Virus record (IMG/VR): IMGVR_UViG_2534681704_000008
Source of the DNA: a virus
Lineage: Duplodnaviria > Heunggongvirae > Uroviricota > Caudoviricetes
Length of the DNA stretch: 47,550 nt
Reading direction: 5' to 3' (one strand)
In this document: piece by piece, positions 1 to 47,550 of the stretch
Numbering within the stretch: the first letter of the stretch is position 1
How the letters are laid out: every line of letters begins with the position of its first letter
The notes under the pieces: generated by a model
Told to the model about the DNA's origin: nothing
The model's database searches: none
The model's input: the letters and a program-made list of their open reading frames with translations, nothing else
Made by a program: the position numbers and the translations under genes

Positions 1-669
1 ATGTGTGGACGCTTTGCCCAATCCCAAACGCGTGAAGATTACCTTGCGCTTCTCGCGGAAGATATTGAACGCGATATTCCCTATGATCCCGAACCCATTG
101 GCAGATACAACGTCGCGCCGGGAACCAAAGTTCTTCTGCTCAGTGAACGTGATGAACACCTTCATCTGGATCCGGTTTTCTGGGGATATGCTCCCGGATG
201 GTGGGATAAACCGCCGCTGATTAACGCCCGCGTAGAAACTGCGGCCACCAGTCGTATGTTTAAACCGCTCTGGCAACATGGTCGGGCAATCTGTTTTGCC
301 GATGGCTGGTTTGAGTGGAAAAAAGAAGGCGACAAAAAACAGCCTTATTTTATCTATCGTGCTGACGGACAACCTGTTTTTATGGCCGCGATAGGTAGCA
401 CACCGTTTGAGCGCGGTGACGAAGCCGAAGGATTTTTAATTGTCACTGCAGCAGCAGACCAGGGTCTGGTAGATATTCATGACCGCCGCCCGCTGGTACT
501 GTCGCCAGAAGCTGCGCGGGAATGGATGCGGCAAGAGATTGGCGGTAAAGAAGCATCAGAAATTGCTACCAACGGCTGTGTGCCAGCAAACCAGTTCACC
601 TGGCACCCGGTATCGCGCGCGGTAGGTAATGTCAAAAACCAGGGCGCGGAGTTAATTCAACCTGTTTGA
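1..669 (+). CDS. yedK: SOS response-associated peptidase YedK (SRAP/HMCES family)
   Basis: Complete 222-aa ORF starting MCGRF (Cys2 nucleophile after Met removal); length and sequence match E. coli YedK as recalled. Confidence 0.85.
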   Translation: MCGRFAQSQTREDYLALLAEDIERDIPYDPEPIGRYNVAPGTKVLLLSERDEHLHLDPVFWGYAPGWWDKPPLINARVETAATSRMFKPLWQHGRAICFADGWFEWKKEGDKKQPYFIYRADGQPVFMAAIGSTPFERGDEAEGFLIVTAAADQGLVDIHDRRPLVLSPEAAREWMRQEIGGKEASEIATNGCVPANQFTWHPVSRAVGNVKNQGAELIQPV

Positions 670-917
670 TAAGCCAGGAGACTATTGATCAATAATACTG
701 CGTCATAAGAAATCTCTATTAGACAAAGTAGACGCTCCTTCCACATGCGCCACAAGAAACCTCTATTCCAGTGACACAATTACGCCTGATTATTTCCCTA
801 GCCCGGAATATGAATAAAAACATCAACAAAGATTAAATTATTCAAACGTTACTGTTGCGTCTGCGGTCGTAACAACATCCGACGTGGTGATGTGTATCAA
901 ATGAGGCCTCTGATGAT

Positions 918-1051
918 CAGAGGGTTTATCGCGTATACGGATCGTGGATGGCAGAAAACTTTCAGAATCAGGTTTCCATTTTAAACCAGAAATTGAGTGA
1001 GTTTGCCCCATCCATGCCCCACGCGGTGAGATCGGATGTAATTAACAACAG
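918..1051 (+). pseudogene. Relic 3' end of a tyrosine integrase gene (about 45 C-terminal codons, no start)
   Basis: Translation ...QRVYRVYGSWMAENFQNQVSILNQKLSEFAPSMPHAVRSDVIN closely parallels the C-terminus of the intact integrase at 46255-47550 (...VYRVYGSWMAENNQDQVLILNQKLSEFAPSMPHAVGTDDY). Confidence 0.55.
984..1024. repeat. attL core: 41-bp direct repeat identical to 47488-47528
   Basis: aaccagaaattgagtgagtttgccccatccatgccccacgc occurs identically at both ends; flanks are homologous but diverged. Confidence 0.7.
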
Positions 1052-1185
1052 GTTACAAAACCTACACCTGCATGCTCATCATATGAGCATACATTTTTCA
1101 TAATCGACAAAGATCGTCCAAGAGCGCACCAAATAACAGATGGTTAGAGTCGTCGAAAACATCAGTCGTCTAAGTTCGCCTTAGA

Positions 1186-1222
1186 ACGAGTGCTGTTTTA
1201 TGCCCCATCCATGCCCCATCAC
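1186..1222. repeat. Degenerate third copy of the att core
   Basis: gagtgctgttttatgccccatccatgcccca shares a 17-bp identical block (gccccatccatgcccca, 1202-1218) with the att core; abuts the stop codon of the UmuD'-like gene. Confidence 0.45.
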
Positions 1223-1608
1223 ATCACCGGGCAGTCGTCGAACTCGCCAGAGCGAGCATCGTTGATGCTGTAGGTGATCACCCCAAACACCGGACGCGAT
1301 GTATCTGACACTTCGTCCTTCAAAGGTAACGGCTCCCTCCTTACATTTTCAGGGTTTTCCAGATAAGGCTGCGGATGCGTTCTGTAGCGCATGATCCTGA
1401 ACTCACCATCAACAGCGCAGACGAGCAGAGAACCGTCTTTCGGTGTTAGCGATGAATCGACGATGAGCATGGCGCCCTTCATGATTCCAGCGCGAAGGTA
1501 TGTCGCGCCAGCTATCATCATGTACGTGGCTGAAGGATGCGCGATAAGCCTCTTGTCGAGTGATATGCGATCTTCAACGTAGTCTGCTGCCGGGCTCGGG
1601 AATCCCAT
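1219..1608 (-). CDS. UmuD'-like protein (S24 peptidase fold, pre-truncated, catalytic dyad apparently substituted)
   Basis: 129 aa starting MGFPSPAADYVE, equivalent to UmuD' after Cys24-Gly25 autocleavage; aligns to UmuD through LIVDS/VDGEF/VFGV; GDSM replaced by GATY and VKKL by IMRY; GGAGGTG RBS; no in-frame start upstream before a stop. Confidence 0.7.
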   Translation of the reverse strand: MGFPSPAADYVEDRISLDKRLIAHPSATYMMIAGATYLRAGIMKGAMLIVDSSLTPKDGSLLVCAVDGEFRIMRYRTHPQPYLENPENVRREPLPLKDEVSDTSRPVFGVITYSINDARSGEFDDCPVM

Positions 1609-1625
1609 GATGCACCTCCGATGGT

Positions 1626-1645
1626 TACTGTATATGCATACAGTA
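1626..1645. promoter_or_regulatory. LexA (SOS) box in the divergent promoter region
   Basis: tactgtatatgcatacagta: perfect CTGT-N8-ACAG palindrome, 18-37 nt upstream of the UmuD'-like start codon. Confidence 0.75.
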
Positions 1646-1721
1646 TTACTGATCGGCGGTATCGATCAATAGCGTTTGTGGTGCTACACTTCAGACCTTT
1701 CCGAATTCACTGATTTCTATA

Positions 1722-2084
1722 ATGTTAAAGTTATTCGCCAAGTACACATCAATAGGCATCATCAACACGCTCATCCATTGGGTTGTGTTCGCCATATGCA
1801 TCTACGCATTCCATACTGGTCAGGCGCTTGGCAATTTTGCCGGTTTTGTTGTCGCTGTATCATTCAGCTTCTTCGCAAATGCCAGATTCACCTTTAAGTC
1901 ATCAACCACGACCCTGCGTTACATGTTGTATGTCGGATTTATGGGCACGCTAAGCGCTGCGATTGGCTGGATTGCTGATAAGTCAGGCATGGCGCCTGTA
2001 GTCACGTTAATCGTGTTCTCCGCAATCAGTCTGGTTTGCGGTTTCATTTATTCAAAATTCATTGTCTTTAGGGATGCGAAATGA
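1722..2084 (+). CDS. gtrA: GtrA bactoprenol-glucose flippase
   Basis: 120 aa, [23 protein letters not shown], four predicted TM helices; overlaps gtrB start. Confidence 0.85.
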
Positions 2085-2998
2085 AAATTTCTCTGGTCGT
2101 TCCTGTCTTCAACGAAGAAGACGCGATACCTATTTTTTATAAAACTGTTCGGGAATTTGAAGGACTTCAGCAACATGAAGTTGAGATAGTCTTCATAAAT
2201 GACGGAAGCAAAGACGCGACAGAATCAATCATAAACACGCTGGCTATTGCCGATCCGCTTATTGTTCCTCTGTCTTTCACGCGCAACTTTGGCAAGGAAT
2301 CAGCACTCTTTGCCGGCCTTGACCATGCAACTGGTGAAGCGGTTATCCCTATTGACGTTGACTTGCAAGATCCCATAGAAGTCATCCCGCACCTGATTGA
2401 GAAGTGGCAGCAGGGTTCGGATATGGTTCTGGCTAAGCGCTCTGACCGCTCAACTGATAGCCGACTGAAGCGTAAGTCAGCTGAGTGGTTTTATAAGCTT
2501 CACAACAAAATAAGCAACCCGAAAATTGAAGAGAACGTAGGCGATTTCCGGCTTATGTCTCGCGAAGTTGTTGAAAACATCAAGCTCATGCCAGAACGTA
2601 ATCTATTCATGAAAGGTATCTTGAGCTGGGTTGGCGGCAGAGCAGACGTTGTTGAATACGCTCGCGCAGAACGCGTTGCGGGAAATACAAAATTCAACGG
2701 GTGGAAACTGTGGAACCTTGCCCTTGAGGGTATAACTAGCTTCTCAACATTCCCTCTGCGCGTATGGACGTACATAGGGCTTATCGTTGCTGGCATAGCG
2801 TTTATCTACGGCGCATGGATGATCATCGATACGCTGGCATTTGGTAATGCTGTGCGCGGATATCCATCTCTACTTGTCTCCATCCTGTTCCTTGGGGGAG
2901 TGCAACTTATTGGGATTGGCGTTCTTGGTGAATATATTGGAAGAATATATATCGAGTCTAAAAAGCGACCTAAATACATTCTAAGGAAGATGAAATGA
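2081..2998 (+). CDS. gtrB: GtrB bactoprenol glucosyltransferase (GT2)
   Basis: 305 aa; N-terminal GT2 signature ([11 protein letters not shown]...DGSKD...DVDLQDP) and C-terminal TM helices. Confidence 0.9.
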
Positions 2999-4557
2999 GT
3001 TCGCGTGTTGGATTAATATCAATCTTTATTGTGTTTTTATTGGTGTTAATAATTCAATTGTTAACACCATTTCACTCTGATGATTTCGGTTTTTATCTGA
3101 AAGGGTACTCATTCGAGACCCTGCATCATGTTTACATGACGTGGAGCGGAAGGCTGTTCTCCGATTTTACTGGAAGCCTTGTAATGTCCATCAAGGACAA
3201 AACAATAATTTCATTTATAAATGCATGTGCTTTTACATCGTTAATTGTCGTTTTAACAAAGCTACCGCTTGAAAACAAAAACAACTGGCCTGTTTTTATT
3301 CTGTTGTTCATGCTTTATTGGATCGACAACCCAAGTTTGAGCCAGACAAGCTTCTGGGTAGTAGGCTCTGCTAACTATCTATGGACTAATCTCTTAGCCT
3401 ATTCATGGTTATATCTTTACTTCAGGTATGGTTCAACTTCAGATGTAAAAATGAAAGCTTTGTTATTGCTAATGGCTTTCATAACAGGCATGACAACAGA
3501 GAATCTAAGCACTTCAATATTCGGTGTTTTGTTCCTCTACAATGCCTTAAATTTCTATATAGAACGAAAAATAAACTGGTTATCTGTTTCTCAAATGCTG
3601 TTGCTGCTTGCAGGTGTTGGGGTATTACTACTTGCTCCAGGTAACTTTGTGAGGTCATCATCTTGTTGTTTTGATTTTTATTCCCAGCCTCTGATTACAA
3701 GGATAACAAATCATTTCCCCGGTAAGTTCATATCAGAAATGATGGAGTACAAGCATGTTATTGTTCTAACTGTCATTTCAATTGGTTATGGGCTATATAA
3801 AAAGAAAGATATGACGTTACCATTACTTTTTGTAATTGGTGCAATAGCTTCAAACGCCATGCTGTTCGCCTCACCAACAAATACAGGTAGAGTGTTAAAC
3901 ACGGGGTTGGTAATGATGTTGGCATCTCTTTCCTTTGCTTTGAGTTCAATATCTGAATTCAAGGCAAGTAAATTTCTAATTTATGTTGCATCTATTTTAT
4001 CTTTGGTTCTTTTTGCTCAGTCGTATGCTAACAATTACCAAAGCATAAAGAGTGTGTTTGCTCAGGATCAGATCAGAACGCAGATGATAAAAGACGGGTA
4101 TGATGCCATTCCATACTTTTATCAAGGAAGCATAGAGAAAGAATCAGATAAGCTTGACATATTTTTTAATTCAAGCGCTATTTCTAAATTTTATGGAGCA
4201 ACAAAGGATGTTGGCTTAATCGATCTTCCTTTTGATTATTCTTTGATGACGCAACAAAAGACAAATATTAATGATAGCTATTTCATTAACTTCAGGAAGC
4301 TTGACGACGTATTCCTTTTTGAAGTATCAAACCCTGATGTTAAATTTGAAAACTATATTTTGTTTTTCAGATTAACAATGGATGATGGTAGCGTTGAGAA
4401 TCATGATTTCATACCTGTTCTACGTAATTATAAAGGACATTTGTATTTGAACTCATGGAAAGTTGATACAAAAGGTAAAGAAATAAAGTTATTCGAGATT
4501 GGATTCTACGATCCGGCACTTAAGAAAAATGTAAGGTCTGTCAGCGTCCCTATGTAA
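2995..4557 (+). CDS. gtrC: GtrC-type serotype-specific O-antigen glucosyltransferase (polytopic membrane protein)
   Basis: 520 aa, many TM segments, low GC, immediately downstream of and overlapping gtrAB. Confidence 0.65.
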
Positions 4558-4565
4558 AAAAATAG

Positions 4566-4601
4566 CAGTGAGACAATTTCTTAACTGTTATTGTCTCACT
4601 G
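4566..4601. terminator. Bidirectional intrinsic terminator between gtrC and the tailspike gene
   Basis: Inverted repeat cagtgagacaat/attgtctcactg flanked by an A-run and a T-run. Confidence 0.6.
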
Positions 4602-4607
4602 TTTATA

Positions 4608-6551
4608 TTATGCACCTTTAATCATAATCCACTTCCCGCCAGATGAATCTGAAACAGTAAATACTGCTGAAGATAGAGCTGGTAAAGGGTAAGGGGTGTT
4701 TATCCCTAAACCTAATATTTGTTGACCTAACGTAGGATAAATGTTTATAGAATTAGCGGAAACATTTGCTATCTGTACACTATAACCAGTGCCAACATCA
4801 GTAGTCGATGGTAGTTTCGCTCCAGTTCCAGGGCCACTAGCATTAACAGTAACACACCCTGCTGTTACACCATATCCTGCCGCGCCAGATTGACCGCCTC
4901 CAGTTCCAGTGATTGATGCTACAGGTAAATTGCTTGCCTTAACTACTTTGCGAACAACCTGTGAATAACCACCTGAAATGGTGATGTCAATATCATCAGT
5001 ACTATGAGGAGTTCCATCAAATGCGGTTGGGGTGGTAGCGACTGAGTATCCTCTAACCCTGACGCTGTTATAACCTGCGCTATCTCCAAAATAAACTGCA
5101 TTCTGATCTTGTCCATTTGCGATAACATCTATTACCGCCCCTGAGACTCCACCAAACCCTCCACCAAATGTAATTCCTGTGGACAATGGAAGCCCAATAC
5201 CCTTGTACTCTTCACCGATGTAACATGAGATTCGTGGATTTGAACCCAGCAAAACTATATTAGAGCCAGCCCACGGATAATAAACCTTGCAAGACTCACT
5301 CAAAGTAAAGTTGTTTGCCTCTACGAATACGTTTGTATCAGCACCTTCGAAATGTGAGGTATTAAATTCATTCCCTTCGGCTGGCCTGCTTACTTTTAGC
5401 GCATATTTAGATCGTAAGTCGCTCGCACTGGTCCAGCAGTGTATTCCTGACCATCGTGCATTTCCTTTCTCTATCCAGAGACCTGAGTAAGTACTCGCAG
5501 TCTTCTGCCCTGAGCTGATGATAATAACATCATTAACCACACTATCGTGCGGCCCTGCAAATCTCCAGCCATCCTCCCCACTTTTATCGATAACAATTTT
5601 ACTGAATGAGCCTTCCATGCCACCATCAGCATTGCCTGAATCAGCCCATTCTGTTCTTAATCCGTTCTTGCCTGCGTTGATGATATTGACCTTATCGATT
5701 CTGGTTCTTGGACCATAAATAGCTATAGCAGAACCATTCGGGCTATTTGCTTTATCTGCATCAATGGAGAGGTTTTCAACAATAATTCCATCTTCACCAA
5801 GTAAAGAGTTAGTACCCCAGAGAGAATTTGAGTTAGCGCCATAGAGTAATGCGTTCACTGAACCAGCTAACAGCTTGAGTTTAGTTCTCTCCTGCCCCTG
5901 TCCTCTGATTGTTGTTTTTGAATAAAGCGTAAGCGGGCCGGTTAATGTTGTGCCAGCAGGAACTATGCACGGTTTTCCCGTTAATTTATTTTCTTCTATT
6001 GCTGCCTGAAAGTTAACAGTATCTACTGTTACACCATCACATATACAGCCCCAGCCGCGAATATCTCCCTCATCTCTCCAGCGCGCAATCTGAAGCTCAG
6101 GGTATTTTACCGCACCATCAGGATCTGATATTTGTCTACGAAGAACATCACTGACATCAACAGGCTGCCATTTCCCATCACCAGTCCCGCCAGCAGAAGA
6201 TGGGGTAGAACCTGGCGGGACACTTTTTGGTAATGTCTCCAGGTCATCCCATCGGTACCAAATATCCGTACTCTCATCCTGGAGAAGGTCTCCAGCTGAC
6301 GTCACAGTGCCGCCATCCTGGAAAGATCCCCTCAGGTTCCATCCAAGGTTGTATATCTGCTGAAGCACTAACTGCTTCAGGCCTTCAATTGTATAGTGTG
6401 CTTTGCCAAAGCGATCAATGTATTGCTGAGAAATTGTGGTGACAAACTCGTCAATTTTCGCACCACCGAATACATGATCGCGAATATCAGGGCTTGGTAC
6501 AGGGTTTTGCGTCGGAGTTGGTACCGGGATGTTTGCGTATGAATCGGCCAT
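4608..6551 (-). CDS. Tailspike / side tail fiber with beta-helix (pectate-lyase-like) domain
   Basis: 647 aa; Gly/Ser/Thr/Asn-rich beta-helix-type composition; last gene of the tail module, next to gtr. Confidence 0.65.
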   Translation of the reverse strand: MADSYANIPVPTPTQNPVPSPDIRDHVFGGAKIDEFVTTISQQYIDRFGKAHYTIEGLKQLVLQQIYNLGWNLRGSFQDGGTVTSAGDLLQDESTDIWYRWDDLETLPKSVPPGSTPSSAGGTGDGKWQPVDVSDVLRRQISDPDGAVKYPELQIARWRDEGDIRGWGCICDGVTVDTVNFQAAIEENKLTGKPCIVPAGTTLTGPLTLYSKTTIRGQGQERTKLKLLAGSVNALLYGANSNSLWGTNSLLGEDGIIVENLSIDADKANSPNGSAIAIYGPRTRIDKVNIINAGKNGLRTEWADSGNADGGMEGSFSKIVIDKSGEDGWRFAGPHDSVVNDVIIISSGQKTASTYSGLWIEKGNARWSGIHCWTSASDLRSKYALKVSRPAEGNEFNTSHFEGADTNVFVEANNFTLSESCKVYYPWAGSNIVLLGSNPRISCYIGEEYKGIGLPLSTGITFGGGFGGVSGAVIDVIANGQDQNAVYFGDSAGYNSVRVRGYSVATTPTAFDGTPHSTDDIDITISGGYSQVVRKVVKASNLPVASITGTGGGQSGAAGYGVTAGCVTVNASGPGTGAKLPSTTDVGTGYSVQIANVSANSINIYPTLGQQILGLGINTPYPLPALSSAVFTVSDSSGGKWIMIKGA

Positions 6552-6615
6552 TTTTATCTCTTATAGACGTGAAGACGCCTCGGGATATACCCGAAGCCGG
6601 TTGTTAATATGCTGG

Positions 6616-9123
6616 TTAGTCGTTCAGGTAGATGTCGTCGGTGTATTCAACGAGAGAAAGCGTCTGGGTGTCATCACCATTTGGTTTCGACGACTCTACG
6701 CGCCAGAGTGTGGAATTGAGTTCTTCACTGCTGGACATGAAATACCGCGATGGTGTTTGTACAGTCCTGCCATCGTAGATATTCAGGTCGAATGCTTCAG
6801 CTGCAGCTGTGAATGCTTTTTGATTGCCATTGACTGCATAAGCCCGGTAGCGCCCATGGAAGTTACCGAGACTGTCAGTCATAACGACCCACATATCGCC
6901 GGAAAACTCCAGCCGTTCAGAGGTGGAAAAAACATCTCCGGAGCGTCCAGTCAGATATCCTGTCTGTTGCGCGTTGTCGTACATATCCGGGCACTGAACC
7001 ACCGCGCCACGTACAACCTGTGTCGTTTCGAAAACTTTTACCGTCATGCTCATGCGTGACTGAACCAGCCTGTTGGCTTCCAGCCATGCTCTATTGCGCG
7101 CCTGCGTGACGTTCCTGCACCCTGACAGACTAACTGTCATTGCATTTTCGGTCTGAGTAGCTACCTCGCTAATTCCGGAGCTACTAACCTGCAGGTAGAT
7201 ATATGCCTTCTTATTCGTGCGTGGATCGACATAATCCAGAGTGATGCCGTCATATCCGTTTGGCAGGCTCATGGAATAGCCAATTTTGAACCCATCCCAG
7301 AACATGTTGCTGCGTCCAAAAACAGCGGCCGGCACGTCCACCTTTTCGTCACGCCAGAACGTCAGCATGTCGCCGATCCAGTTGATGTCTACGCGAGCCG
7401 CGTTACAGATGACCTGAATACGCTCACCGAGAGACTGTTTCGAGTCTGAGAAGGTGTAATCGAAGAAACTTAGCTGCGGATTTGAAATGCTGTCAGCGAT
7501 GGCATATAGCGTTGGAAGGTCCAGGCGATTAACGTCCTGTTTAGCGACAACAACCCACTCATGCAGAACAGCATCAGCAAACGAACGCGAGGACCGCAGC
7601 GTGTAGTCAACTGCACCAGTAGTTCGGTTGTATGAGATGACCTGGCGCTGGGCAAGAAGGTTGTATTTCCTGTCTTTGCTTCCTGAAGCGAACTCAGTTT
7701 CCTGCACGGTCAGCTTAACCAGAGTGTCATCAGGATAGACGACATTCGTCCTGACGTTTATCGCGTGAGCAGCCAGGACATACAGTGCTGAACTGGAGTT
7801 TGAGTTATTGTCACGCTTCAACGTGAATGCATAACGAGCCTTGCCAGCTGCTGGCGCGACTTTAAACGTGTAGTAGACATAATCCTGACTGCTGCTGGTA
7901 TTACTGATAATTACCCGCATTGTCTCCTGCGTACCCGGCACGATGTTGTTGTCGTCATCGACTTTCCACCAGGTGATGATAACCGGGTTGTTTTTACCCC
8001 CTCCGATGTTCCCGGACAGATGGAACCAGAGGTAAGTTGATTCAACAGCAGAGAAGAACGGGCCGACGATAGTCCCTTCATATTCTGTAATCTGGAAGTA
8101 TGTCGTGTTAATAGTGGCGTTTGCTGGCGTCTCGGTGATGTCATTTCCACCCAGATCGCTAAAGACAAACGTATACCACTGAACAGGGTTTATAACCGCG
8201 CCATCATTGGTCAGAGTGGCACTGATAAGTTGTCCAGTAACGGTAATATTTTTCGTAACCGAACCTGATGCAGTGGCGTAGGTGACGTTGATTACGAATG
8301 TTACTGACAGAGGCTTCACTGCATCGAAGAAATAATCGAATGCGGAGTTTTTGACGATTTTTACTGAAATCTGCCCACCGGCATACGTGCCCTGGACGAT
8401 ACTGTTTGTCGTGGCCTGCTGTTTGATGGCGCCGGTATCCTCATTCAGCCCGGGAAGTTCTTGCCCGTCGACATCATCAAACGCATATCCCTCGTTAATC
8501 GTGCCTATCAGCTGCCCAGGTTGGTAAATCTGATAACTGGCCCCTGCCATCGCGGTGAATGACGATTCTGAATATCTGACAGACGAGATGTCATAGCGTC
8601 CATACCCTACTTCCATGAATTCAGTGACGAATTTCTTGTTATTGATGTACTCGAAAAGTGATTCCTGGATCAGGTCTGGGTAAGAGCGCACTTGCCCGTA
8701 AATATTAGGGCGCCCCTTGTATAGTCTGGCAACGTTTGTTTGCCCGGTTAAATCGTTGTTTGGAGACTCGCCAGTTGCGACTGATGGGGTTTTCTTGATA
8801 TCTCCTACAAGTGTCTTCTGCAGCGCTGCCATGGCCTTCTTGGTCAGCTTAATAGGGTTGAGTGCTTCCCACGGTGCAGAAAGCTTAATCAGGTCTTTAA
8901 TGCCACCCATATTCTGAGGCTGGTCAAACACTGACAGGTGATCATCAACCATGAATCGGTAACCGATATCAAAATCGTCACCTAACTCCTTGCCATTGAG
9001 CTTCACGATTACCGAATTATGCAGCTTCTGACCATTCAGCCAGTCAACCATACGCTGACCAGGCTCAATTCGTCCGCGTTGTTTTGGCGCGCCTGGTAGA
9101 CGCTGGATTTCAAATGTCGCCAT
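6616..9123 (-). CDS. Tail tip / host-specificity protein (lambda J-like)
   Basis: 835 aa from MATFEIQ (ATG at 9123; the ORF-track start at 9192 is GTG); position after NlpC/P60 and minor tail genes. Confidence 0.55.
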   Translation of the reverse strand: MATFEIQRLPGAPKQRGRIEPGQRMVDWLNGQKLHNSVIVKLNGKELGDDFDIGYRFMVDDHLSVFDQPQNMGGIKDLIKLSAPWEALNPIKLTKKAMAALQKTLVGDIKKTPSVATGESPNNDLTGQTNVARLYKGRPNIYGQVRSYPDLIQESLFEYINNKKFVTEFMEVGYGRYDISSVRYSESSFTAMAGASYQIYQPGQLIGTINEGYAFDDVDGQELPGLNEDTGAIKQQATTNSIVQGTYAGGQISVKIVKNSAFDYFFDAVKPLSVTFVINVTYATASGSVTKNITVTGQLISATLTNDGAVINPVQWYTFVFSDLGGNDITETPANATINTTYFQITEYEGTIVGPFFSAVESTYLWFHLSGNIGGGKNNPVIITWWKVDDDNNIVPGTQETMRVIISNTSSSQDYVYYTFKVAPAAGKARYAFTLKRDNNSNSSSALYVLAAHAINVRTNVVYPDDTLVKLTVQETEFASGSKDRKYNLLAQRQVISYNRTTGAVDYTLRSSRSFADAVLHEWVVVAKQDVNRLDLPTLYAIADSISNPQLSFFDYTFSDSKQSLGERIQVICNAARVDINWIGDMLTFWRDEKVDVPAAVFGRSNMFWDGFKIGYSMSLPNGYDGITLDYVDPRTNKKAYIYLQVSSSGISEVATQTENAMTVSLSGCRNVTQARNRAWLEANRLVQSRMSMTVKVFETTQVVRGAVVQCPDMYDNAQQTGYLTGRSGDVFSTSERLEFSGDMWVVMTDSLGNFHGRYRAYAVNGNQKAFTAAAEAFDLNIYDGRTVQTPSRYFMSSSEELNSTLWRVESSKPNGDDTQTLSLVEYTDDIYLND

Positions 9124-9502
9124 ACTGCAGGAACTCCGTTTTCGTGAATGCTCTTTCAAGTACAGGAAGCGGGTCAATCCGAACGCCCTCACCTTCCCCG
9201 CGGGAATGCAGACAGCGATTACTCCCGATCACGATACCAACATGATCTGGCCGCTCTCCTCGATAGAAGACAGCAATGTGCCCCTCCTTACGAGATCCAG
9301 CCCTCCAGAAAATTCGATCGCCTTCGTAGCATGTGATGAAATCTTCACCGGCCTCGTAATCCGGCGTCTGATGTATTTCGATTCCTGATACATGGCGAAA
9401 GTAAAGAACGACTAATCCCCAGCAGTCCACTGCATCAAAACTACACGCGCGATCAGCCCACGGAAGTGAATTAACCTTCCGGATAAATTCAAATTTATTC
9501 AT
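9110..9502 (-). CDS. NlpC/P60-family tail protein (lambda K-like)
   Basis: 130 aa; Cys in DCWGLV and His in GHIAVF typical of NlpC/P60. Confidence 0.6.
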   Translation of the reverse strand: MNKFEFIRKVNSLPWADRACSFDAVDCWGLVVLYFRHVSGIEIHQTPDYEAGEDFITCYEGDRIFWRAGSRKEGHIAVFYRGERPDHVGIVIGSNRCLHSRGEGEGVRIDPLPVLERAFTKTEFLQYGDI

Positions 9503-9972
9503 CAGATATTACTCAGACCGGGATACAGTTCGACGGTATAGATAATGCTTGTGGCCACGGTAAGAGGGTTTGTCATCCCCACCGTGACAGAAACGTTTTC
9601 AGCGGCGGCTGCCACATCACGTACATACATTGAATACGTCTTAAGGGGTACGGTGTCGCCTATGTTTTCCCAGATGTCGTAGCGGAAAAGGATCGGCTCC
9701 ATGCGGGCTGGGCCGCGCCACAGTTTCAATCGCTGCTTTATGTCCTGAGATAGCGAAGCGAAAGTAATCGTTGCATTGAGCGTGGTTGTTCCATCCTGTG
9801 CAGGTTCAGAGAAATCGAACCTGGTTGGCTGGTATACCTGACCGTTAAATGTGGCGGGTTCGAACAGGTTATTTACCAGCCTGTCAGTACCGAATGCAGA
9901 ATGTGAAAAGACAACAGTCTGCTTAAGATCTGACGCCGGCCTGCGCTCTTTCCATTCACGGAGTGTTGGCAT
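9502..9972 (-). CDS. Minor tail protein (lambda L-like position)
   Basis: 156 aa; tiled with neighbours by overlapping stop/start. Confidence 0.45.
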   Translation of the reverse strand: MPTLREWKERRPASDLKQTVVFSHSAFGTDRLVNNLFEPATFNGQVYQPTRFDFSEPAQDGTTTLNATITFASLSQDIKQRLKLWRGPARMEPILFRYDIWENIGDTVPLKTYSMYVRDVAAAAENVSVTVGMTNPLTVATSIIYTVELYPGLSNI

Positions 9973-10438
9973 CTGGAAGGATCTCCGTAACGATTAAGTC
10001 ATACCAGTAACCCGCGCCTGGCTGGGCTCCAACAATCCAGTCGTCGTAGTCTTCAGTAATATCATTCATGAAATTACAGATGATGTCCGCCGTCCAGGTG
10101 ACAGTGTTTCCATTCTTGCTGGTCTGCACCGGCATGGTGATGAAGTGAACCTCCTGTACCTGCACGCCCTGGGTATCGCCCAAATCAACAGGAATGTCGA
10201 ACCATACCTGGCCACGATTACAATATGTTGGCGACCGGAGCCATGACTTGAAACGCTCGGCTTCAGCAAGGGTGAAAATCCAGTTAAGATTCCAGGTCGT
10301 TTTCAGGTCAGTGGTTATCGGGGTGAACACCGCAGGACCAACTGCAGGATTGCTTTGCCTGAAGCTGGTATCCTGTGTCATGTTCATGTTTGCACGCTGA
10401 GGAAGCGGCAGGAATGGCGGGTATTTTACATCTGCCAT
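9956..10438 (-). CDS. Minor tail protein (lambda M-like position)
   Basis: 160 aa, immediately downstream of the tape measure gene. Confidence 0.45.
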   Translation of the reverse strand: MADVKYPPFLPLPQRANMNMTQDTSFRQSNPAVGPAVFTPITTDLKTTWNLNWIFTLAEAERFKSWLRSPTYCNRGQVWFDIPVDLGDTQGVQVQEVHFITMPVQTSKNGNTVTWTADIICNFMNDITEDYDDWIVGAQPGAGYWYDLIVTEILPDANTP

Positions 10439-13383
10439 TAGTAGTCTCCGTTTGCCTGGCGTGAAAGTCCGTATGTTGATTCCAGCGTTGATGACATGGG
10501 CCCGCCAGTCTCTACGTCCTGAATGAAAAGATCGACCACCTGATTTCCATTATCATTCCTTGTCCTGGTCTGAACGTCAGCGCCGGTGTAGTTATTCACG
10601 TTAACCACGACGCCACCGCTTCCAGATCCAGCTGAAGACATATCCTTATTGCTGATGACCCGTCCATTATCCCCTGGAATCATGTACTGCTTACCGGTAC
10701 TCGCCCGGTAAATCTCCGGCATACCGCCCTCACCCACCTGGTACATGGAGCCAGCCGATACCGGTCCGCCATTCTTGCGCTTCCCAGACAGTCCCTTTCC
10801 AACAGCCATGGCGGCCACCAGGGCCCCAAGACCTATCGCCACAGCACCGCCGAATGAGCCGATAGAGGCTACAAGCGCTGCTGGCGTCCATGCAGCAGTA
10901 GTTGTGGCGGCTGAAGCTGTGCTGGCGGCGGTAGTAGTGGCAAGGCTGGCCGTTTGCGCCGCAGTAGTGGTTGCAATCGCAGAGGTTTGCGCCGCAGCAC
11001 CCATCACAGCAGATTTAACCCAGTCGACTCCCATCTGAACGAAGCCGTTAATCAGGCTATTCAGCGCATTGCTGGCGAGAGATTGCATTGCCTCCTGAGC
11101 CGACATGCTGCCAGTCAGGATCCCGGTAAAGGCATTTGATGCATTGCCTGCGAGAGAGTCAAAGCTCGCTGCCAGCAACTCATTACCCATACTCTGCTTG
11201 CGGAAAATCTCCCACTGTGCAGCGATGCGCGCCTGCTCATATTGCGTGTCAGTTGCAGCACGCAATGCCATGGCGTTCTGGTGAGTAATCAGTCCCTGCT
11301 GCTCGTATGCCTGAATAAGCGCAAGTTTCCTGGCGTTCTCGTTAGCCAACTGCTGAACAGGGTCAACCCCGCCGACAGCCTCCTGATGTGGTGTTACGGC
11401 CTGTTGAGCCTGGATTTTCGCGAGGTTAGCCTGGTGCGTTGCCGCCAGTCGCTCTGAAGTCTGGTTGTACTGCTCCTGGCTGATTTTCTTCGCAGCCAGC
11501 GCCGTATCCAGATCCTCAACATCCTGTTTGTAGCTGGCGTTCTCAGCCGCTTCAGGTAGAAGCTTCTGCGCAGCAGCTTCAGCCTTAATGGCATTGGCAG
11601 TGTCCCATTTTTTAGCCGCATACTGACCAGCCAGAGCTATTTGCTCTTTGGTGGCACCTTTTCCAAGCGACTGCTGCGCAGCCAGGATGGCCTGCTCGCG
11701 GCTCAGCTTGTTCGTTGAGTCGGCGGCAAGTTCTGACTGCTGTTTGAGGTTCGCCAGCTTCTGGGCAATAGAATCAGCCTGGGAAGCTCCCTTCTTCTGC
11801 TCAGACTGAAGCGTCTTCTGCGCCTGCGTATTTTTGTACGTAGCAGCAGCATCATCTTCCATCTGTTTGGCGTGCGGATCATCCTTCGCAAACCCGGCAT
11901 CTTCGGCAGCGTATTGCGCCTGCAGCCGCGCGCGGGCCTCGCCCTGTAGTTTCGACAGGGCAAGGTTTCGCTCAGACTGCTTGATGAGGTTCTTCTGCCC
12001 GGCCGTGAGGTTGTCAGTGGACTTGTTCAGACTGTCGACGTTTATCTTCGCGTTGGCTGCTTCTCTAGCCAGATCTACAAGCTTACCTGCCAGTTCAGCA
12101 ATGGCTGACTGCCCATCTTTGGATGATGACTGCATTTCCTGGAGTTTTTTCGCCAGTTCCTGAAGTGCTTCCGGTGAAGGGTTATTGCTCAGGTCTGATA
12201 GTTCTCTTGCCAGATCAAACGCTGACTGTTTGCTGATGCCCAGGCGAGAAGAAAGCGTGCTGACCGTTGAAGATAAAGAGTTCACAATGCCAGAGGCATA
12301 TTGCCCCTGACTGTTGGCCTGCTGAATGGCCTGGCTCCAGTCAGTGGTGGTAACACCAAGCGCAGAAAGCTCATCGTTGAATTTCTTGATGCTTGGAGAC
12401 GCCCCGCCGACCGCCGCCAGTGCGCGATCGCCTAACGTGATGAAAGCATCAGACGCGTCACTTATGGCCTTCGGAATCTTTGAGATGGCCTGGTTATACT
12501 CGAGCAGCGCCTGATTTCGCAGCAAAGTAGCCACGTCGGCATTTACGCGCGCCAGGGCGGCATATTTGTCTGAAAGCGCGGCCACGCCTTGCGAGGAAAT
12601 GGTGATCACCTTATCCATCGTTTCAGCTGCGTCTTTCAGCGCATCCATGGCGTTCTTACCGCCATTCAGAGAAGTAATCAGCACACCAGCAAGGACTGAA
12701 CTAAAAGCGATTATGGCTCCAACCACGGCACCGCCAGGGCCAAATGCACCGGCAAGCTGTGAACCCTGCTGAGCGAACGCCACCAGCGCAGACTGCCCAC
12801 CCTGCACCTGTACGATGAAGTCCTGAACCTGGTATCCGGCCTGCTGCATGCTGGTTTTCCAGCTACCAGTACCCTTTGCGCCATTTTCAACGCCGGTCTT
12901 CATGTCATACAGGCGACCGGTCAATTCGCCGATCTTCTGCTTTTCTTCGTCTGTCGCTTTCGACCCGGCACGCAACTGAGCAGCCAGAACTGCGGCACTA
13001 CGCGCGCCATTCTCCTGCGCTTCGTCCAGCACAGCCAGCTGGTTACCCAGCGCCTCGATGATGGATTCCGCTCGACTGAATTCACTGCTCGCGCCGCCGG
13101 TACCGTTGCGGGCCTCTTCCATTGCGCGGGCAATTCCGCTCACGTTGGTGTTCAGCTTGCGTAGCTGGTTATCCATCGAGTTGGCATAACCAGCCAGTTC
13201 AGTAAACGCGGACCCGGTTTGAGACGTGCTCTGATCAAGATTATCCATTCCCTTACCGGACTGCTGGGCCGCAGCATCCAGTTTATCCAGAGCATCAATG
13301 GCCTGTTTCCCGCCCTGAAGCAGCGGCTCAACGTCGGCGCTGATTTCATAAACGATGCTACCGGCGTTCTTCTCACCTGCCAT
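10438..13383 (-). CDS. Tail tape measure protein
   Basis: 981 aa, Ala/Gln-rich coiled-coil composition, C-terminal ATTTAA-type repeats and Gly-rich hydrophobic segment. Confidence 0.85.
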   Translation of the reverse strand: MAGEKNAGSIVYEISADVEPLLQGGKQAIDALDKLDAAAQQSGKGMDNLDQSTSQTGSAFTELAGYANSMDNQLRKLNTNVSGIARAMEEARNGTGGASSEFSRAESIIEALGNQLAVLDEAQENGARSAAVLAAQLRAGSKATDEEKQKIGELTGRLYDMKTGVENGAKGTGSWKTSMQQAGYQVQDFIVQVQGGQSALVAFAQQGSQLAGAFGPGGAVVGAIIAFSSVLAGVLITSLNGGKNAMDALKDAAETMDKVITISSQGVAALSDKYAALARVNADVATLLRNQALLEYNQAISKIPKAISDASDAFITLGDRALAAVGGASPSIKKFNDELSALGVTTTDWSQAIQQANSQGQYASGIVNSLSSTVSTLSSRLGISKQSAFDLARELSDLSNNPSPEALQELAKKLQEMQSSSKDGQSAIAELAGKLVDLAREAANAKINVDSLNKSTDNLTAGQKNLIKQSERNLALSKLQGEARARLQAQYAAEDAGFAKDDPHAKQMEDDAAATYKNTQAQKTLQSEQKKGASQADSIAQKLANLKQQSELAADSTNKLSREQAILAAQQSLGKGATKEQIALAGQYAAKKWDTANAIKAEAAAQKLLPEAAENASYKQDVEDLDTALAAKKISQEQYNQTSERLAATHQANLAKIQAQQAVTPHQEAVGGVDPVQQLANENARKLALIQAYEQQGLITHQNAMALRAATDTQYEQARIAAQWEIFRKQSMGNELLAASFDSLAGNASNAFTGILTGSMSAQEAMQSLASNALNSLINGFVQMGVDWVKSAVMGAAAQTSAIATTTAAQTASLATTTAASTASAATTTAAWTPAALVASIGSFGGAVAIGLGALVAAMAVGKGLSGKRKNGGPVSAGSMYQVGEGGMPEIYRASTGKQYMIPGDNGRVISNKDMSSAGSGSGGVVVNVNNYTGADVQTRTRNDNGNQVVDLFIQDVETGGPMSSTLESTYGLSRQANGDY

Positions 13384-13498
13384 TAGTTTCTCCAGAAATA
13401 ATTTCGTTACTTATGGATTGTTTTATCCACAGTTTTAACTGATATTTGAAGGGCTACCGCCTGGATTTCGCGGGCCAACTCTTGAATGGATGACATAA

Positions 13499-13786
13499 AT
13501 GCAAACGAAGCTTATTGCAGAATTAAAGAGAATCGAGAATGGAATCATGAAAAATTCTGGACAGGATATTCCATATTCCCACCCTGCATACGATCAATTA
13601 ATTGATGACTTTTCAGCTCAAAATAAGTTATTCAAAGATGTTGATCCAAAGGATGTTGATTATGATGTTGCTTATAACTTAGTCACCGCTATCGATAATG
13701 AGCTTACCGCTCTACATGAGAACGAGGAGATAATGGGCACCTTTAAAGGCGACCTAAAACGTAGGCCTCCATTTAAGCGTTTATAG
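13499..13786 (+). CDS. Hypothetical protein, opposite-strand cargo gene inside the tail module
   Basis: 95 aa, AT-rich, opposite orientation to flanking tail genes. Confidence 0.4.
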   Translation: MQTKLIAELKRIENGIMKNSGQDIPYSHPAYDQLIDDFSAQNKLFKDVDPKDVDYDVAYNLVTAIDNELTALHENEEIMGTFKGDLKRRPPFKRL

Positions 13787-13803
13787 GTTTGATCTATATT
13801 CCA

Positions 13804-14469
13804 CTACTCTTGTCTTGCCCTCTTGGCTCTTCGGGCAAGATAAGCATCCGCTACAGCGTCGTACTCTTCTCTTGTAAATCCTTTCTGATCGGGATATTTC
13901 GCCGCCAACAGCATCTGAAATTCGGTCATCGTTAACTGAGAGGCTTCGGCGCGGTTCATTTCGAAGTGACTGCGCGCTGCACTGATATAGTCGAAGGCTT
14001 TAAATTCGTTCGTTCTGGCGCCTGTTTCGTGGCGCTGCAGCTGGCGAACCTTTGCCTTTCCGACGACACCGTGCTGCATAAGGTGCTGCGCCAGCACGAC
14101 GATGTCGTTCTTCGGCATCTGGCCCGGACGGTAGACTACGCAGTGTCGCCACCCCTTCCATTCTCCGATCATCGGTGTCAGGTCTTCATCGCAGCACGCC
14201 TGCAGCACCAGCATGCACGTTGATAACAGCTTCTCGGCAGCGCGGTTGAATGATGGGGCCAGCCAGGCAGGAAAACACCCCAGCGTGCCAGCGCACACCT
14301 CAATCAATTGAGCGACATCATTGCCGTGGATGGTGGCGTATGCCTGCACAATCTCTTCCGGGCTGCCGATCCTGGTCATAGCCTCGAATGAAGGCCTGAG
14401 CAGGAAGTCTTTCCCGCCTTCGCGGCTGTCGCTGATGGAGAGTTCGCCAATATCGGTTAAAGCGGTCAT
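13804..14469 (-). CDS. Putative tail assembly chaperone (position-based)
   Basis: 221 aa between the major tail and tape measure genes; no motif recognised. Confidence 0.4.
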   Translation of the reverse strand: MTALTDIGELSISDSREGGKDFLLRPSFEAMTRIGSPEEIVQAYATIHGNDVAQLIEVCAGTLGCFPAWLAPSFNRAAEKLLSTCMLVLQACCDEDLTPMIGEWKGWRHCVVYRPGQMPKNDIVVLAQHLMQHGVVGKAKVRQLQRHETGARTNEFKAFDYISAARSHFEMNRAEASQLTMTEFQMLLAAKYPDQKGFTREEYDAVADAYLARRAKRARQE

Positions 14470-14526
14470 AGGCCTTCCAGTAAACAGTCATTATCAAGGG
14501 CAGCACGCCGCCCTTTGGAATGTCCG

Positions 14527-15270
14527 TTAGGTAACGGTAACCGTATGCACGGCCACAAAGTTGCCGTCTTCGGTGTTGATGATGATCTGCGCGCTGCCGG
14601 TGGCGACACGCGTCACGGTAACGGTGTTGCCGGATACCGTGGCCGTTGCTTTTGTCGCATCGGTAGTCGCTACAGTGAAGTCTTTGTTGGTTGCGCCGGT
14701 TGGTGCGATATTCACCGTGAAGGTGCTGGTACCGCCCGCCGTACCGGTGCTGGTTGTCGGAATTACCGTCACGCCAGTCACCGCAACAGCAGTGATTTCG
14801 TTCACTTCGATGGTGCTTGCGTCGCCGACTTTGAACTCGGTAGAGAACGTGACGATGTCATTTGTGCCGCCGTCAGAGCTCAGCGCGGTGATGTTCATGT
14901 AGCCGATGAATTCAACCGGGCCGTAGTCCATGCGCACCCAGATCCCAGGCTGGCGCTTGGACTTCAGCTCGTCAGCAAAATACTTGATGAACTTGCCGAC
15001 ACCGTACTGATCCAGCTTATCCTTCTTGCGCACCTCGCCTTCAAAGCTCAGCGTGAAGTCACTGTTGGTGATGATGGTCTCGACATAGCCGCCGCCGTCA
15101 TCCGCATCAGAGGTTACCGAGTTCGGGTTGAAGTCGAAGCCTTTCGACGTACCAGCAGCCAGCGCCTTCCACTCAGATTCGAGTGGTTTAACATCCGGGC
15201 AGCCATCGGCGACTTCCAGCACGACCGCACCGCCGAACAGGCGCTCGTTCGAGTTCTGGCAATTAGCCAT
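14527..15270 (-). CDS. Major tail protein with C-terminal Ig-like domain (lambda V-like)
   Basis: 247 aa; C-terminal Thr/Val-rich Ig-like repeat (TAVAVTGVTV...TVTVT). Confidence 0.7.
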   Translation of the reverse strand: MANCQNSNERLFGGAVVLEVADGCPDVKPLESEWKALAAGTSKGFDFNPNSVTSDADDGGGYVETIITNSDFTLSFEGEVRKKDKLDQYGVGKFIKYFADELKSKRQPGIWVRMDYGPVEFIGYMNITALSSDGGTNDIVTFSTEFKVGDASTIEVNEITAVAVTGVTVIPTTSTGTAGGTSTFTVNIAPTGATNKDFTVATTDATKATATVSGNTVTVTRVATGSAQIIINTEDGNFVAVHTVTVT

Positions 15271-15288
15271 GTGAAACTCCTCTTTGAC

Positions 15289-15317
15289 GTATAAAAAAGA
15301 AAACCCGCCAGAGCGGG
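15289..15317 (-). terminator. Hairpin plus T-run just upstream of the major tail gene
   Basis: cccgc-caga-gcggg stem followed on the minus strand by ttttcttttttat. Confidence 0.45.
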
Positions 15318-15334
15318 TTGTTGGGTTGGGATGG

Positions 15335-15718
15335 CTATTCGCCGTAAGTGCAGGCGAACTGGAGTCGGAAGACTATTCGCCCTTCTTCTGTGAGCACTGG
15401 CGCGGGAATTGCGCCCATGTTCTGGATGTAGCCGACGCACTCGTCAGCCATGGGGTTTGCCTGGACGTAATCGACGATGCGCTGCACGGCGTTGAGCGCG
15501 TCTTTGCGCTTATCCTTCGCGCCTACGACGTCTACCAGGACGTGATACTCAGAGCCGAGGTTAGTGCGGATATTTGAGCCGCCGTTTGGCCTGAACACCA
15601 TGATCGCCTTCGATAGGTCTTTCGGGTCGTCGTACATCAACTGCTGTACCGTGAAGCCAGTCGTCAGCCCGGCATCGCCAAACATGTTGCGCACCCGTTC
15701 GTGCATCATGGGTGTCAT
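15335..15718 (-). CDS. Tail terminator / tail completion protein
   Basis: 127 aa, position upstream of the major tail gene; overlapping stop/start with neighbour. Confidence 0.5.
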   Translation of the reverse strand: MTPMMHERVRNMFGDAGLTTGFTVQQLMYDDPKDLSKAIMVFRPNGGSNIRTNLGSEYHVLVDVVGAKDKRKDALNAVQRIVDYVQANPMADECVGYIQNMGAIPAPVLTEEGRIVFRLQFACTYGE

Positions 15719-16179
15719 AACGAAAGCTCCTTGCGCATCACAGCATCAACGCTATCGCGCTCGTCATTCGCGCCTTTAGTCAGGAATTGCGGCTCACCAT
15801 GGGGATCCCAGTAGTTGCCCGTTCCAGTCCCGCCGCCGAACTCTTTCGGCTTCTGCGGGCCGAACTCAGACCGGTTACTGGTCACGCCGAAGTGCGCGCG
15901 CGGCTGGCCCTTCAGCTTTCCTGACGCTTCGTGCACGTACGCGGCATAGTTGGCTGAGTAACCGATGCGCCCGGTGATGAGAACCCCGCCAGCGTCGATT
16001 TCGCGGAACTGGCTATTAATCAGAGTTGAGGTGTCGATCGGGGTGTAATATGCCGCCCGGGTACCGATAAGCATCATCGCTGACTGCAACGCGCGGATTA
16101 CCTTGCGCCCCTTAACGTTGTTGATGACATCGTTCAGGTGCTTCTTCGCCTGGCTGATGCCCTTCACTTTGATGCCCAT
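15715..16179 (-). CDS. Head-tail joining protein
   Basis: 154 aa, position and size; resemblance to HK97 gp10-type proteins is by recollection only. Confidence 0.5.
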   Translation of the reverse strand: MGIKVKGISQAKKHLNDVINNVKGRKVIRALQSAMMLIGTRAAYYTPIDTSTLINSQFREIDAGGVLITGRIGYSANYAAYVHEASGKLKGQPRAHFGVTSNRSEFGPQKPKEFGGGTGTGNYWDPHGEPQFLTKGANDERDSVDAVMRKELSL

Positions 16180-16181
16180 GG

Positions 16182-16538
16182 CTATACTCCAGTAATTATC
16201 GCCCAGTCATCTTCCAGACCGTCGAGAGTGTCGTTCCAGCGCGTCACGTGGCGAACCTCATCGGCACCAGCTACGACCGGATCCGGCTCAACGCTCTCAC
16301 CAATCAGGATGTAATCGCCCTCATCGGCCAGCGCATAAGCTGTAAAGAAGGTGTTTTTTACGACAACCTCTTTACCGATTGATCCGAGCTTTGCTGACAG
16401 GCCGCCGATGTAGTCGCACATGATGGTTTCAGGCGGCTCGTATGGGTCGACAGGATCGCCCCACTCGTCATTACCGCCTGCGCCCTTGCGCCATATCGTG
16501 CACGGCTTGTTGTATGACCATGAAGCAGTAGACGACAT
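16182..16538 (-). CDS. Head-tail connector module protein
   Basis: 118 aa from MSSTASW (ATG at 16538 with GGAAGGAGGG RBS); the longer ORF-track start at 16604 is GTG without RBS. Confidence 0.5.
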   Translation of the reverse strand: MSSTASWSYNKPCTIWRKGAGGNDEWGDPVDPYEPPETIMCDYIGGLSAKLGSIGKEVVVKNTFFTAYALADEGDYILIGESVEPDPVVAGADEVRHVTRWNDTLDGLEDDWAIITGV

Positions 16539-16711
16539 CAGCCCTCCTTCCAACGCAGCACCTTCGCGCCAGTCGCCCGGATGCGCGGGCAGTTGATGAA
16601 CCACTCGCCATCCGATTTCACGTAGCCGGTAGTCTCCCGCCCGGTGTCGGTCATCACCCAGACGCGGGTGAACGAATGCGGCAGTCCGTGCTTAACTGAT
16701 TTGTACGTCAT
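16538..16711 (-). CDS. Small hypothetical protein absent from the ORF track
   Basis: 57 aa (MTYKSVKHGLPHSF...); ATGA overlap with the upstream gene stop and TGATG overlap with the downstream start. Confidence 0.45.
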   Translation of the reverse strand: MTYKSVKHGLPHSFTRVWVMTDTGRETTGYVKSDGEWFINCPRIRATGAKVLRWKEG

Positions 16712-17091
16712 CAGCATCCCCCGACCACCATGAACAGGCCGACGCTGTTACCGGCGCTGATAGGCAGTTCACCAGTGCAACCGCTGGTATCAAGCCGGGC
16801 CAGCGAGTCGCGCAGCCAGGTAATGCTGTCGTCGCCATATTCAAACGAGCGGGAAGCGCCAGACGGCGCACCCTGCGATTTGATGCGGCGCGCGCCGGAC
16901 GACGTAGCCATAAGCGAGGCGGCGTACATCAGGATCAGCTTCGCGGTGCAGTCGTCATAACCCGCGCCATCTAGGCACGGGATAATCTTGTTCACCACGC
17001 AGAGGATCGGCGTAAGCAAGGCATCAGGTATGGCGTACCCCAACTCAGCGAGGAAGCCTTTAATTTCTTCTGGCGTAAGCGGGGTTGCCAT
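16711..17091 (-). CDS. Head-tail adaptor / head completion protein
   Basis: 126 aa, position after the capsid genes. Confidence 0.5.
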   Translation of the reverse strand: MATPLTPEEIKGFLAELGYAIPDALLTPILCVVNKIIPCLDGAGYDDCTAKLILMYAASLMATSSGARRIKSQGAPSGASRSFEYGDDSITWLRDSLARLDTSGCTGELPISAGNSVGLFMVVGGC

Positions 17092-17093
17092 GG

Positions 17094-17417
17094 TTATTTC
17101 ACCTTTTTCTTCAGCTCGTCGATTTGTTTATGAGCCTCGTCGAGGTCAGCCTGCAGCTTTGCGTTGTCAGCGGTCAGCGACTCAACTTTGCCATTGGCCT
17201 CGTCGAGGTCAGCCTGCAACTTTTGCACGTCGGCAGGTGTCGCCACTTCCAGGACCTGGTCGCTTACCGGGATCGCTTTTCCTGCCAGCCACAGCGGGAG
17301 AGTCTCGCCTTTGTAGACTTCACCCTTTTTCAGTTCGTGGCTGTCGTGGGTGAGCAGCCAATTTTGTTCTTTACCAGCCATACGGCCTCCGGAAAAAAGA
17401 TGGGGCCTGAGCCCCAT
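17094..17417 (-). CDS. Hypothetical head protein with internal repeat
   Basis: 107 aa; KLQADLDEA occurs twice, encoded by a 22-bp direct repeat; GGAGG RBS. Confidence 0.5.
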   Translation of the reverse strand: MGLRPHLFSGGRMAGKEQNWLLTHDSHELKKGEVYKGETLPLWLAGKAIPVSDQVLEVATPADVQKLQADLDEANGKVESLTADNAKLQADLDEAHKQIDELKKKVK

Positions 17418-17426
17418 GAATTATGC
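17399..17426 (-). terminator. Intrinsic terminator/attenuator after the major capsid gene
   Basis: atggggc-ctga-gccccat hairpin followed on the minus strand by cttttttcc. Confidence 0.55.
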
Positions 17427-18452
17427 TTTGGTCAGCTGGGCGTAACCGGCCTGGCCATTCGCGTCGTGTTTGAACTGCGGCGCCGCAGCAGCCAGCACGG
17501 AGAAGACATAATCGTCTTCCGGATTCTGGCGAGCTTTCGGGCGCATGGTCATCGGCATGCCGTTGAGGATCTGCACAACGTCAGGACGCTTAACCACACC
17601 CAGCAGTTCGTTTTGCGGTACCTTCGAAGCCGGAACCAGCGCCGCAACACCAGGGATTTCCATGATGCGGGACAGGATGGTCTTCGGATAGTTTGCCGCG
17701 TAGTCGTTCACAGACGCGTAGAACCAGTCTTTGTAATTCACGTAGATGGTTACCGGGCCGTAGAAATTCTTGGACTGCAGCAGCCCAATCAGCGCGGAGA
17801 TGGCCCCGACCCACTGAGCGCCGGTTGCGCCGTTCAGGTCAAGACCATGCGTGCCGGTTGCGCGGTTTGGCGCAGTGCGCAGACCGTAAATGGTCGCGCC
17901 CCCGACGTTGATGTTTGGATCGCCGTTAAGCACCATGTCTTCCAGCTTCTCAGCCACTTTACGCTGATGGTTGGAGATGGCGTCGCTGTCCAGAGAGTAG
18001 CCTTCAGTCTGCGCTGCCAGCATCTGGCGCCAGCCAAAAGTCAGTTCACTGTCGATGATAGGCAGCGGCGTGCCTTCGTAATCCATGACAGGCTGATCGC
18101 CCTTCGCCTTGCCGCGGCCATCCAGGCTGATGTTTGCATCACCGGAATCTGACAGAGTCATGAAGTAGTGAACGATCTTACCGAGTGCCATCGGGCGGGA
18201 AACGCTGGCGGCCAGGTCGTTAAACACTGACAGCACGTCGCGCTGAACGGTAATCGCAGAGCGGTCCCATTCCCCCCAGACATCTTTCGGCAGCACGGAG
18301 GCGTTACCGACGAGGTCATCAAACGCAATGAACTGACCGCCAGCGTCGTTGACTGCAAAGCCATGCTGTGCAGCCATATTGCGCTGCATCATGTCCCAGC
18401 GACGGCGCGCGTTGATGATCAGCCCCTGCTGTTGTGGAGTAAACTTTAACAT
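17421..18452 (-). CDS. Major capsid protein
   Basis: 343 aa, AAGGAAA RBS, position between decoration-like and connector genes. Confidence 0.7.
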
Positions 18453-18463
18453 TCTTGTTTTCC

Positions 18464-18898
18464 TTATGCCTTGGCGTACGGAGTGGAGAGGATCACCACG
18501 TCGGCGAAACCTTCCGCCGCCAGAGTGCGCCCTGCTTTTTCGTCGAACGTAGCGACGACCTGGTTGCCTGTTGCGGCCGCTTTGAATACGCCGCCGGTAC
18601 CGATTGTCAGCTCTTGGCCTACCGTATAGGCCGCCGCTGCCAGGCGAACGTTGTATTCCTGCTCACCTTCAACGCGGTACGCCACGCCGGTTTCATTGGC
18701 TGCGTATGCGGTGGTGATTGCCTGGCCGATGAAACGACGGTTTCCGAGGATGAGCCAGCGGCCGGTAGTATCAGCGGCTGCTGCGAGCTTGCCTGATGCA
18801 ACCTTCACTGCCACGCCAGGGTTAAGCGCCGCAGCCACAGGCAGGTTGATGGTTTCCGGCTCACGCTCGACCGGGCCACGATAGATGACGTTAGCCAT
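18464..18898 (-). CDS. Head decoration-like protein
   Basis: 145 aa from MANVIYRGP (AGGAGA RBS); Ala/Gly/Thr-rich; between scaffold/protease and capsid genes. Confidence 0.45.
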
Positions 18899-20292
18899 TA
18901 TTTTTTCTCCTGATCGATGCCAGCGTTGAGGTCGTAGTCTTTCCACTGGTCGTTTTCAGAATTGACCAACTGGAATGATGGATTCAGCGGAGTGCTGGTC
19001 TGGCACTGTGAATACATGTCGTTCAGCGCTTCGCCTGAAAGCGAGTTGATCGCTGCTTCGGTCATGAACGAGAATTTCGCTTTAACAGCGTCACGTTTGG
19101 TTTTCAGGTCGCTCTCAGCGTTCGCCTGCAGTTGGGTTTCCAGCTTGCCCAACTTTTCATTCAGCGGGGTGAGTGCCGCATTAACGGCCGCGGTGATCAC
19201 GTCAGAGTTAATTTGAGCCTGGCCCGGGTCGCCGCCCCCCTCTTTCTTCTGCATCTGCTGGTTGTAGGCATCCCAGACCTGATCGTCGGTCAGCCCCTCG
19301 GTTTTAACGCCTGCGGCATTGAGCGCGGCGATCATCTTCTCTTTCATCGGGTTTGTTTCTCCGTTGGTTTTGACTTCGTACTCAGTTGGTTTGCGCACGA
19401 CTTCTACTGGATCGCCGACAAGCGTTACGACCTTGTCAGAGATGAGGTACTTCTGGTCAAAGAGCTTCGGCTTGGCATTTTCGCCATCCTCTTCGTAAAC
19501 GAAATGGTCAGGCCAGACGCTGACGACATAGCGCCACTTTTTGTCGTCCTGCTTGATGGACATGCGCAGCGCCTGGTAGATGTCGTCGAAGGACATCTCT
19601 GAGGCGTTGCTGATGAAGAACTTCACTTTGTTCCACCAGCCGTCTTTCATGCTGTTGGCGGCATCGATGAGGCTCGTCGATTCAACATCAGCCTCCTGCC
19701 CGTCAGCGTTGACGAACATGCCGACGCCTTCATCAGGAGTACCGGCGCCAGGCTCGTCGAGCAGGATCGCGATGTGGTCGAACTGCATGTTGTGAGCGAC
19801 CCAGGAGTATTTCTTCTGCTTCGACTCACCTGCCTTTTGCTCTTTGTTCAGCAGCAGACCTGTAGAAACATGAATCGGGTCGGCGTTGTTTCCGGAAATC
19901 ATGTCGTCCAGGCGCTGAATAAGGCGCTTACCGTCAGGCTTGGTGTCAGCCACAGCCTTATTGACGTAAACGTCCATCACGACCTTGTCGTTGGCCTTGC
20001 TGACGTTCTGAGCCCACGCTCCGGCGTAGTAATCATTGACAGCCTGCGGGTCGTTGGCGCTGACGTATTTGCCGTTCACCATCGGGTGGCCGATCGGCAT
20101 TAACTTGCGCTCCATCGTCTGGTAGCTGTTGTTAATCTCCTCCGCCGGGTACAGGCCGCCATTCATCACGATGTCATCGACGATCGGGACCGCACCACGA
20201 ATGACGTAGTGTTCCTGGCCGTTGATTGTGGTCGTTGAGATGTTGGAAGCGTTGATGGCGAGGGATTTAACGTGGATGCTGGATAGCTTCAC
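18898..20292 (-). CDS. Prohead protease / scaffolding-like protein
   Basis: 464 aa, GTG start with GAGGA RBS; acidic C-terminal coiled-coil region typical of scaffolds. Confidence 0.45.
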
Positions 20293-20351
20293 GTTGCGTC
20301 CTCATTGGTGGATTTCAGGCAATAAAAAAGGCCGCCGTGGCGACCTTGTTA

Positions 20352-20540
20352 TTATTTTTTAAAGCTTACTAGTTCAATCCCTTCTTTGGGGTATCGTTTC
20401 TTTAATTCAGCAATTAATGCTGATTCGGTGTCACCGTTAATCGTCAGAAAAGCTATGTGCGTTCGGTACTTAGCTTTAGTGACTGGCTGCACTCTATCAA
20501 AGCGAATATCTTTAAATTTTGATTGCATGTCATTTTCCAT
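20352..20540 (-). CDS. Small hypothetical protein in an AT-rich insert
   Basis: 62 aa ORF in an AT-rich segment; no convincing RBS. Confidence 0.3.
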   Translation of the reverse strand: MENDMQSKFKDIRFDRVQPVTKAKYRTHIAFLTINGDTESALIAELKKRYPKEGIELVSFKK

Positions 20541-20593
20541 TTAATTAAGGAGTCGTTAATTAATAACGGCAAAAATAACATGAACTTTATTGA

Positions 20594-21589
20594 TTATTTA
20601 CCCCAGTCTTTTCTCTCTTTTGCAAGCTTATCAGCCAGCCCTTCGTTGAAAATACTGCCGTCGTCGTTGAGCAGCACCGGAATCTGGCTGCAGTAGCAGT
20701 TATACCGGTTACCGTTCTCTGCGTAGAAGTCCCGCACCTCTTCGGTGGTGTAGACCTTTCCGTGACGGCTGGCGTGCCAGGTGCGCGTCGTAGGTTTGAG
20801 CGCTGACAACCACAGCAGACCGGTATTCAGCCCCAGCCTGTCAGCCGCCCAGTCCGTTTCGTTCCATTGCGCCTGCCGCAGTGCGCCGATCTGCTCGGTC
20901 TGAGCGATGGTCTTGGCCTTCGACATCGACACATCGAGGCGCTTGCTGATGACGCTGGCCGTCTCACGAGGATTTACCCCGCGCGCTACAGCATCGGTGA
21001 TGATGTTGGTCAGGTCGCCACGGGCAGTGTCGCTGATTACCTTCCAGTCACTGAACGTTGTCAGCCTGGCCGCCGATATCTGGTTAAGATGACCGGGACT
21101 GCTTAAAAGCTGCTGTAACGTCGTCTGACTGGCGTACACCTGCGACTGCTGCGAGAGGTTATTGAATGCCTCCAGCGTGCCGCGCTGCGCCTCTGCTACG
21201 ACGTAATCCATCGCCCAGAGGTTTTGCTCGCCACCATCCAGCAGGTATTCGTCGAGAATGCCCTGCACCGCTTCCAGCAGGTCAGCCAGTTCCTGCGCCG
21301 ACATGTCGTAGATGAACTTGCCTGCGTTGACCTGGTAGAGCCGCATATCCTCGCCGTGGTCGTGGCACAGGAAGTGCCAGTTATGGCTGTTTACCTCGCG
21401 CTCACGCCCGGTCAGGCGCTGGTCAAACAGAGCTTTCAGCGCGCGCTTGATGCCGAGATACCGATCTTCGATATCCCGGAACATCGCGGTGACCTGTTTT
21501 GCCGAACGGGTCGGGTCAACCTTGCTGCGCGGAACTATCGGCAGCCCCACCTTTGCCGTCTGTTCTGGTGTCATCGGCCAGTGGATCAT
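20594..21589 (-). CDS. Head morphogenesis protein (minor head protein)
   Basis: 331 aa, position directly after portal; start uncertain (74-nt overlap with the portal ORF). Confidence 0.6.
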   Translation of the reverse strand: MIHWPMTPEQTAKVGLPIVPRSKVDPTRSAKQVTAMFRDIEDRYLGIKRALKALFDQRLTGREREVNSHNWHFLCHDHGEDMRLYQVNAGKFIYDMSAQELADLLEAVQGILDEYLLDGGEQNLWAMDYVVAEAQRGTLEAFNNLSQQSQVYASQTTLQQLLSSPGHLNQISAARLTTFSDWKVISDTARGDLTNIITDAVARGVNPRETASVISKRLDVSMSKAKTIAQTEQIGALRQAQWNETDWAADRLGLNTGLLWLSALKPTTRTWHASRHGKVYTTEEVRDFYAENGNRYNCYCSQIPVLLNDDGSIFNEGLADKLAKERKDWGK

Positions 21590-22985
21590 CGGTAGTCACC
21601 TTCTCGTCCGGTTTAGGCGGTTCTTTTGGTTCAGGCAGCGGGTCAAGCCCCACAATCTCGCGCAACTCATTTGCGGTAAACGGCGCGTCTCCACCATAGT
21701 AAGGCGTGGTTTTCTGCACGATGTCAGCGAGTTTCGAAGCGTTCTCGATCTTCTCTTTCTCGCCTGGCGCCAGCAGGTCGCTCCACGAAATGGTGACCTC
21801 GCCTTTTGTCGGCGGGTCGATAATCCCCAGCGTCCAGAAGCGTTCAAGCAGCGCGGTGATGCGGTCTGTCAGGAAGCCATTGCGCCGCGTGTTGCGCCGG
21901 ATAGCCCAGTCTGTTTTGTCCTCGTCGCTCGCCAGTCTCCCGGTCTGCTGACCGAACAGGATGGTGAACGGGATCTGTACGGAGGCGGCCAGTTCGTTCG
22001 CGGTAACCTCCCATGTCGGCCCCGGGTCGCCAGGCGTAACGCTCAGAACGTGCATCTGACCAGCCTGCATTACGGCCGCCGCATCGGTACCGCGGTTCAG
22101 CTTATTGACCTTGTCGCCCATCGCTTCGCCGAGATCGGCATAGCCAGCCTTCTTAGCCTGGTCTGCCAGCGTGTTCATGTCGGTTTCTTTGCTGAACTCG
22201 ACGGCGATCTGACGGCTGGCGTTCTTCAGGAAGCCCTCGGCGCCACCGCCGGAAATCTTCTCGATATCGAGGCCTTTGTTGAAACCAGCCTCCAGCAGCG
22301 GGATGCCGGACAGCACGTTGTCGTCTTCAGATCCTTCGCAGAACAAGATAACGCGGCTCGGGTGTACCGGTTCTCCGCGCATCGGACCGACAAAAGGCTC
22401 ATCACCGACCGGCTGCTCGTTGAAGTTGAACATCTTCGGCTGACCGAACGTTTCTGACTGACGGTCGTTATCCCATTCAGCGACGGTTAACTGCGGCTCC
22501 CACACAGGGATAAGTTTTACCAGCGCTGACTCGCCGAGTCGTTTTACTAAAGCAGTATCGACTTCCTGATCCCAGTTCCGATTGTCTTTCACCTGCAGCA
22601 GGAGCGCTGAGTAACGCCCAACCATATTGCGGCGATCGGCATCCTTCACCTTCGGCCACAGCCTCTTCATGAACTTGGTGACTTTCTTTTCCCAGGCGTT
22701 TGTATTCTTCGCCTCCTGAGCTTCATCACCGTCAACAATGACCGGATAGTCTTGCCAGCAACCATCCAGCAGACGATGCACCACAGCGAAGCCAGCGGCG
22801 TTGCGGCGGTACATGTTGTAGAAGTCGTTGAAGGTGATCGTGCGCGGGTAGCCAAATTCCTGGTAAAGCGTCGGTCGCTTCGTGTTGCCGCCACCGATGC
22901 CGATGGTATTCAGGTAATTCGCTCGCCTCATTTCAGTGGCGAGGTTGTTCACAGCCATCTGAAGGCCGTTATCTTGTTCGCTCAC
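21516..22985 (-). CDS. Portal protein
   Basis: 489 aa directly downstream of terminase large subunit. Confidence 0.75.
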   Translation of the reverse strand: MSEQDNGLQMAVNNLATEMRRANYLNTIGIGGGNTKRPTLYQEFGYPRTITFNDFYNMYRRNAAGFAVVHRLLDGCWQDYPVIVDGDEAQEAKNTNAWEKKVTKFMKRLWPKVKDADRRNMVGRYSALLLQVKDNRNWDQEVDTALVKRLGESALVKLIPVWEPQLTVAEWDNDRQSETFGQPKMFNFNEQPVGDEPFVGPMRGEPVHPSRVILFCEGSEDDNVLSGIPLLEAGFNKGLDIEKISGGGAEGFLKNASRQIAVEFSKETDMNTLADQAKKAGYADLGEAMGDKVNKLNRGTDAAAVMQAGQMHVLSVTPGDPGPTWEVTANELAASVQIPFTILFGQQTGRLASDEDKTDWAIRRNTRRNGFLTDRITALLERFWTLGIIDPPTKGEVTISWSDLLAPGEKEKIENASKLADIVQKTTPYYGGDAPFTANELREIVGLDPLPEPKEPPKPDEKVTTDDPLADDTRTDGKGGAADSSAQQG

Positions 22986-22997
22986 TGGCGATGCTCC

Positions 22998-24470
22998 TTA
23001 GAAGAATACTGTGCCGACTTGCTTGCGGTTATTCTTCGCTACTGCGAAATAACGGAAACTGTCAGCACCGTGCGATGTGAAGTCATGAAGCGGTTTATCT
23101 TTCCAGCAGCCGCGTTTGTCGTCCCACTCCTTGCGGTAGCCCTCAAGGTGAGAGATGCCAACAGCACACTTCTCTTCATCGAATACGCAGGACTTGAGGA
23201 TTTCACGGACCGACTCAATACCAGTGTCGATCCCTGCTTTCGGCACAACGCGGAAGTTCATCGAATACATCTGACCATCAATCTCGTAACCCTCGCGCGC
23301 CAGCTCTTTGCGTGACTTCGCATCAGCAGCAAACTCGCGGTTTTCGATGTCGTGCGGACCCCAGTGCTCGCCGTACTCATAGCCCCGGTCTTTCAGCACC
23401 TTCATGTAGTGCCTCAGCCCCTCGCCGGAGTTTTCGTAGTAGTCGATGATGTGGAACTCTTCGCCGACCTCACGAACGAACCATATCGCCGTGGAGTCAC
23501 CCACACCGATATCCCAGAACGTGTGTACCGGGAGGTGCGAGTTATCAGGGATTTGGCCGATCCGTTTGTTGGTGTAAAGCCAACGGAACTGCTTGGCGTA
23601 GTACGCGCCCTCGACCGACTGCTGAAACGCCTCGGCCGGAATGGTCGGGTATTCTCGCTTCATGTCATCGCCGAGGGTTTTCTCTTTGGCGTAGTACCAG
23701 GCTTTCTGGCGCTCATTGACGACTACGCCGTGCTTCGCCGCCATCTCAGCGAAGTATTCCAGCAGGCGCACCGGCAGTGCTTCGACAGGGTCGATTGCGT
23801 ACTGCGGATTCTTCCACCAGGAGAAGAAGAAAAACTTCCAGTCCAGCGCGGATAAGGGCTTCCCCTGCAGCAACGCTTTCTCTGCCGTCTGGCAGTAATC
23901 GAAGAAGTAACCCGCCCGCCCCTCGGCAGTGCTCTCGATAGTAGCGAAGCATCCGGTCGATACTGCCTCAAACGCGCCAGTGACGATCTCACGGGCTTTG
24001 TCAGGATACTTGGCGCATATCTTCCCGAACTCAGAAACGTGCAGGTAGCGCAGCGTACCGCCACGAAATGACGTGCTGACGTATAGCGAGCCGCCCTTCT
24101 TAAAAACGAGCTCGCCGGATGAATCATTGCTGGCCGGGTTGGCAGCCTTTATCTCTGACGGCAGTTTGTCGTATGCGTACTTCACTTTTTCGCGAAACAG
24201 GCGCTTTGCGTCATTCAGCGTATGGGCAATCAGCGCACACTTTGCTGATTCGAACAGGGCCGCGTCGAGCTGGATGATACACACCTCAGTTGTGAAACCG
24301 AGTTGCCTGGCCTTAAGGATGATGTTGCGGGTGTGGATCCCCTCGAAGTATTCCCGCTGCTCAGGCGTCATCCTGAACCGCGTAGGCTTTCCCTCTTTGT
24401 CGGTGATCCAGTAGAGATTGTTAAGCCGCCAGTCTTTGTCGGCCAGCAGCTTGAGGTGCTCAGGTTTCAT
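22998..24470 (-). CDS. Terminase large subunit
   Basis: 490 aa; N-terminal ATPase region and C-terminal nuclease region. Confidence 0.85.
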   Translation of the reverse strand: MKPEHLKLLADKDWRLNNLYWITDKEGKPTRFRMTPEQREYFEGIHTRNIILKARQLGFTTEVCIIQLDAALFESAKCALIAHTLNDAKRLFREKVKYAYDKLPSEIKAANPASNDSSGELVFKKGGSLYVSTSFRGGTLRYLHVSEFGKICAKYPDKAREIVTGAFEAVSTGCFATIESTAEGRAGYFFDYCQTAEKALLQGKPLSALDWKFFFFSWWKNPQYAIDPVEALPVRLLEYFAEMAAKHGVVVNERQKAWYYAKEKTLGDDMKREYPTIPAEAFQQSVEGAYYAKQFRWLYTNKRIGQIPDNSHLPVHTFWDIGVGDSTAIWFVREVGEEFHIIDYYENSGEGLRHYMKVLKDRGYEYGEHWGPHDIENREFAADAKSRKELAREGYEIDGQMYSMNFRVVPKAGIDTGIESVREILKSCVFDEEKCAVGISHLEGYRKEWDDKRGCWKDKPLHDFTSHGADSFRYFAVAKNNRKQVGTVFF

Positions 24471-24985
24471 TACGCCCCCTGAGACAGTGAATCCATCAGG
24501 TCAGATATTGAATTAACTACGTGCTCTGTTTTCACCTGCTCACGGAATGCCTGGACGTCGATATGCTTACCAATCAGCTCAAGGTTCTTCACCTTATCAG
24601 GCCACTTAATCTTCTTGAGCAGTGCGGCGGTGTTTCCCTCGGCTGACATCTCGACGACATCCAGCCCGGATAATGTCGTCCTCCAGACCTTCGGCCACTG
24701 AGAGACCGGCTTCAACTCTCCGGTCGAGGTCAGGATGTCGAGCACGTCCATCTGGTCTATCTCAACGAGACGATTCAGGACGTATGTCGCATTTATGCCA
24801 ACCAGATCATTGCGTTGCGCTTTAAGTTCGGCAATTCTGGACTGGATGTCAGGTTTTGACAGGTTTTCGGACGCAGTGCGGTTAGCTGTCTTTGCGCTGT
24901 ACCCCGCCCGAATAGCCGCTTGCGTGGCGTTCAAATCGATGAGGTACTCGCGACAGAACATTTCTTGCTTGTCTGTGAGTGCCAT
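24470..24985 (-). CDS. Terminase small subunit
   Basis: 171 aa, MALTDKQEMFCREYLIDLNATQAAIRAGYS HTH-type N-terminus. Confidence 0.8.
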   Translation of the reverse strand: MALTDKQEMFCREYLIDLNATQAAIRAGYSAKTANRTASENLSKPDIQSRIAELKAQRNDLVGINATYVLNRLVEIDQMDVLDILTSTGELKPVSQWPKVWRTTLSGLDVVEMSAEGNTAALLKKIKWPDKVKNLELIGKHIDVQAFREQVKTEHVVNSISDLMDSLSQGA

Positions 24986-25005
24986 TTCTTCTCCAAGGAG
25001 GATTT

Positions 25006-25437
25006 ATGAGCTCATTAACTTTTATCGGATTGTCGCAATTACTTTCGAAGAAAGGTGAGTTGTTACAGCAAAATACGCATGGCTTACTGGATCGTGTTAA
25101 CACCGCATGGAATAACAAACGAGACCTTAATAAGCAAATTTCCATACAGTTAAAGGATGGTGGGCTTGAAGTTTTAATTCCCCAACTACGCTTTAAATGT
25201 TTTACGGAAAGCAAGCTTTCACTTCACGAGGGCTCGTTAATGGGGGTCATCACTTTTTACACGCCTCTGGATGGAAAAAATCAGGAATTTCATAAAGTTT
25301 TTCTTGATTGGGACAATTGCATGCATTTTGGGGCGCCAGATTCGACTCCTTCAATCGACACCGATTATGCTGAAAATGTTGAATATCATTTCATGAACGC
25401 CCTGATCGAGTCTGCCTCTCGTAATAATTTAATTTAG
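25006..25437 (+). CDS. Hypothetical protein, opposite-strand cargo gene
   Basis: 143 aa from MSSLTFIG (ATG 25006, AAGGAGG RBS); AT-rich; followed by a terminator hairpin. Confidence 0.5.
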   Translation: MSSLTFIGLSQLLSKKGELLQQNTHGLLDRVNTAWNNKRDLNKQISIQLKDGGLEVLIPQLRFKCFTESKLSLHEGSLMGVITFYTPLDGKNQEFHKVFLDWDNCMHFGAPDSTPSIDTDYAENVEYHFMNALIESASRNNLI

Positions 25438-25448
25438 AAACCATCTCA

Positions 25449-25472
25449 AGGGTGGTGAATATTACCCACCCT
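25449..25472 (+). terminator. Intrinsic terminator after the 143-aa cargo gene
   Basis: agggtgg-N10-ccaccct hairpin followed by cttaatttt. Confidence 0.5.
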
Positions 25473-25473
25473 C

Positions 25474-25682
25474 TTAATTTTCATCCTCTTGTACAAGAGT
25501 AATGTTGGGCAGAGGCGTGAACTGCACGCGCTTAACGTCGGCAGGAGCGAAATACAGCCACTGTCCCGTTTCCGTCGCCAGCGGCACAAGCCGTTAACCA
25601 GCTCAGGCTGACGTCGTGACATCTTGCCCGTGAAGGTTTCGCCTGTTTGGGTGGTTAGCGTGATTTGGTAGATGTCGGACAT
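25474..25682 (-). pseudogene. Small gene with an apparent -1 frameshift
   Basis: N-terminal frame MSDIYQITLTTQTGETFTGKMSRRQPELVNG; C-terminal frame LVPLATETGQWLYFAPADVKRVQFTPLPNITLVQEDEN ending just before the hairpin; shift at a C/G run near 25587-25592. Confidence 0.4.
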
Positions 25683-25744
25683 TGAGAGCCTCTTTATCCG
25701 CTTATGTGAATATTGCCATTACGATGGGCTAACCCATGGTGATG

Positions 25745-25770
25745 GCAACAAAAAACCGCCAGTAGGCGGT
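25745..25770 (-). terminator. Intrinsic terminator directly after the DUF4145-like gene
   Basis: accgcc-agta-ggcggt hairpin next to the stop codon, followed on the minus strand by tttttgttgc. Confidence 0.55.
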
Positions 25771-26454
25771 TTATTTTGTTTGTTTTAATGCTTTTTTCTC
25801 AGCCGCTAAAGCGGTAATGGCGTCAATTCGTAGTTGCCTTTCATGCTTTTCAACATACCACTCTTGAATTAGAAGCTCGAGGAGGCCTATCAGCATCTCA
25901 GCTTCGTCTGGATCGACATCAACAATGACATTGATATCATTTTCCATATGAGCACCAATGTTGCCAATATTCCGAACAGCATCGATGGCTTTCCAAACAT
26001 TCGATTCAATCTGCCCCTCGATGGCTTTTATTTCGTCAACAAGTCTCGCGGGCTTAACATTCCAGACGTTCCTAATCATCCCTTGAAGACACCTGCGTGA
26101 CAAAGTTGCAGAAGCTTTAGGTGATAGATTTTTGATTAACACTGCCTCTTTATAGTCATCTAAAATCGGCTTCGGCACATAATCAGGAAACTGTTTATAA
26201 ATTCCATTTGGCCTATTAACCCACTGCTCGATTAAGTTGACCGGTCTGTAATAGCCACCTTCAAGTTTCGCAGTAGATACCTTCGATACGTATGTGAATT
26301 CTTTACATTCTTTGTTCGGGCAAACGTTGACCGAAGATTCAAAAGCCAAAACCCCGTACTTAGTGTCAGCTGCCACAGCGAAACTGTTATTTTTTTTCTC
26401 AATTGACTCGAAAACTGACAAGCGCCCACAAAAAGGGCATTCCCAAGATGACAT
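25771..26454 (-). CDS. Zinc-ribbon plus DUF4145-like (HEPN-superfamily) protein; candidate abortive-infection/defence gene
   Basis: 227 aa from MSSWECPFCG (ATG 26454, AAGGAGG RBS); CxxC...CxxxC ribbon; C-terminal AVRNIGNIGAH resembling the DUF4145/HEPN R...H signature; low GC; own AT-rich promoter and terminator. Confidence 0.55.
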   Translation of the reverse strand: MSSWECPFCGRLSVFESIEKKNNSFAVAADTKYGVLAFESSVNVCPNKECKEFTYVSKVSTAKLEGGYYRPVNLIEQWVNRPNGIYKQFPDYVPKPILDDYKEAVLIKNLSPKASATLSRRCLQGMIRNVWNVKPARLVDEIKAIEGQIESNVWKAIDAVRNIGNIGAHMENDINVIVDVDPDEAEMLIGLLELLIQEWYVEKHERQLRIDAITALAAEKKALKQTK

Positions 26455-26518
26455 GTAAACCTCCTTAGATTTAAGAAGGTTAATATATTGCAAAACATTA
26501 GAGTGTTAAACGTACAAA

Positions 26519-26980
26519 TTAATTCAAGCATTGCTCTTTAATGTAGTCCTGCAGATAGCCGACCTGCTTCGTCACTGTGACGATTCGCTCTCTGAGGGTG
26601 AAATAATCCCGTTCAGCGGAGTCAGTAAGTCTGGGGCCGGAAGCATCGCCCACGCCGCTGGCGCCGGCCGTTCCGTTCGCGGGACATCTGGCGTTGACGT
26701 GCAGCCCACACTTACCAGTGCTAACGCAACGCTGCAGATCTTCAAGCTGAGATTTCGCATCAGCTAATTCCTTAATGTATTTGGCATCCAGCGCAGCGAC
26801 ATCTCGCTGCCGGGTCTGCATGTCTTTGATGGTGGAGTTCGCCAGGCTGAGTTTCTCAGTGGCCTTATCGCGCTGTTCTTTGTAGTTGATGGCGTTGTCA
26901 CGGTAATGGTTAATCGCCCAGGCCATGGAAACCAGCAGGCAGATAACGACAGCGCAGATGATGGCTGTTGATCGGCTCAT
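26519..26980 (-). CDS. Rz: Rz-like i-spanin
   Basis: [24 protein letters not shown]-terminal TM anchor then coiled-coil periplasmic domain; ATGA overlap with the endolysin stop. Confidence 0.8.
26572..26760 (-). CDS. Rz1: Rz1-like o-spanin lipoprotein embedded in the +1 frame of Rz
   Basis: 62 aa, LVSVGC lipobox, Pro-rich, C-terminal [11 protein letters not shown] matches lambda Rz1. Confidence 0.75.
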
Positions 26981-27471
26981 TTCTGGCCCCACTCGCAAAC
27001 TTCACGCTCAATCTCGCGCCGGGTGATAAGCCCCTTCCACTGTTTGCCACCGGCAAACGTCCAGCGCTGCAGTTCTTTGCATGCCCCCGGCACGTCTCCG
27101 GCGTTCAGCTTCTTCAGCAGTGTGGAGCTGGCAAAAGCACCAGAGCCAACGTTATAGGTGAAGGAGTAAAGTGCGGCACGCGTAGGCTCAGGGATGCGAA
27201 CCTTGATCAGCGGGTCGATGGCGTTTGCCACCTTCCGCAGATCTGCCTTAAGCAGGTTGTCACACTCTTTGTCGGTGTAGCGGTGACCGCGGCGAATGTC
27301 GGATCCGGTGTGCCCATCGCAAACAGTCCAGACGCCGACCACATCCTGATAGGCGTAATAGCGCCGCCCTTCCAGCCCATCCGCATTGCCAAGCATTACT
27401 GCAGCAATGGTGATTGCTCCGGATCCGCCAACAATGGCACCCACCAGCTTATTCCTGAGTGTCGGGTTCAT
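26977..27471 (-). CDS. SAR endolysin (phage lysozyme, GH24)
   Basis: 164 aa; N-terminal Gly/Ala-rich SAR segment ([20 protein letters not shown]); catalytic E-x8-D-x5-T ([16 protein letters not shown]). Confidence 0.8.
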
Positions 27472-27673
27472 CTCGGCTCCTGCTGCGGCGGTTGTCTTCG
27501 CGGATCTTGAAATAGAGATTCGTCAGATACGTCAGTACGGCAATGATGATACCCACCAGCACGCCGATAGCGTTCCACTGCTCGGGGCTGTAGGCATTAA
27601 GCATGCCGTTTAGGATGCTCCCGGCTGAAGCGCCATAGGCAGCACCAGTGGTTATTTTTTCCATGCGATACAT
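27449..27673 (-). CDS. Class II holin (pinholin, S21-like) with dual-start motif
   Basis: 74 aa starting MYRMEK (two in-frame Met); C-terminus [17 protein letters not shown] matches S21. Confidence 0.8.
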
Positions 27674-27774
27674 GCTCTCACCTCGCGTAGTTAGCGGGTG
27701 CTGTGTGTGTTTGAAAAGGGTCAGGCCCTCGGGACGATTTAACAAGTAGGCGTGTCGATGATGGTTCCCGGAGC

Positions 27775-27804
27775 CTGAAATAAAAAACCCGGCGACAGGC
27801 CGGG
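27775..27804 (-). terminator. Intrinsic terminator in the late leader (tR'-like)
   Basis: cccggc-gacag-gccggg hairpin followed on the minus strand by ttttttatttcag, about 100 nt upstream of the holin start. Confidence 0.55.
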
Positions 27805-28079
27805 AAGATGAGGGTAAGGCAATGTCGGCTCTCTGGCCGAAGGGTCCCAGGTAGTGGGTTCTGTGTGTGGCGATCGGACTCGAACCGATACTCAGGTTCA
27901 GCATTAGCATCATGCCTGCCCTGCCGGATAACCGGTTGATGCGTTACTCTACCCATCTAACCCGCAAGCTGGAATTGAGTTACACCACAACGGATAGAGC
28001 ACTGAGCATTTCGTTGGCGCTCCATGCTGCTGCGTGGGCTGGGTTATGAGCCCTTCACGCCAATGCTCTTTCCTGTTGT

Positions 28080-28112
28080 GCAGATACAAAAAAGGCCGCT
28101 TTTGTGCGGCCT
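28080..28112 (-). terminator. Intrinsic terminator after the late cargo gene
   Basis: aggccgc-ttttgt-gcggcct hairpin followed on the minus strand by tttttgtatc. Confidence 0.55.
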
Positions 28113-28128
28113 CAGTTCATTCATAATA

Positions 28129-28485
28129 CTAATTATCTGGATTCCAGATGGTTTCATCCAACTCAAAAACTAGACACTTTTTAGATTTATCCAGATAAAA
28201 TTCTGCAGTTCTTGCTTCTTGATCTAAATAATCCCTATCTTTACAACCTTCGAAATACTGAACATCAACCTCAAACTCAAAAGAGCCAGCATTATCGCCT
28301 TTTTCATACCAGACTTCGGTCACCTCAAAGCTGTCTGATTGATAGCTATATCGTGGATCGCCACGATAATCAGCCATGACATAACCTTCAAAATAATGTG
28401 AATGCTGCTTTATAAGATCCCGAAATGCTGCTTCTGTATTTGAAAAATCATCAGGAATATAGATCTCATATCTTTTGGTGCCCAT
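28129..28485 (-). CDS. Hypothetical acidic protein; cargo gene between Q and the lysis cassette
   Basis: 118 aa from MGTKRYEIYIPDDF (ATG 28485; the longer ORF-track start at 28536 is GTG); AT-rich; flanked by terminators. Confidence 0.5.
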   Translation of the reverse strand: MGTKRYEIYIPDDFSNTEAAFRDLIKQHSHYFEGYVMADYRGDPRYSYQSDSFEVTEVWYEKGDNAGSFEFEVDVQYFEGCKDRDYLDQEARTAEFYLDKSKKCLVFELDETIWNPDN

Positions 28486-28509
28486 TGGGAAAACCTTAGA
28501 GTTTGATAT

Positions 28510-28555
28510 TAGAGCAAATATTAAAACAAAAGCCACCGACTTTAACCAGTGGCTT
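28510..28555 (-). terminator. Intrinsic terminator directly downstream of Q
   Basis: aagccac-N12-gtggctt hairpin followed on the minus strand by ttgttttaatattt. Confidence 0.5.
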
Positions 28556-28622
28556 AAAAGGCTTTTCCTGACACTAAATAGAACAATGGCACAATATCAG
28601 ATTCACATGAAATGTATGCTAT

Positions 28623-29312
28623 TTAATTGACTTTTGCAATACCCTGCTGCGAAAAAGTCGCCTTTTGTTGCGATCGTGTTCTCACAGCGCAGAGAAGAGA
28701 GTCGCTATCAAGCCGCTTAAAGATGGTGCACATGGCCCGCCAGTAATCGGCGTAGTTATGGCACCAGTTATCAGGTTTAACGCCGCACAGGGCCGCCAGG
28801 TCCTGATGCTGATATACATCCTTGCCTGCCAGCTCCGCTTTGACGTCCTGCGCCGCCAGCCAGATAAGTTTCTTCAGGCGCTCCATCGTCTTGCCGGCCA
28901 CCTTCTTCGTGCCGAGTTGCTCACGGAACTCTGCCCATGCCCACTGAGTTATCGCCACCTGATACTCGAAGCGGATGTTCTCGCTGTAGTTCCACAACAG
29001 CCATGCTTTCTGGTGGTCTTCAAGCGACAGGACGGCGCGGCGCCACGATGCGGTCACGAACTCAACCGGGCCCACCAGCGCAATGGATGAACCCTTGGCG
29101 CGTGACTGGCTGCCGCTCATCGGCGGGCCGTCCGGGTTGACCATGCGCTGCTTATCCTTGTCGAATACCTTTTTCCGGCCCCGACTGCGCGCCGTCGCGG
29201 TGAATTGCGCATTCTCGGCGAAGGCTACCAACTGCCCTTTCGTCGACCCGCTCAGATCTGCGGTCGCCACAATGAGCTGCTGACGTACGTATTCCAGTTG
29301 CTGACTGTTCAT
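28623..29312 (-). CDS. Late antitermination protein Q (assigned by position and size)
   Basis: 229 aa, located between rusA and the late/lysis region, Cys-containing C-terminus. Confidence 0.55.
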   Translation of the reverse strand: MNSQQLEYVRQQLIVATADLSGSTKGQLVAFAENAQFTATARSRGRKKVFDKDKQRMVNPDGPPMSGSQSRAKGSSIALVGPVEFVTASWRRAVLSLEDHQKAWLLWNYSENIRFEYQVAITQWAWAEFREQLGTKKVAGKTMERLKKLIWLAAQDVKAELAGKDVYQHQDLAALCGVKPDNWCHNYADYWRAMCTIFKRLDSDSLLCAVRTRSQQKATFSQQGIAKVN

Positions 29313-29421
29313 GCGGCTTCCTTCTGTGGCTGGTTGGTTTTGGTCTTGCTGTGCTTTGCTACTGGTGGCATGCTGGCGCGCTTAACGCTTTCGGCCTGGT
29401 ATCTGGTTATCTCGTCTCTGG

Positions 29422-29781
29422 TCACGGCGCGCACTCCCCAATAATGATCTGCCCCTTCTCTCCCCAAAGTTTTGTAACCCGGCCATCCCAGACGCGGCTG
29501 TCGTCGTCGAAAATGGCATCGAGTAGCGCCTTTTCCAGGTTGTCTTTATCCGGTTTCTGCTGATGCGCCTGGCCGTTGAGTTGCGCGCGCTTCTTCTGGC
29601 TCCAGCTTTTTGGCATGGGAATAATGAAGGTGATGTGATAACCGGATTCAGGAATGTTGATTCCAAGCAGGCGCACTTCGGCTTTGAAAGCCCAATATGC
29701 CGCCGTCGCAGGTCTTTTATGCCAGCGATCTCTCTGTGTCATGCGCGGCTTACTGACCGGCGTGATATCGTAAATATTCAT
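29422..29781 (-). CDS. rusA: RusA Holliday-junction resolvase
   Basis: 119 aa from MNIYDITPVSKPRMTQRDRW; typical nin-region position; ATGA overlap with upstream gene. Confidence 0.8.
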   Translation of the reverse strand: MNIYDITPVSKPRMTQRDRWHKRPATAAYWAFKAEVRLLGINIPESGYHITFIIPMPKSWSQKKRAQLNGQAHQQKPDKDNLEKALLDAIFDDDSRVWDGRVTKLWGEKGQIIIGECAP

Positions 29782-30068
29782 ACCTTTACAAGCCCCTCTT
29801 TCAGCCAGATAACCTGCGTGCGGGCCATGCCTTCCAGCGCGCACTCCTTTGCATATTCGGCATCTACCAAACGCGTACGGCGATCTATCTCGTCGTGGCA
29901 GCTGCTGCATGCGATGGTGGCGATCAGGTCAGGCGGCTTAATTCCGGTTCCGCACAGGCCGGCAAGGCGGATATGTGCCAGCACTGAGGTTTCAGGATTG
30001 CCGTTGCATACGCCGGGGATCCGCACCTGACATTCGCGGCCGCGTGCCGCTTTGCACAAATTAGCCAT
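29778..30068 (-). CDS. Cys-rich nin-region protein
   Basis: 96 aa, MANLCKAARGRECQVRIPGVCNGNPETS with several Cys pairs. Confidence 0.6.
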   Translation of the reverse strand: MANLCKAARGRECQVRIPGVCNGNPETSVLAHIRLAGLCGTGIKPPDLIATIACSSCHDEIDRRTRLVDAEYAKECALEGMARTQVIWLKEGLVKV

Positions 30069-30231
30069 GCGCCCTCCGTGCCGCGAGGCGCAGCCATTTC
30101 TGATCCACCAGGCGGGCGGTGTAGTCTTTCATGGTCGGGATGTCGGACGGCTTAACCGCGGGCTTGCGCTGGCGGCGCGCCGGAACGCGGAAGATTTCGT
30201 TTGTGATGACGCGTGCGAGAGGGTTATTCAT
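30061..30231 (-). CDS. Small nin-region protein absent from the ORF track
   Basis: 56 aa (MNNPLARVITNEIFRVPARRQRKPAVKPSD...); ATGA overlap with ninB stop and overlap with the next start. Confidence 0.45.
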   Translation of the reverse strand: MNNPLARVITNEIFRVPARRQRKPAVKPSDIPTMKDYTARLVDQKWLRLAARRAHG

Positions 30232-30665
30232 GCAAGCCTCCCGAAATAATCGCCACGATAACGTACATCGCGAAGCTGGACGTTCTGACTGACGGCGAAA
30301 GCCTGGGTGTACTCAATCAGGCTGTTCATCCGTTTGATCCCCATCGATGAGGTGCTTTCGCGAATTGCCACCAATTCGCCCTCAAGCCCGGCGATAACCT
30401 TCCCCTGCCCGCCAGTGGCAATGGAGTGACCGGAAACCAGAATTGACTTCCATGACGGAAGCGACCACGCAGATCCAGCCCACTGAATGCGATGCTTTGC
30501 CAGGTCGCCGCAAAGCGCGTGGAATAGTGAATTCTGAGGCAGGGTGCGCTTAGGGTCGGCAAAACTCACTACGAGCGGGAAATCTGCGTTTACAGGCTGT
30601 TTGTTGATGTAGTCAATGAGGTTGCGGCGAACCTGCTCGTCACGGAGGTAAAATTTAATACTCAT
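30228..30665 (-). CDS. ninB: NinB recombination protein
   Basis: 145 aa from MSIKFYLRDEQ (ATG 30665, GGAGGTG RBS); FPLVVSFADPKRTLPQNSLFHALCGD resembles lambda NinB. Confidence 0.75.
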   Translation of the reverse strand: MSIKFYLRDEQVRRNLIDYINKQPVNADFPLVVSFADPKRTLPQNSLFHALCGDLAKHRIQWAGSAWSLPSWKSILVSGHSIATGGQGKVIAGLEGELVAIRESTSSMGIKRMNSLIEYTQAFAVSQNVQLRDVRYRGDYFGRLA

Positions 30666-30871
30666 ACGCCACCTCCGAGAGGTAACGCAGAATGCAGAAA
30701 ATCGCAGGTGCATTTCTGCATCTGTGACAATGTTAGGAGTTCAGATTGTGGTCGCATTTAAGTCCCCTTAAATGCGCAGAAGTCACCGGAGTTGTTCAGG
30801 CTCCGATGACATGATTATGGCGGGTTGATTTCAGAAAATCAAAGTAGTTTTTGTTATGCGTTACTTATGCC

Positions 30872-31273
30872 TTATTTCAATTCGTAGATGAGGCAATCAA
30901 CGATTTCAAGACCGTTCACCATAGAGTTAGTTAAACGAATCGTGCTATTGCTGATCCTAGAAAATCCTTTAAGCATCTTATATAGATAATCATTATCGCC
31001 TTTAGCTTCGATTGTATCCAAAGGGATTGGCTTGTACTTTTTCGAAACGCTATTTCTGTTTATGTCACTGATTTTCTTATAAACATATGCTGGCCCTCGT
31101 TCTTGAATTTCTTTTATTACCAACATATATCGCCATGATAGATCTGGATAATAGAACCACAATGCGGCATCAACAGTTAAATTCTCTGCTTTCAATTTTT
31201 TTAACAAAAATTGTCCGGAGAACTCCATGTCTTTAGTCAACTCCCTGCCGACTACCAGTGTGTTTTTAACCAT
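30872..31273 (-). CDS. Hypothetical protein, partner of the HEPN-like gene
   Basis: 133 aa, Lys-rich, very low GC; 22-nt overlap with the upstream gene. Confidence 0.5.
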   Translation of the reverse strand: MVKNTLVVGRELTKDMEFSGQFLLKKLKAENLTVDAALWFYYPDLSWRYMLVIKEIQERGPAYVYKKISDINRNSVSKKYKPIPLDTIEAKGDNDYLYKMLKGFSRISNSTIRLTNSMVNGLEIVDCLIYELK

Positions 31274-31668
31274 TTCAAAACTCCAGATTGTTGGTCACCT
31301 ACAGCATCAATAAGTTGTTCTGACAATGCTCTAGTTATGTTGGTATCGTAACGAAACTGCTCACTCCAGTCTTTCACGACAGTCCAGTTTATTTCTAACG
31401 ATGCATCATTTCTTGAGTCGGCAATCAACATTTGATGTAAGTTAGCGATCTTCAGAAGTTTCGATAAATCATGAGTGTAGGAATCGTTCACTGTGGTCTT
31501 GTTAGGGAATTCATGTTGCAAAAATGTCTTTGCAATACAAGCCTTGAGCGCACATTCCACAGCATAACCACAAAGATAATAGGCACCATGGTATAACCCA
31601 TTAGCAAATAAACATTTAGCTTCGTCAAATCTAATGGTAGACAAGGATTCAAGATCATTCTTAGTCAT
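31252..31668 (-). CDS. HEPN-like domain protein (candidate toxin/abortive-infection effector)
   Basis: 138 aa; N-terminal helix FDEAKCLFANGLYHGAYYLCGYAVECALKACIAK is HEPN-like; low GC; no canonical Rx4-6H seen. Confidence 0.5.
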   Translation of the reverse strand: MTKNDLESLSTIRFDEAKCLFANGLYHGAYYLCGYAVECALKACIAKTFLQHEFPNKTTVNDSYTHDLSKLLKIANLHQMLIADSRNDASLEINWTVVKDWSEQFRYDTNITRALSEQLIDAVGDQQSGVLKWLKTHW

Positions 31669-31739
31669 ATAATTCTAGCTGGAATTATGTTCATTTCTCA
31701 GGATTATACCCCTTTTAGGCATTGAGTTGTAAGTTGATT

Positions 31740-31910
31740 TTGTTTTCTATCAAGCATCTAGTTCAGCTATCCGCCTTTCTTTGGCTTCCAGCTCATCCAG
31801 CAGCGCCAGCACATCGCGAGTGTGAGCCTCAAGCACGGGATTAAGTTGTCTTTCGCTCTCTCAGCCGCTTCTCTTAATGCGCGTTTAGCGAGTTTGTCGA
31901 TGCTGCTCAT
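31740..31910 (-). pseudogene. Small early gene with an apparent -1 frameshift
   Basis: N-terminal frame MSSIDKLAKRALREAAERAKDNLIP; C-terminal frame VLEAHTRDVLALLDELEAKERRIAELDA; shift at a C/G run near 31837. Confidence 0.4.
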
Positions 31911-32104
31911 TGGGCGGCCTCCTGCATGGCTGGGTCTGCTGGTAAAGTCATGTGCGGCACTTCAATCAGTTCTGCCCGAGCATCAGCCGTGTTCAGCGCC
32001 ATTAATGCGACGATCCGCTTCTGCTCAGCATCCATTCGTAAAGCTACTGTCTTGCCGTTCATATTGAAGAACACCGCAACGTTTTTGATATCTTCGATTT
32101 TCAT
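31907..32104 (-). CDS. Small hypothetical protein
   Basis: 65 aa from MKIEDIKNV (GGGGGAGGG RBS); ATGA-type overlaps with neighbours. Confidence 0.5.
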   Translation of the reverse strand: MKIEDIKNVAVFFNMNGKTVALRMDAEQKRIVALMALNTADARAELIEVPHMTLPADPAMQEAAQ

Positions 32105-32445
32105 ACCCCTACCCTCCCCCAAACCATCAATACTCGCTTCATAGCCGGACTATTCCGGCACTCCTGGCAGATAACGTTTGTGTCTGTCCGCTGAATTAAC
32201 TTCGACTTGCCCTGCTTAATGCCCGGTATCGTGTCAGGGGCGAAGCGCATGCCGTAACTGGTCAGGCTATACAGGCGCTGACCATATTTGCCTTCGCAGC
32301 TGATCAGCCCATCGGCCAGCAGCGTGCTCACCGTCCCGGATATTTTTTTGGTGTCCATACCGATAAGTCCTGCCAGCTTAGCGTTGTTCAGCCCTGGGTT
32401 ATTACGCAGGGCGGCCAGCACCTGCTCACGGATTGTTATGGTCAT
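32101..32445 (-). CDS. Small winged-helix-like protein downstream of P
   Basis: 114 aa from MTITIREQVLAALRNNPGLNNAKLAGLIGMD. Confidence 0.5.
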   Translation of the reverse strand: MTITIREQVLAALRNNPGLNNAKLAGLIGMDTKKISGTVSTLLADGLISCEGKYGQRLYSLTSYGMRFAPDTIPGIKQGKSKLIQRTDTNVICQECRNSPAMKRVLMVWGRVGV

Positions 32446-32446
32446 G

Positions 32447-33136
32447 TCACACCATCCCGTTCGACTTGTTTCGGTTGTACTTCGCCAGCAGCAGCTGGAT
32501 CGGCGTCGGACCGTGCTCGGCAGCCGGTGCTGCAATTGCCCGGCGTACCGGCGGCACAGGCTTACCCTCGGTGACGCGCTTCTCCCACATGTCCAGCAAA
32601 TCGCCTGCCTCGCGTGCCAGCTCACCATGCGTTAACTGGCGCTCAGTGCTGCGGTGGCGCAATTCTACGCAAATGTGGTACATGACCGGCTGCGACCATG
32701 GAAATTGCTCGCTGGAGGTGAATTCGAACGAACGGTTACGCCAGTCCCAGTATTCGGCGATCACCTGGTCAACGTTGATTCCTAGCGCCCCGCCACTCTG
32801 TTTGCACCAGGCGACGAACTGGCCCGGCGACGGCAGGAATGGGCGCTCCTGGCGGCGGGCAATGCGCATACCGGCATCGACTTGCGCCATTGAGTGGATC
32901 CCGTTCTCCTGAAACGCCAGCAGCCACTGACGGCGGAATTCGTTCAGGTCGTCCTGGGTGCGGAAGTTCGCCATGCTGGCCGGGAACGCGGCACGCAGTT
33001 CGTTGAACAGCTTGTTGAATACCTGCGCCACCTGCTCTACTGGCGCCCGCTCCTGGTACTGATCTGGCAGGTTATGGGCCATGCGGCTCATCTGCTCGCG
33101 GTCATGGTTACGCATCTGCTCTGCAAGAGATTTCAT
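32447..33136 (-). CDS. P: Replication protein P (helicase loader)
   Basis: 229 aa; RPFLPSPGQFVAWC and FDREQMSRMAHNLPDQY closely resemble lambda P. Confidence 0.85.
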   Translation of the reverse strand: MKSLAEQMRNHDREQMSRMAHNLPDQYQERAPVEQVAQVFNKLFNELRAAFPASMANFRTQDDLNEFRRQWLLAFQENGIHSMAQVDAGMRIARRQERPFLPSPGQFVAWCKQSGGALGINVDQVIAEYWDWRNRSFEFTSSEQFPWSQPVMYHICVELRHRSTERQLTHGELAREAGDLLDMWEKRVTEGKPVPPVRRAIAAPAAEHGPTPIQLLLAKYNRNKSNGMV

Positions 33137-34098
33137 CGGATCACCCCATAGGCCCAGTCAGTGTTGTTGAAGTCCAGTTCCTGCTTGACGGCGCGCTGCT
33201 CACCACCAGCGCTGCGCTGCATCGTCAGCTTGTCCCACTGCTTACGCAGGCTTTCCGGGCTCAGGATGTTGGTCTGCCAGAAGTGGTGTTTGCTGGCCCA
33301 GTCATACAGCGCGCAGATATCCTGGTGCGACCGGTTATCTATCTGTCGCATCAGGCGAACGGTGTTAGACCAGGAGGTCATGTCCGGGGCTTTGCAGGTT
33401 GGGTTAATCAGCTTCACCCTTGTGGAAATCCACTGGGCGGTTTTTAGGTCTTCAGCCGATCCCCACTTCGCACCGGATGGTGTGTAGATCGCAGCTTCAG
33501 GATGAGCTGATAAAAATTTCTTCAGGCGTGCGTCTGAGGATTCGCCAGAATTCTCGGACGAAGATCTTTTAATGTTTTTATTGTTGTTATTACATTGTTG
33601 TTCATGATTCTCGGTGAAACGCTCGGATAAATGCGCGCAGTTATGCGCGGCATCACCTTCCGAAGCCGCACCATCACTGGCTTCGCCATGCTCGGCATTA
33701 AGCGCGGAGATATGCGCGGTGAAACGCTCGGGTGGATTGTCCATTTTTTGAGCATATTCAGCGTAATTTGTGATGGTTATCACAGAGCCTTTTCGCTTCT
33801 CTCCGGAGCGGGAAATCATTCCTTCACGCTCGAAAACATCAAGCATCCTGTCGACGGCGTGGCGACTGCATGGCTTCCCTTCCCTGTCGCATAAATTCAG
33901 CCCGAGATCGGCTGAGGTGGTGACCAGTTGTCCGGTTTGCAGCGGCCATTGGCGCCCCTTGAAGTTTGCCGTGTATGGCTGGCGGGCAGCACACAGCAGC
34001 AGGTTTTCCCACAGCGTGCGCAGGAAGACGTCCTTCGACCAGGTTTGCTTAAGAACACTCCGGTACAACGGGATGAATCCGGTTTTCTGGTTCTCCAT
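33133..34098 (-). CDS. O: Replication initiator O
   Basis: 321 aa from MENQKTGFIPLYR (ATG 34098, AGGAGC RBS; the ORF-track start at 34155 is GTG); contains ori repeats and an Asn-rich AT-rich linker. Confidence 0.75.
   Translation of the reverse strand: MENQKTGFIPLYRSVLKQTWSKDVFLRTLWENLLLCAARQPYTANFKGRQWPLQTGQLVTTSADLGLNLCDREGKPCSRHAVDRMLDVFEREGMISRSGEKRKGSVITITNYAEYAQKMDNPPERFTAHISALNAEHGEASDGAASEGDAAHNCAHLSERFTENHEQQCNNNNKNIKRSSSENSGESSDARLKKFLSAHPEAAIYTPSGAKWGSAEDLKTAQWISTRVKLINPTCKAPDMTSWSNTVRLMRQIDNRSHQDICALYDWASKHHFWQTNILSPESLRKQWDKLTMQRSAGGEQRAVKQELDFNNTDWAYGVIR
33550..33740. repeat. Putative replication origin inside O (iteron-like repeats plus AT-rich tract)
   Basis: GGTGAAACGCTCGG at 33612-33625 and 33717-33730; (A/T)ATGCGCGG three times; adjacent AT-rich tract 33551-33600. 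Confidence 0.55.
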
Positions 34099-34283
34099 CC
34101 GGTTGCTCCTGGCGGCTGAGTGCGCCGCGAAATTAGCGTAAGCGACGTTCGACACAGTTAAACCTCCTGCGCCTGGCGTTTTGGATTAGCGTTTGTCATA
34201 ATGACCTCGCAATTGACTGACGTTTGTTGCACCAGAAAGTCGGTTCTGTTCGCGCAGACCGGCTTTCGCCATTTCTGTATTTC

Positions 34284-34778
34284 TCACATAACCCCCAGCA
34301 TTGATGTAACCATCGTCATCAGTGGCCCTACCTGCTCCGGCATGAGGCGGAACAGCGAAGCTATACCCTCGCTTACCTCTTTCAGCTTCTGATGCTCTGG
34401 AGCGTCCAGCAGCACAGCCTGTTTAGCCTCTGCGAGTTCTTTCTCGGCTTCAGCCAGGCGAGACATTTTGCAATCGGCACCGATCAGGCGAGTGCGATAC
34501 TCAACCGGCAGCACGGCCATGATTGCTGGCGTCAGCTGGCGCACGTTCTCGCGGTACTGCTCGGAGTCGAAACGGTTGTCCAGAAAGCGGAACAGCTTCT
34601 GGCGGGCCCGGCTGATGTCTTCCGGGAAGCTGATAGCGGTCCCGCCCTGCTCCCGGTATTCGTTGATGATCAGCGCCGAAACGACGTCCTGATTGTCCAG
34701 CGCCGACGACCATGCCCGGACCGCATCGCGGATCTTTTCGTGGTCCGGCGCCGCCTTAGGTTGAGCGCGGTTTATCAT
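34284..34778 (-). CDS. YdaT-like protein
   Basis: 164 aa from MINRAQPK; EYREQGG and LTPAIMAVLPVEYRTRL resemble E. coli Rac YdaT. Confidence 0.6.
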   Translation of the reverse strand: MINRAQPKAAPDHEKIRDAVRAWSSALDNQDVVSALIINEYREQGGTAISFPEDISRARQKLFRFLDNRFDSEQYRENVRQLTPAIMAVLPVEYRTRLIGADCKMSRLAEAEKELAEAKQAVLLDAPEHQKLKEVSEGIASLFRLMPEQVGPLMTMVTSMLGVM

Positions 34779-34843
34779 CGCTCCCGGGTGTATTCCGGTA
34801 TTGTGTTGATACGCAAGTGAATGCATTGCTTTCCCTTTCGTGG

Positions 34844-35077
34844 TTAGGCCGCAGTATCACGCGGCGATGCGAATACCAGGCTTTCTTTGAGGACCGGAGC
34901 CTGACGGTGAAAATTCTTCGTGCCTTTCTCGATAGCAGATGCCATTTCTGGAGATGCCCGGCGATTTCCGTAGGCGATCTGGTCCAGGTAACCTGGCGTC
35001 GTGTTAGCCAACTTTGCGAGCTGCGCCCATTCGTCGGTAGTGGCGGCCTTGCGCCAGCGGTGTAGTTCAGTGCTCAT
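34844..35077 (-). CDS. Cro-like repressor (YdaS/Cro HTH family)
   Basis: 77 aa, divergent from cI across the operator region. Confidence 0.7.
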   Translation of the reverse strand: MSTELHRWRKAATTDEWAQLAKLANTTPGYLDQIAYGNRRASPEMASAIEKGTKNFHRQAPVLKESLVFASPRDTAA

Positions 35078-35109
35078 TGTTGTCTCCGGGTGAGTCGTTT
35101 GATTTGGAG

Positions 35110-35174
35110 TTTAGCGTTATGCTAAATACTACGCAAGCATCATTTAGCAATTTGCACATTTATCATTTTGCTAA
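35110..35174. promoter_or_regulatory. OR operator cluster between cro and cI
   Basis: 17-bp palindrome TTTAGCgttatGCTAAA (35110-35126) plus weaker copies at about 35143-35159 and 35158-35174. Confidence 0.6.
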
Positions 35175-35193
35175 AAGAAGTAACAATGCAGGG

Positions 35194-35871
35194 ATGGAAA
35201 ATAAAGAAATCAGAAAAGCCAACCTGGAAGCGCTGTATGAGAAGCGCCAGCACGAGTCTGGAATGACCAAGGCACAGTTCGCCGAGCTCATCGAGACAAG
35301 TCCGGCTGCGCTTAGCCAGCTACTGGGACCAAACCCTCATCGCAATATCGGCGATAAGATGGCTCGCAAAATTGAATCTGCGCTTGATCTGCCTTTTGGC
35401 TGGATGGATGTTTTACACGCCAGTGAAGAACCTTCGAACGTTGCATTTCGAGGACTGAACGAGACAAAAGGAAGTTATCCTGTAATCAGCTGGGTAAGTG
35501 CGGGGCAATGGATGGAAGCTGTAGAACCTTATCACCGAAGAGCGATTGATCGCTGGTATGACACTACCGTTGTCTGCTCAGACGATTCATTCTGGCTGGA
35601 CGTTAAAGGGGATTCTATGACCTCCCCGGCCGGGCTGAGCATTCCTGAGGGAGCGGCTATTTTAGTTGATCCTGAAATCGAGCCACGCAATGGGAAGTTG
35701 GTTGTAGCGAAGCTTGAAGGCGATAACGAAGCGACCTTTAAGAAGCTTGTAATTGATGCCGGCAGACGCTTCCTTAAGCCACTTAACCCCGCATATCCAA
35801 TGATAGAGGTTAATGGCAACTGCAAAATTATCGGCGTTGTTGTTGATGCGAAGATACTAAACATCCCATAA
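35194..35871 (+). CDS. cI: CI repressor (HTH plus S24 LexA-like autopeptidase)
   Basis: 225 aa from MENKEIRK; intact catalytic Ser (GDSM) and Lys (FKKL). Confidence 0.85.
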   Translation: MENKEIRKANLEALYEKRQHESGMTKAQFAELIETSPAALSQLLGPNPHRNIGDKMARKIESALDLPFGWMDVLHASEEPSNVAFRGLNETKGSYPVISWVSAGQWMEAVEPYHRRAIDRWYDTTVVCSDDSFWLDVKGDSMTSPAGLSIPEGAAILVDPEIEPRNGKLVVAKLEGDNEATFKKLVIDAGRRFLKPLNPAYPMIEVNGNCKIIGVVVDAKILNIP

Positions 35872-35891
35872 CCTAACGCTAAACCCTTCAA

Positions 35892-35916
35892 GCCCGCCGT
35901 CGTGCGGGTTTTTTTA
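35892..35916 (+). terminator. Intrinsic terminator after cI
   Basis: cccgc-cgtcgt-gcggg hairpin followed by ttttttt. Confidence 0.6.
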
Positions 35917-35954
35917 TGCCCTAAATTCCTCCCCAGTAAATTTTAATCGCTTAT

Positions 35955-36028
35955 TAATCAATACGCTAAATAAAATCCATCAATAATTTAGCATTTTGCT
36001 ATTGCGCATAATTTAGCATCACGCTAAA
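35955..36028. promoter_or_regulatory. OL operator cluster
   Basis: Perfect TTTAGCatcacGCTAAA at 36012-36028 and weaker copies at 35987-36003 and 35955-35971. Confidence 0.6.
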
Positions 36029-36362
36029 TTTACCTCATCGAAACGAAACATCGACAGCTGAGCGAATTTAGCCAGCGGCGGACAGCAAGTCGCCTGCTTT
36101 TTAACAACATGCAAAGTCGGAACAGCACTCGGTAATCCTGTTTAGACCCCAACGCACAAAATGCGGCGTATCACCGGCGGCGAACCGGTCGGTGAGAAGG
36201 CTACCCCCTCGCGAGAGCGATAAAGGCGTGGGAACGGGCAACACTGGCGGGATGAGAGGTGCGAAGCGCAAACAGATTTATTCCAGTCCATTCGAAGTTG
36301 AGTGGGCTGGGCTGAATTAAGCATTACTCCCGCATCAGCGGGTAACGACAGAGGGTAAGACG

Positions 36363-36611
36363 ATGGCCATGCTCAGACTTTCTCCTGAAGAAGCGGTTAA
36401 ACAAATGACTGCATCGGGATTGATGGATGAATTGGATGCATTGATCGACAAATACAAAATCGACAAGGCAGCGCGCAGGTTATCGGGTGACAGAACGTGG
36501 CTCGTCGCTTCCGAAAGCATTTACGGGGAATTTTGCGGAGACACGTTAACACATGCCGTTCATATCTTCGTTTTGAGTTATGAGGCAAACAAAAATTCAT
36601 TGTTCGTCTGA
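36363..36611 (+). CDS. First early-left gene, hypothetical (no Arg-rich N-like motif)
   Basis: 82 aa, GAGGG RBS; first ORF after a ~320-nt leader from OL. Confidence 0.5.
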   Translation: MAMLRLSPEEAVKQMTASGLMDELDALIDKYKIDKAARRLSGDRTWLVASESIYGEFCGDTLTHAVHIFVLSYEANKNSLFV

Positions 36612-36770
36612 AGCCGCTTAACCAGCGGCTTTTTTCATACCTCAGTCGCTTCACCGAGGCGGCTTAGTTATGACAACCGGCGGCCATCCACCGCCCATTT
36701 AAACACTGAATAAATGCGTTGAAGTCTTGTATTAACCGTTCCGTTCGCCGCGATAAGGCCAAGAGGATTT

Positions 36771-37040
36771 ATGACAATTGATTTTGAAGTGAAAGCTACA
36801 GGTATTGATGTTTCAACAAGTGGTTACCGCGACCACGTCAATTTAGAAGTTCGTGGCGTGGAACTCTCAGACCTTGTCTCTGAAATTGAAGGGAAAGCGC
36901 TCTTTCAGGAAATCGATCTTGATGACTACATAGACTGGGCTGAGGCCGCTGGTCACATCGAAGACATTCTTGAACGGCTTGATGTAGATGAAGTTATCGC
37001 ATGGTTGCGCAGCAACGGGCACCTGGAGACTGAATCATGA
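36771..37040 (+). CDS. Small acidic hypothetical protein
   Basis: 89 aa, AAGAGGA RBS. Confidence 0.5.
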   Translation: MTIDFEVKATGIDVSTSGYRDHVNLEVRGVELSDLVSEIEGKALFQEIDLDDYIDWAEAAGHIEDILERLDVDEVIAWLRSNGHLETES

Positions 37041-37195
37041 CAGTCACCCACAACGACAAGCAGTACACCGTAAAAAAACTCAACGATAACGAGTGGCAGC
37101 TGACGTCGGTATCGAACCCGCGTGAAAAGCTGACGATGAACCGCTGGCACATGAAGCTGGCTGGGCTCCTGGAACAGGTTGAGGTGAAGGTATGA
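37037..37195 (+). CDS. Small hypothetical protein absent from the ORF track
   Basis: 52 aa (MTVTHNDKQYTVKKLNDNEWQ...), ATGA overlaps at both ends. Confidence 0.45.
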   Translation: MTVTHNDKQYTVKKLNDNEWQLTSVSNPREKLTMNRWHMKLAGLLEQVEVKV

Positions 37196-37398
37196 TTGGA
37201 ATGCACTACGGCACCGCATCAGTGCCACGCAGCGAGGTTTTACCGGGCACAATGCTGCAACACCACGGAAAAACTTATCGCGCCTCTGCGAACGTTGAGA
37301 AAGGCCTGTACGCCTTCAACATATTCGAAAAAACCATCATCAAAAGTGATTCCGTCGTTGTGCTGCTGAATGAGCGCGGCGAGCCGATGGTTCACTGA
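37192..37398 (+). CDS. Small hypothetical protein
   Basis: 68 aa, tiled in the operon. Confidence 0.45.
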   Translation: MIGMHYGTASVPRSEVLPGTMLQHHGKTYRASANVEKGLYAFNIFEKTIIKSDSVVVLLNERGEPMVH

Positions 37399-37408
37399 GG
37401 CCGCTGAT

Positions 37409-37843
37409 ATGGAAATCAAAACTCCAGCAAATCCAAGCAAAAAGGCGACGGCCAGGGTAAAGAATCCTCTTCCCGCGCCAACTAATTGTCACCTGTGCTC
37501 TGGTTCAGTGCGAATCGGCACTCATGAAGAAGTCTATGGACGCGACTTCAGTGAATGGCCGTATGTCTATCTGTGCGAATGCTGCGGAGCATACGTCGGG
37601 CTTCATCCTTTCACAGCGATACCTCTCGGGACTCTAGCAGACAAGCCAACCCGCGACGCGCGGAAGAGCTGCAAGATGCCTTTTGAACGGATCTGGAAGT
37701 CCGGAGCCATGACGCGCACTGAGGCATACCAATGGCTGGCTGGCAAGATGGGTATACCTGTTCATGAATGCCACTTCGGCTGGTTCACCGTAGAGCAGTG
37801 CCAGGCTGCAATGCATCACTGTAACGACTGGCTAAACCGCTAA
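37409..37843 (+). CDS. Cys/His-rich zinc-finger-like early protein
   Basis: 144 aa from MEIKTPANP; CHLCSG...CECCGAY...CHFGW...HHCNDW clusters. Confidence 0.5.
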   Translation: MEIKTPANPSKKATARVKNPLPAPTNCHLCSGSVRIGTHEEVYGRDFSEWPYVYLCECCGAYVGLHPFTAIPLGTLADKPTRDARKSCKMPFERIWKSGAMTRTEAYQWLAGKMGIPVHECHFGWFTVEQCQAAMHHCNDWLNR

Positions 37844-37914
37844 CCACCCTATTCAACGATCGGCCTGGCAATTCGCGGGCGGCCTCTGCACATCCAAATT
37901 TCAGGAGTTAAGCC

Positions 37915-38199
37915 ATGAACGCATACCTCACTTACGACCGCATCGAAGATCGGCGGTGGGTTGAGCAGCAACTCACCGACGAGAAAGAGAAGTGGATCGG
38001 CGACCGGGCGCAGCAAATTATCGACATGATGCCAAAAGAGCCGTCCGGCCTCTTCCACTTCACGGTCCCGATTGACTCCAGCCCGTACGAAGGACTTCGC
38101 AGCGATAAAGCTGGCGAGGCCTACAACGATTTCATTTCGGCAGTTGCTTACGCCCAGGCGGAATACGACTGGGAACACCGTACCGGCTGCCCGTTTTAA
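37915..38199 (+). CDS. Hypothetical early protein
   Basis: 94 aa, CAGGAG RBS. Confidence 0.5.
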   Translation: MNAYLTYDRIEDRRWVEQQLTDEKEKWIGDRAQQIIDMMPKEPSGLFHFTVPIDSSPYEGLRSDKAGEAYNDFISAVAYAQAEYDWEHRTGCPF

Positions 38200-38217
38200 T
38201 TTTTGAGGGGATTAACG

Positions 38218-39063
38218 ATGGCAAACGAATTAACAATCACAGCGACGTCGCTTCAGGAGATAGGCGTCGACGTCTCCACCTGGAGCGCGCTGAAGAACAG
38301 CATCTACCCTGGCGCCAAAGACGAATCGGTAATGATGGCGCTTGACTACTGCAGAGCCCGCCAGCTGGATCCGTTGCTCAAACCTGTCCACCTCGTTCCG
38401 ATGTACGTCAAAGACTCGAAAACAGGTAAAGGCGACTGGCGAGACGTCGTCATGCCTGGCATCGGGCTTTACCGCATTCAGGCAGACCGTTCTGGCGATT
38501 ATGCCGGTGCCCGCGAACCAGAGTTCGGGCCCGACGTAACTCAAACGCTTACTGGTGTCGAGGTGACCTTCCCTCAGTGGTGCAAATACACCGTCTACAA
38601 GCGCATGCCCAGTGGAGAGATCGTCGAGTTCAGCGCCAAAGAATACTGGATTGAGAACTACGCCACCGGCGGACGCGACACCACGGCGCCGAACGCGATG
38701 TGGAAAAAGCGCCCATACGGACAGCTGGCGAAATGCGCGGAAGCCCAGGCTTTGCGTAAGGCATGGCCTGAGATTGGACAGCAGCCTACCGCCGAAGAAA
38801 TGGAAGGCAAATCACTGGAGGTAGATATCCGTGACGTCACGCCGCGCAACACCACAGAAGCGCTTCCACCAGCAGCAAGCGAAGAAACGCTTCAGGCGAT
38901 AACCGATCTCTTAAAAACTCTGGATAAAGACTGGGAGAAAGACTTCCTACCACTGTGCAGCGACATCTTCAAACGGCAAATTCTTGAGGCGTCAGAACTC
39001 ACTGAAGAAGAGGCTCAGAAAGGGTTTGGCTTCCTTCAGAAAAGGGCTAAGGCGGCAGCATGA
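38218..39063 (+). CDS. recT: RecT single-strand annealing recombinase
   Basis: 281 aa from MANELTIT (GAGGGG RBS); paired with the downstream exonuclease. Confidence 0.8.
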
Positions 39064-39740
39064 CACCCGAAATTATCCTGGCCCGGACCGGTATTGACGT
39101 TACCACTATCCAACAGGGCGATGAGGCGTGGCACCGGCTGCGCCTCGGCGTTATCACCGCCTCTGAAGTGCACAACGTCATCGCCAAGCCAAGATCGGGA
39201 AAGAAGTGGACAGACATGAAAATGTCCTACTTCCACACGCTGCTCGCCGAGGTATGCACCGGCGTGGCGCCAGAGGTTAACGCCAAGGCGCTGGCCTGGG
39301 GCAAGCAGTACGAGGAAGACGCCCGCACGCTCTTCGAGTTCACCACTGACGTGAAAGTCACGGAGTCTCCGATCCTGTTCCGTGACGAGAGCATGCGCAC
39401 AGCGTGCTCCCCTGACGGTCTGTGCAGTAACGGGTTCGGTCTTGAGCTTAAATGCCCTTTCACCTCTCGCGACTTCATGAAATTTCGGCTTGGCGGTTTC
39501 GAAGCCATCAAGTCTGCGTACATGGCCCAGGTGCAGTACAGCATGTGGGTGACCGGGAAAGATGCCTGGTTTTTTGCTAACTACGACCCGCGCATGAAGC
39601 GCGAAGGTATTCACCACGTCGTCGTTGAGCGGGATCCGCAATACATGACCGATTTCAACGAAATGGTGCCGGAGTTCATCGAGAAGATGGACGAGGCGCT
39701 GGCGGAGATCGGCTTCACGTTCGGGGAGCAGTGGAAATGA
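39060..39740 (+). CDS. Lambda-type 5'-3' exonuclease (YqaJ-like)
   Basis: 226 aa; ATGA overlap with recT. Confidence 0.75.
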
Positions 39741-40165
39741 AACGCACACCCTTCTATCGCCGGCCCGGGCGAACCGGGCAATTCTCCGGCCTCCGTGAGC
39801 GCGTTATCTGGATGATTCAGACGCGCGGCCGCCCGGTAACAGGCAGCGAAATCGCTGAGAAGTTTGGCGTAACGCTCATCGAGTTTAACCGGGTCGCCAA
39901 CGGCATCACCCGCGGCACCGGACAGATAGCACAGATTGTTGAGTCGGAAAAATGGCTCAACGAGGACGGCATCTGCGACCGGGCATTCGACCTGATCACG
40001 AAGCCAAAAGTAGTAACACCTCAGGGTAAATCGCGGTTGTTCACCCGGCGCGCCATAGAGCAATCGAAGGAAGGCAGACGGCAGGAGTGCATTGCCCGCG
40101 CCGCCCGCCGTAGCCGCCTGATTGCTCAGGGCCTCTACATCGACGAAATGGAGTCAGTGCTATGA
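39737..40165 (+). CDS. Hypothetical protein, possibly winged-helix
   Basis: 142 aa from MKRTPFYRR; ATGA overlap with exo stop. Confidence 0.45.
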
Positions 40166-40329
40166 AAGCGTGGTCTCTCGAAGAGCTGGCGCTGCTGTGG
40201 CGACACTCAAACGCTGAAGTCGCAGAGATTACCGGCCGCAGTATTGATGAGGTCGGAGATAAGCGGCTGCAAACCAATATTGAGCGTAATGGCTGGGATG
40301 TAAACGATCCGGAACGGGAGGATGCATGA
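40162..40329 (+). CDS. Small hypothetical protein absent from the ORF track
   Basis: 55 aa ([25 protein letters not shown]...), ATGA overlaps at both ends. Confidence 0.45.
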   Translation: MKAWSLEELALLWRHSNAEVAEITGRSIDEVGDKRLQTNIERNGWDVNDPEREDA

Positions 40330-41387
40330 GCAAAGTAGGCGATTATTTCTTTGAGTTCCCGGCGTCGCGCGGCACGCAGGGTTGTACGGTGACTTACATG
40401 ATCACAGCACCTGCCCGCGCACTGACGCGCATACTTGCCTCCGACAATCACGGCAGCACGCTCGATCGTTCTCAACGCGAAATTAACCAGGCGCGAGTGA
40501 AGAAGTTTTACCAGTACCTCGTCAATGCATACCAAAATAAAGAGCCCTTCATCATCCCGCCACTGGTCGGCAACTGCGACGCGGATATTGAGTTTGAAGA
40601 GTTCGGCAATACGAATGTGGGCGTCGCACGCTTCCCTATGGATGCAGTGATCAAGCTGTTCGACGGCCAGCACCGCGCAGCCGGATTAGCTGAGTTCTGC
40701 CGGACTTACGGAGAGCCAATCAGCATCCCGCTGATGCTAACCCATAATCTCCCACTGAAGGCACGCCAGCAGTTCTTCTCCGATATCAATAACAACGTCT
40801 CGAAACCTTCCGCTGCGATCAACATGGCCTATGACGGGCGTAATGAAGTTGCACAGGGGATGGTGACGTTCCTGTCTCAGCACGACACCTTCGCAGAGGT
40901 GACAGACTTCGAGCACAACGTCGTACCGGCGAAAAGTAAGTTGTGGGTGAGCTTCAAGGCGCTTAGCGACGCGACGGCCAAGTTTGCCAACGCGGGCGGC
41001 AAGCCGCTGGAAATGGGCGACATCGAATCCATCTGGGAGGCCTGGTTGGCCCTGACGCAGATCGAAGCGATTCGCCACGGCACCAGCCAGGCAGACTACA
41101 AGCGCGACTACATTCAGTTCCACGCAGTGATGATTAACGCCTTCGGCTATGCCGTTCAGCGGCTGATGGCTGACCACTCAATCGTAGATATCGTCCAGAT
41201 GATTGAGGAACTGGCGAGCAGTGCGGGCTCCTCTGAGATGGAAGACTTCTTCCTGATTTCCCGGTGGGGTGGTGTCTGCGTGAATGCCGAAAAAGACCGT
41301 CCAACGGTCATTGCCTCCGTTCCGGCGCAGAAATCTGCTGCAGACCGTCTCGTCAAAGTTATCCTGGCGAAAAGCCTTGAGGAGTAG
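40326..41387 (+). CDS. DGQHR-domain protein (ParB/DndB-like superfamily)
   Basis: 353 aa with an exact FDGQHRAAG motif. Confidence 0.7.
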   Translation: MSKVGDYFFEFPASRGTQGCTVTYMITAPARALTRILASDNHGSTLDRSQREINQARVKKFYQYLVNAYQNKEPFIIPPLVGNCDADIEFEEFGNTNVGVARFPMDAVIKLFDGQHRAAGLAEFCRTYGEPISIPLMLTHNLPLKARQQFFSDINNNVSKPSAAINMAYDGRNEVAQGMVTFLSQHDTFAEVTDFEHNVVPAKSKLWVSFKALSDATAKFANAGGKPLEMGDIESIWEAWLALTQIEAIRHGTSQADYKRDYIQFHAVMINAFGYAVQRLMADHSIVDIVQMIEELASSAGSSEMEDFFLISRWGGVCVNAEKDRPTVIASVPAQKSAADRLVKVILAKSLEE

Positions 41388-41389
41388 TT

Positions 41390-41845
41390 ATGACAATGCA
41401 GATGCACTCAATGCCCTGGCCTGAATCTCAGGCCATCTTTTTGTCAAAAACCTACCTTTACATGAACATGGATGAGCTGTGCAAAAGGTTACAACGCACC
41501 AAAGCGTCTATCCAGATGAAGGCCAGCAGCATGGGTCTTTACCGCTGTGGGAAATTAACCATCGACGATCTGCAGCTGATTGAAGCCCTGCTTGATGCCG
41601 GTCTTGAGCATGCGGTTATTGCCAGAAAGTTCGAACTCTCCAAGCCTCAGCTAATGAGGGTTCTGGAAACGGGAGCCTTTCATTGCGATATCTGCGGCAC
41701 GTTCTCCGCGTCTATGCGTTCCTCTTACTGGAAATTCGACGGAGAGCCGCAAAGGACTTATAGCTGCTGTCCGGAGTGTTGCCGGGCGATGGTTGAAAGC
41801 TTTAACGCAGGACACGACGGGCCGTTGCTGGCACGCAGACGGTAG
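41390..41845 (+). CDS. Hypothetical protein with C-terminal Cys-rich zinc-ribbon-like motif
   Basis: 151 aa; HCDICGTF...SCCPECC. Confidence 0.45.
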   Translation: MTMQMHSMPWPESQAIFLSKTYLYMNMDELCKRLQRTKASIQMKASSMGLYRCGKLTIDDLQLIEALLDAGLEHAVIARKFELSKPQLMRVLETGAFHCDICGTFSASMRSSYWKFDGEPQRTYSCCPECCRAMVESFNAGHDGPLLARRR

Positions 41846-41850
41846 GAGGC

Positions 41851-42510
41851 ATGACCGAAAAATACGCTCTTATCTACGCAGATCCTCCCTGGTCTTACGG
41901 CAACACCATCAGCAATGGCGCCGCTGCCGACCACTATTCCACCATGAAGCTAATCGACATCAAACGCCTGCCAGTCTGGGAACTTGCCGCCGAAAACGCT
42001 GTGCTGGCGATGTGGTACACCGGCACGCATAACCAGGAGGCGATCGAACTGGCCGAGGCCTGGGGCTTTACCGTTCGCACTATGAAAGGCTTTACCTGGG
42101 TGAAGCTGAACCAGAACGCCGAACTGCGCATCAACAAGGCGCTGGCTGAGGGTGAGGTCATCGACTTTTACGACTTCCTCGATCTGCTTAACGCCGAGAC
42201 TCGCATGAATGGCGGCAACCACACCCGGGCCAATACTGAAGACCTGCTGATAGCTACCCGCGGCGCCGGGCTGGAACGTAAGCACGCCGGGATTAAGCAG
42301 GTGGTGTACAGCCCACTCGGCGCGCACAGCGAAAAGCCGTGGGAAGTTCGGCACCGGCTGGAGCTGCTTTATGGAGATGTGCCGCGCATTGAGCTATTTA
42401 GCCGCAGCGCGGCGCCGGGCTGGGATCACTGGGGGAATCAGTGCGCCACCGCCGCGGTGGAACTGCTTCCCGGCTGCGCCATCGATGTTGTGAAAACGGA
42501 GGCCGCATGA
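41851..42510 (+). CDS. N6-adenine DNA methyltransferase, MT-A70-like
   Basis: 219 aa with the DPPW catalytic motif (YADPPWSYGN) near the N-terminus. Confidence 0.75.
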   Translation: MTEKYALIYADPPWSYGNTISNGAAADHYSTMKLIDIKRLPVWELAAENAVLAMWYTGTHNQEAIELAEAWGFTVRTMKGFTWVKLNQNAELRINKALAEGEVIDFYDFLDLLNAETRMNGGNHTRANTEDLLIATRGAGLERKHAGIKQVVYSPLGAHSEKPWEVRHRLELLYGDVPRIELFSRSAAPGWDHWGNQCATAAVELLPGCAIDVVKTEAA

Positions 42511-43556
42511 CGCCAGCAGCTTATTACAACGAAATCGACCCGTTCGCTGCTCAGTGGCTGCGTAACCTGATCGCCGGCGGTCATATCGCCCCGGGCGAAG
42601 TTGATGAAAGGAGTATTGAAGATGTCACACCTGACGATCTGCGAGGATTCACGCAGTGCCACTTCTTCGCCGGAATTGGCGTATGGTCTCATTCCCTGCG
42701 GCTCGCCGGATGGCCTGACGATAAACCAGTCTGGACCGGCTCCTGCCCGTGCCAGCCTTTCAGCGCGGCAGGCAAAGGAGATGGGTTTGCTGACGAGCGG
42801 CACCTTTGGCCCCACTTCTTCCACCTCATCAGCGAGCGCAGACCTGAGCATGTCTTTGGCGAACAGGTTGCAAGCGGTAACGCAAACACATGGTTCGACC
42901 TTGTACAAGCTGACCTGGAAGGAATGGAATACGCCTTCGGGCTTGTGCCGTTTGCGGCAGCGGGCGTCGGTGCTCCGCACATCAGAGAGCGGGCCTACTG
43001 GGTGGCCTACGCCAACAGCCAGATCGACGACCGGCGCAGGCACATCGGGGCGGATGGGAGGAATGAACATTCAGACTGCAGTAACCCTGACAGGTTGGCC
43101 GACACCCACAACGATCGACAACAATCAGGTTGCTGGCCAAGCTGCGGCTGCAAATGCACCAAAGCGGGGATCCACACTGGGCGGAGCATCAAGGCTTGCA
43201 GGATGGGTGACGCCAACCTCACGCGACTGGAAGGACTCGGCGGGAATGACTGCGCAGCGGGATGGCAAGGAGCGACTGGACCAGTTGCCTCGCCAGGCGT
43301 ACACATGCGGGCCCTTGAGGTTAACGGTTTTTGGCGAGATGCGGACTGGCTCTTTTGTAGAGATGGAAAATGGCGTCCAGTTGAACCCGGCACATTCCCG
43401 CTGGTTGATGGGGCTGCCGCGCGCCTGGTGCGAGTCGAGCCCGGGGTGGCAAGAGTGGCAAGCAGCAACCGCGTCGGCCGCCTGAAAGGGTACGGCAACG
43501 CCATAAACGCACAGGCTGCGGCTGAATTTATCCGGGCCTATATGGAGGGTTTATGA
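42507..43556 (+). CDS. DNA cytosine-5 methyltransferase (Dcm-like); reading frame possibly disrupted
   Basis: Motifs I (FFAGIGVW), IV (SCPCQPFSAAGK), VI (VFGEQV), VIII (HIRERAYW) and X-like (RLKGYGNAINAQAAAEFI) in the annotated frame; the +1 frame also looks coding in the middle. Confidence 0.6.
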   Translation: MTPAAYYNEIDPFAAQWLRNLIAGGHIAPGEVDERSIEDVTPDDLRGFTQCHFFAGIGVWSHSLRLAGWPDDKPVWTGSCPCQPFSAAGKGDGFADERHLWPHFFHLISERRPEHVFGEQVASGNANTWFDLVQADLEGMEYAFGLVPFAAAGVGAPHIRERAYWVAYANSQIDDRRRHIGADGRNEHSDCSNPDRLADTHNDRQQSGCWPSCGCKCTKAGIHTGRSIKACRMGDANLTRLEGLGGNDCAAGWQGATGPVASPGVHMRALEVNGFWRDADWLFCRDGKWRPVEPGTFPLVDGAAARLVRVEPGVARVASSNRVGRLKGYGNAINAQAAAEFIRAYMEGL

Positions 43557-43771
43557 CACCAGCAAATGAAAACGCCATCCGCGCGGCCTGCCGACGCTGC
43601 ACCGAAGAAATCCAGCAGGCCATGCGCAAGAAGCCAAAGCCTAACTGGAACGCAACGGTGCCTCCCATCATCAACAAGCATCACAAGAAAATTGAAGCTC
43701 TGGGAGTTAGCCTCCTGGAGTTCGTCGTATACACAGGGCGGCTTAATCGCCGCTTCGGAGTTGAATTGTGA
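43553..43771 (+). CDS. Hypothetical protein
   Basis: 72 aa, ATGA overlap with the methyltransferase stop. Confidence 0.45.
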   Translation: MTPANENAIRAACRRCTEEIQQAMRKKPKPNWNATVPPIINKHHKKIEALGVSLLEFVVYTGRLNRRFGVEL

Positions 43772-44304
43772 AGGTTGAAAAAAGCGATGTTCTGGCGTTT
43801 ACCATTTCAGATGTTGAACGTCTCGACCCTGTCAGGGTGATGATTGAAAACTATGAACCTGGTAAGGGTCGCATCACCATCACCTGCTTCGGTAAGGCCT
43901 GGACCGGCGCATGGTTTGCTATGGGCGGTGATACCGTGCAGGAGTTCATTAAGCACGTCAGCAATGAGTACCTTATAGGCTATTTCGACCCGCAACTGCA
44001 AAGCACGGTGGATGATGATAACGACGCCAACCTTGAATTCGTCAAAGGTGAGATCATCAAACTCCGGCGCCAGCAGGAAATCGATGCTGATGATGCCAGG
44101 GAAATGTGGGATGAGGCTGAAGATGCTGAAGATGTGAAGGCGAGCTGCTGCAACTATCTCGTCGGCGACAAGTTGCTTAACCTGCTGGGTGATGACCCAT
44201 GGTACGCAAAATGGCCGTCTGTGCCGAACCATCATTATCAGTACCTCGAACGCATCATTGATGCAGTGCGCGGTGGGCTCGCAGAACTGGAGCGTGCTGC
44301 ATGA
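43768..44304 (+). CDS. Hypothetical acidic protein
   Basis: 178 aa, tiled in the operon. Confidence 0.5.
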   Translation: MKVEKSDVLAFTISDVERLDPVRVMIENYEPGKGRITITCFGKAWTGAWFAMGGDTVQEFIKHVSNEYLIGYFDPQLQSTVDDDNDANLEFVKGEIIKLRRQQEIDADDAREMWDEAEDAEDVKASCCNYLVGDKLLNLLGDDPWYAKWPSVPNHHYQYLERIIDAVRGGLAELERAA

Positions 44305-44492
44305 ACAGAGCCTCTCCAGTTGATTTGAGGAAAAGCCTCGAAATAGCCAACCATCTGGCGCACATCGGGATTCGCTTTGTGCCGATCCCGGTGGCCACCA
44401 AAGAAGAATTCCAGACGCTGGCCGCCGAGTTATCGCGACGGCTTGAGCAGATGGCGGTCGAAGCCGAGAAGAATGAAGGCGGTGCAGCATGA
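44301..44492 (+). CDS. Small hypothetical protein
   Basis: 63 aa, tiled in the operon. Confidence 0.45.
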   Translation: MNRASPVDLRKSLEIANHLAHIGIRFVPIPVATKEEFQTLAAELSRRLEQMAVEAEKNEGGAA

Positions 44493-44583
44493 AGGAACTA
44501 ATCACCCAGGAGCTTAAGGCTCCTTTTTTATTGCTGGCGTTCACATTCAACCGAATTAACCGACAGTTCCGGGAGCATTGACC

Positions 44584-44802
44584 ATGGCCGATATCATCGA
44601 TACCGCAGCAGAGATTGAAGAGCTTCAGCGTAACGCTGCCCTTTCCGCTCACCGCGTAAATCGCAACGCCGTATCAGCTGAGCATTGCGCGGAATGCGGC
44701 GAGGATATCCCGGCGCCGCGGCGCGCTGCCGTTCCCGGCTGCCAGACGTGCGCGGATTGCCAGAGTGTTATCGAATTGAGGAATAAGCAAAGAGGACTTT
44801 GA
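44584..44802 (+). CDS. TraR/DksA-family C4 zinc-finger protein
   Basis: 72 aa from MADIID; CAECGEDIP...CQTCADCQ four-Cys motif. Confidence 0.7.
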   Translation: MADIIDTAAEIEELQRNAALSAHRVNRNAVSAEHCAECGEDIPAPRRAAVPGCQTCADCQSVIELRNKQRGL

Positions 44803-44848
44803 TAATGAAATTCGGGTTGCGGTCGCCACTCCGCTTCCCTGGCGCTTA

Positions 44849-44926
44849 TTAGGCGCTTAGTTGGTGAATCATATAGGCAAACATCACAAAGTAGTAGATG
44901 GCCTGAAAAACTTTGATTGCGTCCAT
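44849..44926 (-). CDS. Candidate 25-aa hydrophobic peptide with hairpin-sequestered SD
   Basis: MDAIKVFQAIYYFVMFAYMIHQLSA; GAGGGG SD 7 nt upstream forms the 3' arm of the cccctttgagggg hairpin. Confidence 0.3.
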   Translation of the reverse strand: MDAIKVFQAIYYFVMFAYMIHQLSA

Positions 44927-45236
44927 GTTTAGACCCCTCAAAGGGGCAAGGTCTTATCAGTAGCTGCCCACTTACCCCGCACTGATAACCCTCCATTACG
45001 GAGGGATTGCAGGTTGACAGCAATAGCCTGGCGGCGTAGCAGGGCAAGACCATTGAATAAAAGTTTGCGAATTACGCGTTAACGTAATTGCAGTAGTTTT
45101 TATCCATGGATTGCGGGCCTGTCTGTTCGCACCCCTCCGATATGTTGGCGTTTATATCACAAGCATTAGATTATTCCGATATCTTTTTTATGATCGGCAA
45201 CCAAAGGCTCATTTAACAAGCAAATAGAGGGTCAAA

Positions 45237-45563
45237 ATGGAGCAATACGAAACCGGTTCATCACTTCAGTTACGCAACCTTATTCGCCAACGCCACGCTG
45301 AATGGTCAGAAAAGACCTTCGGCAATGTCGGCCCCATTGGACCGCTGAAGCACCTTTCCAAAGAGGCGCTGGAAGCTGCAGCCGATCCTGGCGACCTCAG
45401 CGAGTGGGCTGATATGCAGTTCCTGCTATGGGACGCGCAGCGGCGCGCCGGTATCACCGATGAGCAAATCACCGCGGCGCTGGAAGAAAAGCTGAAGGTG
45501 AACATGACCCGCCACTGGCCGGAACCGAAAGACGGTGAGCCGCGTCTTCACATCAAACCATGA
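45237..45563 (+). CDS. DUF550-like protein
   Basis: 108 aa, AGAGGG RBS, MQFLLWDAQRRAGITDEQI; followed by a terminator-like hairpin plus T-run near 45622-45650. Confidence 0.55.
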   Translation: MEQYETGSSLQLRNLIRQRHAEWSEKTFGNVGPIGPLKHLSKEALEAAADPGDLSEWADMQFLLWDAQRRAGITDEQITAALEEKLKVNMTRHWPEPKDGEPRLHIKP

Positions 45564-45754
45564 CGCAACTGATAGCCAGTTATGAGCTGGCTATTGGGTG
45601 CGAAAGCACTGCAACGTCATCCCTTTTGCCCGGCCCCGCGCCGGGCTTCTTTTTGGGAGTTAACCATGCAATCAAACCCCATGACTTGGCTCATCGCCGC
45701 ACTTATGGCGCTGGGCGCGCTCATATCATTTCTTCACGAACCGGAAGGTGTGCA

Positions 45755-45955
45755 ATGGCTGCTTTTAATGTGGGCGCATTAGTCCAGAAGAAGACTGGCG
45801 GTATCAGAGGAAGGATAGAAAGCCTGCTGGAGCCGGAAAACGATAAGGCGAGGGTTTATGTCGCATGGGACGGCGGCACATATCAGATCCATTACGAATA
45901 CGAACTCCGCGCGGCCACGCCAGACCAGCCGCAGTTTTATAAAACGATGTCATAG
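45755..45955 (+). CDS. Small hypothetical protein upstream of xis
   Basis: 66 aa from MAAFNVGALV (GGAAGG RBS); a possible 38-aa membrane peptide (45666-45782) overlaps upstream. Confidence 0.4.
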   Translation: MAAFNVGALVQKKTGGIRGRIESLLEPENDKARVYVAWDGGTYQIHYEYELRAATPDQPQFYKTMS

Positions 45956-45963
45956 GAGCGACC

Positions 45964-46209
45964 ATGAGCGAAATTATTCAAATCGTGCCCAGTGACTGGG
46001 TGACAGAAGACCTGCTTGTGAAGATGACAGGGCTACGCCCGGGAACGATAGCGCGGGCCCGTAAAAAAAGCTGGCTCTGCGGCAGGGAGTACGTCCACAT
46101 GTCTCCGGACAGTGTCCCAAAGGAAAACAGCGAGTGCTTGTATAACCACAAAGCGATCGACCAGTGGGTTGAGAGCCTCAAAAAGAAACAGCCAGGTGCG
46201 CGCCAATGA
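45964..46209 (+). CDS. xis: Excisionase
   Basis: 81 aa, basic, immediately upstream of int. Confidence 0.7.
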   Translation: MSEIIQIVPSDWVTEDLLVKMTGLRPGTIARARKKSWLCGREYVHMSPDSVPKENSECLYNHKAIDQWVESLKKKQPGARQ

Positions 46210-46254
46210 GGATCCGTTTATGCTTAGCGGGCTCTTGGACGTCAGGAGGGAATA

Positions 46255-47550
46255 ATGGCTAAGTCAGCATACCCAACAGGCGTGGAGAATCATGGCGGTA
46301 CGCTCCGCATATGGTTCATCTATAAAGGCAGCCGGGTGCGTGAAAGCCTCGGCGTGCCGGATACACCAAAAAATAGAAAAGTAGCTGGCGAGTTACGCGC
46401 GTCGGTGTGCTTCGCGATAAAGACAGGCAACTTCAACTATGCCGCACAGTTCCCTGACTCGCCGAACCTGAGAAGATTTGGGGTGGAGAGCAAGGAAATC
46501 ACCGTGCTCGAACTGGCGAACAAGTGGCTTGAACTGAAGCGTATGGAGATCAGCACCAACGCGATGTCACGTTATACATCTATAACGCGCAATATGGTAC
46601 CGCGGATCGGCGGAGACAGGCTGGTATCTGCGGTGACGCAGGAAGACCTGCTGTTTATCAGAAAGGAACTGCTGACCGGGTATCAGACGCTGAAGGCTGG
46701 ACACAAAACACCAGTTAAAGGCCGCACAGTCAGAACGGTCAACAACTACATGAAGACCATGGCTGGCATGTTCAAGTTCGCTGCTGAAAGTGGTTATGTG
46801 AAGGTGAGCCCTTTCACCGGGATCGCCCTTCTCAAGCGTTCGCGTTGCGAGCCTGATCCGCTCACCCGCGATGAGTTTGTCAGGCTGATTAACGCTTGCG
46901 CCACCCAGCAGTTGAAAAACATGTGGTCGCTGGCAGTGTACACCGGCGTGCGCCACGGTGAACTGGTGTCGCTGGCCTGGGAAGATATCGACCTGAAAGC
47001 AGGAACGATGATGATCCGCCGAAACCACACGTTGACGAAGGAGTTTACCCTTCCGAAAACCGAGGCTGGGACAAACCGCATCATCAACCTTATTCAGCCA
47101 GCTATTGACGTGCTGAAGAACCAGGCCGAATTAACCCGCCTGGGTAAGCAGTATCAGGTAGAGGTGAAACTGCGTGAGTTTGGTCGCACAGAAGTGCATC
47201 CGTGCACATTCGTGTTTAACCCACAAAAAGGATTGCGCAATGGCCGTGCAGGGCATCATTACGCAGTGGGGTCGATCAACCAGTCGTGGGAGGCAGCAAT
47301 GCGACGCGCCGGGATTCGCTATCGCAGAGCATACCAGTCCCGACACACGTATGCATGCTGGTCGTTGGCCGCCGGTGCTAACCCGAACTTCATCGCGAAG
47401 CAAATGGGCCACACCGACGCACAAATGGTTTACCGGGTGTACGGATCCTGGATGGCTGAAAATAACCAGGACCAGGTACTCATCCTCAACCAGAAATTGA
47501 GTGAGTTTGCCCCATCCATGCCCCACGCAGTGGGAACGGATGATTATTAA
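46255..47550 (+). CDS. int: Tyrosine integrase (lambda Int family)
   Basis: 431 aa, AGGAGGG RBS; catalytic region RHTYACWSLAAGANPNFIAKQMGHTDAQMVYRVY; the 3' end contains the att core. Confidence 0.9.
   Translation: MAKSAYPTGVENHGGTLRIWFIYKGSRVRESLGVPDTPKNRKVAGELRASVCFAIKTGNFNYAAQFPDSPNLRRFGVESKEITVLELANKWLELKRMEISTNAMSRYTSITRNMVPRIGGDRLVSAVTQEDLLFIRKELLTGYQTLKAGHKTPVKGRTVRTVNNYMKTMAGMFKFAAESGYVKVSPFTGIALLKRSRCEPDPLTRDEFVRLINACATQQLKNMWSLAVYTGVRHGELVSLAWEDIDLKAGTMMIRRNHTLTKEFTLPKTEAGTNRIINLIQPAIDVLKNQAELTRLGKQYQVEVKLREFGRTEVHPCTFVFNPQKGLRNGRAGHHYAVGSINQSWEAAMRRAGIRYRRAYQSRHTYACWSLAAGANPNFIAKQMGHTDAQMVYRVYGSWMAENNQDQVLILNQKLSEFAPSMPHAVGTDDY
47488..47528. repeat. attR core: 41-bp direct repeat identical to 984-1024, inside the int 3' end
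   Basis: Exact identity with 984-1024. Confidence 0.7.

Follow-up and report, generated by a model that had tools for sequence, protein, structure and literature searches.

The window analysed here is a 47,550-nt stretch of viral DNA (IMG/VR record IMGVR_UViG_2534681704_000008) that begins with the ATG of yedK and ends exactly with the stop codon of an integrase gene. yedK itself (1–669, + strand) encodes an SOS-response-associated peptidase, was assigned from its open reading frame and from the annotation of matching E. coli genomes, and forms the chromosomal left flank. Further to the right lies a stub of an integrase C-terminus (898–1061, +), a chromosomal pseudogene relic of the intG type that was recognised by its homology to int 3' ends from ~898 onwards. 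It is followed on the opposite strand by an orphaned end of fliE (1062–1081, −), which consists of a TAG stop codon, preceded by the five final codons (MSMQV) and by two bases of the Val codon ahead of them. The fliE reading frame of the window stops short at 1081/1082, while the fliE CDS of empty sites continues onward.

Phage DNA then starts with the P' arm of attL (1082–1218, +), and the first cargo behind it is a 129-aa UmuD'/HumD-like S24 peptidase gene (1219–1608, −; open reading frame with PF00717), whose TGA stop codon occupies 1219–1221. At the opposite end of the window, an excisionase-like gene (45964–46209, +; 81 aa) sits just upstream of int. It was assigned by PF06806 on the 81-aa product of an identical locus in another assembly (L086, see below), and the homologous CDS is annotated as an excisionase in the phages CobraSix and IdasGreatGrand. 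int (46255–47550, +) encodes an intact tyrosine integrase of 431 aa with an Arm-DNA-bind_2 domain (PF12167, E 5.8e-25, residues 7–70) and a PF00589 domain (E 8.3e-19), and its 3' end constitutes the P arm of attR.

Limits of chromosomal and phage DNA

A search of 5426 complete E. coli genomes with positions 1–1300 returned 1146 genomes in which one match covered at least 80% of the query. Positions 1–1081 appeared as one unbroken stretch from yedK to the fliE 3' end, at 100% identity, in prophage-free E. coli (among the best 29 matches listed; CP53 is an example). Because 1062–1081 are the end of fliE and 1–1081 are contiguous in empty sites, the chromosome reaches 57 bp past a 41-bp block at 984–1024, which the initial annotation had taken, together with its copy at 47488–47528, for the repeats that bound the prophage. 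The two copies are identical over exactly 41 bp as described, but everything up to 1081 is chromosomal, and the host/phage junction falls at 1081/1082. The true prophage boundary, with the first phage base, is therefore 1082, and neither 984 nor 1025. The longest flanking direct repeat can mislead the calling of att sites where a homologous integrase stub adjoins the site. Sequence comparison on either side of the junction gave the same picture: 1025–1067 matched attB and showed ~64–66% identity to phage attP and attR, while 1082–1222 was 93–96% identical to phage attP (93–96% for the P' arm against attP of CobraSix and of two contigs, L021 and L073) and 49% identical to attB on its fliE side, a value at the random level.

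The exact prophage was absent from the complete E. coli genomes searched, where the top match to the int 3' end reached 94.4%, and attR was consequently sought by looking up the exact Int protein. The attR used here comes from a separate public assembly, GCA_043291985.1 (L086), which has 0 mismatches to the last 4296 nt of the window and possibly derives from a different strain. The P' arm was present in 19 of the 5426 E. coli genomes, several of which carry IS-truncated remnants; the element is rare in E. coli.

Mapping of the att core

All four sites were compared, with attL taken from the window, attB from CP53 and K-12, attP from the free phage CobraSix, and attR from L086, in which fliE, in convergent orientation, is reached 26 bp past the int stop and the core lies 33–46 nt past the window end. 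attB reads ...cctacac CTGCATGCTCATCA cttcctgat... and attL ...cctacac CTGCATGCTCATCA tatgagcat..., while attR reads ...cctaaac CTGCATGCCCATCA cttcctgat... and attP ...cctaaac TTGCATGCCCATCA catgagcat.... The layout of attB in fliE is thus ...CCTACAC-CTGCATGCTCATCA-CTTCCTGAT, and that of phage attP is the int stop, 32 nt, CTGCATGCCCATCA-(C/T)ATGAGCAT..., ~118 nt, and TGCCCCAnnnnTGCCCCA. In attL, the host allele GCTCATCA is followed by phage tatgagcat, and in attR, the phage allele GCCCATCA is followed by host cttcctgat. The core was placed by this comparison at 1068–1092 (no strand assigned), with CTGCATGCTCATCA at 1068–1081 as the part in common with attB, attP, and attR; across all four sites, the shared sequence is CTGCATGC(T/C)CATCA. 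An imperfect inverted repeat surrounds 1080–1082, with GCATGCTCAT (1070–1079) and ATGAGCATAC (1083–1092) matching at 9 of 10 positions.

Position 1076 is T in the host and C in the phage, and this difference travels with the left flank, while host and phage sequences diverge at 1082/1083. Since the T/C difference stays on the left and the host/phage split lies at 1082/1083, the comparison places strand exchange inside CATCA(C), at 1077–1082 and hence in the last codons of fliE; these limits derive from natural polymorphisms, and heteroduplex repair in the overlap could move them by a few bases. The same allele pattern at 1076 and 1082/1083 held in three independent E. coli lysogens, including 30EVA1 and 06-00048. 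HL15 carries GCTCAT in attL and attR alike and was uninformative at 1076. Between the flanking differences, attP and attB are identical over only 5–6 bases in E. coli, which is short compared to the typical overlap of 6–8 bp, and the dyad centre (~1081) together with the attP/attB identity CATCAC did not yield a unique 6–8-bp overlap.

int, core, and P' arm were contiguous in the free attP of CobraSix, of IdasGreatGrand, and of the metagenomic IMG/VR contigs L021 and L073, an arrangement that matches the attP junction expected from excision at the fliE core. Most IMG/VR contigs with relatives of Int were prophage calls ending exactly at the int stop and ~10 were longer, of which L021 and L073 alone supplied attP. 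Beyond the P' arm, L021 and L073 carry a umuD'-like gene of the window type and CobraSix a umuDC module.

The locus is thus an ordinary attL: a lambda-like prophage sits in the final codons of fliE, and its left end adjoins a dead integrase stub. attB had initially been placed within a leftover integrase 3' fragment beside yedK; such a fragment does lie there, in empty sites as well, but attB is formed by the 3' end of fliE, which follows directly downstream. After integration, attL keeps the chromosomal left side (yedK, the relic, and the orphaned tail of fliE) and continues into the P' arm of the phage, while at attR the remainder of fliE is connected to int and to the fliE tail that the phage brings.

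Replacement of the fliE end

The phage supplies a replacement 3' end for fliE, and the gene is intact at attR with one substitution: the C-terminus of FliE changes from ...EVMSMQV in empty sites to ...EVMGMQV in the lysogen (Ser101Gly). Lysogeny thereby rewrites the last codons of FliE. The Ser to Gly change at residue 101 was read in L086 at 4323–4637, corresponding to ~47577–47891 just past the window end; it also occurs in 30EVA1 and 06-00048, and HL15 keeps Ser.

e14 and phage 21, both in icd, are prophages that occupy the 3' terminus of a protein-coding gene and bring along a replacement for it. As in those cases, attP copies the last codons of the target, the gene survives integration, and the original end is orphaned at the other junction; the present case differs in that only five to six codons are replaced, with one amino-acid change in FliE. 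Literature searches on intG, fliE and prophages, and on fliE integration sites returned mostly irrelevant items, with the sole relevant one being a Cronobacter pan-genome table that lists a prophage at fliE (PMC3680222). In these searches, I found no description of the att site of the integrase family that targets fliE, and nothing on the att sites of CobraSix.

One further fliE end stood apart. E. coli ECDA1023 (L133, CP178308.1) has a relic of the K-12 type, but the core and the end of fliE beyond it (ctgcatccccataacttcctgatagg) are divergent, which suggests a replaced or recombinant fliE allele.

Heptamer pairs in the attachment site arms

The 18-nt sequence TGCCCCATCCATGCCCCA, two TGCCCCA heptamers separated by four bases, occurs exactly at 1004, 1201, and 47508. 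Allowing up to two mismatches, the window contains 3 matches to TGCCCCATCCATGCCCCA compared to 0.42 expected, and 3 were reached in 1 of 100 shuffles. The first copy (1004–1021, +) belongs to the relic, at −78/−67 from the junction and 11 bp closer than in a functional attP. The second (1201–1218, +) is proposed as an arm-type Int site that marks the outer limit of attP on the P' side, and the third (47508–47525, +) lies in the P arm inside the int coding sequence at −89/−78. Five attPs had their heptamer pairs at exactly these distances in the P arm, −89/−78 and inside int, and at +119/+130 in the P' arm.

When one genome of each prokaryotic species was scanned for TTTGCCCCATCCATGCCCCA, 44 loci emerged, almost all of them in Enterobacterales, in genera including Enterobacter, Lelliottia, Rahnella, Cedecea, Hafnia, Atlantibacter, Citrobacter, Phytobacter, Siccibacter, and Escherichia. 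Divergent elements (from Rahnella, Cedecea, Hafnia, Atlantibacter, Pseudocitrobacter, and Enterobacter) carried the motif at exactly −89 and again at +117 to +119, while the spacer between core and motif was 57% identical between distant genera, compared to 51 ± 2% for shuffled sequence. In 11 aligned P' arms, homology ended 3–10 bp past the second heptamer, and the genes that follow varied among these 11 elements (umuD', umuDC, an SRAP/yedK-like gene, hypotheticals, or a tailspike).

The copy in the P' arm had been described as a third, degenerate core copy at 1186–1222 that abuts the stop codon of the UmuD'-like gene, and as the nested scar of an earlier event. The 18-nt copy at 1201–1218 does touch the TGA at 1219–1221, but over 1186–1222 only 22 of 37 bases match. 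The scar itself found no support: the same copy occupies the same offset in attP of CobraSix, IdasGreatGrand, L021, and L073, and elements of Rahnella, Atlantibacter, and Pseudocitrobacter have it at +117 to +119. Being present at a fixed offset in free phages and in distant genera, it belongs to attP and is most likely an arm-type integrase-binding site.

Judged by their position and conservation, both heptamer pairs would be arm-type sites for the N-terminal domain of Int. Residues 1–70 of Int, the arm-binding domain, are the best conserved in distant homologues that share the motif, with 72–77% compared to 40–65% for the core-binding residues 71–200. An IHF-consensus-like sequence, TAACAACAGGTTA (1043–1055, +), has one mismatch to WATCAANNNNTTR; such a one-mismatch site, a consensus match only, was found at −39 in the three phage attPs scanned as well as in the relic. 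In the mechanism proposed here, the N-terminal domain of Int would bind both heptamer pairs and thereby bridge arms and core in the manner of a lambda-style intasome, which Xis and an IHF-like bend at −39 would assist.

An improbable alternative is that the att architecture is as described, but that the TGCCCCA pairs bind another factor (Xis, a host protein, or a repressor), or that the P copy is conserved as coding sequence only and the P' copy has an unrelated function, for example as a boundary for the exchange of cargo genes. The P-arm pair is indeed coding and specifies the conserved peptide FAPSMPH, so that its conservation lies partly at the protein level, and cargo modules switch exactly beyond the P' copy. 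However, one and the same 18-mer is found in non-coding P' and coding P DNA, and its distances from the core are fixed across genera while the neighbouring DNA is near random. The dedicated arm-binding domain is, moreover, the most conserved part of Int, and the Xis sites of lambda are confined to one arm. The reading of the pairs as arm sites is accordingly kept: positions 898–1222 very probably constitute the complete attL of a ~46.5-kb lambdoid prophage, with a core at the fliE end, a relic that is chromosomal, and heptamer pairs that are candidate Int arm sites. This provides an attP map for a widespread enterobacterial integrase module, with its core, a candidate arm-site consensus (TGCCCCA-N4-TGCCCCA), and their spacing.

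The integrase relic next to fliE

The initial annotation had noted an integrase C-terminus at 918–1051. The homology is real and the sequence translates as an Int C-terminus, but it starts at ~898, extends to the spacer before the core, and lies in an open reading frame that continues to 1103. The relic stretch translates as QRVYRVYGSWMAENFQNQVSILNQKLSEFAPSMPHAVRSDVINNR, compared to QMVYRVYGSWMAENNQDQVLILNQKLSEFAPSMPHAVGTDDY* for the C-terminus of the live Int. Together with the 6 bp up to the core (898–1067), it was 86–87% identical to int of the IdasGreatGrand/UTAK-1 type and 74% identical to the resident int; relative to IdasGreatGrand, it has an 11-bp deletion that takes away the stop codon.

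A comparison with prophage-free genomes at the yedK locus confirmed that integrase-like sequence is present in empty sites, and the relic adjoins fliE in 5309 of the 5426 complete E. coli genomes. The K-12 annotation names it intG (b1936), a pseudogene of a "cryptic prophage PR-G". The relic of the window shares with K-12 intG its position directly upstream of the fliE 3' end, which it also overlaps, its left boundary, the 11-bp deletion, and an identical 41-bp block and core. In contrast, K-12 has yedL and yedN between yedK and the relic, where the window has the short spacing seen in CP53, and there are a few point differences.

The order of int C-terminus, spacer, core, and fliE is the geometry of an attR junction, and the simplest reading is that an earlier prophage resembling IdasGreatGrand was deleted down to a stub, so that the relic would be the fossil of its P arm and attR side. 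K-12 intG would thus be explained as the fossil attR side of a phage that targets fliE. Deletions reaching further would remove part of fliE itself, which probably explains why the stub has survived.

Relics in L143–L146, L104, L132, L141, and L136 were aligned to positions 840–1081 of the window, and at least four haplotypes could be read in E. coli. They have two left truncation points (one of which adjoins an emrE-like gene), an 11-bp deletion that is present or absent and is flanked by AACA repeats, and a core with GCTCAT or the Idas-type GGACAT, both of which code for Ser, and these left ends, deletion states, and core alleles occur in all combinations. The mix suggests recurrent events or recombination among relics, and stubs adjoining fliE were also found in Lelliottia, Hafnia, Rahnella, and E. 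ruysiae. Serial integration at this site had been proposed on the basis of the third motif copy, which is no evidence for it; repeated use of the site is indicated instead by the relic haplotypes, at least four in number and with two left ends.

The relic retains a heptamer pair, shifted towards the core by 11 bp or one helical turn, in addition to its IHF-like site. With a relic P arm, a core, and a P' arm, each E. coli attL of the fliE-phage family is a near-complete look-alike of attP, and the E. coli attB is attR-like. It is nevertheless quite unlikely that the relic influences the site-specific recombination of the phage and is more than inert debris. If it did, Xis-independent excision by an "integrative-type" attL × attR synapse might be possible, and the efficiency of integration into E. 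coli might be altered (the P' arm being found in so few of its genomes), or the relic might provide a landing pad for tandem lysogeny.

Origin of the 41-bp identity

The 41-bp block (984–1024, +) is a stretch of the int 3' end that is conserved throughout the family, and its exact identity to 47488–47528 is not the product of crossover. That homology extends beyond the repeat, as first noted, was borne out: 918–1038 and 47422–47542 were 82% identical, with an integrase C-terminus in both. The block, aaccagaaattgagtgagTTTGCCCCATCCATGCCCCAcgc, was near-invariant in 9 functional int genes (78–100% overall identity) and 5 relics, including those of prophage-free strains, and on this sequence evidence the identity is due to conservation within the family and not to recombination. 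Its conservation is accounted for by a double role, as the block encodes protein and also carries the TGCCCCA pair, with the two heptamers at its centre 11 bp apart.

That the identity stems from recent RecA-dependent gene conversion or recombination between an incoming int and the relic is very unlikely. A perfect run of 41 bp is long within a background of 82% identity, and relic haplotypes do look mosaic, with the 11-bp deletion and the core alleles in every combination with two left ends; however, the block shows virtually no variation among all functional int genes and the relics of prophage-free strains, and K-12, which has no such phage, carries an identical one. Gene conversion is therefore not needed to explain the identity and was dropped as a requirement. 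Hardly credible at all is the original proposal of the 41-bp repeat as the att core, with integration inside the integrase relic and 1186–1222 as a nested scar of earlier integration and excision: direct repeats of 41 bp do flank nearly the whole prophage, the relic is truly present, and so is the third 18-nt copy, but 1025–1081 would then have to be phage DNA and is instead chromosomal (100% identical in empty sites, ~65% to the phage), the DNA past the right-hand block tracks phage attP and not attB, the third copy occurs at a fixed offset in free phage genomes, and the comparative junctions map to 1077–1082 rather than to the repeat.

Comparison with known attachment sites

The attP, attL, and attR sites of lambda, with their arm-type sites for Int and with Xis and IHF, are an established system, and the att architecture described here is of this textbook type, and the relic is an already annotated pseudogene; the general picture of site-specific recombination is unchanged by these results. 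Shared with lambda are a tyrosine integrase with an N-terminal arm-binding domain and an excisionase gene beside int, a short core with imperfect inverted repeats around the crossover, and repeated arm motifs that are unlike the core and lie in both arms ~80–130 bp away; the IHF-like consensus between the P-arm sites and the core is a hint at a further likeness. Different from lambda are the TGCCCCA arm motif and the core sequence, the position of the P arm within the int coding sequence, the target, which lies not between genes but at the 3' terminus of a protein-coding one (fliE), and the arm domain, which is PF12167 and not of the lambda type.

The closest counterparts were the Enterobacter phage vB_EclS_CobraSix (NC_071003) and the Escherichia phage IdasGreatGrand (PP925829), which share the xis-int-attP module (int at 90% and 78% nucleotide identity, respectively), the core, the spacing, and the heptamer pairs. 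CobraSix also has umuD-type cargo past the P' arm, namely umuD and umuC, whereas the window has a umuD'-like gene alone, followed by gtrABC. The remaining prophage in the window is mosaic, with a structural region that is best matched by other Enterobacter and Klebsiella phages at no more than 33% coverage. The IntBPP-1 subgroup of arm-binding tyrosine recombinases is defined by the DUF3596/PF12167 domain (Smyshlyaev et al., 2021; PMC8138268), which the Int of the window shares, a likeness at the level of this domain.

Cargo and related elements at the same site

A LexA-box-like sequence (CTGTATATGCATACAG, 1628–1643) lies upstream of the start of the UmuD'/HumD-like gene. This gene has no umuC partner in the window, while CobraSix carries umuD and a gene for a umuC-like polymerase at that place. 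Directly after it, a gtrA-gtrB-gtrC-like cluster for O-antigen glucosylation (seroconversion) spans 1722–4557 as attP-adjacent cargo. Elsewhere in the window, a 19-nt AT-rich motif (ATAATTTAGCATTTTGCTA-like; repeat family D2) occurs four times at 35139–36026, in two pairs ~830 bp apart, and may represent operator sites of the immunity region.

In related phages, an SRAP (yedK-like) gene of their own directly borders the P' arm on its right: 30EVA1 (L093, 1694–2365), 06-00048 (L091, 5169–5549), and a Pseudocitrobacter element (L134). After integration, this phage gene lies within a few kb of chromosomal yedK. E. coli 06-00048 harbours a mini-element at the same site (L091, 3567–9309), in which IS3 has inserted into the P' arm and ~5 kb are left between attL and attR; its xis and int look intact.

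E. coli 63-2 (L090, NZ_CP050040.1) and six further records (H67–H72) contain remnants made up of the relic, core, P' arm, umuD'-like gene, and one further gene. In these, IS1 is joined to a truncated fliR, and fliE through most of fliR is deleted, so that the strains are presumably non-motile. In E. coli ECCWS199 (L094, NZ_CP032237.1; 1010–1340), a fossil attP of the Idas type lies behind an intS-type integrase gene and consists of a ~100-bp int C-terminal stub with a heptamer pair, the core CTGCATGGACATCA, and a complete P' arm that has a heptamer pair as well. An integrase module seems to have been replaced here, with the old attP left behind; the arrangement was matched in H76–H78, and the relic adjoining fliE in E. 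ruysiae (L132) resembles the L094 stub.

Follow-up and report, generated by a model that had tools for sequence, protein, structure and literature searches.

A HumD-family, UmuD'-like gene behind a predicted LexA box at one end of an integrated lambdoid prophage

Introduction

What can a UmuD-like gene contribute to a prophage when it has neither the N-terminal arm of UmuD, nor its catalytic residues, nor a umuC partner? Such a gene lies near one end of the prophage found in the window, by which we mean the whole stretch of 47,550 nucleotides that was analysed. In Escherichia coli, UmuD' is the product of RecA-dependent cleavage of a 139-aa precursor, keeps Ser60 and Lys97, and is encoded in an operon with umuC, and in all of these respects it differs from the protein described here. 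MucA, RumA and ImpA, which are carried by plasmids or an ICE, resemble the window protein in being mobile-element-borne, SOS-linked accessory subunits of Y-family polymerases; these three proteins are full-length and self-cleaving, and are encoded together with a cognate UmuC-type polymerase gene. The UmuD form encoded by phage P1, named HumD, is shorter and already activated (PMC7092418), and humD has been described as a LexA-regulated SOS gene (PMC9603915). The P1 protein is the subject of McLenigan et al. 1999 (J Bacteriol 181:7005), a paper cited in PMC4713147 and PMC11541004.

An earlier note, made from the letters of the window alone, had read the gene as an SOS-controlled, pre-truncated mimic of UmuD' with a substituted catalytic dyad, and had implied that it was novel. 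Here we compare the gene, its product and its surroundings with known systems, and weigh the readings that could account for them.

Results and Discussion

Assignment of the gene to the HumD family

The interval contains a single long open reading frame, which starts at an ATG and encodes a protein of 129 aa on the minus strand (Table 1). The protein matches the NCBIfam equivalog model NF051876, "HumD family translesion DNA polymerase", along its entire length (residues 1-129 of 129) with 209.3 bits against a cutoff of 120; the NCBIfam model of the UmuD subfamily gives 92.8 bits, which is under its own cutoff of 110. It also matches Pfam Peptidase_S24 (PF00717, E=1.5e-8) and carries the label 'UmuD-like protein' in PHROGs. 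In a phmmer search of solved structures the best match was UmuD' (1umu, E=1e-22), and the same structure was ranked first by Foldseek (E=5e-7, TM 0.75 on the target) when an AlphaFold2 model of the protein (mean pLDDT 73, with 80-88 in the core) was used as query, followed by the C-terminal domains of LexA and CI. The S24 (LexA/signal-peptidase-like) fold is present according to both Pfam and the search with the model. Identity to E. coli UmuD' (1UMU, 1AY9, 1I4V) is about 40%.

A tblastn search of phage genomes returned 93 records, including the 'UmuD' of HK639 (94.6% identity), the homolog in HK140 (72.7%) and the HumD proteins of P1 and P7 (64.3% over all 129 residues). The closest cluster representatives (<=95% identity) in a large protein collection come mostly from Enterobacter, Lelliottia, Citrobacter and E. 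coli, and many of them are already named 'HumD family translesion DNA polymerase' or 'S24 family peptidase', labels that are also in use in E. coli RefSeq genomes. RefSeq proteins named HumD are up to 95% identical to the window protein.

The P1 protein is likewise 129 aa long (MGFPSPAADYVES…NDARSGEFDDCPVI) and aligns with the window protein without any length change at 64% identity, sharing the N-terminus MGFPSPAADYVE and a tail of the form …NDARSGEFDDCPV-I/M. As in the window, the P1 gene is phage-borne, lacks a umuC partner and is preceded by a LexA box, in this case an annotated LexA site (TACTGTATAAATGAACAGTA) at a distance of 19 nt from the ATG. The settings of the two genes differ, in that P1 is a plasmid prophage with humD beside phd-doc and lxr, while the window gene belongs to an integrated lambdoid prophage, where it lies between attL and gtrABC. 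The homolog in HK639 has the same LexA box as the window gene and is located next to attP and int.

We class the window gene as an ordinary member of the known, curated HumD family, whose prototype is found in phage P1. LexA-controlled UmuD' mimics borne by prophages are a class that has already been described, and this one is not new. Since being pre-truncated, standing under LexA control and lacking umuC are the defining traits of the HumD family, which has near-identical annotated members, the novelty implied by the earlier note was set too high.

Table 1. Features of the humD end of the prophage and of its far end, in window coordinates.
Feature	Position	Strand	Basis or remark
yedK, host SRAP / SOS-response-associated peptidase; chromosomal neighbor, outside the element	1..669	+	
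Chromosomal flank: intG-like integrase remnant of an older cryptic prophage	803..1078	+	near-identical to K-12 intG (cryptic prophage PR-G)
Prophage arm, junction to humD stop codon	1079..1218		divergence from K-12 empty site after ~1078; contains 18-mer
humD, HumD-family pre-truncated UmuD'-like protein, 129 aa	1219..1608	-	NF051876, Pfam, phmmer, AF2
Shine-Dalgarno sequence GGAGG, 6 nt upstream of humD ATG	1615..1619	-	direct sequence reading
LexA (SOS) box TACTGTATATGCATACAGTA, predicted, perfect 20 bp	1626..1645		unique; 17 nt from humD ATG (18-37 nt upstream)
gtrA-gtrB-gtrC O-antigen modification operon, divergent from humD	1722..4557	+	ORFs; annotated relatives
Prophage integrase, far end of element	46255..47550	+	context; 18-mer copy at 47508-47525

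Position of the translation start

The N-terminus of the window protein, MGFPSPAADYVE, corresponds to UmuD from Gly25 onward, which is the end that UmuD' acquires upon cleavage. The initiating Met is followed directly by this Gly, so that there is no N-terminal arm and no Ala/Cys-Gly cleavage site preceded by one. The humD ATG is the first ATG, GTG or TTG past the upstream in-frame stop codon; the translation of this stretch reads …Y*SIPPISNTVCIYSNHRRCI-MGFPSP… and holds no other start codon, its codons being taken up by the Shine-Dalgarno sequence and the LexA box. The absence of an upstream in-frame start and the post-cleavage N-terminus, both of which the earlier note had read from the letters, are therefore upheld.

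The relatives agree with this start. Among the 120 closest cluster representatives, 97 are exactly 129 aa long and 108 begin with MGFPSP, and a family with a conserved N-terminal extension, which the earlier note had named as the sign of a wrongly placed start, did not emerge. The few longer relatives (135-165 aa) carry short extensions, such as MYRRCN-MG or MSPISNTVYIYSIYRRCN-MG, which are read-through of the region of the Shine-Dalgarno sequence and the LexA box; because these extensions are not conserved and have this origin, we consider the longer database entries to be mis-called starts. One might suppose instead that the start of the window gene has been mis-called and that the true product is a full-length, self-cleaving protein similar to UmuD or LexA, given the existence of these longer entries and the annotation of the HK639 gene from a GTG three codons upstream. 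In the window, no start codon separates the in-frame stop from the ATG at 1608, the sequence that would have to encode the extension is occupied by regulatory signals, and the residue equivalent to Lys97 is Met, which removes the chemistry of self-cleavage. We give this explanation practically no credence, and a longer protein made from an upstream start was rejected.

Loss of the catalytic dyad

The phmmer alignment to 1umu, which includes a one-residue deletion at UmuD Ser57, places Thr36 of the window protein at Ser60 of UmuD and Met73 at Lys97, and an alignment with MAFFT gives the same placement. The Ser-Lys catalytic dyad is missing from the protein, and the substitutions proposed earlier (GDSM to GATY and VKKL to IMRY) hold. 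Thr and Met are also found in HK639, whereas HK140 has Thr and Lys, and P1 HumD, in contrast to the window protein, has both Ser and Lys (…AADSHH… and …YRIKRY…). The 120 closest cluster representatives have Thr (114), Ser (4) or Ala (2) at the position of Ser60, and Lys (58), Met (54) or Arg (6) at that of Lys97.

An exhaustive search of 1.84 billion representatives yielded 3,496 matches at E<=1e-3, the best single-domain ones of which split into two classes. The full-length class (n=62) has an N-terminal arm and an Ala/Cys-Gly site; the pre-truncated class (n=31), made up of 29 library representatives together with the window protein and P1 HumD, has a Met-Gly start. Ser and Lys are retained in 59 of the 62 full-length relatives, as against about 10 of 31 for Lys and about 5 of 31 for Ser in the pre-truncated class, where the Lys position is also occupied by Arg, Met, Cys, Val, Leu, Gln or Phe, and the Ser position by Thr, Ala, Pro, His, Asp and others. 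Relatives that lack the arm are thus less constrained at the dyad positions. To judge from these alignments, dyad loss is typical of pre-truncated relatives, and is a trait of the family rather than a quirk of the window gene.

HumD begins at the residue after the RecA-dependent cleavage site and so needs no self-cleavage; as it is made directly in the UmuD' form, the dyad has accordingly decayed (Ser60 to Thr36 and Lys97 to Met73). Nohmi and colleagues are said to have found in 1988 that Ser60 is dispensable if UmuD' is supplied pre-cleaved and is needed only for cleavage, and the drift of the dyad in the pre-truncated class fits this result. With the arm gone, the dyad is free to drift while purifying selection still acts on the remainder of the protein, a natural experiment that agrees with a role of the dyad mainly in self-cleavage. 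The search also matched proteins of 250-300 aa that each contain two UmuD-like stretches and appear to have tandem S24 domains.

Purifying selection on humD

Absence of the catalytic residues could also be expected if humD were a decaying, non-functional fragment of umuD that had lost its 5' end and its catalytic residues at a recombination-prone prophage end. Broken copies do occur elsewhere, as fragments of aa ~46-128 in Stx phages, mEp234 and Sf101 and as a two-piece copy in BTP1, and the copy in E. coli MB52 sits in a prophage remnant. The window gene itself does not behave as a remnant: it differs from its HK639 counterpart at 44 nucleotides and at only 7 amino acids (dN/dS 0.058), its length is that of most close relatives, as described above, it has its own Shine-Dalgarno sequence, ATG and LexA box, and the same architecture is found in P1, where HumD is active. 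humD is under purifying selection and is not decaying, and we regard the remnant explanation as highly improbable.

The LexA box and the humD/gtrA intergenic region

The motif CTGT-N8-ACAG occurs once in the 47.5-kb window, within the LexA box listed in Table 1, in agreement with the position and the perfect match given by the earlier note. The extended palindrome TACTGTAT-N4-ATACAGTA was found in none of 100 shuffled sequences, even when up to two mismatches were allowed. A LexA-type box about 20 nt upstream of the humD ATG is also present in P1 (the annotated LexA site), HK639 and E. coli MB52. In the window, the box is located in the 113-nt region (1609-1721) between the divergent humD and gtrA genes. 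A simple scan of positions 900-2100 found no sigma-70-like promoter.

Two GATC sites, at about 1651 and 1664, lie in the same intergenic region. It is conceivable that the gtr O-antigen modification operon is subject to SOS or Dam control.

A probable ready-made UmuD' substitute for host UmuC

No homolog of UmuC was found in the 47.5-kb window by tblastn with a single UmuC query sequence (best E 0.19), and a Y-family polymerase domain was found in none of the ten large ORFs (>=340 aa) scanned, which encode tailspike, portal, capsid, replication O, DndB-like and C5-methylase proteins. With UmuD as tblastn query, humD was the only match in the window. There is no umuDC-type operon, since humD is followed on its 3' side only by the 140-bp prophage arm and the junction. 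This bears out the absence of umuC noted earlier.

We consider it likely that the window HumD acts as an SOS-induced, ready-made substitute for UmuD', which joins host UmuC in lesion bypass of the Pol V type. LexA binding, dimerization, binding to UmuC and RecA, and lesion bypass are all ascribed to the window gene and protein by analogy with P1 HumD, to which the protein is 64% identical. In the lysogen, humD would be kept silent by LexA bound to the box, 17 nt from the ATG, and DNA damage would derepress it through the SOS response as the prophage is induced. HumD would then dimerize and join host UmuC, which would have to be encoded outside the window, and RecA filaments to form a translesion polymerase similar to Pol V. 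The slow activation of UmuD to UmuD' would thereby be bypassed, so that damaged templates of both phage and host could be copied sooner. The role suggested in the earlier note, that of a damage-induced, constitutively active UmuD' analog acting on host Pol V, corresponds to the published role of P1 HumD and is supported by this analogy.

In 1999, McLenigan and colleagues reportedly found that umuD-defective backgrounds regained mutagenesis and UV survival when given P1 HumD, and that the protein dimerized and bound both UmuC and RecA filaments. Good complementation by the P1 protein reportedly requires a high-copy plasmid, its expression is said to be poor, and a benefit to the phage has reportedly never been established. 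LexA-controlled UmuD' mimics of prophages are common across Enterobacteriaceae, and may increase SOS mutagenesis and help lysogens to tolerate damage.

The C-terminal tail and possible interactions beyond UmuD' substitution

Proteins of the HumD type reach about 14 residues past the last strand of UmuD', which has no such tail. In the window protein the tail comprises residues 116-129, INDARSGEFDDCPVM (DNA 1219-1263). It is the most conserved segment of the family, with a mean major-residue fraction of 0.96 among 108 close relatives; by the same measure, the N-terminal motif has a value of 0.95 and the loop 77-105 one of 0.74. An acidic-Pro-hydrophobic C-terminus is present in 13 of the 31 pre-truncated representatives and in none of the 62 full-length ones. 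The tail follows the pattern (E/D)(F/W/L)D(D/E)xP(V/F/C)(M/I/F)-COOH, seen as GEFDDCPVM in the window protein and as GGEFDDTPF in a distant relative, and it is kept as …NDDGCPVM in a divergent 107-aa HumD-like ORF of E. coli FLI21. In the AlphaFold2 model it has low confidence (pLDDT about 51).

The tail resembles the C-terminal motif of SSB, given as DDDIPF in PMC5872125; the SSB tip with which we compared it is DFDDDIPF. A literature search for SSB-tail mimicry in HumD found nothing specific. The HumD tail could be a mimic of the SSB C-terminus that docks HumD, or the HumD2-UmuC polymerase, onto host readers of that terminus, or that competes with SSB for these, a reading suggested by the resemblance of the motifs that we hold to be doubtful. 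Equally doubtful is the further step of the same reading, by which a probably flexible tail would have been gained along with the loss of the arm, making HumD-type proteins more than shortened UmuD'. If the mimicry were real, prophages would gain an SOS-timed handle on the traffic at replication forks. The presence of a tail that is missing from UmuD' suggests an interaction outside the simple model of a UmuD' substitute, and a HumD-specific tail may be of interest to specialists in translesion synthesis.

The same tail can also be taken to favor HumD as a modulator or antagonist rather than a polymerase subunit, which with its fold and tail would titrate host UmuD, UmuC, RecA* or SSB partners and so weaken or divert the SOS response or a checkpoint while the prophage is being induced. 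Its conservation, its absence from every UmuD-type representative, the likeness to the SSB motif and a low modeled confidence that fits a flexible linear motif are all in keeping with such a role. UmuD and UmuD' bind several partners, among them the beta clamp, DinB and Pol III subunits, which is also compatible with titration, as is the reportedly weak complementation by P1 HumD at low copy. Against this, the prototype P1 HumD is reported to complement UmuD' in mutagenesis and UV survival (McLenigan 1999, as cited in PMC7092418), the GFPSPAxDY N-terminal motif and the core show the conservation seen in true UmuD' proteins, and no direct sign of inhibitory activity was found. We therefore judge a modulator or antagonist to be rather improbable and retain the UmuD' substitute as the preferred reading. 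A paper on the SOS response of Gifsy-1 (PMC9879122), searched for another role of prophage UmuD-like proteins, mentions only a deletion of host umuD.

The prophage end and its variants

The left flank of the window is chromosome of the E. coli type, with yedK and the intG-like remnant. The integrase-homologous part of this remnant (918-1038) is 82% identical to the 3' end of the integrase gene of the prophage itself. yedK, which lies beside the prophage, is itself SOS-associated, and this appears coincidental. Alignment with the K-12 intG/fliE empty site holds to about position 1078, where K-12 goes on into fliE and the window into phage DNA; the junction between chromosome and prophage is therefore at ~1078/1079, which falls inside a hairpin (1072-1090). 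By comparison with K-12, the prophage appears to have been inserted between the intG-type remnant (PR-G of K-12) and the 3' end of fliE, with humD about 140 bp inside it, in line with the placement of the gene at a prophage end by the earlier note.

The earlier note had also described a degenerate att copy at the end of the gene. An exact 18-mer, TGCCCCATCCATGCCCCA, which contains two GCCCCA half-repeats, does directly abut the humD stop codon (1201-1218), and it recurs in the integrase remnant (1004-1021) and within the 3' end of the integrase gene of the prophage (47508-47525). The copy beside humD was ruled out as the att core, since the alignment with the K-12 empty site places the junction ~125-140 nt further left. 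The 18-mer may instead be an arm-type binding site for Int.

On its other side humD is linked to gtrA, whose operon has relatives annotated as GtrA family protein and yfdH glycosyltransferase, and beyond this operon is a tailspike gene on the minus strand. The humD-gtrA linkage is kept at 81-87% identity in other E. coli prophages and is also found in Salmonella phage BTP1, in which the order tailspike-gtr-humD-int is that of the window. More generally, the slot 'tail/gtr - humD - attP - int' is a recurrent one, found also in HK639, HK140, BTP1 and numerous E. coli prophages. HK639, HK140 and BTP1 differ from the window in their integrases and att sites, and HK639 also in having a tRNA-like 3' fragment in its attP region. 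In HK140, humD (HK140_028, which keeps the Lys of the dyad) is the second gene behind a 79-aa ORF, unlike in the window. In E. coli MB52 the chromosomal site of the window prophage is occupied by a prophage remnant that has the same arm and, including humD, a region of 93% identity. The structural genes of the prophage are nearest to those of temperate phages of Enterobacter and Klebsiella (84-88% identity over about one third of the region queried).

Several variants of this slot were also observed. The 79-aa ORF upstream of humD in HK140 is divergent from dinI. In E. coli FLI21 (3120-3716), the same slot beside gtrA holds a CTGT-N8-ACAG box, a 79-aa ORF and the 107-aa HumD-like ORF mentioned above (MGFASPANDYVE…NDDGCPVM), which is highly divergent and has retained nothing but the N-terminal motif and the C-terminal tail. 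The 3' humD fragments, which are unannotated, are found in EC.P3 as well as in mEp234, Sf101 and Stx1/Stx2 phages, and in the Stx-converting phages they lie near the genome ends. The BTP1 copy (3001-3373), probably broken, is located between gtrA and int. Such fragmentary copies suggest frequent decay and recombination in this moron slot.

Toward the integrase end of the prophage, the window encodes a DndB-like protein (PF14072) and a C-5 cytosine methyltransferase (40326-43556), which possibly form an anti-restriction or epigenetic cargo module.

Follow-up and report, generated by a model that had tools for sequence, protein, structure and literature searches.

A conserved 57-codon gene between the adaptor-position and stopper genes of a tailed phage, with a product predicted to be a truncated DUF551-like barrel

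In the Salmonella phage ES18, a small gene, that of gp12 (YP_224150.1), occupies the slot between the genes for gp11 (DUF7370) and gp13 (PHROG 797), and its start overlaps the preceding gene by one nucleotide. Members of the ES18 gp12 family are 55-61 aa long. Annotation of the family dates back to the ES18 record, PHROGs and RefSeq both list it, and what we report here is an annotation repair, not a discovery. The stoppers of SPP1 (gp16), GTA, Mycofy1 and Bxb1 have a fold like that of the protein encoded downstream of the small gene, a comparison that concerns this downstream gene only, and to our knowledge none of these solved stopper systems has a small gene between adaptor and stopper. The small protein itself shares the motif W-x-x-V...LP...V-L/W-V...G...G-x-W with DUF551, a domain that is found in CPS-53 YfdS and in Ea22 V2 variants. 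The usual place of DUF551 genes is in early or accessory regions. DUF551 proteins usually carry a C-terminal HWMPLPxPP tail, whereas the small protein has no such tail, is shorter, stands alone and is encoded in a structural late operon. In the literature DUF551 appears only as a portable domain that occurs in fusion with unrelated proteins (PMC10834534). Mass spectrometry is the basis on which the mEp021 homologues of the two genes that flank the small gene are listed as virion structural proteins, the upstream homologue being mEp021_57 (PMC11893012). That virion proteome could not show the small protein, as its gene is unannotated in the record and only 10% gel bands were analysed (PMC11893012). 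The Midgardsormr38 paper contains no proteomics on these ORFs, a 2026 HepS paper that mentions ES18 deals with the J tail tip protein and not with the connector, and our literature search returned no mention of DUF7370.

We analysed a stretch of 47,550 nucleotides of Caudoviricetes DNA (IMG/VR record IMGVR_UViG_2534681704_000008), referred to as the window, in which a sequence-only reading had proposed a 57-aa gene at 16538-16711. The ORF lies exactly there, with its ATG at 16711-16709 and its TGA at 16540-16538, on the minus strand, which carries every gene of this part of the window. The features of the locus, from the upstream gene to the stopper gene, are:

16711-17091 (16714-17091 without the stop), minus strand: upstream gene, 126 aa, Pfam DUF7370 / PHROG 786, in the head-tail adaptor position
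16717-16722, minus strand: G-rich Shine-Dalgarno-like run GGGGGA, putative ribosome-binding site, 5 nt 5' of ATG 16711
16715-16717, minus strand: alternative in-frame ATG, 6 nt upstream of ATG 16711, giving 59 aa (MLMTYK...), not conserved
16709-16713, minus strand: upstream stop/start overlap TGATG, with one base common to the TGA of the DUF7370 gene (16713-16711) and the ATG of the small gene
16538-16711, minus strand: small gene, 57 codons and TGA, product MTYKSVKHGLPHSFTRVWVMTDTGRETTGYVKSDGEWFINCPRIRATGAKVLRWKEG, of the ES18 gp12 / PHROG 1261 family, predicted minimal DUF551-like beta-barrel
16539-16604, minus strand: rejected GTG-initiated N-terminal extension of the stopper gene, of 22 codons and in another frame than the small gene
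16543-16549, minus strand: AAGGAGG, Shine-Dalgarno sequence of the stopper gene, inside the last small-gene codons (W-K-E-G)
16536-16540, minus strand: downstream stop/start overlap TGATG, small-gene stop and stopper-gene start, present in 62 of 78 related contexts
16182-16538, minus strand: stopper gene, 118 aa from its true ATG, PHROG 797, head-to-tail stopper (head-closure) fold

At the upstream junction the window reads C-TGATG-A. The sequence-only reading had described an ATGA overlap here, and this was its only error: the junction is a 1-nt TGATG. An overlap of one nucleotide (TGATG or TAATG) is found in 68 of the 78 unique related contexts, and ATGA-type junctions occur in nine of them. 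Relatives carry GGGGGC or GGAGGC at the position of GGGGGA. The same reading was accurate on the downstream junction, both for the TGATG at 16540-16536 and for a strong ribosome-binding site before the true ATG of the stopper gene, which is the AAGGAGG at 16549-16543, 4 nt before ATG 16538. At this site TGGAAGGAGGG is retained in about 60 of 78 contexts, and the last ~15 nt of the small gene read AAGGAGGGCTGATG. With TGATG at both of its junctions, the small gene has the stop/start overlaps of translationally coupled overlapping genes, and we infer from the geometry of the junctions that its translation may be coupled to that of both neighbours.

In DNA of this composition the openness of the 57-codon frame proves nothing by itself, as the mechanical ORF list has numerous spurious ORFs of about its length nearby, and the case for a gene rests on relatives. 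The product matches PHROG 1261 over its full length (all 57 residues aligned with all 57 profile positions; E 5.4e-34, 116.7 bits) and belongs to this family. Homologues were found by tblastn in 41 phage records, at identities down to 41-53%, from phages of Enterobacter, Klebsiella, Cronobacter, Salmonella (ES18, SPN3UB, Oslo), Erwinia, Hafnia and E. coli (mEp). In the protein database, a single-sequence search returned 156 clusters and a profile search 340, nearly all of 56-57 aa. The gene is annotated as a separate CDS in ES18 (gp12), Klebsiella 2b LV-2017 (ARB15622), Erwinia vB_EhrS_49, Midgardsormr38, Hafnia Pocitis76 and Salmonella S107, and RefSeq PGAP annotates it as WP_014883997.1 in a prophage of E. 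coli EF7-18-51 with tiling identical to that of the window, as is the tiling in Klebsiella 2b LV-2017. Wherever position was examined (ES18, Klebsiella 2b LV-2017, Erwinia 49, Midgardsormr38, Hafnia Pocitis76, Salmonella S107, mEp021 and the E. coli prophage), the homologue always sits between the DUF7370 and PHROG 797 genes, so that the window gene shares the position of PHROG 1261 members as well as their sequence. All 80 of the related IMG/VR loci whose upstream DNA reaches far enough preserve the frame, and among 60 distinct DNA variants the variable columns number 27, 24 and 52 at codon positions 1, 2 and 3. The small ORF is beyond chance because it is conserved, as seen in the PHROG match, the 41 phage records and the bias of substitutions towards third positions. 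We conclude that the interval 16538-16711 on the minus strand is a genuine coding gene within the late operon of the phage, translated from ATG 16711.

Two in-frame ATGs could begin this gene. Translation from ATG 16717, the first ATG after the in-frame stop, would give a product of 59 aa and an overlap of 7 nt with the upstream gene. GGTGGT lies 6 nt upstream of this ATG, and ES18 gp12 is also 59 aa long, though its additional residues are C-terminal. However, ATG 16717 is found in just five of the 78 unique junction contexts, most relatives having GGCTGC where the window has GGATGC, and the PHROG 1261 profile and nearly all of the aligned homologues begin at the methionine of ATG 16711 (MTYK/MAW). 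We consider the longer form very unlikely and retain ATG 16711 as the start; both ATGs could be usable in this particular phage.

As the sequence-only reading had pointed out, the ORF track lacks the small gene and offers a GTG-started form of the stopper gene that would overlap the small ORF. In that model the stopper gene begins at GTG 16604, overlaps the small ORF by 66 nt and encodes 140 aa (N-terminus MVHQLPAHPGDW...), and the 57-codon frame is a chance ORF. In the mechanical ORF list the small frame is counted as 59 aa from ATG 16717, just below the default cut-off of 60 aa, which may be the cause of the miss. The 140-aa frame is indeed open in the window, and N-terminal extensions occur in about ten database entries. 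However, the GTG is accounted for by conserved codons of the small gene, being the G/TG of Glu35-Trp36 (GAG TGG), and no Shine-Dalgarno sequence precedes it. In the 64-nt overlap zone, synonymous and non-synonymous differences from the consensus stand at 87:57 in the small-gene frame, while the extension frame has 10:144 and the third frame 35:130; at 10:144, the extension frame shows no sign of purifying selection. That frame is also closed, in 16 of 60 variants, by a stop 3' of the GTG position. The PHROG 797 profile (positions 1-117) aligns with the ATG 16538 form from its first residue, some 110 of the best 120 database clusters have lengths of 115-122 aa and align from this ATG, and the equivalent ATG is the start that PGAP places in all three E. 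coli genomes inspected and that the ES18 annotation uses.

The sequence-only reading had named stopper homologues that include the N-terminal extension as evidence that would count against its gene model. Eleven longer or otherwise atypical entries were inspected, and the longer ones proved to be off-frame read-throughs or deletion fusions. Seven of the eleven are read-throughs of the small gene's alternative frame, rich in R, G and H (e.g. MGDDRHRAGDYRLREVGRRVVHQLPAHPGDWREG...), with one or two members each and unequal lengths. Entry P0178 (173 aa, at least 24 contigs; loci L093 and L094, 4001-4522) opens with the small protein's own sequence, fused in frame to the stopper. Its source is the loss of 2 nt close to the small gene's 3' end (CTGCGTTGG to CTGC--TGG), a deletion that spares the stopper ribosome-binding site and ATG and removes the last five residues, RWKEG, which are part of the barrel's last strand; the structural modules of these contigs are otherwise intact-looking. 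In P0137 (181 aa, one short contig), the DUF7370 N-terminus appears from the sequence to be joined to the stopper, with the small gene deleted. From the stop closures, the 10:144 ratio, the off-frame longer entries and the homologues that align from the ATG, we conclude that the 140-aa GTG form is a longest-ORF artefact, and the ORF-track model is effectively refuted.

The assignment of the locus to the connector module was correct. The stopper gene is followed by a Neck1/tail-completion gene (PHROG 5), a tail terminator gene (Pfam PF23842) and a gene for an Ig-domain major tail protein, and DUF7370 and stopper homologues are the virion proteins of mEp021 mentioned above. The stopper protein is assigned to its class by its beta-barrel fold, in a model of moderate confidence (pLDDT 76), and by the place of its gene before the tail-completion and terminator genes. 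Sequence searches of the PDB with the small, upstream and downstream proteins gave no match, and thus no solved chain matches the stopper in sequence. A stopper-fold gene of ~115-133 aa is labelled "tail length tape measure protein" in the RefSeq records of CobraSix (gp14; L002 2741-3142) and Midgardsormr38 (ORF11; L085 2646-2993), which, given its size and fold, looks like a misannotation.

The small gene is an integral part of the late operon. In a consensus scan, 15000-19000 held nothing that resembled a promoter. Of the terminator-like hairpins on the coding strand, the two closest to the small gene are one at 17417-17400, directly behind the coat gene, and one at 15319-15302. The GC content of the small gene is 0.61 and its GC3 0.81, against 0.55-0.60 and 0.61-0.75 in its neighbours. 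We considered and rejected the possibility that it is a moron, that is, an autonomous accessory gene: by the consensus scan it has no promoter or terminator of its own, and its composition is like that of the neighbouring genes. The first of these hairpins, ATGGGGCTCAGGCCCCAT followed by a T-run (17400-17417, minus strand), overlaps the first codons of the listed 107-aa ORF at 17094-17417, whose true start is probably further downstream (MAGKEQNW...). In ES18 a putative terminator lies slightly further along than the hairpin of the window, after gene 10.

An AlphaFold2 model of the small protein, built with 72 homologues, reached a pLDDT of 95.1 and a pTM of 0.76. The modelled strands comprise residues 17-21, 26-31, 37-39 and 51-55, with a short helix at 42-45. 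Among the 14 top matches in BFVD, 12 are DUF551 proteins (query TM-score 0.68-0.81, probability 1.0), a likeness of fold between structures that are predicted on both sides. The family profile finds the DUF551 proteins P0279, P0283 and P0286 at E 1.7e-4 to 7e-4; these match Pfam DUF551 at E 6e-14 to 6e-10 and, in the reverse search among 720 ORFs, match the ORF of the window at E 1e-6 to 8e-5, and the similarity is therefore reciprocal. A profile search of 1.84 billion representatives returned just ~15 clusters of the 53-62 aa family, together with weaker matches to DUF551 proteins of 104-105 aa. Against Pfam DUF551 (PF04448) itself, ES18 gp12 scores 22.8 bits over profile positions 1-45 of 68, where the gathering threshold is 22 bits, the Klebsiella 2b homologue scores 16.5 bits, and the window protein has no match at E <= 1. 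The family ends in ...RWKEG, right after the last strand, and the C-terminal W-MPLP-x-PP segment of a complete DUF551 domain is not present. We classify the small protein as a truncated stand-alone DUF551-like barrel and not as a formal Pfam member, because it has the fold and the reciprocal matches but falls below the Pfam threshold and carries no HWMPLPxPP tail.

The predicted product would be a single-domain beta-barrel of 57 residues, mostly basic, and a truncated relative of the phage DUF551 domain. Net charge in the family ranges from 0 to +6 and is mostly basic, and all members contain a single Cys and three to four Trp. Ten columns are invariant among 21 aligned members, including Trp18, Trp37, Cys41 and Trp54. 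ES18 gp12 and the window protein share 49% identity; gp12 is two residues longer at its C-terminus, and its gene overlaps that of gp13 by 8 nt, not by 1. NCBIfam and PADLOC gave no match for the small protein, no solved neck structure has a similar fold, and no second DUF551 gene was found elsewhere in the window. A search of the PDB with the family profile gave no more than a likeness to the T4 fibritin foldon hairpin (RETTGYVKSDGEWFIN, at 16595-16640, residues 25-40, against RDGQAYVRKDGEWVLL); it covers 16 residues at E 0.03-0.1, which is non-significant, and is probably due to chance. Many family entries bear the name "50S ribosomal protein L13" (P0019, P0042, P0044, P0082, P0084, P0253 and others; MK714353, MK448231). 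This identity was rejected, since no L13 family in Pfam or NCBIfam matches at E <= 1, and the name is a propagated misannotation.

The slot between the two flanking genes is variable. Phage records with a PHROG 797 homologue number 241 and those with a DUF7370 homologue 308, against 41 with the small gene, and in ~200 phages with the same flanking genes no small-gene homologue is detectable. In all three such phages inspected (Mannheimia vB_MhS_587AP2, Shigella Sf11 and Salmonella Akira) the slot is empty and the flanking genes abut or overlap. Klebsiella VLCpiS13a has an unrelated hydrophobic ORF of 44 aa in the slot. The slots of these four phages are at L089 1501-2222, L091 1501-2231, L092 1501-2231 and L090 1890-2024. 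The upstream, small and downstream products are 88, 95 and 98% identical to those of the window in ENT1, 87, 71 and 53% in Klebsiella 2b, and 36, 93 and 61% in CobraSix, and these three adjacent connector-module genes are strongly mosaic.

About nine relatives carry an insert of ~150 bp behind codon 56 of the small gene, which supplies a further ORF of 51 aa, MKRGGLLKNGRLYRVGEVVMDSYIPPNPIKRSEQLKGQCGNVTVVLRWKEG (loci L070, L066, L063, L039, L038, L069, L023, L055 and L082, about 2849-3001 in locus coordinates). The last 7-8 residues of this ORF repeat the C-terminus of the small protein in most such relatives, and we therefore infer that the insertion made a second copy of the small gene's 3' end, along with the stopper gene's AAGGAGG/TGATG signals. 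At the place of the insert CobraSix has a different ORF, of 62 aa (L002 2671-2860).

The small gene is probably not a core part of the connector. The ~200 phages without a homologue, the empty slots, the mosaicism and the persistence of the 2-nt deletion lead us to regard it as an optional accessory that would be co-expressed with the connector proteins. It would thus be dispensable as a building block and yet be produced together with the adaptor and stopper proteins. Taken as a whole, the explanation in which we place high confidence is that of a real gene, with starts at ATG 16711 and ATG 16538 for the small and stopper genes, whose product is DUF551-like and which is an optional accessory of the connector module.

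What the product does is a matter of more divided probabilities. It would most likely be a small binding module, acting at the neck, during head completion or on a target outside the virion. An association with the connector or neck is plausible, although we would put it at somewhat less than an even chance. In its stronger form, the small protein would be a true neck component of the virion or of its assembly, such as a decoration or clamp of the adaptor-stopper junction or a chaperone of stopper attachment, that is needed in the ES18-like lineage. The gene keeps its place between the adaptor-position and stopper genes in lineages with as little as 41-53% identity, the stop/start overlaps on both sides suggest co-production, the composition is like that of structural genes, the gene has no promoter of its own, and both flanking proteins are virion proteins in mEp021. 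Against this stand the ~200 phages that have adaptor-position and stopper genes but no small-gene homologue, with the flanking genes abutting in the three inspected, the mosaicism of the gene relative to its neighbours in CobraSix (36, 93 and 61%), the lack of a similar fold among solved neck structures, and the wide occurrence of the truncating deletion. We consider a needed neck component to be a reasonable candidate that has roughly one chance in three.

The alternative to which we give the most weight, still a little short of even, is that the gene is a non-structural accessory in a permissive slot of the late operon, encoding a binding domain directed at the host, at defence or at regulation, like other DUF551 proteins. 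DUF551 is portable, occurring in phage proteins with varied N-terminal regions and fused to unrelated proteins (PMC10834534); the slot itself is variable, being empty, holding the VLCpiS13a 44-aa ORF, or gaining an extra 51- or 62-aa ORF in ~10 relatives; and the small gene is confined to a narrow, mostly temperate enterobacterial group. However, the gene has neither the autonomous expression signals nor the deviant composition that are typical of morons, it has no match in a defence-system library (one that does not cover anti-defence genes), and the DUF551 family has so far no assigned function by which this reading could be sharpened. A more speculative proposal, which we consider improbable but worth recording, is that the stand-alone DUF551 barrel works in association with the neck, perhaps as a basic clamp on the DNA end or where adaptor and stopper meet, or else that the adaptor/stopper slot is a recurrent landing site for small accessory genes, namely the small gene, the 51-aa ORF with its duplicated tail and the VLCpiS13a ORF.

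With the optional accessory gene as our preferred reading, the gene map of the window is corrected by the addition of the 57-aa gene and the shortening of the stopper gene to its true 118 aa. The small ORF is likewise intact but unannotated in mEp021 (MH706966; L086 2468-2653), and the RefSeq (PGAP) genomes of E. coli 1008S19 (L096 691-861) and SC480 (L097 684-857), and all three records show an "intergenic" gap of 170-180 nt in its place. The gene family has been repeatedly omitted or mislabelled, which makes a note to annotators somewhat useful. An optional DUF551-like barrel in a connector operon poses a small question and is not a surprise. If the neck-associated reading is true, it would provide the first structural or biochemical context for the large, so far function-less DUF551 family.

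Follow-up and report, generated by a model that had tools for sequence, protein, structure and literature searches.

The head genes of phage lambda follow the order D-E-FI-FII-Z-U-V. FI encodes the DNA-packaging protein gpFI (Pfam PF14000; C-domain structure, PDB 2LSM), a small two-part protein that lies past the capsid gene and before the head-tail joining genes and in which a compact domain of ~50 residues and a helical/charged part meet at a length-tolerant join. According to PMC4493119, which summarises Popovic 2012, gpFI attaches to the major head protein and assists DNA-terminase complexes in meeting proheads. Within true gpFI (P0136-P0253), 3-residue indels (DDT/DDTDDT) in an acidic hinge give lengths between 128 and 136 aa. 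Repeats that expand, contract, and are homogenised in frame while preserving the heptads of a coiled coil are a known phenomenon, and here we describe one in an uncharacterised family of phage head-module proteins. We found no description of such a repeat in a phage head-module gene in a literature search that covered related phages and gpFI rather than the repeat.

The stretch of DNA that we analysed (hereafter, the window) comprises 47,550 nucleotides of a Caudoviricetes genome (IMG/VR record IMGVR_UViG_2534681704_000008) and belongs to a lambdoid temperate phage. A lambdoid early region and integration genes occupy positions 32447-47550, with P-like and O-like replication genes (32447-33136 and 33133-34155), a CII-like gene (34284-34826), a CI/UmuD-like repressor (35077-35871), an annealing protein and exonuclease (38203-39740), two DNA methyltransferases (41851-43556), and an integrase that reaches the end of the window (46255-47550). 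The gene order of the head module parallels that of lambda, which places the gene studied here, encoding a protein of 95 aa, in the FI slot. The 95-aa protein shares with gpFI this slot and its two-part plan, and the indels in the gpFI hinge are a small-scale parallel to the length variation of the 95-aa family. In contrast to gpFI, its domain order is reversed, its spacer forms a canonical coiled coil where gpFI has an acidic hinge, and its tail is Lys rich. Very probably, a 63-bp unit in a coiled-coil stalk of this protein is gained, lost, and homogenised through the repeat that flanks it; to this reading we append, tentatively, a gpFI-like role.

Results

Gene model and genomic context

The first-pass annotation had assigned the repeat to a gene of 107 aa, which corresponds to the longest ATG-to-stop reading of this frame (107 codons; 17094-17417). 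Based on the ORF list, a match to phrog_22246, and the starts of homologues, we instead place the CDS (MAGKEQNW...KKKVK) at 17094..17381 on the minus strand, with its TAA stop codon at 17094-17096. The true start is almost certainly the ATG at 17381, giving 95 aa, because a conserved terminator-like hairpin starts with the ATG at 17417, a Shine-Dalgarno sequence (GGAGG; 17390-17386) lies 4 nt upstream of the ATG at 17381, the homologues are 95 aa long and begin MAGKEQ, and the PGAP start of the E. coli copy is MAGKE.

The intergenic region between the capsid gene and the 95-aa gene (17382..17420, minus strand) was examined with a terminator scan. The hairpin (17417-17400, minus strand) begins 3 nt past the stop of the major capsid gene and consists of a 7-bp stem with 5 G-C pairs and a 4-nt loop (ATGGGGC-TCAG-GCCCCAT), followed by CTTTTTT (C plus T6; 17399-17393). 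The hairpin, the T-run, and the GGAGG are kept in relatives from Enterobacterales, where the changes fall mostly in the loop (TCAG, TAAG, TTCG, TCCG, or TGCG). The probable effect of the hairpin is to attenuate transcription beyond the capsid gene, whose product is needed in abundance. Searches of the window with Rfam at gathering thresholds and with a tRNA scan gave zero matches, and an RNA element is thus unsupported.

Directly upstream of the 95-aa gene lies the major capsid protein gene (DUF6260, phrog_771; 17421..18452, minus strand), whose product has an HK97 fold and is distantly related to the capsids of Shigella phage Sf11 and phage TW1. The window also has a dedicated decoration protein gene (phrog_766). 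The next gene downstream, in the window and in most relatives, is a DUF7370 gene (16711..17091, minus strand), whose ATG lies 2 nt past the stop of the 95-aa gene. The order of decoration, capsid, 95-aa gene, DUF7370, and phrog_797 was found in every relative examined, from Enterobacterales to Pasteurellaceae, and in the window phrog_797 is followed by Neck1, tail terminator, and major tail genes. In KpV2811, the gene stays beside the capsid gene, where the operon ends, and the connector genes are elsewhere. Given this arrangement and the invariant linkage, the gene travels with the capsid module, and the block of capsid, decoration, and small genes appears, from sequence comparison, to be exchanged as a module.

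Two further observations concern the neighbouring genes. Upstream of the decoration gene, a 464-aa protein (phrog_760, with a weak DUF2213 match; 18898-20292, minus strand) has a C-terminal part rich in coiled coil and is probably a protease/scaffold of the head module; if so, there would be less need for the 95-aa protein to act as a scaffold. On the other side, there is a mosaic joint at ~17092-17100: nucleotide similarity to Enterobacter phage ENT1 and to genomes of the ST101-KPC2phi6.1 type covers DUF7370 and in most such genomes ends ~30 to 40 bp before the boundary between DUF7370 and the 95-aa gene, which it reaches in Klebsiella phage 2 LV-2017.

Architecture of the 95-aa protein

The N-terminal domain (residues 1 to 48; 17238..17381, minus strand) contains 22 invariant columns in 24 diverse homologues. 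Its conserved residues are W8, T11-H15, K18-G20, Y23, G25, L28-P29, W31-L32, G34-K35, E45-V46, and T48-P49, and the consensus over ~48 residues reads W-x-L-T-H-D-S-H-x-L-K-K-G-x-x-Y-x-G-x-x-L-P-x-W-L-x-G-K-A. AlphaFold2 (pLDDT 85) predicts strands at residues 6-10, 22-25, and 36-38/39 together with a short helix. Residues 49 to 94 (17100..17237, minus strand) are modelled as a single long helix (pLDDT about 90), and the protein ends in a Lys-rich tail, KKKVK (17097..17111, minus strand), identified by sequence comparison. Such a basic tail closes nearly every member of the family, whichever spacer it has.

In the sequence of the helix, V52, L59, V66, N73, L80, I87, and V94 fall at position a and L55, A62, L69, L76, A83, and L90 at position d, in a heptad pattern that is continuous from V52 to V94. 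The duplicated motif had been described as coiled-coil-like; the predicted continuous helix and the unbroken a/d heptads agree with this, and on both counts residues 49 to 94 read as a canonical coiled coil. The combination of beta-branched residues at a with Leu at d and a lone Asn at a typifies parallel dimers, and by analogy the coiled coil of the 95-aa protein may be of this type.

The direct repeat

The 22-mer GCCTCGTCGAGGTCAGCCTGCA occurs at exactly two sites in the 47.5-kb window (17134-17155 and 17197-17218), as first reported; there is no third site in the window even with up to 3 mismatches allowed, and two matches arose by chance in 0 of 100 dinucleotide-preserving shuffles. The start-to-start distance of the copies is 63 bp (21 codons, or three heptads), and not the 66 bp originally given, with a gap of 41 bp between them. 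The minus strand is coding, and each copy specifies part of the motif KLQADLDEA. In the 95-aa protein, the first motif (M1) comprises residues 54 to 62, with codons at 17196-17222 and the exact 22-mer at 17197-17218, and the second (M2) comprises residues 75 to 83, with codons at 17133-17159 and the exact 22-mer at 17134-17155.

Unit-by-unit parsing of homologous CDSs, together with their length classes, defined a 63-bp unit, KLQADLDEANGKVESLTADNA (17160..17222, minus strand), that encodes 21 residues; the 22-bp repeat is the portion of this unit that recurs where the next block begins. Tandem Repeats Finder did not call the repeat in the 95-aa gene, either in the region or in the whole window, because only the motif of 22 to 27 nt is duplicated and not the full 63-bp unit (~1.4 units). 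A palindrome within the motif (CCTCGxCGAGG) was considered as a signal and dismissed, as it is not conserved in other lineages (e.g., L048 and L051).

Copy-number variation among homologues

A search of 5.8 billion proteins yielded 130 relatives, and lengths were counted in the 120 of these that were listed: at least 20 clusters were 74 aa long, at least 54 were 95 aa, and at least 4 were 116/117 aa. Among the relatives listed, the only other indel within the helix was an insertion of one heptad (+7 aa) in a 102-aa homologue (P0025). For comparison of the DNA, we extracted the CDS from each of 78 IMG/VR loci, one Citrobacter genome, and one E. coli prophage, and two alleles encoding 137 aa came from viral contigs. 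Proteins with one, two, three, and four copies of the motif have 74, 95, 116, and 137 aa, respectively, in steps of exactly 21 residues. The KLQADLDEANGKVESLTADNA unit is correspondingly absent from the 74-aa form and is present once, twice, and three times in the others.

Unit parsing showed gains and losses of precisely the 63-bp unit that the repeat delimits. Two 1-copy loci (L053 and L057) retain one motif and lack exactly motif plus spacer. The complete genome of E. coli M37H (L080) carries two identical 63-bp units, and the 3- and 4-copy loci L039, L040, and L042 carry two or three, with an exact run of 138 bp at offset 63 in L040 and L042.

The variants differ little outside the repeat. 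In L039, L040, and L042, the N-terminal domain, the tail, and 360 bp upstream are 100% identical to those of 2-copy alleles (L028 and L033), and the 3-copy allele of L080 lies on a separate background, so that expansions are found on at least 2 backgrounds. The 1-copy alleles differ from 2-copy alleles at 0 to 1 of 65 flanking residues, on at least 7 backgrounds, and bear the motif variant of their own background (KLQAELGEA in P0090 and KLQADLEEA in P0094-P0098). Because variants sit on identical or nearly identical flanks on several backgrounds, contraction and expansion must have been repeated and recent. We judged recurrence by nearest-neighbour comparison of flanks and not by counts on a tree; a Fitch count of 20 copy-number changes (UPGMA on 65 flanking residues) was set aside as inflated by ties. 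One 3-copy protein (P0001) has 41 member sequences on 104 contigs and is widespread in Klebsiella pneumoniae. It had been proposed from the window that the repeat could be a hotspot for slippage or length variation, visible as varying repeat number among homologues, and the homologues support this: the repeat is neither absent nor invariant in them; its number ranges from one to four copies, the junctions lie within it, and the events are recent and recurrent.

Separately, six clusters of 63 to 68 aa (P0099, P0101, and P0104-P0107) read the first KLQADLDEA in the +1 frame (..SCRLTSTR..). They have a frameshift just upstream of the motif and a short basic tail and derive mostly from single metagenomic contigs; sequencing error and real truncation are both possible.

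Concerted evolution of the two copies

Divergent lineages retain an exact repeat of 26 to 29 nt while its sequence has changed, for example to AAGCTGCAGACGGAGCTGGATGAAGC (L048), AAGCTCCAGGAAGATCTGGATGCGGCG (L051), and AAGCTACAAACATCACTCGATGAGGC (L054), as well as others. Across 27 distinct haplotype pairs, 48 derived states were found in both copies and 19 in one, and none were derived but discordant. Some lineages differ from the motif of the window at 8 to 9 of 27 nt in each copy, with 0 to 1 nt of difference between their own two copies; their N-terminal domains differ from that of the window at 30 to 43 of 120 nt. The changes common to both copies include synonymous ones (GAC to GAT, CTG to CTC, and CAG to CAA), and the identity between copies ends abruptly at the edge of the motif, where the 27th nucleotide is usually different. 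The two copies therefore evolve in concert at the DNA level. Such a pattern points to gene conversion or to repeated rounds of unequal exchange between the copies, the process that also gives the length variants.

We considered whether the identity of the motifs might instead be kept by selection on the protein, with two equivalent binding or packing sites and a codon preference, so that the DNA repeat is a by-product. The motifs do occupy equivalent heptad positions in successive three-heptad blocks, and paired amino acid changes are usual (KLQSDLDEA, KLQADLEEA, or KLQTELDEA, each twice). However, lineage-specific synonymous changes also appear in both copies and the identity stops sharply at the motif edges, so that protein selection plus codon bias is insufficient; moreover, the breakpoints of gain and loss fall exactly in the repeat, recurrently and on many backgrounds. 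We therefore regard this explanation as highly improbable. That the length classes are artefacts of repeat collapse or expansion in short-read assemblies is scarcely credible: although many homologues come from short metagenomic contigs and the 3- and 4-copy arrays contain perfect repeats of 75 to 138 bp, the 1- and 2-copy forms have only the repeat of 22 to 29 nt, far below read length, a complete E. coli chromosome carries a 3-copy allele, one and the same 3-copy protein is found on 104 contigs, and each length class has several sources.

Protein family and spacer types

The 95-aa protein matches PHROG phrog_22246 from end to end (E = 6e-61; 95/95 positions), and its N-terminal domain alone also matches phrog_13988; these two families and phrog_2288 are without functional annotation. 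Sequence searches of Pfam, NCBIfam, and PDB with the 95-aa protein gave nothing above cut-off, and the matches below threshold were to generic coiled coils (Sas-6, Phage_scaffold, prefoldin, Lpp, and others). For this reason we regard the source names that some homologues bear, such as "CwlO-like peptidoglycan hydrolase" and "RuvC/YqgF nuclease", as coiled-coil artefacts. The scaffolding protein PF06810 (20.1 bits against a cut-off of 35) was rejected, as was phrog_530, which matched in the coiled-coil part only (E = 6.5e-5); similar scores are reached by dozens of unrelated coiled-coil families. PF27442, which is precomputed on several homologues, was absent from a Pfam scan of P0001.

A HMMER search with the N-terminal domain against 1.84 billion cluster representatives returned only 20 proteins at E <= 1e-3, one of them spurious (a 1065-aa repeat protein), and a scan of genome contigs found one locus only. 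The family is thus a small one, yet many prophages of Klebsiella, Enterobacter, Citrobacter, E. coli, Dickeya, Pectobacterium, and Mannheimia carry it. Its members consist of an N-terminal domain of ~48 residues, usually an (L/F)EVATP motif, a spacer, and a Lys-rich end, and the N-terminal domain is the only part that the 95-aa protein has in common with the Mannheimia and KpV2811 relatives.

The spacer is of several types. It comprises one to four coiled-coil units in Enterobacterales and unrelated coiled coils in Pantoea and others, and in the KpV2811 type (55 aa) it is almost nil. In Mannheimia, it is a perfect 9-bp microsatellite, GGCGAAACT (GET, Gly-Glu-Thr), in 2 to 11 copies; in Mannheimia prophage contigs (L063-L070; CDS at about 2995-3270), GGCGAAACT is present 2, 5, 6, 9, 10, or 11 times. 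The Mannheimia GGCGAAACT array gives the family a second length-hypervariable spacer, independent of the coiled-coil unit. In L071, L072 (CDS 3043-3333), and P0123, the coiled coil precedes LEVATP instead of following it, and the position of the spacer is thus not fixed relative to the motif.

Phages that share DUF7370 and have another capsid type carry an 85-aa phrog_2288 analogue in the same slot. It resembles the 95-aa family in this slot, LEVATPG, a short repeat spacer, and a basic tail, whereas the first ~28 residues of the N-terminal domain are not recognisably alike; hhalign of the 95-aa family against this analogue gave a probability of 50% (E = 1.6e-4). In Klebsiella phage ST101-KPC2phi6.1 (L083:3890-4147, minus strand), the phrog_2288 protein contains LEVATPG, (AEQ)4, and KSKKAK and has a weak match to phrog_2322, "head-tail connector" (E = 6e-4). 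A tblastn search with the phrog_2288 protein matched 19 phage records, always over residues 1 to 60 only.

Discussion

Proposed mechanism

The near-identical copies of the motif (~22 to 29 nt, 63 bp apart) would misalign during replication or recombination, because they are identical over this length and only 63 bp apart. By slipped-strand mispairing or by annealing at short homology, misalignment could delete a unit (74 aa), duplicate it (116 and 137 aa), or convert one copy to the other. We infer this molecular route, whether slippage, annealing, or conversion, from its products. The products would stay in frame and in coiled-coil register because the unit is exactly three heptads; the helix would lengthen or shorten by ~31 A per unit, giving variants that persist in nature. 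The lower limit of homology commonly given for efficient recombination in E. coli is close to the ~25 nt of this repeat. The window encodes a RecT/Bet-like annealing protein (38203-39063) and an exonuclease (39060-39740), and these phage proteins could promote such short-homology events.

Possible role of the protein

By analogy, the 95-aa protein may be a gpFI-like, non-enzymatic accessory of head assembly or DNA packaging, that is, a capsid-binding tether; we put this forward tentatively, as a plausible role. The N-terminal beta domain would dock on the capsid protein, contact with DNA or terminase would fall to the Lys-rich tail, and the spacer would hold the two apart, so that its exact length would matter little and it would be free to vary. 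Capsid-protein binding, stimulation of packaging, and absence from virions are traits of the gpFI family that are proposed here for the 95-aa protein by analogy. Consistent with such a role, other lineages swap the coiled coil for (GET)2-11, (AEQ)4, or nearly nothing, while the N-terminal domain, LEVATP, and the basic tail are kept. Against a flexible hinge, the coiled coil is regular and canonical (Val/Ile at a, Leu at d, and one Asn at a) and more like a structured dimeric stalk.

It is important to note that profile comparisons do not support filing the 95-aa protein in the gpFI family or in that of bL9. Pfam gave no match of PF14000 (gpFI) to the 95-aa family, and hhalign against the FI C-domain or an alignment of 16 FI sequences gave probabilities of 0.1 to 0.2%. 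The FI profile is shallow, since only relatives of at least 86% identity were listed in the search for lambda FI homologues.

The main rival to the gpFI-like role is that of a virion component, in which a capsid-surface fibre or minor decoration protein, anchored by its N-terminal domain, would extend a dimeric coiled-coil stalk outward to a basic tip. The number of repeats would then tune its reach, e.g., to host capsule or other polyanions, and would be under selection, not neutral. Several features would suit a fibre: the tight linkage of the gene to those for the capsid and decoration proteins; the terminator-like attenuator after the capsid gene, which is compatible with a sub-stoichiometric head protein; a regular, rod-like coiled coil; three unrelated repeat types at one spacer position in different lineages; and the wide occurrence in K. 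pneumoniae of the 3-copy allele (P0001; 41 sequences on 104 contigs). However, phrog_766 already supplies a decoration protein, the distantly related Sf11 capsid structure is modelled with capsid and decoration proteins only, and the nearly spacerless members of 55 aa imply that a projecting stalk is not essential. On balance, we find a fibre possible but rather doubtful.

We regard as extremely improbable the idea that the N-terminal domain and long helix mimic the N-terminal domain and connecting helix of bL9 and act on the ribosome: the likeness lies in a predicted beta-beta-alpha-beta topology followed by a long exposed helix, and bL9 was the top neighbour in a structural search with a model of the N-terminal domain only, among weak neighbours with scores below significance for this domain of ~45 residues, but Ribosomal_L9_N was unmatched in Pfam even at E <= 10 in ten family members, hhalign gave a probability of <2% against two bL9 sequences, the genomic context is entirely different, and the invariable position in the head operon argues for a morphogenetic role. 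Homology to bL9 was likewise unsupported when BLASTP and hhalign were used.

Significance and comparison with known repeat systems

As repeat-driven length variation in a coiled coil goes, the case is clear but ordinary, neat and unsurprising to a specialist. Here, a direct repeat of ~25 nt underlies copy-number change as well as concerted evolution within a structural gene of a phage. Our analysis also shortens the gene model from 107 to 95 aa, locates an attenuator-like hairpin past the capsid gene, and defines the architecture of an unannotated family: a capsid-linked N-terminal domain, an LEVATP motif, a length-variable spacer, and a basic tail. The gpFI-like tether is a testable hypothesis for the gene that follows the capsid gene in such phages, and the repeat locus could serve as a prophage typing marker.

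More interesting than the repeat itself is that three mutable repeat types occupy one spacer position across lineages. The same position has repeatedly gained mutable repeats, namely, the 63-bp units in Enterobacterales, the 9-bp (GET)n in Mannheimia, and the 9-bp (AEQ)n in phrog_2288, and one might suppose that the spacer acts as a ruler that can be tuned, and not as a neutral hinge, in a contingency-like locus that varies the distance from the capsid domain to the basic tip. We consider this unlikely. If it were true, the identity of the DNA copies would preserve rapid variation in temperate phages, with effects on packaging or on interaction with the host surface.

Compared with coiled-coil VNTR systems, the phage array is minimal (~1.4 units in the common allele) and is missed by tandem-repeat finders, and its tract of identity is merely 22 to 29 nt. 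It nonetheless shares with those systems a unit that is a multiple of both 3 nt and the heptad, near-identical alleles that vary in copy number, breakpoints that lie within the repeat, and copies that are homogenised.

Follow-up and report, generated by a model that had tools for sequence, protein, structure and literature searches.

Within the 47,550-nt window analysed here (the whole stretch of IMG/VR record IMGVR_UViG_2534681704_000008, a virus of the Caudoviricetes), a 776-bp cassette directly following the lysis genes of a Klebsiella prophage is probably, at a rough probability of 0.6, a self-contained prophage moron whose single protein both senses phages and acts against them, on the plan of RAZR/PD-T7-4. 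RAZR (ring-activated zinc-finger RNase) is PD-T7-4 of E. coli UMB1727 (PDB 9y9c; Zhang et al., Nature 2026, PMC13017515), discovered in Vassallo et al. 2022 (PMC9519451). The combination of a zinc finger with a HEPN domain already has a characterised prototype in RAZR, and since the cassette protein is a distant sister of it, the gene most likely serves prophage-borne defence and represents a known general type rather than a system new in kind.

The cassette and its genomic setting

The cassette gene has the strand and position of the late operon, in the order Q, lysis genes, cassette gene, terminase. Its elements and neighbours have the following positions in the window:

25771..26454, minus strand: cassette coding sequence, 227 aa (MSSWECPFCG...KQTK*), from the ATG start and translation
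26482..26509, minus strand: predicted sigma-70-like promoter, TTAACA-16 nt-TATATT, inside the 64-bp spacer between Rz and the gene (consensus scan, 10/12 matches)
26460..26464, minus strand: ribosome-binding site GGAGG, 5 nt ahead of the ATG, read directly from the sequence
25753..25772, found on both strands by a scan: intrinsic terminator hairpin, AAACCGCC-N4-GGCGGTTT, overlapping the stop codon, with an A-tract on one side and a T-tract on the other
26519..26998: Rz, the upstream neighbour (Phage_lysis, E 2e-41)
28623..29312: Q
25446..25682: small frameshifted ORF between the cassette and the terminase
25006..25437: 143-aa gene between the cassette and the terminase, on the strand opposite to the cassette gene
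24470..24985: small terminase, downstream (Terminase_2, E 1.5e-40)
21516..22985: resident portal

A mechanical list of open reading frames had extended the coding sequence to a TTG at 26493, giving 240 aa. We rejected this version and start the gene at the ATG at 26454, because GGAGG lies at the proper spacing from it, the resulting N-terminus is conserved in 38 homologues, and public gene calls agree. The 227-aa product is 100% identical to an NCBI protein from Klebsiella aerogenes.

The initial annotation described a low-GC gene of 227 aa with its own AT-rich promoter, a strong ribosome-binding site and an adjacent intrinsic terminator. The length is as described, and the GC content is 0.41-0.43, compared with 0.55-0.59 in the flanking lysis and terminase genes. 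The ribosome-binding site also stands, with near-invariant G98, G100 and G101 in the alignment of related loci. The terminator hairpin has a predicted RNA folding energy of -16.7 kcal/mol (z = -4.5) and is followed by a T-run; E. coli, Tatumella and Rouxiella loci have it too, immediately behind the stop codon, and in one related locus (L095) the stem carries a compensatory change. The hairpin looks bidirectional. The promoter is a more qualified case. The scan match on its own is indistinguishable from chance (4 sites in the region, compared with 2.5 +/- 1.8 expected from shuffled sequence), but the -10 block ATATATTAACC (26488..26478) is near-invariant in 13 of 14 related prophage loci, Tatumella included, while its surroundings vary. 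We infer promoter function for the TTAACA-16-TATATT element.

The gene had also been placed in the slot between Rz and the terminase, where lambdoid phages carry morons. The position is correct, although the gene is not the sole occupant: the 143-aa gene and the frameshifted ORF share the slot. Comparison between prophages bears out the moron assignment. The 776-bp unit of promoter, ribosome-binding site, coding sequence and terminator moves as one: identity over its length is 99.6-100% between prophages that share 70-100% identity in Rz, 41-100% in lysozyme and 34-100% in portal and that differ in the adjoining packaging modules. E. coli R1 carries an unrelated gene in the same slot. Moron status is thus supported by the predicted promoter and the terminator, the deviant composition, and presence or absence among related phages. 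In phage lambda, bor, which encodes a lipoprotein and lies next to Rz, is an example of a lambdoid moron downstream of the lysis cassette. Our cassette resembles lambdoid morons in its slot between Rz and the packaging genes, its own promoter and terminator, its deviant GC and its patchy presence in related prophages. It differs in that its gene is oriented with the late operon, and the bor lipoprotein is unrelated to the cassette protein. No Rfam family reached its gathering threshold anywhere in the window, ARAGORN found no tRNA or tmRNA, and Megablast of the slot against cultured phages returned flanking fragments only.

The orientation with the late operon raises another explanation, that a HEPN RNase made together with the late genes serves the phage's own lytic programme, degrading host or competitor RNA or timing translation shut-off, with no role in defending the lysogen. 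The order Q, lysis genes, cassette gene and terminase on one strand fits this, as does the position of the gene, always 64 bp after Rz in enterobacterial prophages; in 19 of 80 viral contigs, too, the gene just upstream is Rz-like. However, a conserved -10 element and a terminator belong to the cassette itself, and homologues occur as solitary chromosomal genes in 550 species genomes of many phyla, where the adjoining genes are not those of phage lysis or packaging. A tblastn search of cultured phages recovered the protein in no more than eight, all temperate phages of Streptococcus; there the homologue is encoded in the lysogeny region, on the strand of the integrase and repressor. Moreover, non-specific RNA cleavage of the kind described for RAZR (PMC13017515) would harm the phage's own late expression. 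We therefore consider a lytic role improbable.

The initial annotation called the gene standalone, and the neighbourhood data agree. ORF clustering within +/-3 and +/-4 positions revealed no conserved neighbour in 80 genomic loci (the largest neighbour cluster comprised 4/80) and no conserved partner in 80 viral loci. The Pfam content of 146 immediate neighbours was heterogeneous. In non-enteric genomes the adjoining genes are mostly housekeeping genes, not defence islands, a point against a defence role. The neighbourhood data also bear on the idea that the protein is the HEPN toxin of a toxin-antitoxin or addiction module, paired with a neighbouring antitoxin (for example one of the downstream small ORFs), that stabilises the prophage and senses no phage. 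The window protein differs from HEPN-MNT toxin-antitoxin systems and from the HEPN abortive-infection proteins AbiV, AbiJ, Csm6 and RnlA/LsoA in having an N-terminal zinc finger instead of an MNT or other partner gene or a CARF domain. No MNT antitoxin neighbour was found within the window or in the related genomic and viral loci, and both a two-gene system and a toxin-antitoxin pair were rejected on the lack of a conserved partner in the 160 loci. Furthermore, the downstream small ORF is frameshifted in the window while the HEPN gene is intact, the downstream genes vary among contigs with an identical protein, and the terminator divides the HEPN gene from them. An addiction toxin is thus very unlikely.

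Domain architecture and relation to RAZR

The 227-aa protein consists, in order, of a zinc-finger domain, a linker, a DUF4145/HEPN domain and a long C-terminal helix (AF2 model, pLDDT 83.5). The corresponding features are:

26215..26454, minus strand: N-terminal zinc-finger domain, aa 1-80, with C6xxC9 and C45x4C50 knuckles and six beta strands
26173..26214, minus strand: linker, aa 81-94, RP..K.FPDYVP
25855..26172, minus strand: HEPN (DUF4145) domain, aa 95-200
25972..25974, minus strand: codon for R161, the predicted catalytic Arg, invariant and aligned with R146 of RAZR (9y9c)
25948..25950, minus strand: codon for H169, the predicted catalytic His, invariant within the GNIGAHME motif and aligned with H154 of RAZR (9y9c)

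A DUF4145-like C-terminal segment with an R...H signature had been proposed from the sequence, and profile searches bear this out. Pfam DUF4145 (PF13643) matches residues 102-189 over profile positions 1-84 of 88 with 38.4 bits (E 1.3e-9; gathering cut-off 23.1 bits), and the protein has the alpha-helical HEPN fold. The signature AVRNIGNIGAH spans residues 159-169; R161 and H169 are invariant among 38 diverse homologues and align with the catalytic R146 and H154 of RAZR. Their R-x7-H spacing lies outside the canonical HEPN R-x4-6-H but is identical to that of RAZR. A 2013 survey of HEPN proteins already listed zinc-ribbon fusions of DUF4145 and its occurrence in dsDNA viruses (Anantharaman et al. 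2013, PMC3710099). DUF4145 as a family of the HEPN superfamily comes in many architectures (REase, helicase, TM and AbiJ-NTD fusions, and type I RM operons), and membership says nothing about trigger or context.

At the N-terminus, a CxxC...CxxxC ribbon had been proposed. Two Cys knuckles are present, at two beta-hairpin turns in the AF2 model, with C6, C9, C45 and C50 invariant in the 38 homologues, but the second knuckle is C45-x4-C50 (CPNKEC) and not CxxxC. The zinc-finger domain is the variable part of the protein, with a pairwise identity of 33% compared with 70% for the HEPN domain, and a mean column conservation of 0.46 compared with 0.67 for the linker; it has no close relative among solved structures.

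One could also read the protein as a non-nuclease regulator that binds DNA or RNA. PHROG 1305, which the 227-aa protein matches at E 1.5e-33, is labelled 'DNA binding protein', as is gp7 of Streptococcus phage SM1 (RefSeq), and nucleic-acid binding is frequent for zinc fingers. These labels, however, are annotation. The invariance of R161 and H169 in GNIGAHME across phyla argues for an enzymatic site, and the finger is the least conserved part of the protein, which is not what one expects of a module that recognises a fixed DNA operator. A purely regulatory role is accordingly highly improbable.

RAZR (9y9c_OA) is the only sequence relative in the PDB (phmmer E 2.4e-6; profile E 6.6e-9). An hhalign comparison with the RAZR clade gives a probability of 96.9% (E 1.6e-10), limited to the linker and HEPN domain: the match starts inside the linker, where residue 81 of the window protein pairs with residue 65 of the RAZR clade. 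The PADLOC PD-T7-4 profile (PDLC04109) matches collinearly, residues 3-203 against profile positions 13-185 (E 1.4e-12), at 45.6 bits, with 35-46 bits for the subfamily of the window protein and 272-295 bits for RAZR-clade proteins; on these scores the match is at the level of the superfamily, not the family.

The two proteins are alike in being encoded by one gene of ~220 aa, with a variable Cys4 zinc finger followed by a linker and a conserved C-terminal DUF4145/HEPN domain, and in the aligned catalytic Arg-x7-His (R146/H154 with R161/H169). Several other HEPN residues are common to both, and the invariant residues shared by the 227-aa protein family and RAZR are DY.EA, SPK, R..C.Q and GN. 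Identity, on the other hand, is ~26% and limited to the linker and HEPN domain; even in the linker, aa 81-94 differ from RAZR 66-79, and the C-terminal region of the window protein is predicted as one long helix. The finger is ~80 aa compared with ~65, has a Cx4C second knuckle and carries an extra beta-hairpin. Homology between the fingers was not significant, with the profile search aligning only an insignificant CPxCG knuckle and BLASTP an 8-residue CKEFTY match (E 0.011). This comparison used one full-length RAZR-clade finger (P0162), because the search seeded with RAZR residues 77-189, taken from the PDB alignment, gave mostly N-terminally truncated gene calls. Judged by these alignments, the window protein belongs to a distant sister clade of RAZR in which the sensor domain is larger and different, and its triggers therefore probably differ from those of RAZR.

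A further system of this kind is DS-38, an E. coli defence system validated experimentally, with a zinc finger and HEPN domain and a distinct finger (10.1101/2025.01.08.631726). By its description, only its HEPN domain superposes on PD-T7-4, which is the same relation that the window protein has. Among 5,426 complete E. coli genomes, only 3 have the window gene; DS-38 and the window protein may therefore not be the same.

A proposed mechanism and its switch

RAZR is an abortive-infection RNase whose R146A and H154A mutants give no defence and whose zinc-finger domain sets phage specificity (PMC13017515). RAZR is activated as a 24-mer assembled around phage ring proteins and cleaves ssRNA non-specifically, with abortive infection as the outcome. 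An abortive-infection reading of the cassette protein is supported by its agreement with these experiments on its closest characterised relative. In the mechanism we propose, the protein would be expressed in the lysogen from the cassette's own promoter, and after induction, transcripts reading through from the Q-dependent late operon would add to it. On the model of RAZR, the variable Cys4 finger at the N-terminus would bind a protein of an incoming phage. The conserved DUF4145/HEPN domain, assigned from fold and motif, would then be activated to cleave RNA through a composite site of R161 and H169 in a dimer, and RNA cleavage would stop translation and abort the infection.

The weakest step is polymerisation templated, as in RAZR, by a large ring of phage protein (a portal or recombinase, for example), which we consider doubtful for this protein. 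In RAZR, the dimer-dimer interface residues D179, D180, R184 and V21 are required for higher-order oligomerisation and activation (PMC13017515). D179, D180 and R184 align with Q197, E198 and E202, of which only the second stays acidic, and V21 is not alignable. Since these residues are not conserved, higher-order assembly of the 227-aa protein cannot be assumed. A RAZR-domain defence protein could instead have another switch, in which a small protein of the phage, or a nucleic-acid cue bound by the finger, activates the dimer with no ring templating, and we regard this as a possibility to be taken seriously, if tentatively. The loss of the dimer-dimer salt-bridge residues is consistent with it, as are a finger with no detectable sequence relation to that of RAZR and its extra beta-hairpin. 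The authors of DefensePredictor took the same view of DS-38 relative to PD-T7-4 (10.1101/2025.01.08.631726). In addition, the identical protein coexists with resident portals that are only 34-62% identical to each other. On the other side, the collinearity and conserved linker would also fit domains coupled as in RAZR.

In a more speculative form, which we think rather unlikely as a whole, the 227-aa proteins of the GNIGAHME clade would form a separate branch of zinc-finger HEPN immune sensors with a very wide distribution. In this branch the enlarged, fold-orphan finger would see another class of phage structure or cue, and the RNase would be switched on without the dimer-dimer contacts of RAZR. 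The protein would also have to ignore resident portals, because in identical form it sits directly upstream of packaging modules with the divergent portals just mentioned.

Possible implications for prophage-borne defence

Because the general type is already known, the gain is incremental. If our preferred reading of the cassette as a RAZR-like moron is correct, it would be a ready-made defence module swapped among lambdoid prophages of Klebsiella, Enterobacter, Citrobacter, Raoultella and E. coli, would affect which phages infect these hosts, and would be relevant to phage therapy. It would also provide a second, sequence-distant case for separating what is general from what is clade-specific in the coupling of sensor to RNase in RAZR. 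With a HEPN half at 70% pairwise identity across phyla and a fast-evolving finger, the family suits domain-swap tests of trigger specificity. Finally, if the reading of the GNIGAHME clade as a distinct sensor branch is true, it would offer a natural system for how a prophage sensor separates self from non-self virion proteins.

The cassette gene and its prophage

The interval 25745..26520 contains one minus-strand gene (25771..26454), which starts with ATG and encodes a 227-aa product, the window protein. Its GC content is 0.41-0.43 vs 0.55-0.59 in the lysis and terminase genes on either side. Together with the translation and the Pfam matches of the neighbours, this bears out the initial annotation of a low-GC 227-aa gene with Rz upstream and terminase downstream. 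The whole window is a lambdoid/P22-like prophage, which also encodes RecT/YqaJ, a tailspike and a gtr-type module.

Features of the cassette and of the surrounding prophage
46255..47550: integrase
35077..35871: CI-like repressor
28623..29312: Q
26977..27471: lysozyme, upstream of the cassette gene (Phage_lysozyme, E 2e-43)
26519..26998: Rz, upstream of the cassette gene (Phage_lysis, E 2e-41)
26509..26482, minus strand: sigma-70-like promoter TTAACA-16-TATATT, found by scan within the 64-bp spacer from Rz to the gene
26460..26464, minus strand: RBS GGAGG, 5 nt before the ATG
25753..25772: 8-bp G+C-rich hairpin flanked by A- and T-tracts, found by scan and overlapping the stop codon
24470..24985: small terminase, downstream of the cassette gene (Terminase_2, E 1.5e-40)
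22998..24470: large terminase, downstream, after the small terminase
21516..22985: portal, downstream, after the large terminase (Phage_portal_3)

The strong RBS and adjacent terminator described earlier both hold up, the hairpin folding at -16.7 kcal/mol (z = -4.5 vs shuffles). An NCBI Klebsiella aerogenes entry has the same sequence as the window protein (100% identity), and every window protein that was compared has a 100% match on one public contig (GCA_043291985.1).

The gene had been said to fill the Rz-terminase slot; the position is right, but the slot holds two more small ORFs. One, at 25006..25437 (plus strand, opposite to the cassette), is a second low-GC (~0.40) cargo gene that encodes 143 aa from an ATG behind a strong AAGGAGG site. 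It is called in the identical public contig, has no match in Pfam, PADLOC or PHROGs, and has ~87% nt-identical copies adjoining terminase genes in several E. coli genomes. The other, at 25446..25682 (minus strand), immediately downstream from the cassette, carries a frameshift when compared with intact 67-72-aa homologues: residues 1-33 (MSDIYQITLTTQTGETFTGKMSRRQPELVNGL) and the conserved C-terminal part (ETGQWLYFAPADVKRVQFTPLPNITLVQEDEN, up to the stop) are read in different frames. PHROG 6581 covers its N-terminal half only, no gene is called at this place in the identical public contig, and the ORF is probably a pseudogene or a shared sequencing error.

Elsewhere in the window, a low-GC island (0.37-0.38) at 28129..28536 (minus strand) separates the Q antiterminator from the holin, a slot that holds the toxin genes in Stx phages; its ORF (135 aa from GTG, 118 aa in the public call) has a match to PHROG 13663, a family of unknown function, but none in Pfam or PADLOC. 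At the prophage end, gtrA-like, family-2 glycosyltransferase (gtrB-like) and DUF6056 membrane protein genes (1722..4557, plus strand; 4608..6551, minus strand) lie beside a pectate-lyase-type tailspike and look like an O-antigen/serotype-conversion module; SRAP (YedK-like) and UmuD-like S24 peptidase genes lie further left (1..669, 1219..1608). An MT-A70 methyltransferase and then a C5-cytosine methyltransferase come after a DndB-like protein (Pfam E 9.7e-47; PADLOC DndB E 1.3e-39) in the early region (40326..43556, plus strand). No other dnd genes were seen nearby, and this may be an anti-restriction or self-modification module. A protein 33% identical to the window portal over 442 residues (WP_001514194.1, 449 aa; E. 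coli NZ_CP070103.1, 203..1552 of locus L001) is named 'anti-CBASS protein Acb1 family protein' in RefSeq; its gene holds the portal position after the terminase, and the label is probably misleading.

A zinc-finger HEPN protein related to RAZR

Pfam DUF4145 matches residues 102-189 of the window protein at 38.4 bits, above the gathering score of 23.1 (E 1.3e-9), upholding the C-terminal DUF4145/HEPN resemblance noticed earlier. In PADLOC, PD-T7-4 was the sole meaningful match (E 1.4e-12, residues 3-203 on positions 13-185 of the 211-position profile). An AlphaFold2 model from 38 homologues (pLDDT 83.5) predicts an N-domain of six beta strands (residues 3-79) and helices over residues 95-226, which include the HEPN fold; Foldseek was insensitive for this protein. 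C6, C9, C45 and C50 are invariant in the 38-sequence alignment, as are R120, R121, R161 and the run G164-N-I-G-A-H169-M-E171. Of the cysteine ribbon proposed earlier, the first pair is indeed CxxC, but the second is Cx4C (C45-PNKE-C50) rather than CxxxC. Mean pairwise identity is 70% in the HEPN domain and 33% in the finger domain (aa 1-80), dividing the protein into a variable, sensor-like half and a conserved, effector-like half. For a putative defence gene, the HEPN half is unusually well conserved (alignment A1, loci L003-L082): the motifs SPKASATLSRRCLQG and GNIGAHME hardly change between Klebsiella and Planctomycetota, Chloroflexota and Patescibacteria.

PD-T7-4, first described by Vassallo et al. 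2022 (PMC9519451), is now named RAZR, for ring-activated zinc-finger RNase (Zhang et al., Nature 2026, PMC13017515). It comprises an N-terminal Cys4 finger, a linker (66-79) and a C-terminal DUF4145/HEPN domain, acts by abortive infection, and loses defence upon mutation R146A or H154A. RAZR is switched on when 24 copies assemble around a ring of the recombinase SECphi27 Gp77 or a T7-type portal; once activated, it cleaves ssRNA non-specifically, and its finger is the most variable part and determines phage specificity (PMC13017515).

RAZR chain 9y9c_OA is the sole PDB sequence match of the window protein (E 2.4e-6 as a single sequence, 6.6e-9 with the family profile). Counted along the alignment, R161 and H169 fall on RAZR R146 and H154, both as R-x7-H, which makes the invariant pair the predicted counterpart of a proven catalytic one. 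Y101/E103, S111-P-K113, R120, C122, Q124 and G164-N165 likewise match residues invariant in the RAZR clade. A PHROG 1305 match (E 1.5e-33) carries the label 'DNA binding protein', a putative annotation; a non-catalytic nucleic-acid binder is a very improbable reading.

Profile-profile comparison with the RAZR-clade alignment (96.9% probability, E 1.6e-10, 26% identity) is limited to the end of the linker and the HEPN domain, and the PD-T7-4 profile scores RAZR-clade proteins at 272-295 bits vs 35-46 bits for the window protein and five subfamily members. By these measures, the window protein belongs in a sister group to PD-T7-4 and not within it. Beyond the knuckles, no relatedness of its finger to that of RAZR was detectable by profile search or domain alignment, which gave an insignificant CPxCG match and an 8-residue CKEFTY match (E 0.011). 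The window finger exceeds that of RAZR by ~15 residues, with residues 53-79 forming an extra beta-hairpin. Mutating the RAZR dimer-dimer residues D179/D180/R184 blocks activation (PMC13017515), whereas their counterparts here are Q197/E198/E202. Most database entries of the RAZR clade (P0121-P0240) are 133-197 aa long and miss part or all of the finger, apparently because gene callers start at internal codons; the finger of this family may therefore go under-reported in automated surveys.

DS-38, a validated E. coli system with HEPN and zinc-finger domains, superposes on PD-T7-4 through its HEPN domain alone (DefensePredictor preprint), and by this description relates to PD-T7-4 as the window protein does. 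It may belong to the same subfamily, but with the window gene present in only 3 of 5,426 complete E. coli genomes it may also be a different protein.

Autonomy, mobility and distribution of the cassette

The promoter scan returned 4 sites vs 2.5 +/- 1.8 in shuffles, which is not above chance on its own, so the argument for autonomy is drawn from comparison across loci. In 14 related loci, the block ATATATTAACC with the -10 hexamer is nearly invariant while neighbouring spacer bases differ, which supports the gene's own promoter; GGAGG is likewise nearly invariant. A Tatumella prophage retains ATATATTAACC despite different upstream sequence. The CCGCC-N4-GGCGG-T5-6 hairpin straight after the stop codon is kept in E. 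coli, Tatumella and Rouxiella loci, and one locus (L095) carries a compensatory change in its stem. We infer that the cassette is transcribed in the lysogen.

The identical protein occurs on at least 24 contigs, in all of which the gene starts 64 bp past Rz, with varying downstream modules: Terminase_2 and TerL; a 200-aa protein and a 497-aa TerL; or PhageMetallopep, DUF2280 and Terminase_3. Across six contexts carrying it, the 776-bp interval is 99.6-100% identical in nucleotide sequence vs 70-100% (Rz), 41-100% (lysozyme) and 34-100% (portal) identity to the window proteins. In E. coli R1, an unrelated 135-aa gene takes the Rz-TerS slot. Judged by these comparisons, the cassette behaves as mobile cargo (a moron).

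The subfamily extends to at least 7,588 clusters (90% identity) matching at E <= 1e-3. Relatives with GNIGAHME and ATL[SA]RRCLQG are present in 550 of 185,579 species-representative genomes (including Acidobacteriota, Planctomycetota, Chloroflexota, Patescibacteria, Bacteroidota and Leptospira), at 43-60% identity to the window protein, and such relatives are also present on 303 IMG/VR viral contigs. No neighbour gene is conserved: at most 4 of 80 genomic loci share a neighbour cluster, and the genes directly adjacent to it in those 80 loci are varied and often housekeeping, with few restriction or resolvase genes. The gene is a single-gene unit, and a TA-type toxin is a very improbable reading of it. 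In non-enteric genomes it often stands alone among housekeeping genes, outside defence islands.

Of the 80 viral contigs that matched best, 19 have an Rz-like gene directly upstream and 27 have one no more than four genes upstream; 17 have a lysozyme two or three genes upstream. Terminases of several kinds follow downstream. We consider it unlikely that the gene serves the late programme of the phage itself. A second recurring context is beside a Cro/CI-type HTH gene (13 loci), and the homologue of the Streptococcus temperate phages SM1 and Javan173 shares its strand with integrase and repressor, within the lysogeny/early-control region. These contexts fit a gene benefiting the lysogen.

A candidate defence mechanism

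The initial observation is confirmed, and its interpretation as defence is supported. By analogy with RAZR, the finger would bind a component of the infecting phage, binding would activate a composite HEPN RNase site between protomers, and RNA cleavage would arrest translation and abort infection. Activation by polymerisation around a large phage ring is the weakest step, and we regard it as doubtful because the interface residues of RAZR have not been kept here and the finger is different; a switch that does not involve a ring, within the defence reading, is a real if tentative alternative. Resident portals beside the identical protein share only 34-62% identity among themselves; were portals the triggers, the protein would have to tolerate the resident ones.

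The architecture and logic are already known from PD-T7-4 (2022), DS-38 (validated 2025) and the RAZR mechanism and structure (2026). New here is a clade of its own, very widespread and as yet uncharacterised. Its sensor domain is different and larger, and its gene is carried in a tightly delimited cassette that passes from one lambdoid prophage to another at the Rz-terminase junction.

Follow-up and report, generated by a model that had tools for sequence, protein, structure and literature searches.

The window analysed here is a 47,550-nucleotide stretch of Caudoviricetes DNA, and its lysis cassette consists of four open reading frames on the minus strand, S, R, Rz and Rz1, which fill positions 26519-27673 exactly from the Rz stop codon to Met1 of S. 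All four are present as the initial annotation had described them, with R beginning 23 nt before S ends and the ATG of Rz overlapping the stop codon of R by 4 nt (ATGA). The gene order, the overlaps and the ribosome-binding sites are those of phage phi80 and of the K-12 prophage DLP12. PHROGs assigns the four products, in the order given, to holin, endolysin, Rz-like spanin and Rz-like spanin, and all of their Pfam scores are far above the curated cut-offs; in sequence terms, a four-gene cassette of this kind is far beyond chance.

Coordinates of the lysis genes and associated features in the window
Feature	Position	Strand	Basis
S, class II (S21-type) holin, 74 aa from Met1	27449..27673	-	ORF, Pfam, PHROG
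S from Met4, 71 aa, presumed active pinholin form	27449..27664	-	second in-frame ATG at 27664
Shine-Dalgarno GAGGTGA, serving the S start codons	27678..27684	-	read in the 25 nt preceding the start codon
R, GH24 lysozyme, SAR-endolysin type, 164 aa	26977..27471	-	PF00959, PDB matches
SAR segment codons of R, residues 9-27, preceded by R6 and K8	27391..27447	-	hydropathy, R21 alignment
Rz, inner-membrane i-spanin, 153 aa	26519..26980	-	PF03245, PHROG 13
Rz1, predicted outer-membrane lipoprotein (o-spanin), 62 aa, embedded in Rz +1 frame	26572..26760	-	PF06085, PHROG 3198
Intrinsic-terminator-like hairpin, CCCGGC...GCCGGG then T run	27788..27804	-	about 115 nt upstream of S
Q gene	28623-29312		PF06323, 3.4e-81

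S matches the Pfam family ‘Bacteriophage P21 holin S' (PF04971; 89.4 bits, 1.5e-25, cut-off 26) over profile positions 1-62 of 64, as well as the PHROG 20 holins (3.4e-28), and shares 54–57% identity with S21-type holins, DLP12 EssD among them. Its frame runs from an ATG at 27673 to a stop at 27449 and opens with M1-Y2-R3-M4; together with the second ATG at 27664, this bears out the description of S as an S21-like holin with a dual-start MYRM motif. An M-x-x-M start is common to all 56 distinct S21-type holins that we recovered, and in 55 the intervening residues include K or R. The 74-residue product is presumed to be the antiholin, with Arg3 in its N-terminal extension. An RNA hairpin of the sdi type governing the choice between Met1 and Met4 was considered and rejected, as the region 27630-27720 (minus strand) folds at -19.8 kcal/mol with a z-score of only -0.16 against shuffled sequences.

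Hydrophobicity was scored with the Kyte-Doolittle scale and with the summed Hessa-2005 scale, and the sequence-based topology obtained in this way fits the two-TMD plan of class II holins. TMD1 (residues 7-25) is weak, with a Hessa sum of +6.45 that is nearly that of EssD TMD1 (+6.46) and a 63% content of Gly, Ala, Ser and Thr; TMD2 (residues 35-53) is strongly hydrophobic (-0.06, EssD +1.01) and is followed by a charged C-terminal tail of 19 residues. TMD2 presents a small-xxx-small face, G37xxxG41xxxA45, in the same register as the GxxxSxxxG of S21-type holins. GxxxGxxxA is found in 42 distinct relatives and GxxxSxxxG in 13. A glycine-zipper motif in TMD2 of S21 has been reported in the literature, the form studied being GxxxSxxxG, from which the phi80-type GxxxGxxxA differs.

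R is recognized by PF00959 (148.1 bits, 2e-43) and, over residues 1-164 in both cases, by the structures of RrrD (4ZPU, 4.9e-64) and the phage 21 SAR endolysin (3HDE, 3.7e-63). Because these crystal-structure matches are full-length and 60% identical, the fold of R can be regarded as settled. The catalytic triad E34/D43/T49 aligns with the corresponding residues of R21 and RrrD and has the spacing E-X8-D-X5-T by which the motif is defined in the literature.

The N-terminal SAR segment that the initial annotation attributed to R is also upheld, since the alignment with the phage 21 enzyme and RrrD runs from end to end and places the N-terminal segment of R on the SAR domain of R21. Lack of a SAR or TM segment had been named as the observation that would count against it; the hydropathy scales find the segment, at residues 9-27 (L9-L27), as the sole hydrophobic segment of the protein, with a Kyte-Doolittle 17-residue maximum of 2.0 and a Hessa sum of +0.83 kcal/mol, where the best window elsewhere in R reaches +6.9 and the SAR segment of RrrD +0.78. 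SAR endolysins are defined in the literature by two to three basic N-terminal residues followed by a charge-free, weakly hydrophobic TMD, their SAR domains are described as rich in Gly, Ala, Ser and Thr, and release by the pinholin is considered the definitive test. The segment of R is uncharged, and 10 of its 19 residues (53%) are Gly, Ala, Ser or Thr. It ends in G28-N29-A30, which formally fits the -3/-1 rule of signal peptidase.

Cysteines are found in R only at positions 51, 70, 131 and 159, a pattern like that of RrrD (52, 71, 132 and 160), and the SAR segment itself has none. Enzymes of the R21 type, with no SAR cysteine, are reportedly controlled by refolding, and P1 Lyz by disulfide caging; the Cys-free segment of R fits the former and not the latter.

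Rz aligns with positions 1-125 of the 126 in PF03245 (141.8 bits, 1.7e-41) and with PHROG 13 (2.6e-68). With a Hessa sum of -2.69, its N-terminal TMD (residues 5-23) is, on this scale, a true anchor. Rz1 matches PF06085 (58.1 bits, 7e-16, cut-off 27.9) and PHROG 3198 (1.9e-21). Its start lies 220 nt past that of Rz (220 mod 3 = 1) and its whole length is contained in Rz, from 0.476 L to 0.885 L of Rz length L, so that full embedding in the +1 frame, as originally proposed, is confirmed; embedded o-spanins in the literature start at about 0.4-0.5 L and end at about 0.9-1 L. The embedded frame is kept in 76 of 80 IMG/VR relatives, and the remaining 4 have a broken Rz.

Rz1 departs from lambda Rz1 at positions that are sensitive to mutation, reading RPAPA for PPPPP, lacking Cys29 and opening its lipobox with a serine. 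The lipobox is S-V-G-C20 with Thr at +2, its first-position Ser being outside the strict [LVI][ASTVI][GAS]C; SVGC is shared by 64 of 76 relatives, and o-spanins with deviant lipoboxes have been documented. The mature protein has 43 residues, 8 of them Pro, and the equivalent of the penta-proline stretch, reported to be conserved across the lambda o-spanin family except for P34, reads R-P-A-P-A within ERPAPAAW, identically in 57 of 76 relatives. No periplasmic cysteine is present in Rz1 of any of the 76 relatives. Rz has four, at 85, 91, 99 and 151, a set retained in 72 of 80 relatives. Spanin function is reported to require at least one homotypic intermolecular disulfide, formed by C152 of lambda Rz or C29 of Rz1; C151 of Rz aligns with C152 of RzpD and would be the residue to form it.

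To judge from their sequences, all four lysis genes are intact and conserved. The cassette proteins are 100% identical in two independent assemblies, and an identical R was examined on 24 contigs. Values of dN/dS for S and R fall between 0.03 and 0.11 in 14 of 15 comparisons (0.03-0.11 for R), the exception being S against phi80, which rests on only 7 substitutions; such ratios indicate strong purifying selection on both genes. We surveyed holin-endolysin pairing in about 100 related loci (32 genome loci and 80 viral loci). In both sets, wherever an S21-type holin is directly followed by an intact endolysin, the N-terminus of that endolysin is hydrophobic. Endolysins without a hydrophobic N-terminus occur at five loci, one with a non-S21 holin, which is accompanied by a lambda-R-like enzyme, and four with no recognised holin ORF. 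Comparative evidence thus favours the earlier statement that the holin and endolysin are a functionally matched pair, in that S21-type holins always occur with N-terminally hydrophobic endolysins at the loci where the downstream endolysin is intact.

The surrounding prophage had been thought to show signs of decay, a view that we reject. Scanning about 45 ORFs against PHROG and Pfam turned up each of the modules to be expected, mostly as near full-length profile matches: integrase, methyltransferases, RecT/exonuclease, cI, cII, O, P, NinB, RusA, Q, TerS and TerL, and also the genes for portal, head, tail, tape measure and fibre. As read from its gene content, the prophage is probably inducible and lytic, and not decayed. 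A few early-region ORFs (43768-44304, 45237-45563) match only part of longer profiles, which is weak evidence of decay and typical of mosaic genes. Holin S is identical in Enterobacter sichuanensis, with 99% copies in other Enterobacter genomes, and the host is probably Enterobacter; an origin in E. coli was rejected, as E. coli yields no match better than about 91% identity.

Between Q and S lie three terminator-like hairpins, of which the one listed in the table is the last, and an inserted ORF of 118 aa. RNA polymerase modified by Q presumably transcribes past the last hairpin. tRNA genes in this interval, as found in Stx phages, were also considered and rejected: ARAGORN detected none in the window, Rfam none at E<=10 on a 450-nt stretch, and none is annotated there in similar phage DNA. 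A T-arm-like string, GGTTCGAGTCCGATCGCCA, occurs near 27865-27883 and is at most a tRNA fragment.

We consider it very probable that the four genes form the lysis cassette in the late operon of a lambdoid prophage that appears complete and whose host is probably Enterobacter, and that the cassette most likely follows the pinholin-SAR endolysin-spanin pathway of phage 21 and phi80. The features of the genes are given by sequence and homology; it is from the phage 21 and lambda literature that we infer the steps of the pathway, pinhole formation, pinhole size and SAR release among them. After Q antitermination, R would be exported by Sec and remain inactive and anchored in the inner membrane, while the 71-residue form of S would build up in the membrane and the 74-residue form would delay triggering. 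At a set time TMD1 of S would exit the bilayer and TMD2 would oligomerise via its G37xxxG41xxxA45 face into small pinholes, collapsing the proton-motive force; pinholins are characterized in the literature by heptameric pinholes of about 2 nm that depolarise the membrane but are closed to soluble endolysin. The SAR segment of R would then exit the membrane, allowing the enzyme to refold and cleave peptidoglycan, and the Rz-Rz1 complex would finally fuse the inner and outer membranes, its dimers probably being formed via the Rz cysteines alone.

Three other readings were weighed. The cassette might be intact yet a silent relic that is unused for phage release, as in DLP12, where an intact S21-type cassette (essD-rrrD-rzpD-rzoD) persists in a defective prophage. 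The decay perceived in the initial annotation would accord with this, as would the three hairpins and inserted ORF that part Q from S and a tRNA-like fragment upstream of S where no tRNA is detectable. However, the presence of all prophage modules with near full-length profile matches and the strong purifying selection both speak for a gene set in use, and the viable phage phi80 likewise has terminators between pR' and S, which makes a relic very unlikely.

The remaining two readings concern the membrane proteins themselves. Were the N-terminus of R a signal peptide that is cleaved, or a signal anchor that stays in place, rather than a SAR domain, secretion of R would not depend on the holin or the enzyme would never be freed, and S would serve only as a timer or some other depolariser. 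The G-N-A that follows the segment is compatible with cleavage under the -3/-1 rule, and there is a precedent in the literature, the proposed SAR domain of T4 RI having proved to be a cleavable signal peptide. Yet R shares 60% identity along its entire length with R21 and RrrD, the enzymes whose N-termini set the pattern for SAR domains, its segment has a SAR-like composition (53% Gly, Ala, Ser and Thr) and a hydrophobic core of 19 residues that we judge long for a cleaved signal peptide, and N-termini of this type are strictly paired with S21-type holins; we therefore hold this reading to be highly improbable. Least probable of the three is that S, for all its homology to S21, makes large holes as a canonical holin does, accompanied by a SAR endolysin that simply has no need of a large hole. 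It would draw on the GxxxGxxxA zipper in place of the GxxxSxxxG of S21, on a 3-residue deletion that shortens TMD1 or the loop, and on the fact that we found no experiments on the phi80-type allele in the literature, where the phi80 holin and endolysin appeared only in family listings. Against it, S is 54–57% identical to S21-type holins with the same two-TMD plan and TMD1 hydrophobicity, its small-xxx-small face lies in the S21 register, and across about 100 loci it is partnered only by endolysins with a hydrophobic N-terminus.

The pinholin pathway that we favour belongs to a system that is already known: the cassette is of the ordinary phi80/P21 type, textbook material, as the initial annotation had recognized. 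The result confirms a complete, selectively maintained pinholin/SAR-endolysin/spanin module in a prophage and matters little outside annotation, although it adds a data point to the known rule that S21-type holins travel with SAR endolysins. With phage 21 (S21/R21/Rz/Rz1) and DLP12 the cassette shares the Pfam families, a dual start with a basic residue, a weak TMD1, a Cys-free SAR segment, the E-X8-D-X5-T motif and an Rz1 embedded in the +1 frame, at identities of 54–57% (S), 60% (R), 60% (Rz) and 55% (Rz1). It differs from them in the 3-residue deletion after TMD1 of S, a C-terminal tail that is 6 residues longer, GxxxGxxxA for GxxxSxxxG, an Rz1 without Cys29 and the proline run, and two extra periplasmic cysteines in Rz.

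What the spanin half has in common with lambda Rz/Rz1 is a type II inner-membrane Rz, a proline-rich predicted lipoprotein Rz1 embedded in the +1 frame, a C-terminal 11-residue motif and Rz cysteines equivalent to C99 and C152; it differs in a lipobox (SVGC) outside the consensus, in R-P-A-P-A for the penta-proline, and in having no periplasmic cysteine on mature Rz1 and four on Rz. On an evenly balanced judgement, it would represent a widespread lambda-family Rz/Rz1 allele group, undescribed as far as we found in the literature, with all periplasmic cysteines on the i-spanin (C85, C91, C99 and C151) and none on the o-spanin, RPAPA and a Ser-initial lipobox, and, if functional, tolerating a division of features between the subunits other than that implied by lambda genetics. 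Its conservation suggests that the group is functional. If so, spanin dimerisation and membrane fusion would tolerate a different split of Cys, Pro and lipobox features between the two subunits, and an allele without Rz1 Cys29 and the penta-proline would be a possible natural test case for the rules of spanin structure and function.

The closest phage is phi80 (genes 18, 19, Rz and Rz1; NC_021190), which shares the gene order, the 23-nt S/R and 4-nt R/Rz overlaps, the MYRM start, the SAR segment and the GxxxGxxxA of TMD2, and has annotated terminators between pR' and S. S is 92% identical to its phi80 counterpart and R 97.6% (gp19), whereas Rz (68%) and Rz1 (50%) are more distant. DNA identity drops from >0.9 to about 0.65 at around 26800-26740, that is, at the Rz1 start, inside Rz. 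Beyond this point the sequence, as aligned, is a different spanin allele: the phi80 Rz1 is an o-spanin of the HK97 family, whereas Rz1 here has its best phage matches in the lambda family, among them ES18 and the Stx phages. The joint is a further data point for the known rule that lambdoid lysis cassettes are mosaics with intragenic recombination joints. On either side of the cassette, neither the Q gene nor the spacer between Q and S is related to that of phi80, and the gene after Rz is DUF4145/PD-T7-4-like, where phi80 has rha.

The interval 26519-27673 consists of four overlapping minus-strand genes, those of a holin (S), an endolysin (R), an i-spanin (Rz) and an o-spanin (Rz1), and the ends of these ORFs show that the limits drawn for a lysis cassette in the initial annotation are exact. 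All four proteins exceed the curated Pfam thresholds by a wide margin, and PHROGs classifies S as a holin, R as an endolysin and both Rz and Rz1 as Rz-like spanins. S opens with ATG-TAT-CGC-ATG (M-Y-R-M), which places a second in-frame start at 27664. R, with AGGAG ahead of its start, overlaps S by 23 nt, and its stop is in turn overlapped by the Rz ATG (ATGA). Rz1, a lipoprotein gene, starts 220 nt past the Rz start, hence in the +1 frame, and ends within Rz (0.48-0.89 of its length), confirming that it is embedded as first described. The cassette is already-known biology, with the spanin allele and a neighbouring defence-like gene as minor points.

Features of the lysis cassette, its flanks and other regions of the prophage
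Feature	Coordinates	Strand	Length	Match
S	27673 (ATG) to 27449 (stop)	-	74 aa	PF04971, Bacteriophage P21 holin S; E 1.5e-25; 89.4 bits (cut-off 26)
R	27471 to 26977	-	164 aa	PF00959, phage lysozyme; E 2e-43; 148.1 bits
Rz	26980 to 26519	-	153 aa	PF03245, Rz lysis protein; E 1.7e-41; 141.8 bits
Rz1	26760 to 26572	-	62 aa	PF06085, Rz1 lipoprotein precursor; E 7e-16; 58.1 bits (cut-off 27.9)
Shine-Dalgarno GAGGTGA upstream of S	27678-27684	-		
Q antiterminator, upstream of cassette	28623-29312			PF06323, 3.4e-81
Terminator-like hairpins between Q and S (three)	28555-28530, 28113-28092, 27804-27788	transcribed strand		
ORF of low GC (about 0.45)	28129-28485	-	118 aa	phrog_13663
DUF4145 gene	25771-26493	-	227-240 aa	Pfam 1.5e-9; PADLOC PD-T7-4 6e-13; phrog_1305
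Promoter-like site of DUF4145 gene	26509-26482			
Bidirectional terminator	25753-25772			
SRAP peptidase gene	1-669			
S24 peptidase-like ORF	1219-1608			
gtrABC-like operon	1722-4557	+		GtrA; family-2 glycosyltransferase (GtrB-like); DUF6056 membrane protein (GtrC-like)
HEPN-domain gene pair, nin region	30872-31668	-	138 and 133 aa	138 aa: Pfam 4.3e-6, PADLOC PDC-M28A 1.9e-8; 133 aa: phrog_5760
DndB-like gene, early left	40326-41387	+		Pfam 1e-46; PADLOC DndB 1.3e-39
Early-region ORF	43768-44304	+		PHROG profile, 105-281 of 287
Early-region ORF	45237-45563	+		PHROG profile, 279-376 of 385

The description of S as an S21-like holin with a dual start holds in its Pfam match, in the M-Y-R-M opening and across its relatives. 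An M-x-x-M start occurs in all 56 distinct relatives, with Arg or Lys between the Mets in 55, in agreement with the 71/68 antiholin logic of S21; an RNA hairpin controlling start choice in S found no support (fold z = -0.16). TMD1 (residues 7-25; 63% G/A/S/T) has a Hessa 2005 sum, here a simple addition of scale values, of +6.45, essentially equal to the +6.46 of EssD, the holin of the K-12 prophage DLP12, and TMD2 (residues 35-53) is firmly hydrophobic (-0.06). S is 54-57% identical to S21-type proteins, from which it differs by a 3-residue deletion past TMD1 and a longer charged tail. Whereas S21-type holins carry GxxxSxxxG in TMD2, S has G37xxxG41xxxA45 in the same register; GxxxGxxxA is found in 42 of the 56 relatives and GxxxSxxxG in 13, and the glycine zipper of S21 TMD2 has been implicated in pinhole assembly.

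Alignments of R with K-12 RrrD, the DLP12 endolysin (4ZPU; 4.9e-64), and with the lysozyme of phage 21 (3HDE; 3.7e-63) cover its full 164 residues, the N-terminal segment among them; R21 is the paradigm SAR endolysin. These alignments place the catalytic triad, defined in the literature as E-X8-D-X5-T, at E34, D43 and T49. The SAR or transmembrane segment that the initial reading required of the endolysin is present by hydrophobicity and by alignment with R21 and RrrD: basic R6 and K8 are followed by L9-L27, the sole hydrophobic segment in R (Kyte-Doolittle 17-residue maximum 2.0), of whose 19 residues 10 are Gly, Ala, Ser or Thr. Its Hessa sum is +0.83 kcal/mol, and no other window in R scores better than +6.9; the RrrD segment gives +0.78 and the genuine membrane anchor of Rz -2.69. 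G-N-A directly after the segment is formally compatible with a -3/-1 cleavage site, and we describe the segment as SAR-like, since a SAR domain, an anchor that stays uncleaved and a signal peptide that is cleaved off look alike at the sequence level. Lacking Cys, the segment resembles the R21 type of SAR endolysin and not the disulfide-caged type of P1 Lyz.

That holin and endolysin form a matched pair was borne out comparatively. Among 32 loci recovered with the holin query from species-representative genomes, every locus with an intact downstream endolysin encodes a hydrophobic endolysin N-terminus (17-residue maximum 1.8-2.3), and in 64 of 80 IMG/VR loci recovered with Rz an S21-type holin can be recognised alongside an endolysin whose N-terminus is hydrophobic. 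The hydrophobic segment is missing from the endolysin in five of the 80, one of which has a non-S21 holin (L083, with a lambda-R-like enzyme) and four no recognised holin ORF. Purifying selection acts on both genes: in comparisons with seven to eight relatives (dS up to 2), dN/dS ranges from 0.04 to 0.09 in S and from 0.03 to 0.11 in R, the single exception being S versus phi80, where a value of 0.39 rests on just 7 substitutions. Of the 80 relatives, 76 keep an intact embedded Rz1 ORF, and Rz itself is interrupted in the remaining four. We examined 24 contigs with an identical endolysin; all four proteins are 100% identical in NCBI assembly GCA_043291985.1 and one Logan assembly. Since Enterobacter sichuanensis has S at 100% identity and the best E. 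coli matches reach only about 91%, the host is probably Enterobacter, not E. coli; other genomes of Enterobacter and those of Lelliottia, Klebsiella and Raoultella carry S at 93-99% identity.

The layout of a pinholin, a SAR endolysin and embedded Rz/Rz1 is thus confirmed, and sequence and homology support the reading; its mechanism is carried over from the phage 21 and lambda literature. By that analogy, Sec would export R, which would stay tethered and inactive while the S product from Met4 (S71) builds up, the product from Met1 (S74) acting as antiholin. TMD1 of S would exit and heptameric TMD2 pinholes would collapse the proton-motive force; R would be released and refold, and Rz-Rz1 would fuse the two membranes.

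The spanins represent a conserved sub-allele within a known family, the sole mildly non-textbook point. Unlike its lambda and DLP12 counterparts, Rz1 has a lipobox, S-V-G-C, whose first position falls outside the L/V/I of the o-spanin consensus, and it has no periplasmic cysteine and thus no equivalent of Cys29. R-P-A-P-A stands at the site of the lambda penta-proline stretch, reported to be mutation-sensitive and, except for P34, conserved in the lambda o-spanin family, and a second run reads P-A-P rather than the P-P-P of lambda and DLP12 Rz1. Rz carries periplasmic cysteines at four positions (85, 91, 99, 151), compared with two in DLP12 RzpD (99, 152); given that either Rz C152 or Rz1 C29 is enough for lambda spanin function, Rz C151 would suffice here. 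None of this is local damage, as the 80 relatives show, among which 59 different Rz1 and 71 different Rz sequences occur: SVGC is found in 64, ERPAPAAW in 57 and the absence of an extra Cys in all of 76 Rz1 relatives, and the four-Cys pattern in 72 of 80 Rz.

The closest isolated phage is phi80, with the same gene overlaps and a holin and endolysin 92% and 97.6% identical. DNA identity to phi80 is at least 0.9 across S and its immediate upstream region, R and the first third of Rz, but falls to about 0.65 at 26800-26740, precisely at the Rz1 start, and Rz and Rz1 are consequently only 68% and 50% identical to their phi80 counterparts. phi80 has an Rz1 of the HK97 o-spanin family, whereas the best phage matches of our Rz1 are of the lambda family (ES18 and Stx phages, 54-58%; Klebsiella prophage-derived phages, 72%). 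This drop and these differing affinities indicate a recombinant cassette, in which a phi80-type S-R-5'Rz continues into the 3' half of a different spanin, with the joint falling within Rz where Rz1 starts (26519-26800, -; related loci L037-L116). Several close relatives of the holin-endolysin pair (L005, L006, L015, L018) have no more than the first ~40 Rz codons in common with it, followed by a different, shorter 125-aa ORF, and in some loci (L008, L091) R and Rz are separated by an additional small lipoprotein-like ORF.

Terminator-like hairpins separate Q from S, as annotated terminators separate pR' from S in phi80. The first two flank the 118-aa ORF inserted between Q and the holin gene, which has no Pfam or PADLOC match and is also present in identical contigs L002 and L003. 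By eye, TGaTATTGT, located ~30 nt past the Q stop, is a candidate extended -10-like string; no confident pR' was found. The 27690-28090 spacer upstream of the holin contains a tRNA T-arm/acceptor-like string, GGTTCGAGTCCGATCGCCA (~27865-27883, -), where neither ARAGORN nor Rfam (E<=10) detected a tRNA; some lambdoid phages carry tRNA genes between Q and lysis or stx genes, of which it may be a remnant. Downstream of Rz we found no terminator but a promoter-like site, that of the low-GC DUF4145 gene, which directly follows Rz in the slot occupied by rha in phi80 and bor in DLP12. Its product has two N-terminal CxxC pairs, zinc-ribbon-like by eye, ahead of the DUF4145 domain, and the gene is probably a defence moron, also readable from the late operon by readthrough. 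The bidirectional terminator and the terminase genes follow.

The suggestion that the prophage otherwise shows decay was not confirmed, because the lambdoid prophage is apparently complete: it has genes for integrase, two methyltransferases, a DndB-like protein, RecT/exonuclease, cI, cII, O, P, Ren, NinB, RusA, Q, lysis, TerS, TerL, portal, head, tail, tape measure, a J-like protein and a fibre, together with a gtrABC-like operon. The only hint of decay seen was two early-region ORFs matching only C-terminal parts of longer PHROG profiles, which could be truncated genes or, equally, mosaic domain genes. The gtrABC-like operon, very low in GC (0.36-0.45), adjoins the tail-fibre gene, with the SRAP and S24 peptidase-like ORFs to its left, and is probably O-antigen-modifying (serotype-converting) cargo. 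The HEPN pair and the DndB-like gene with its two adjoining DNA methyltransferases are candidate defence or anti-defence cargo.
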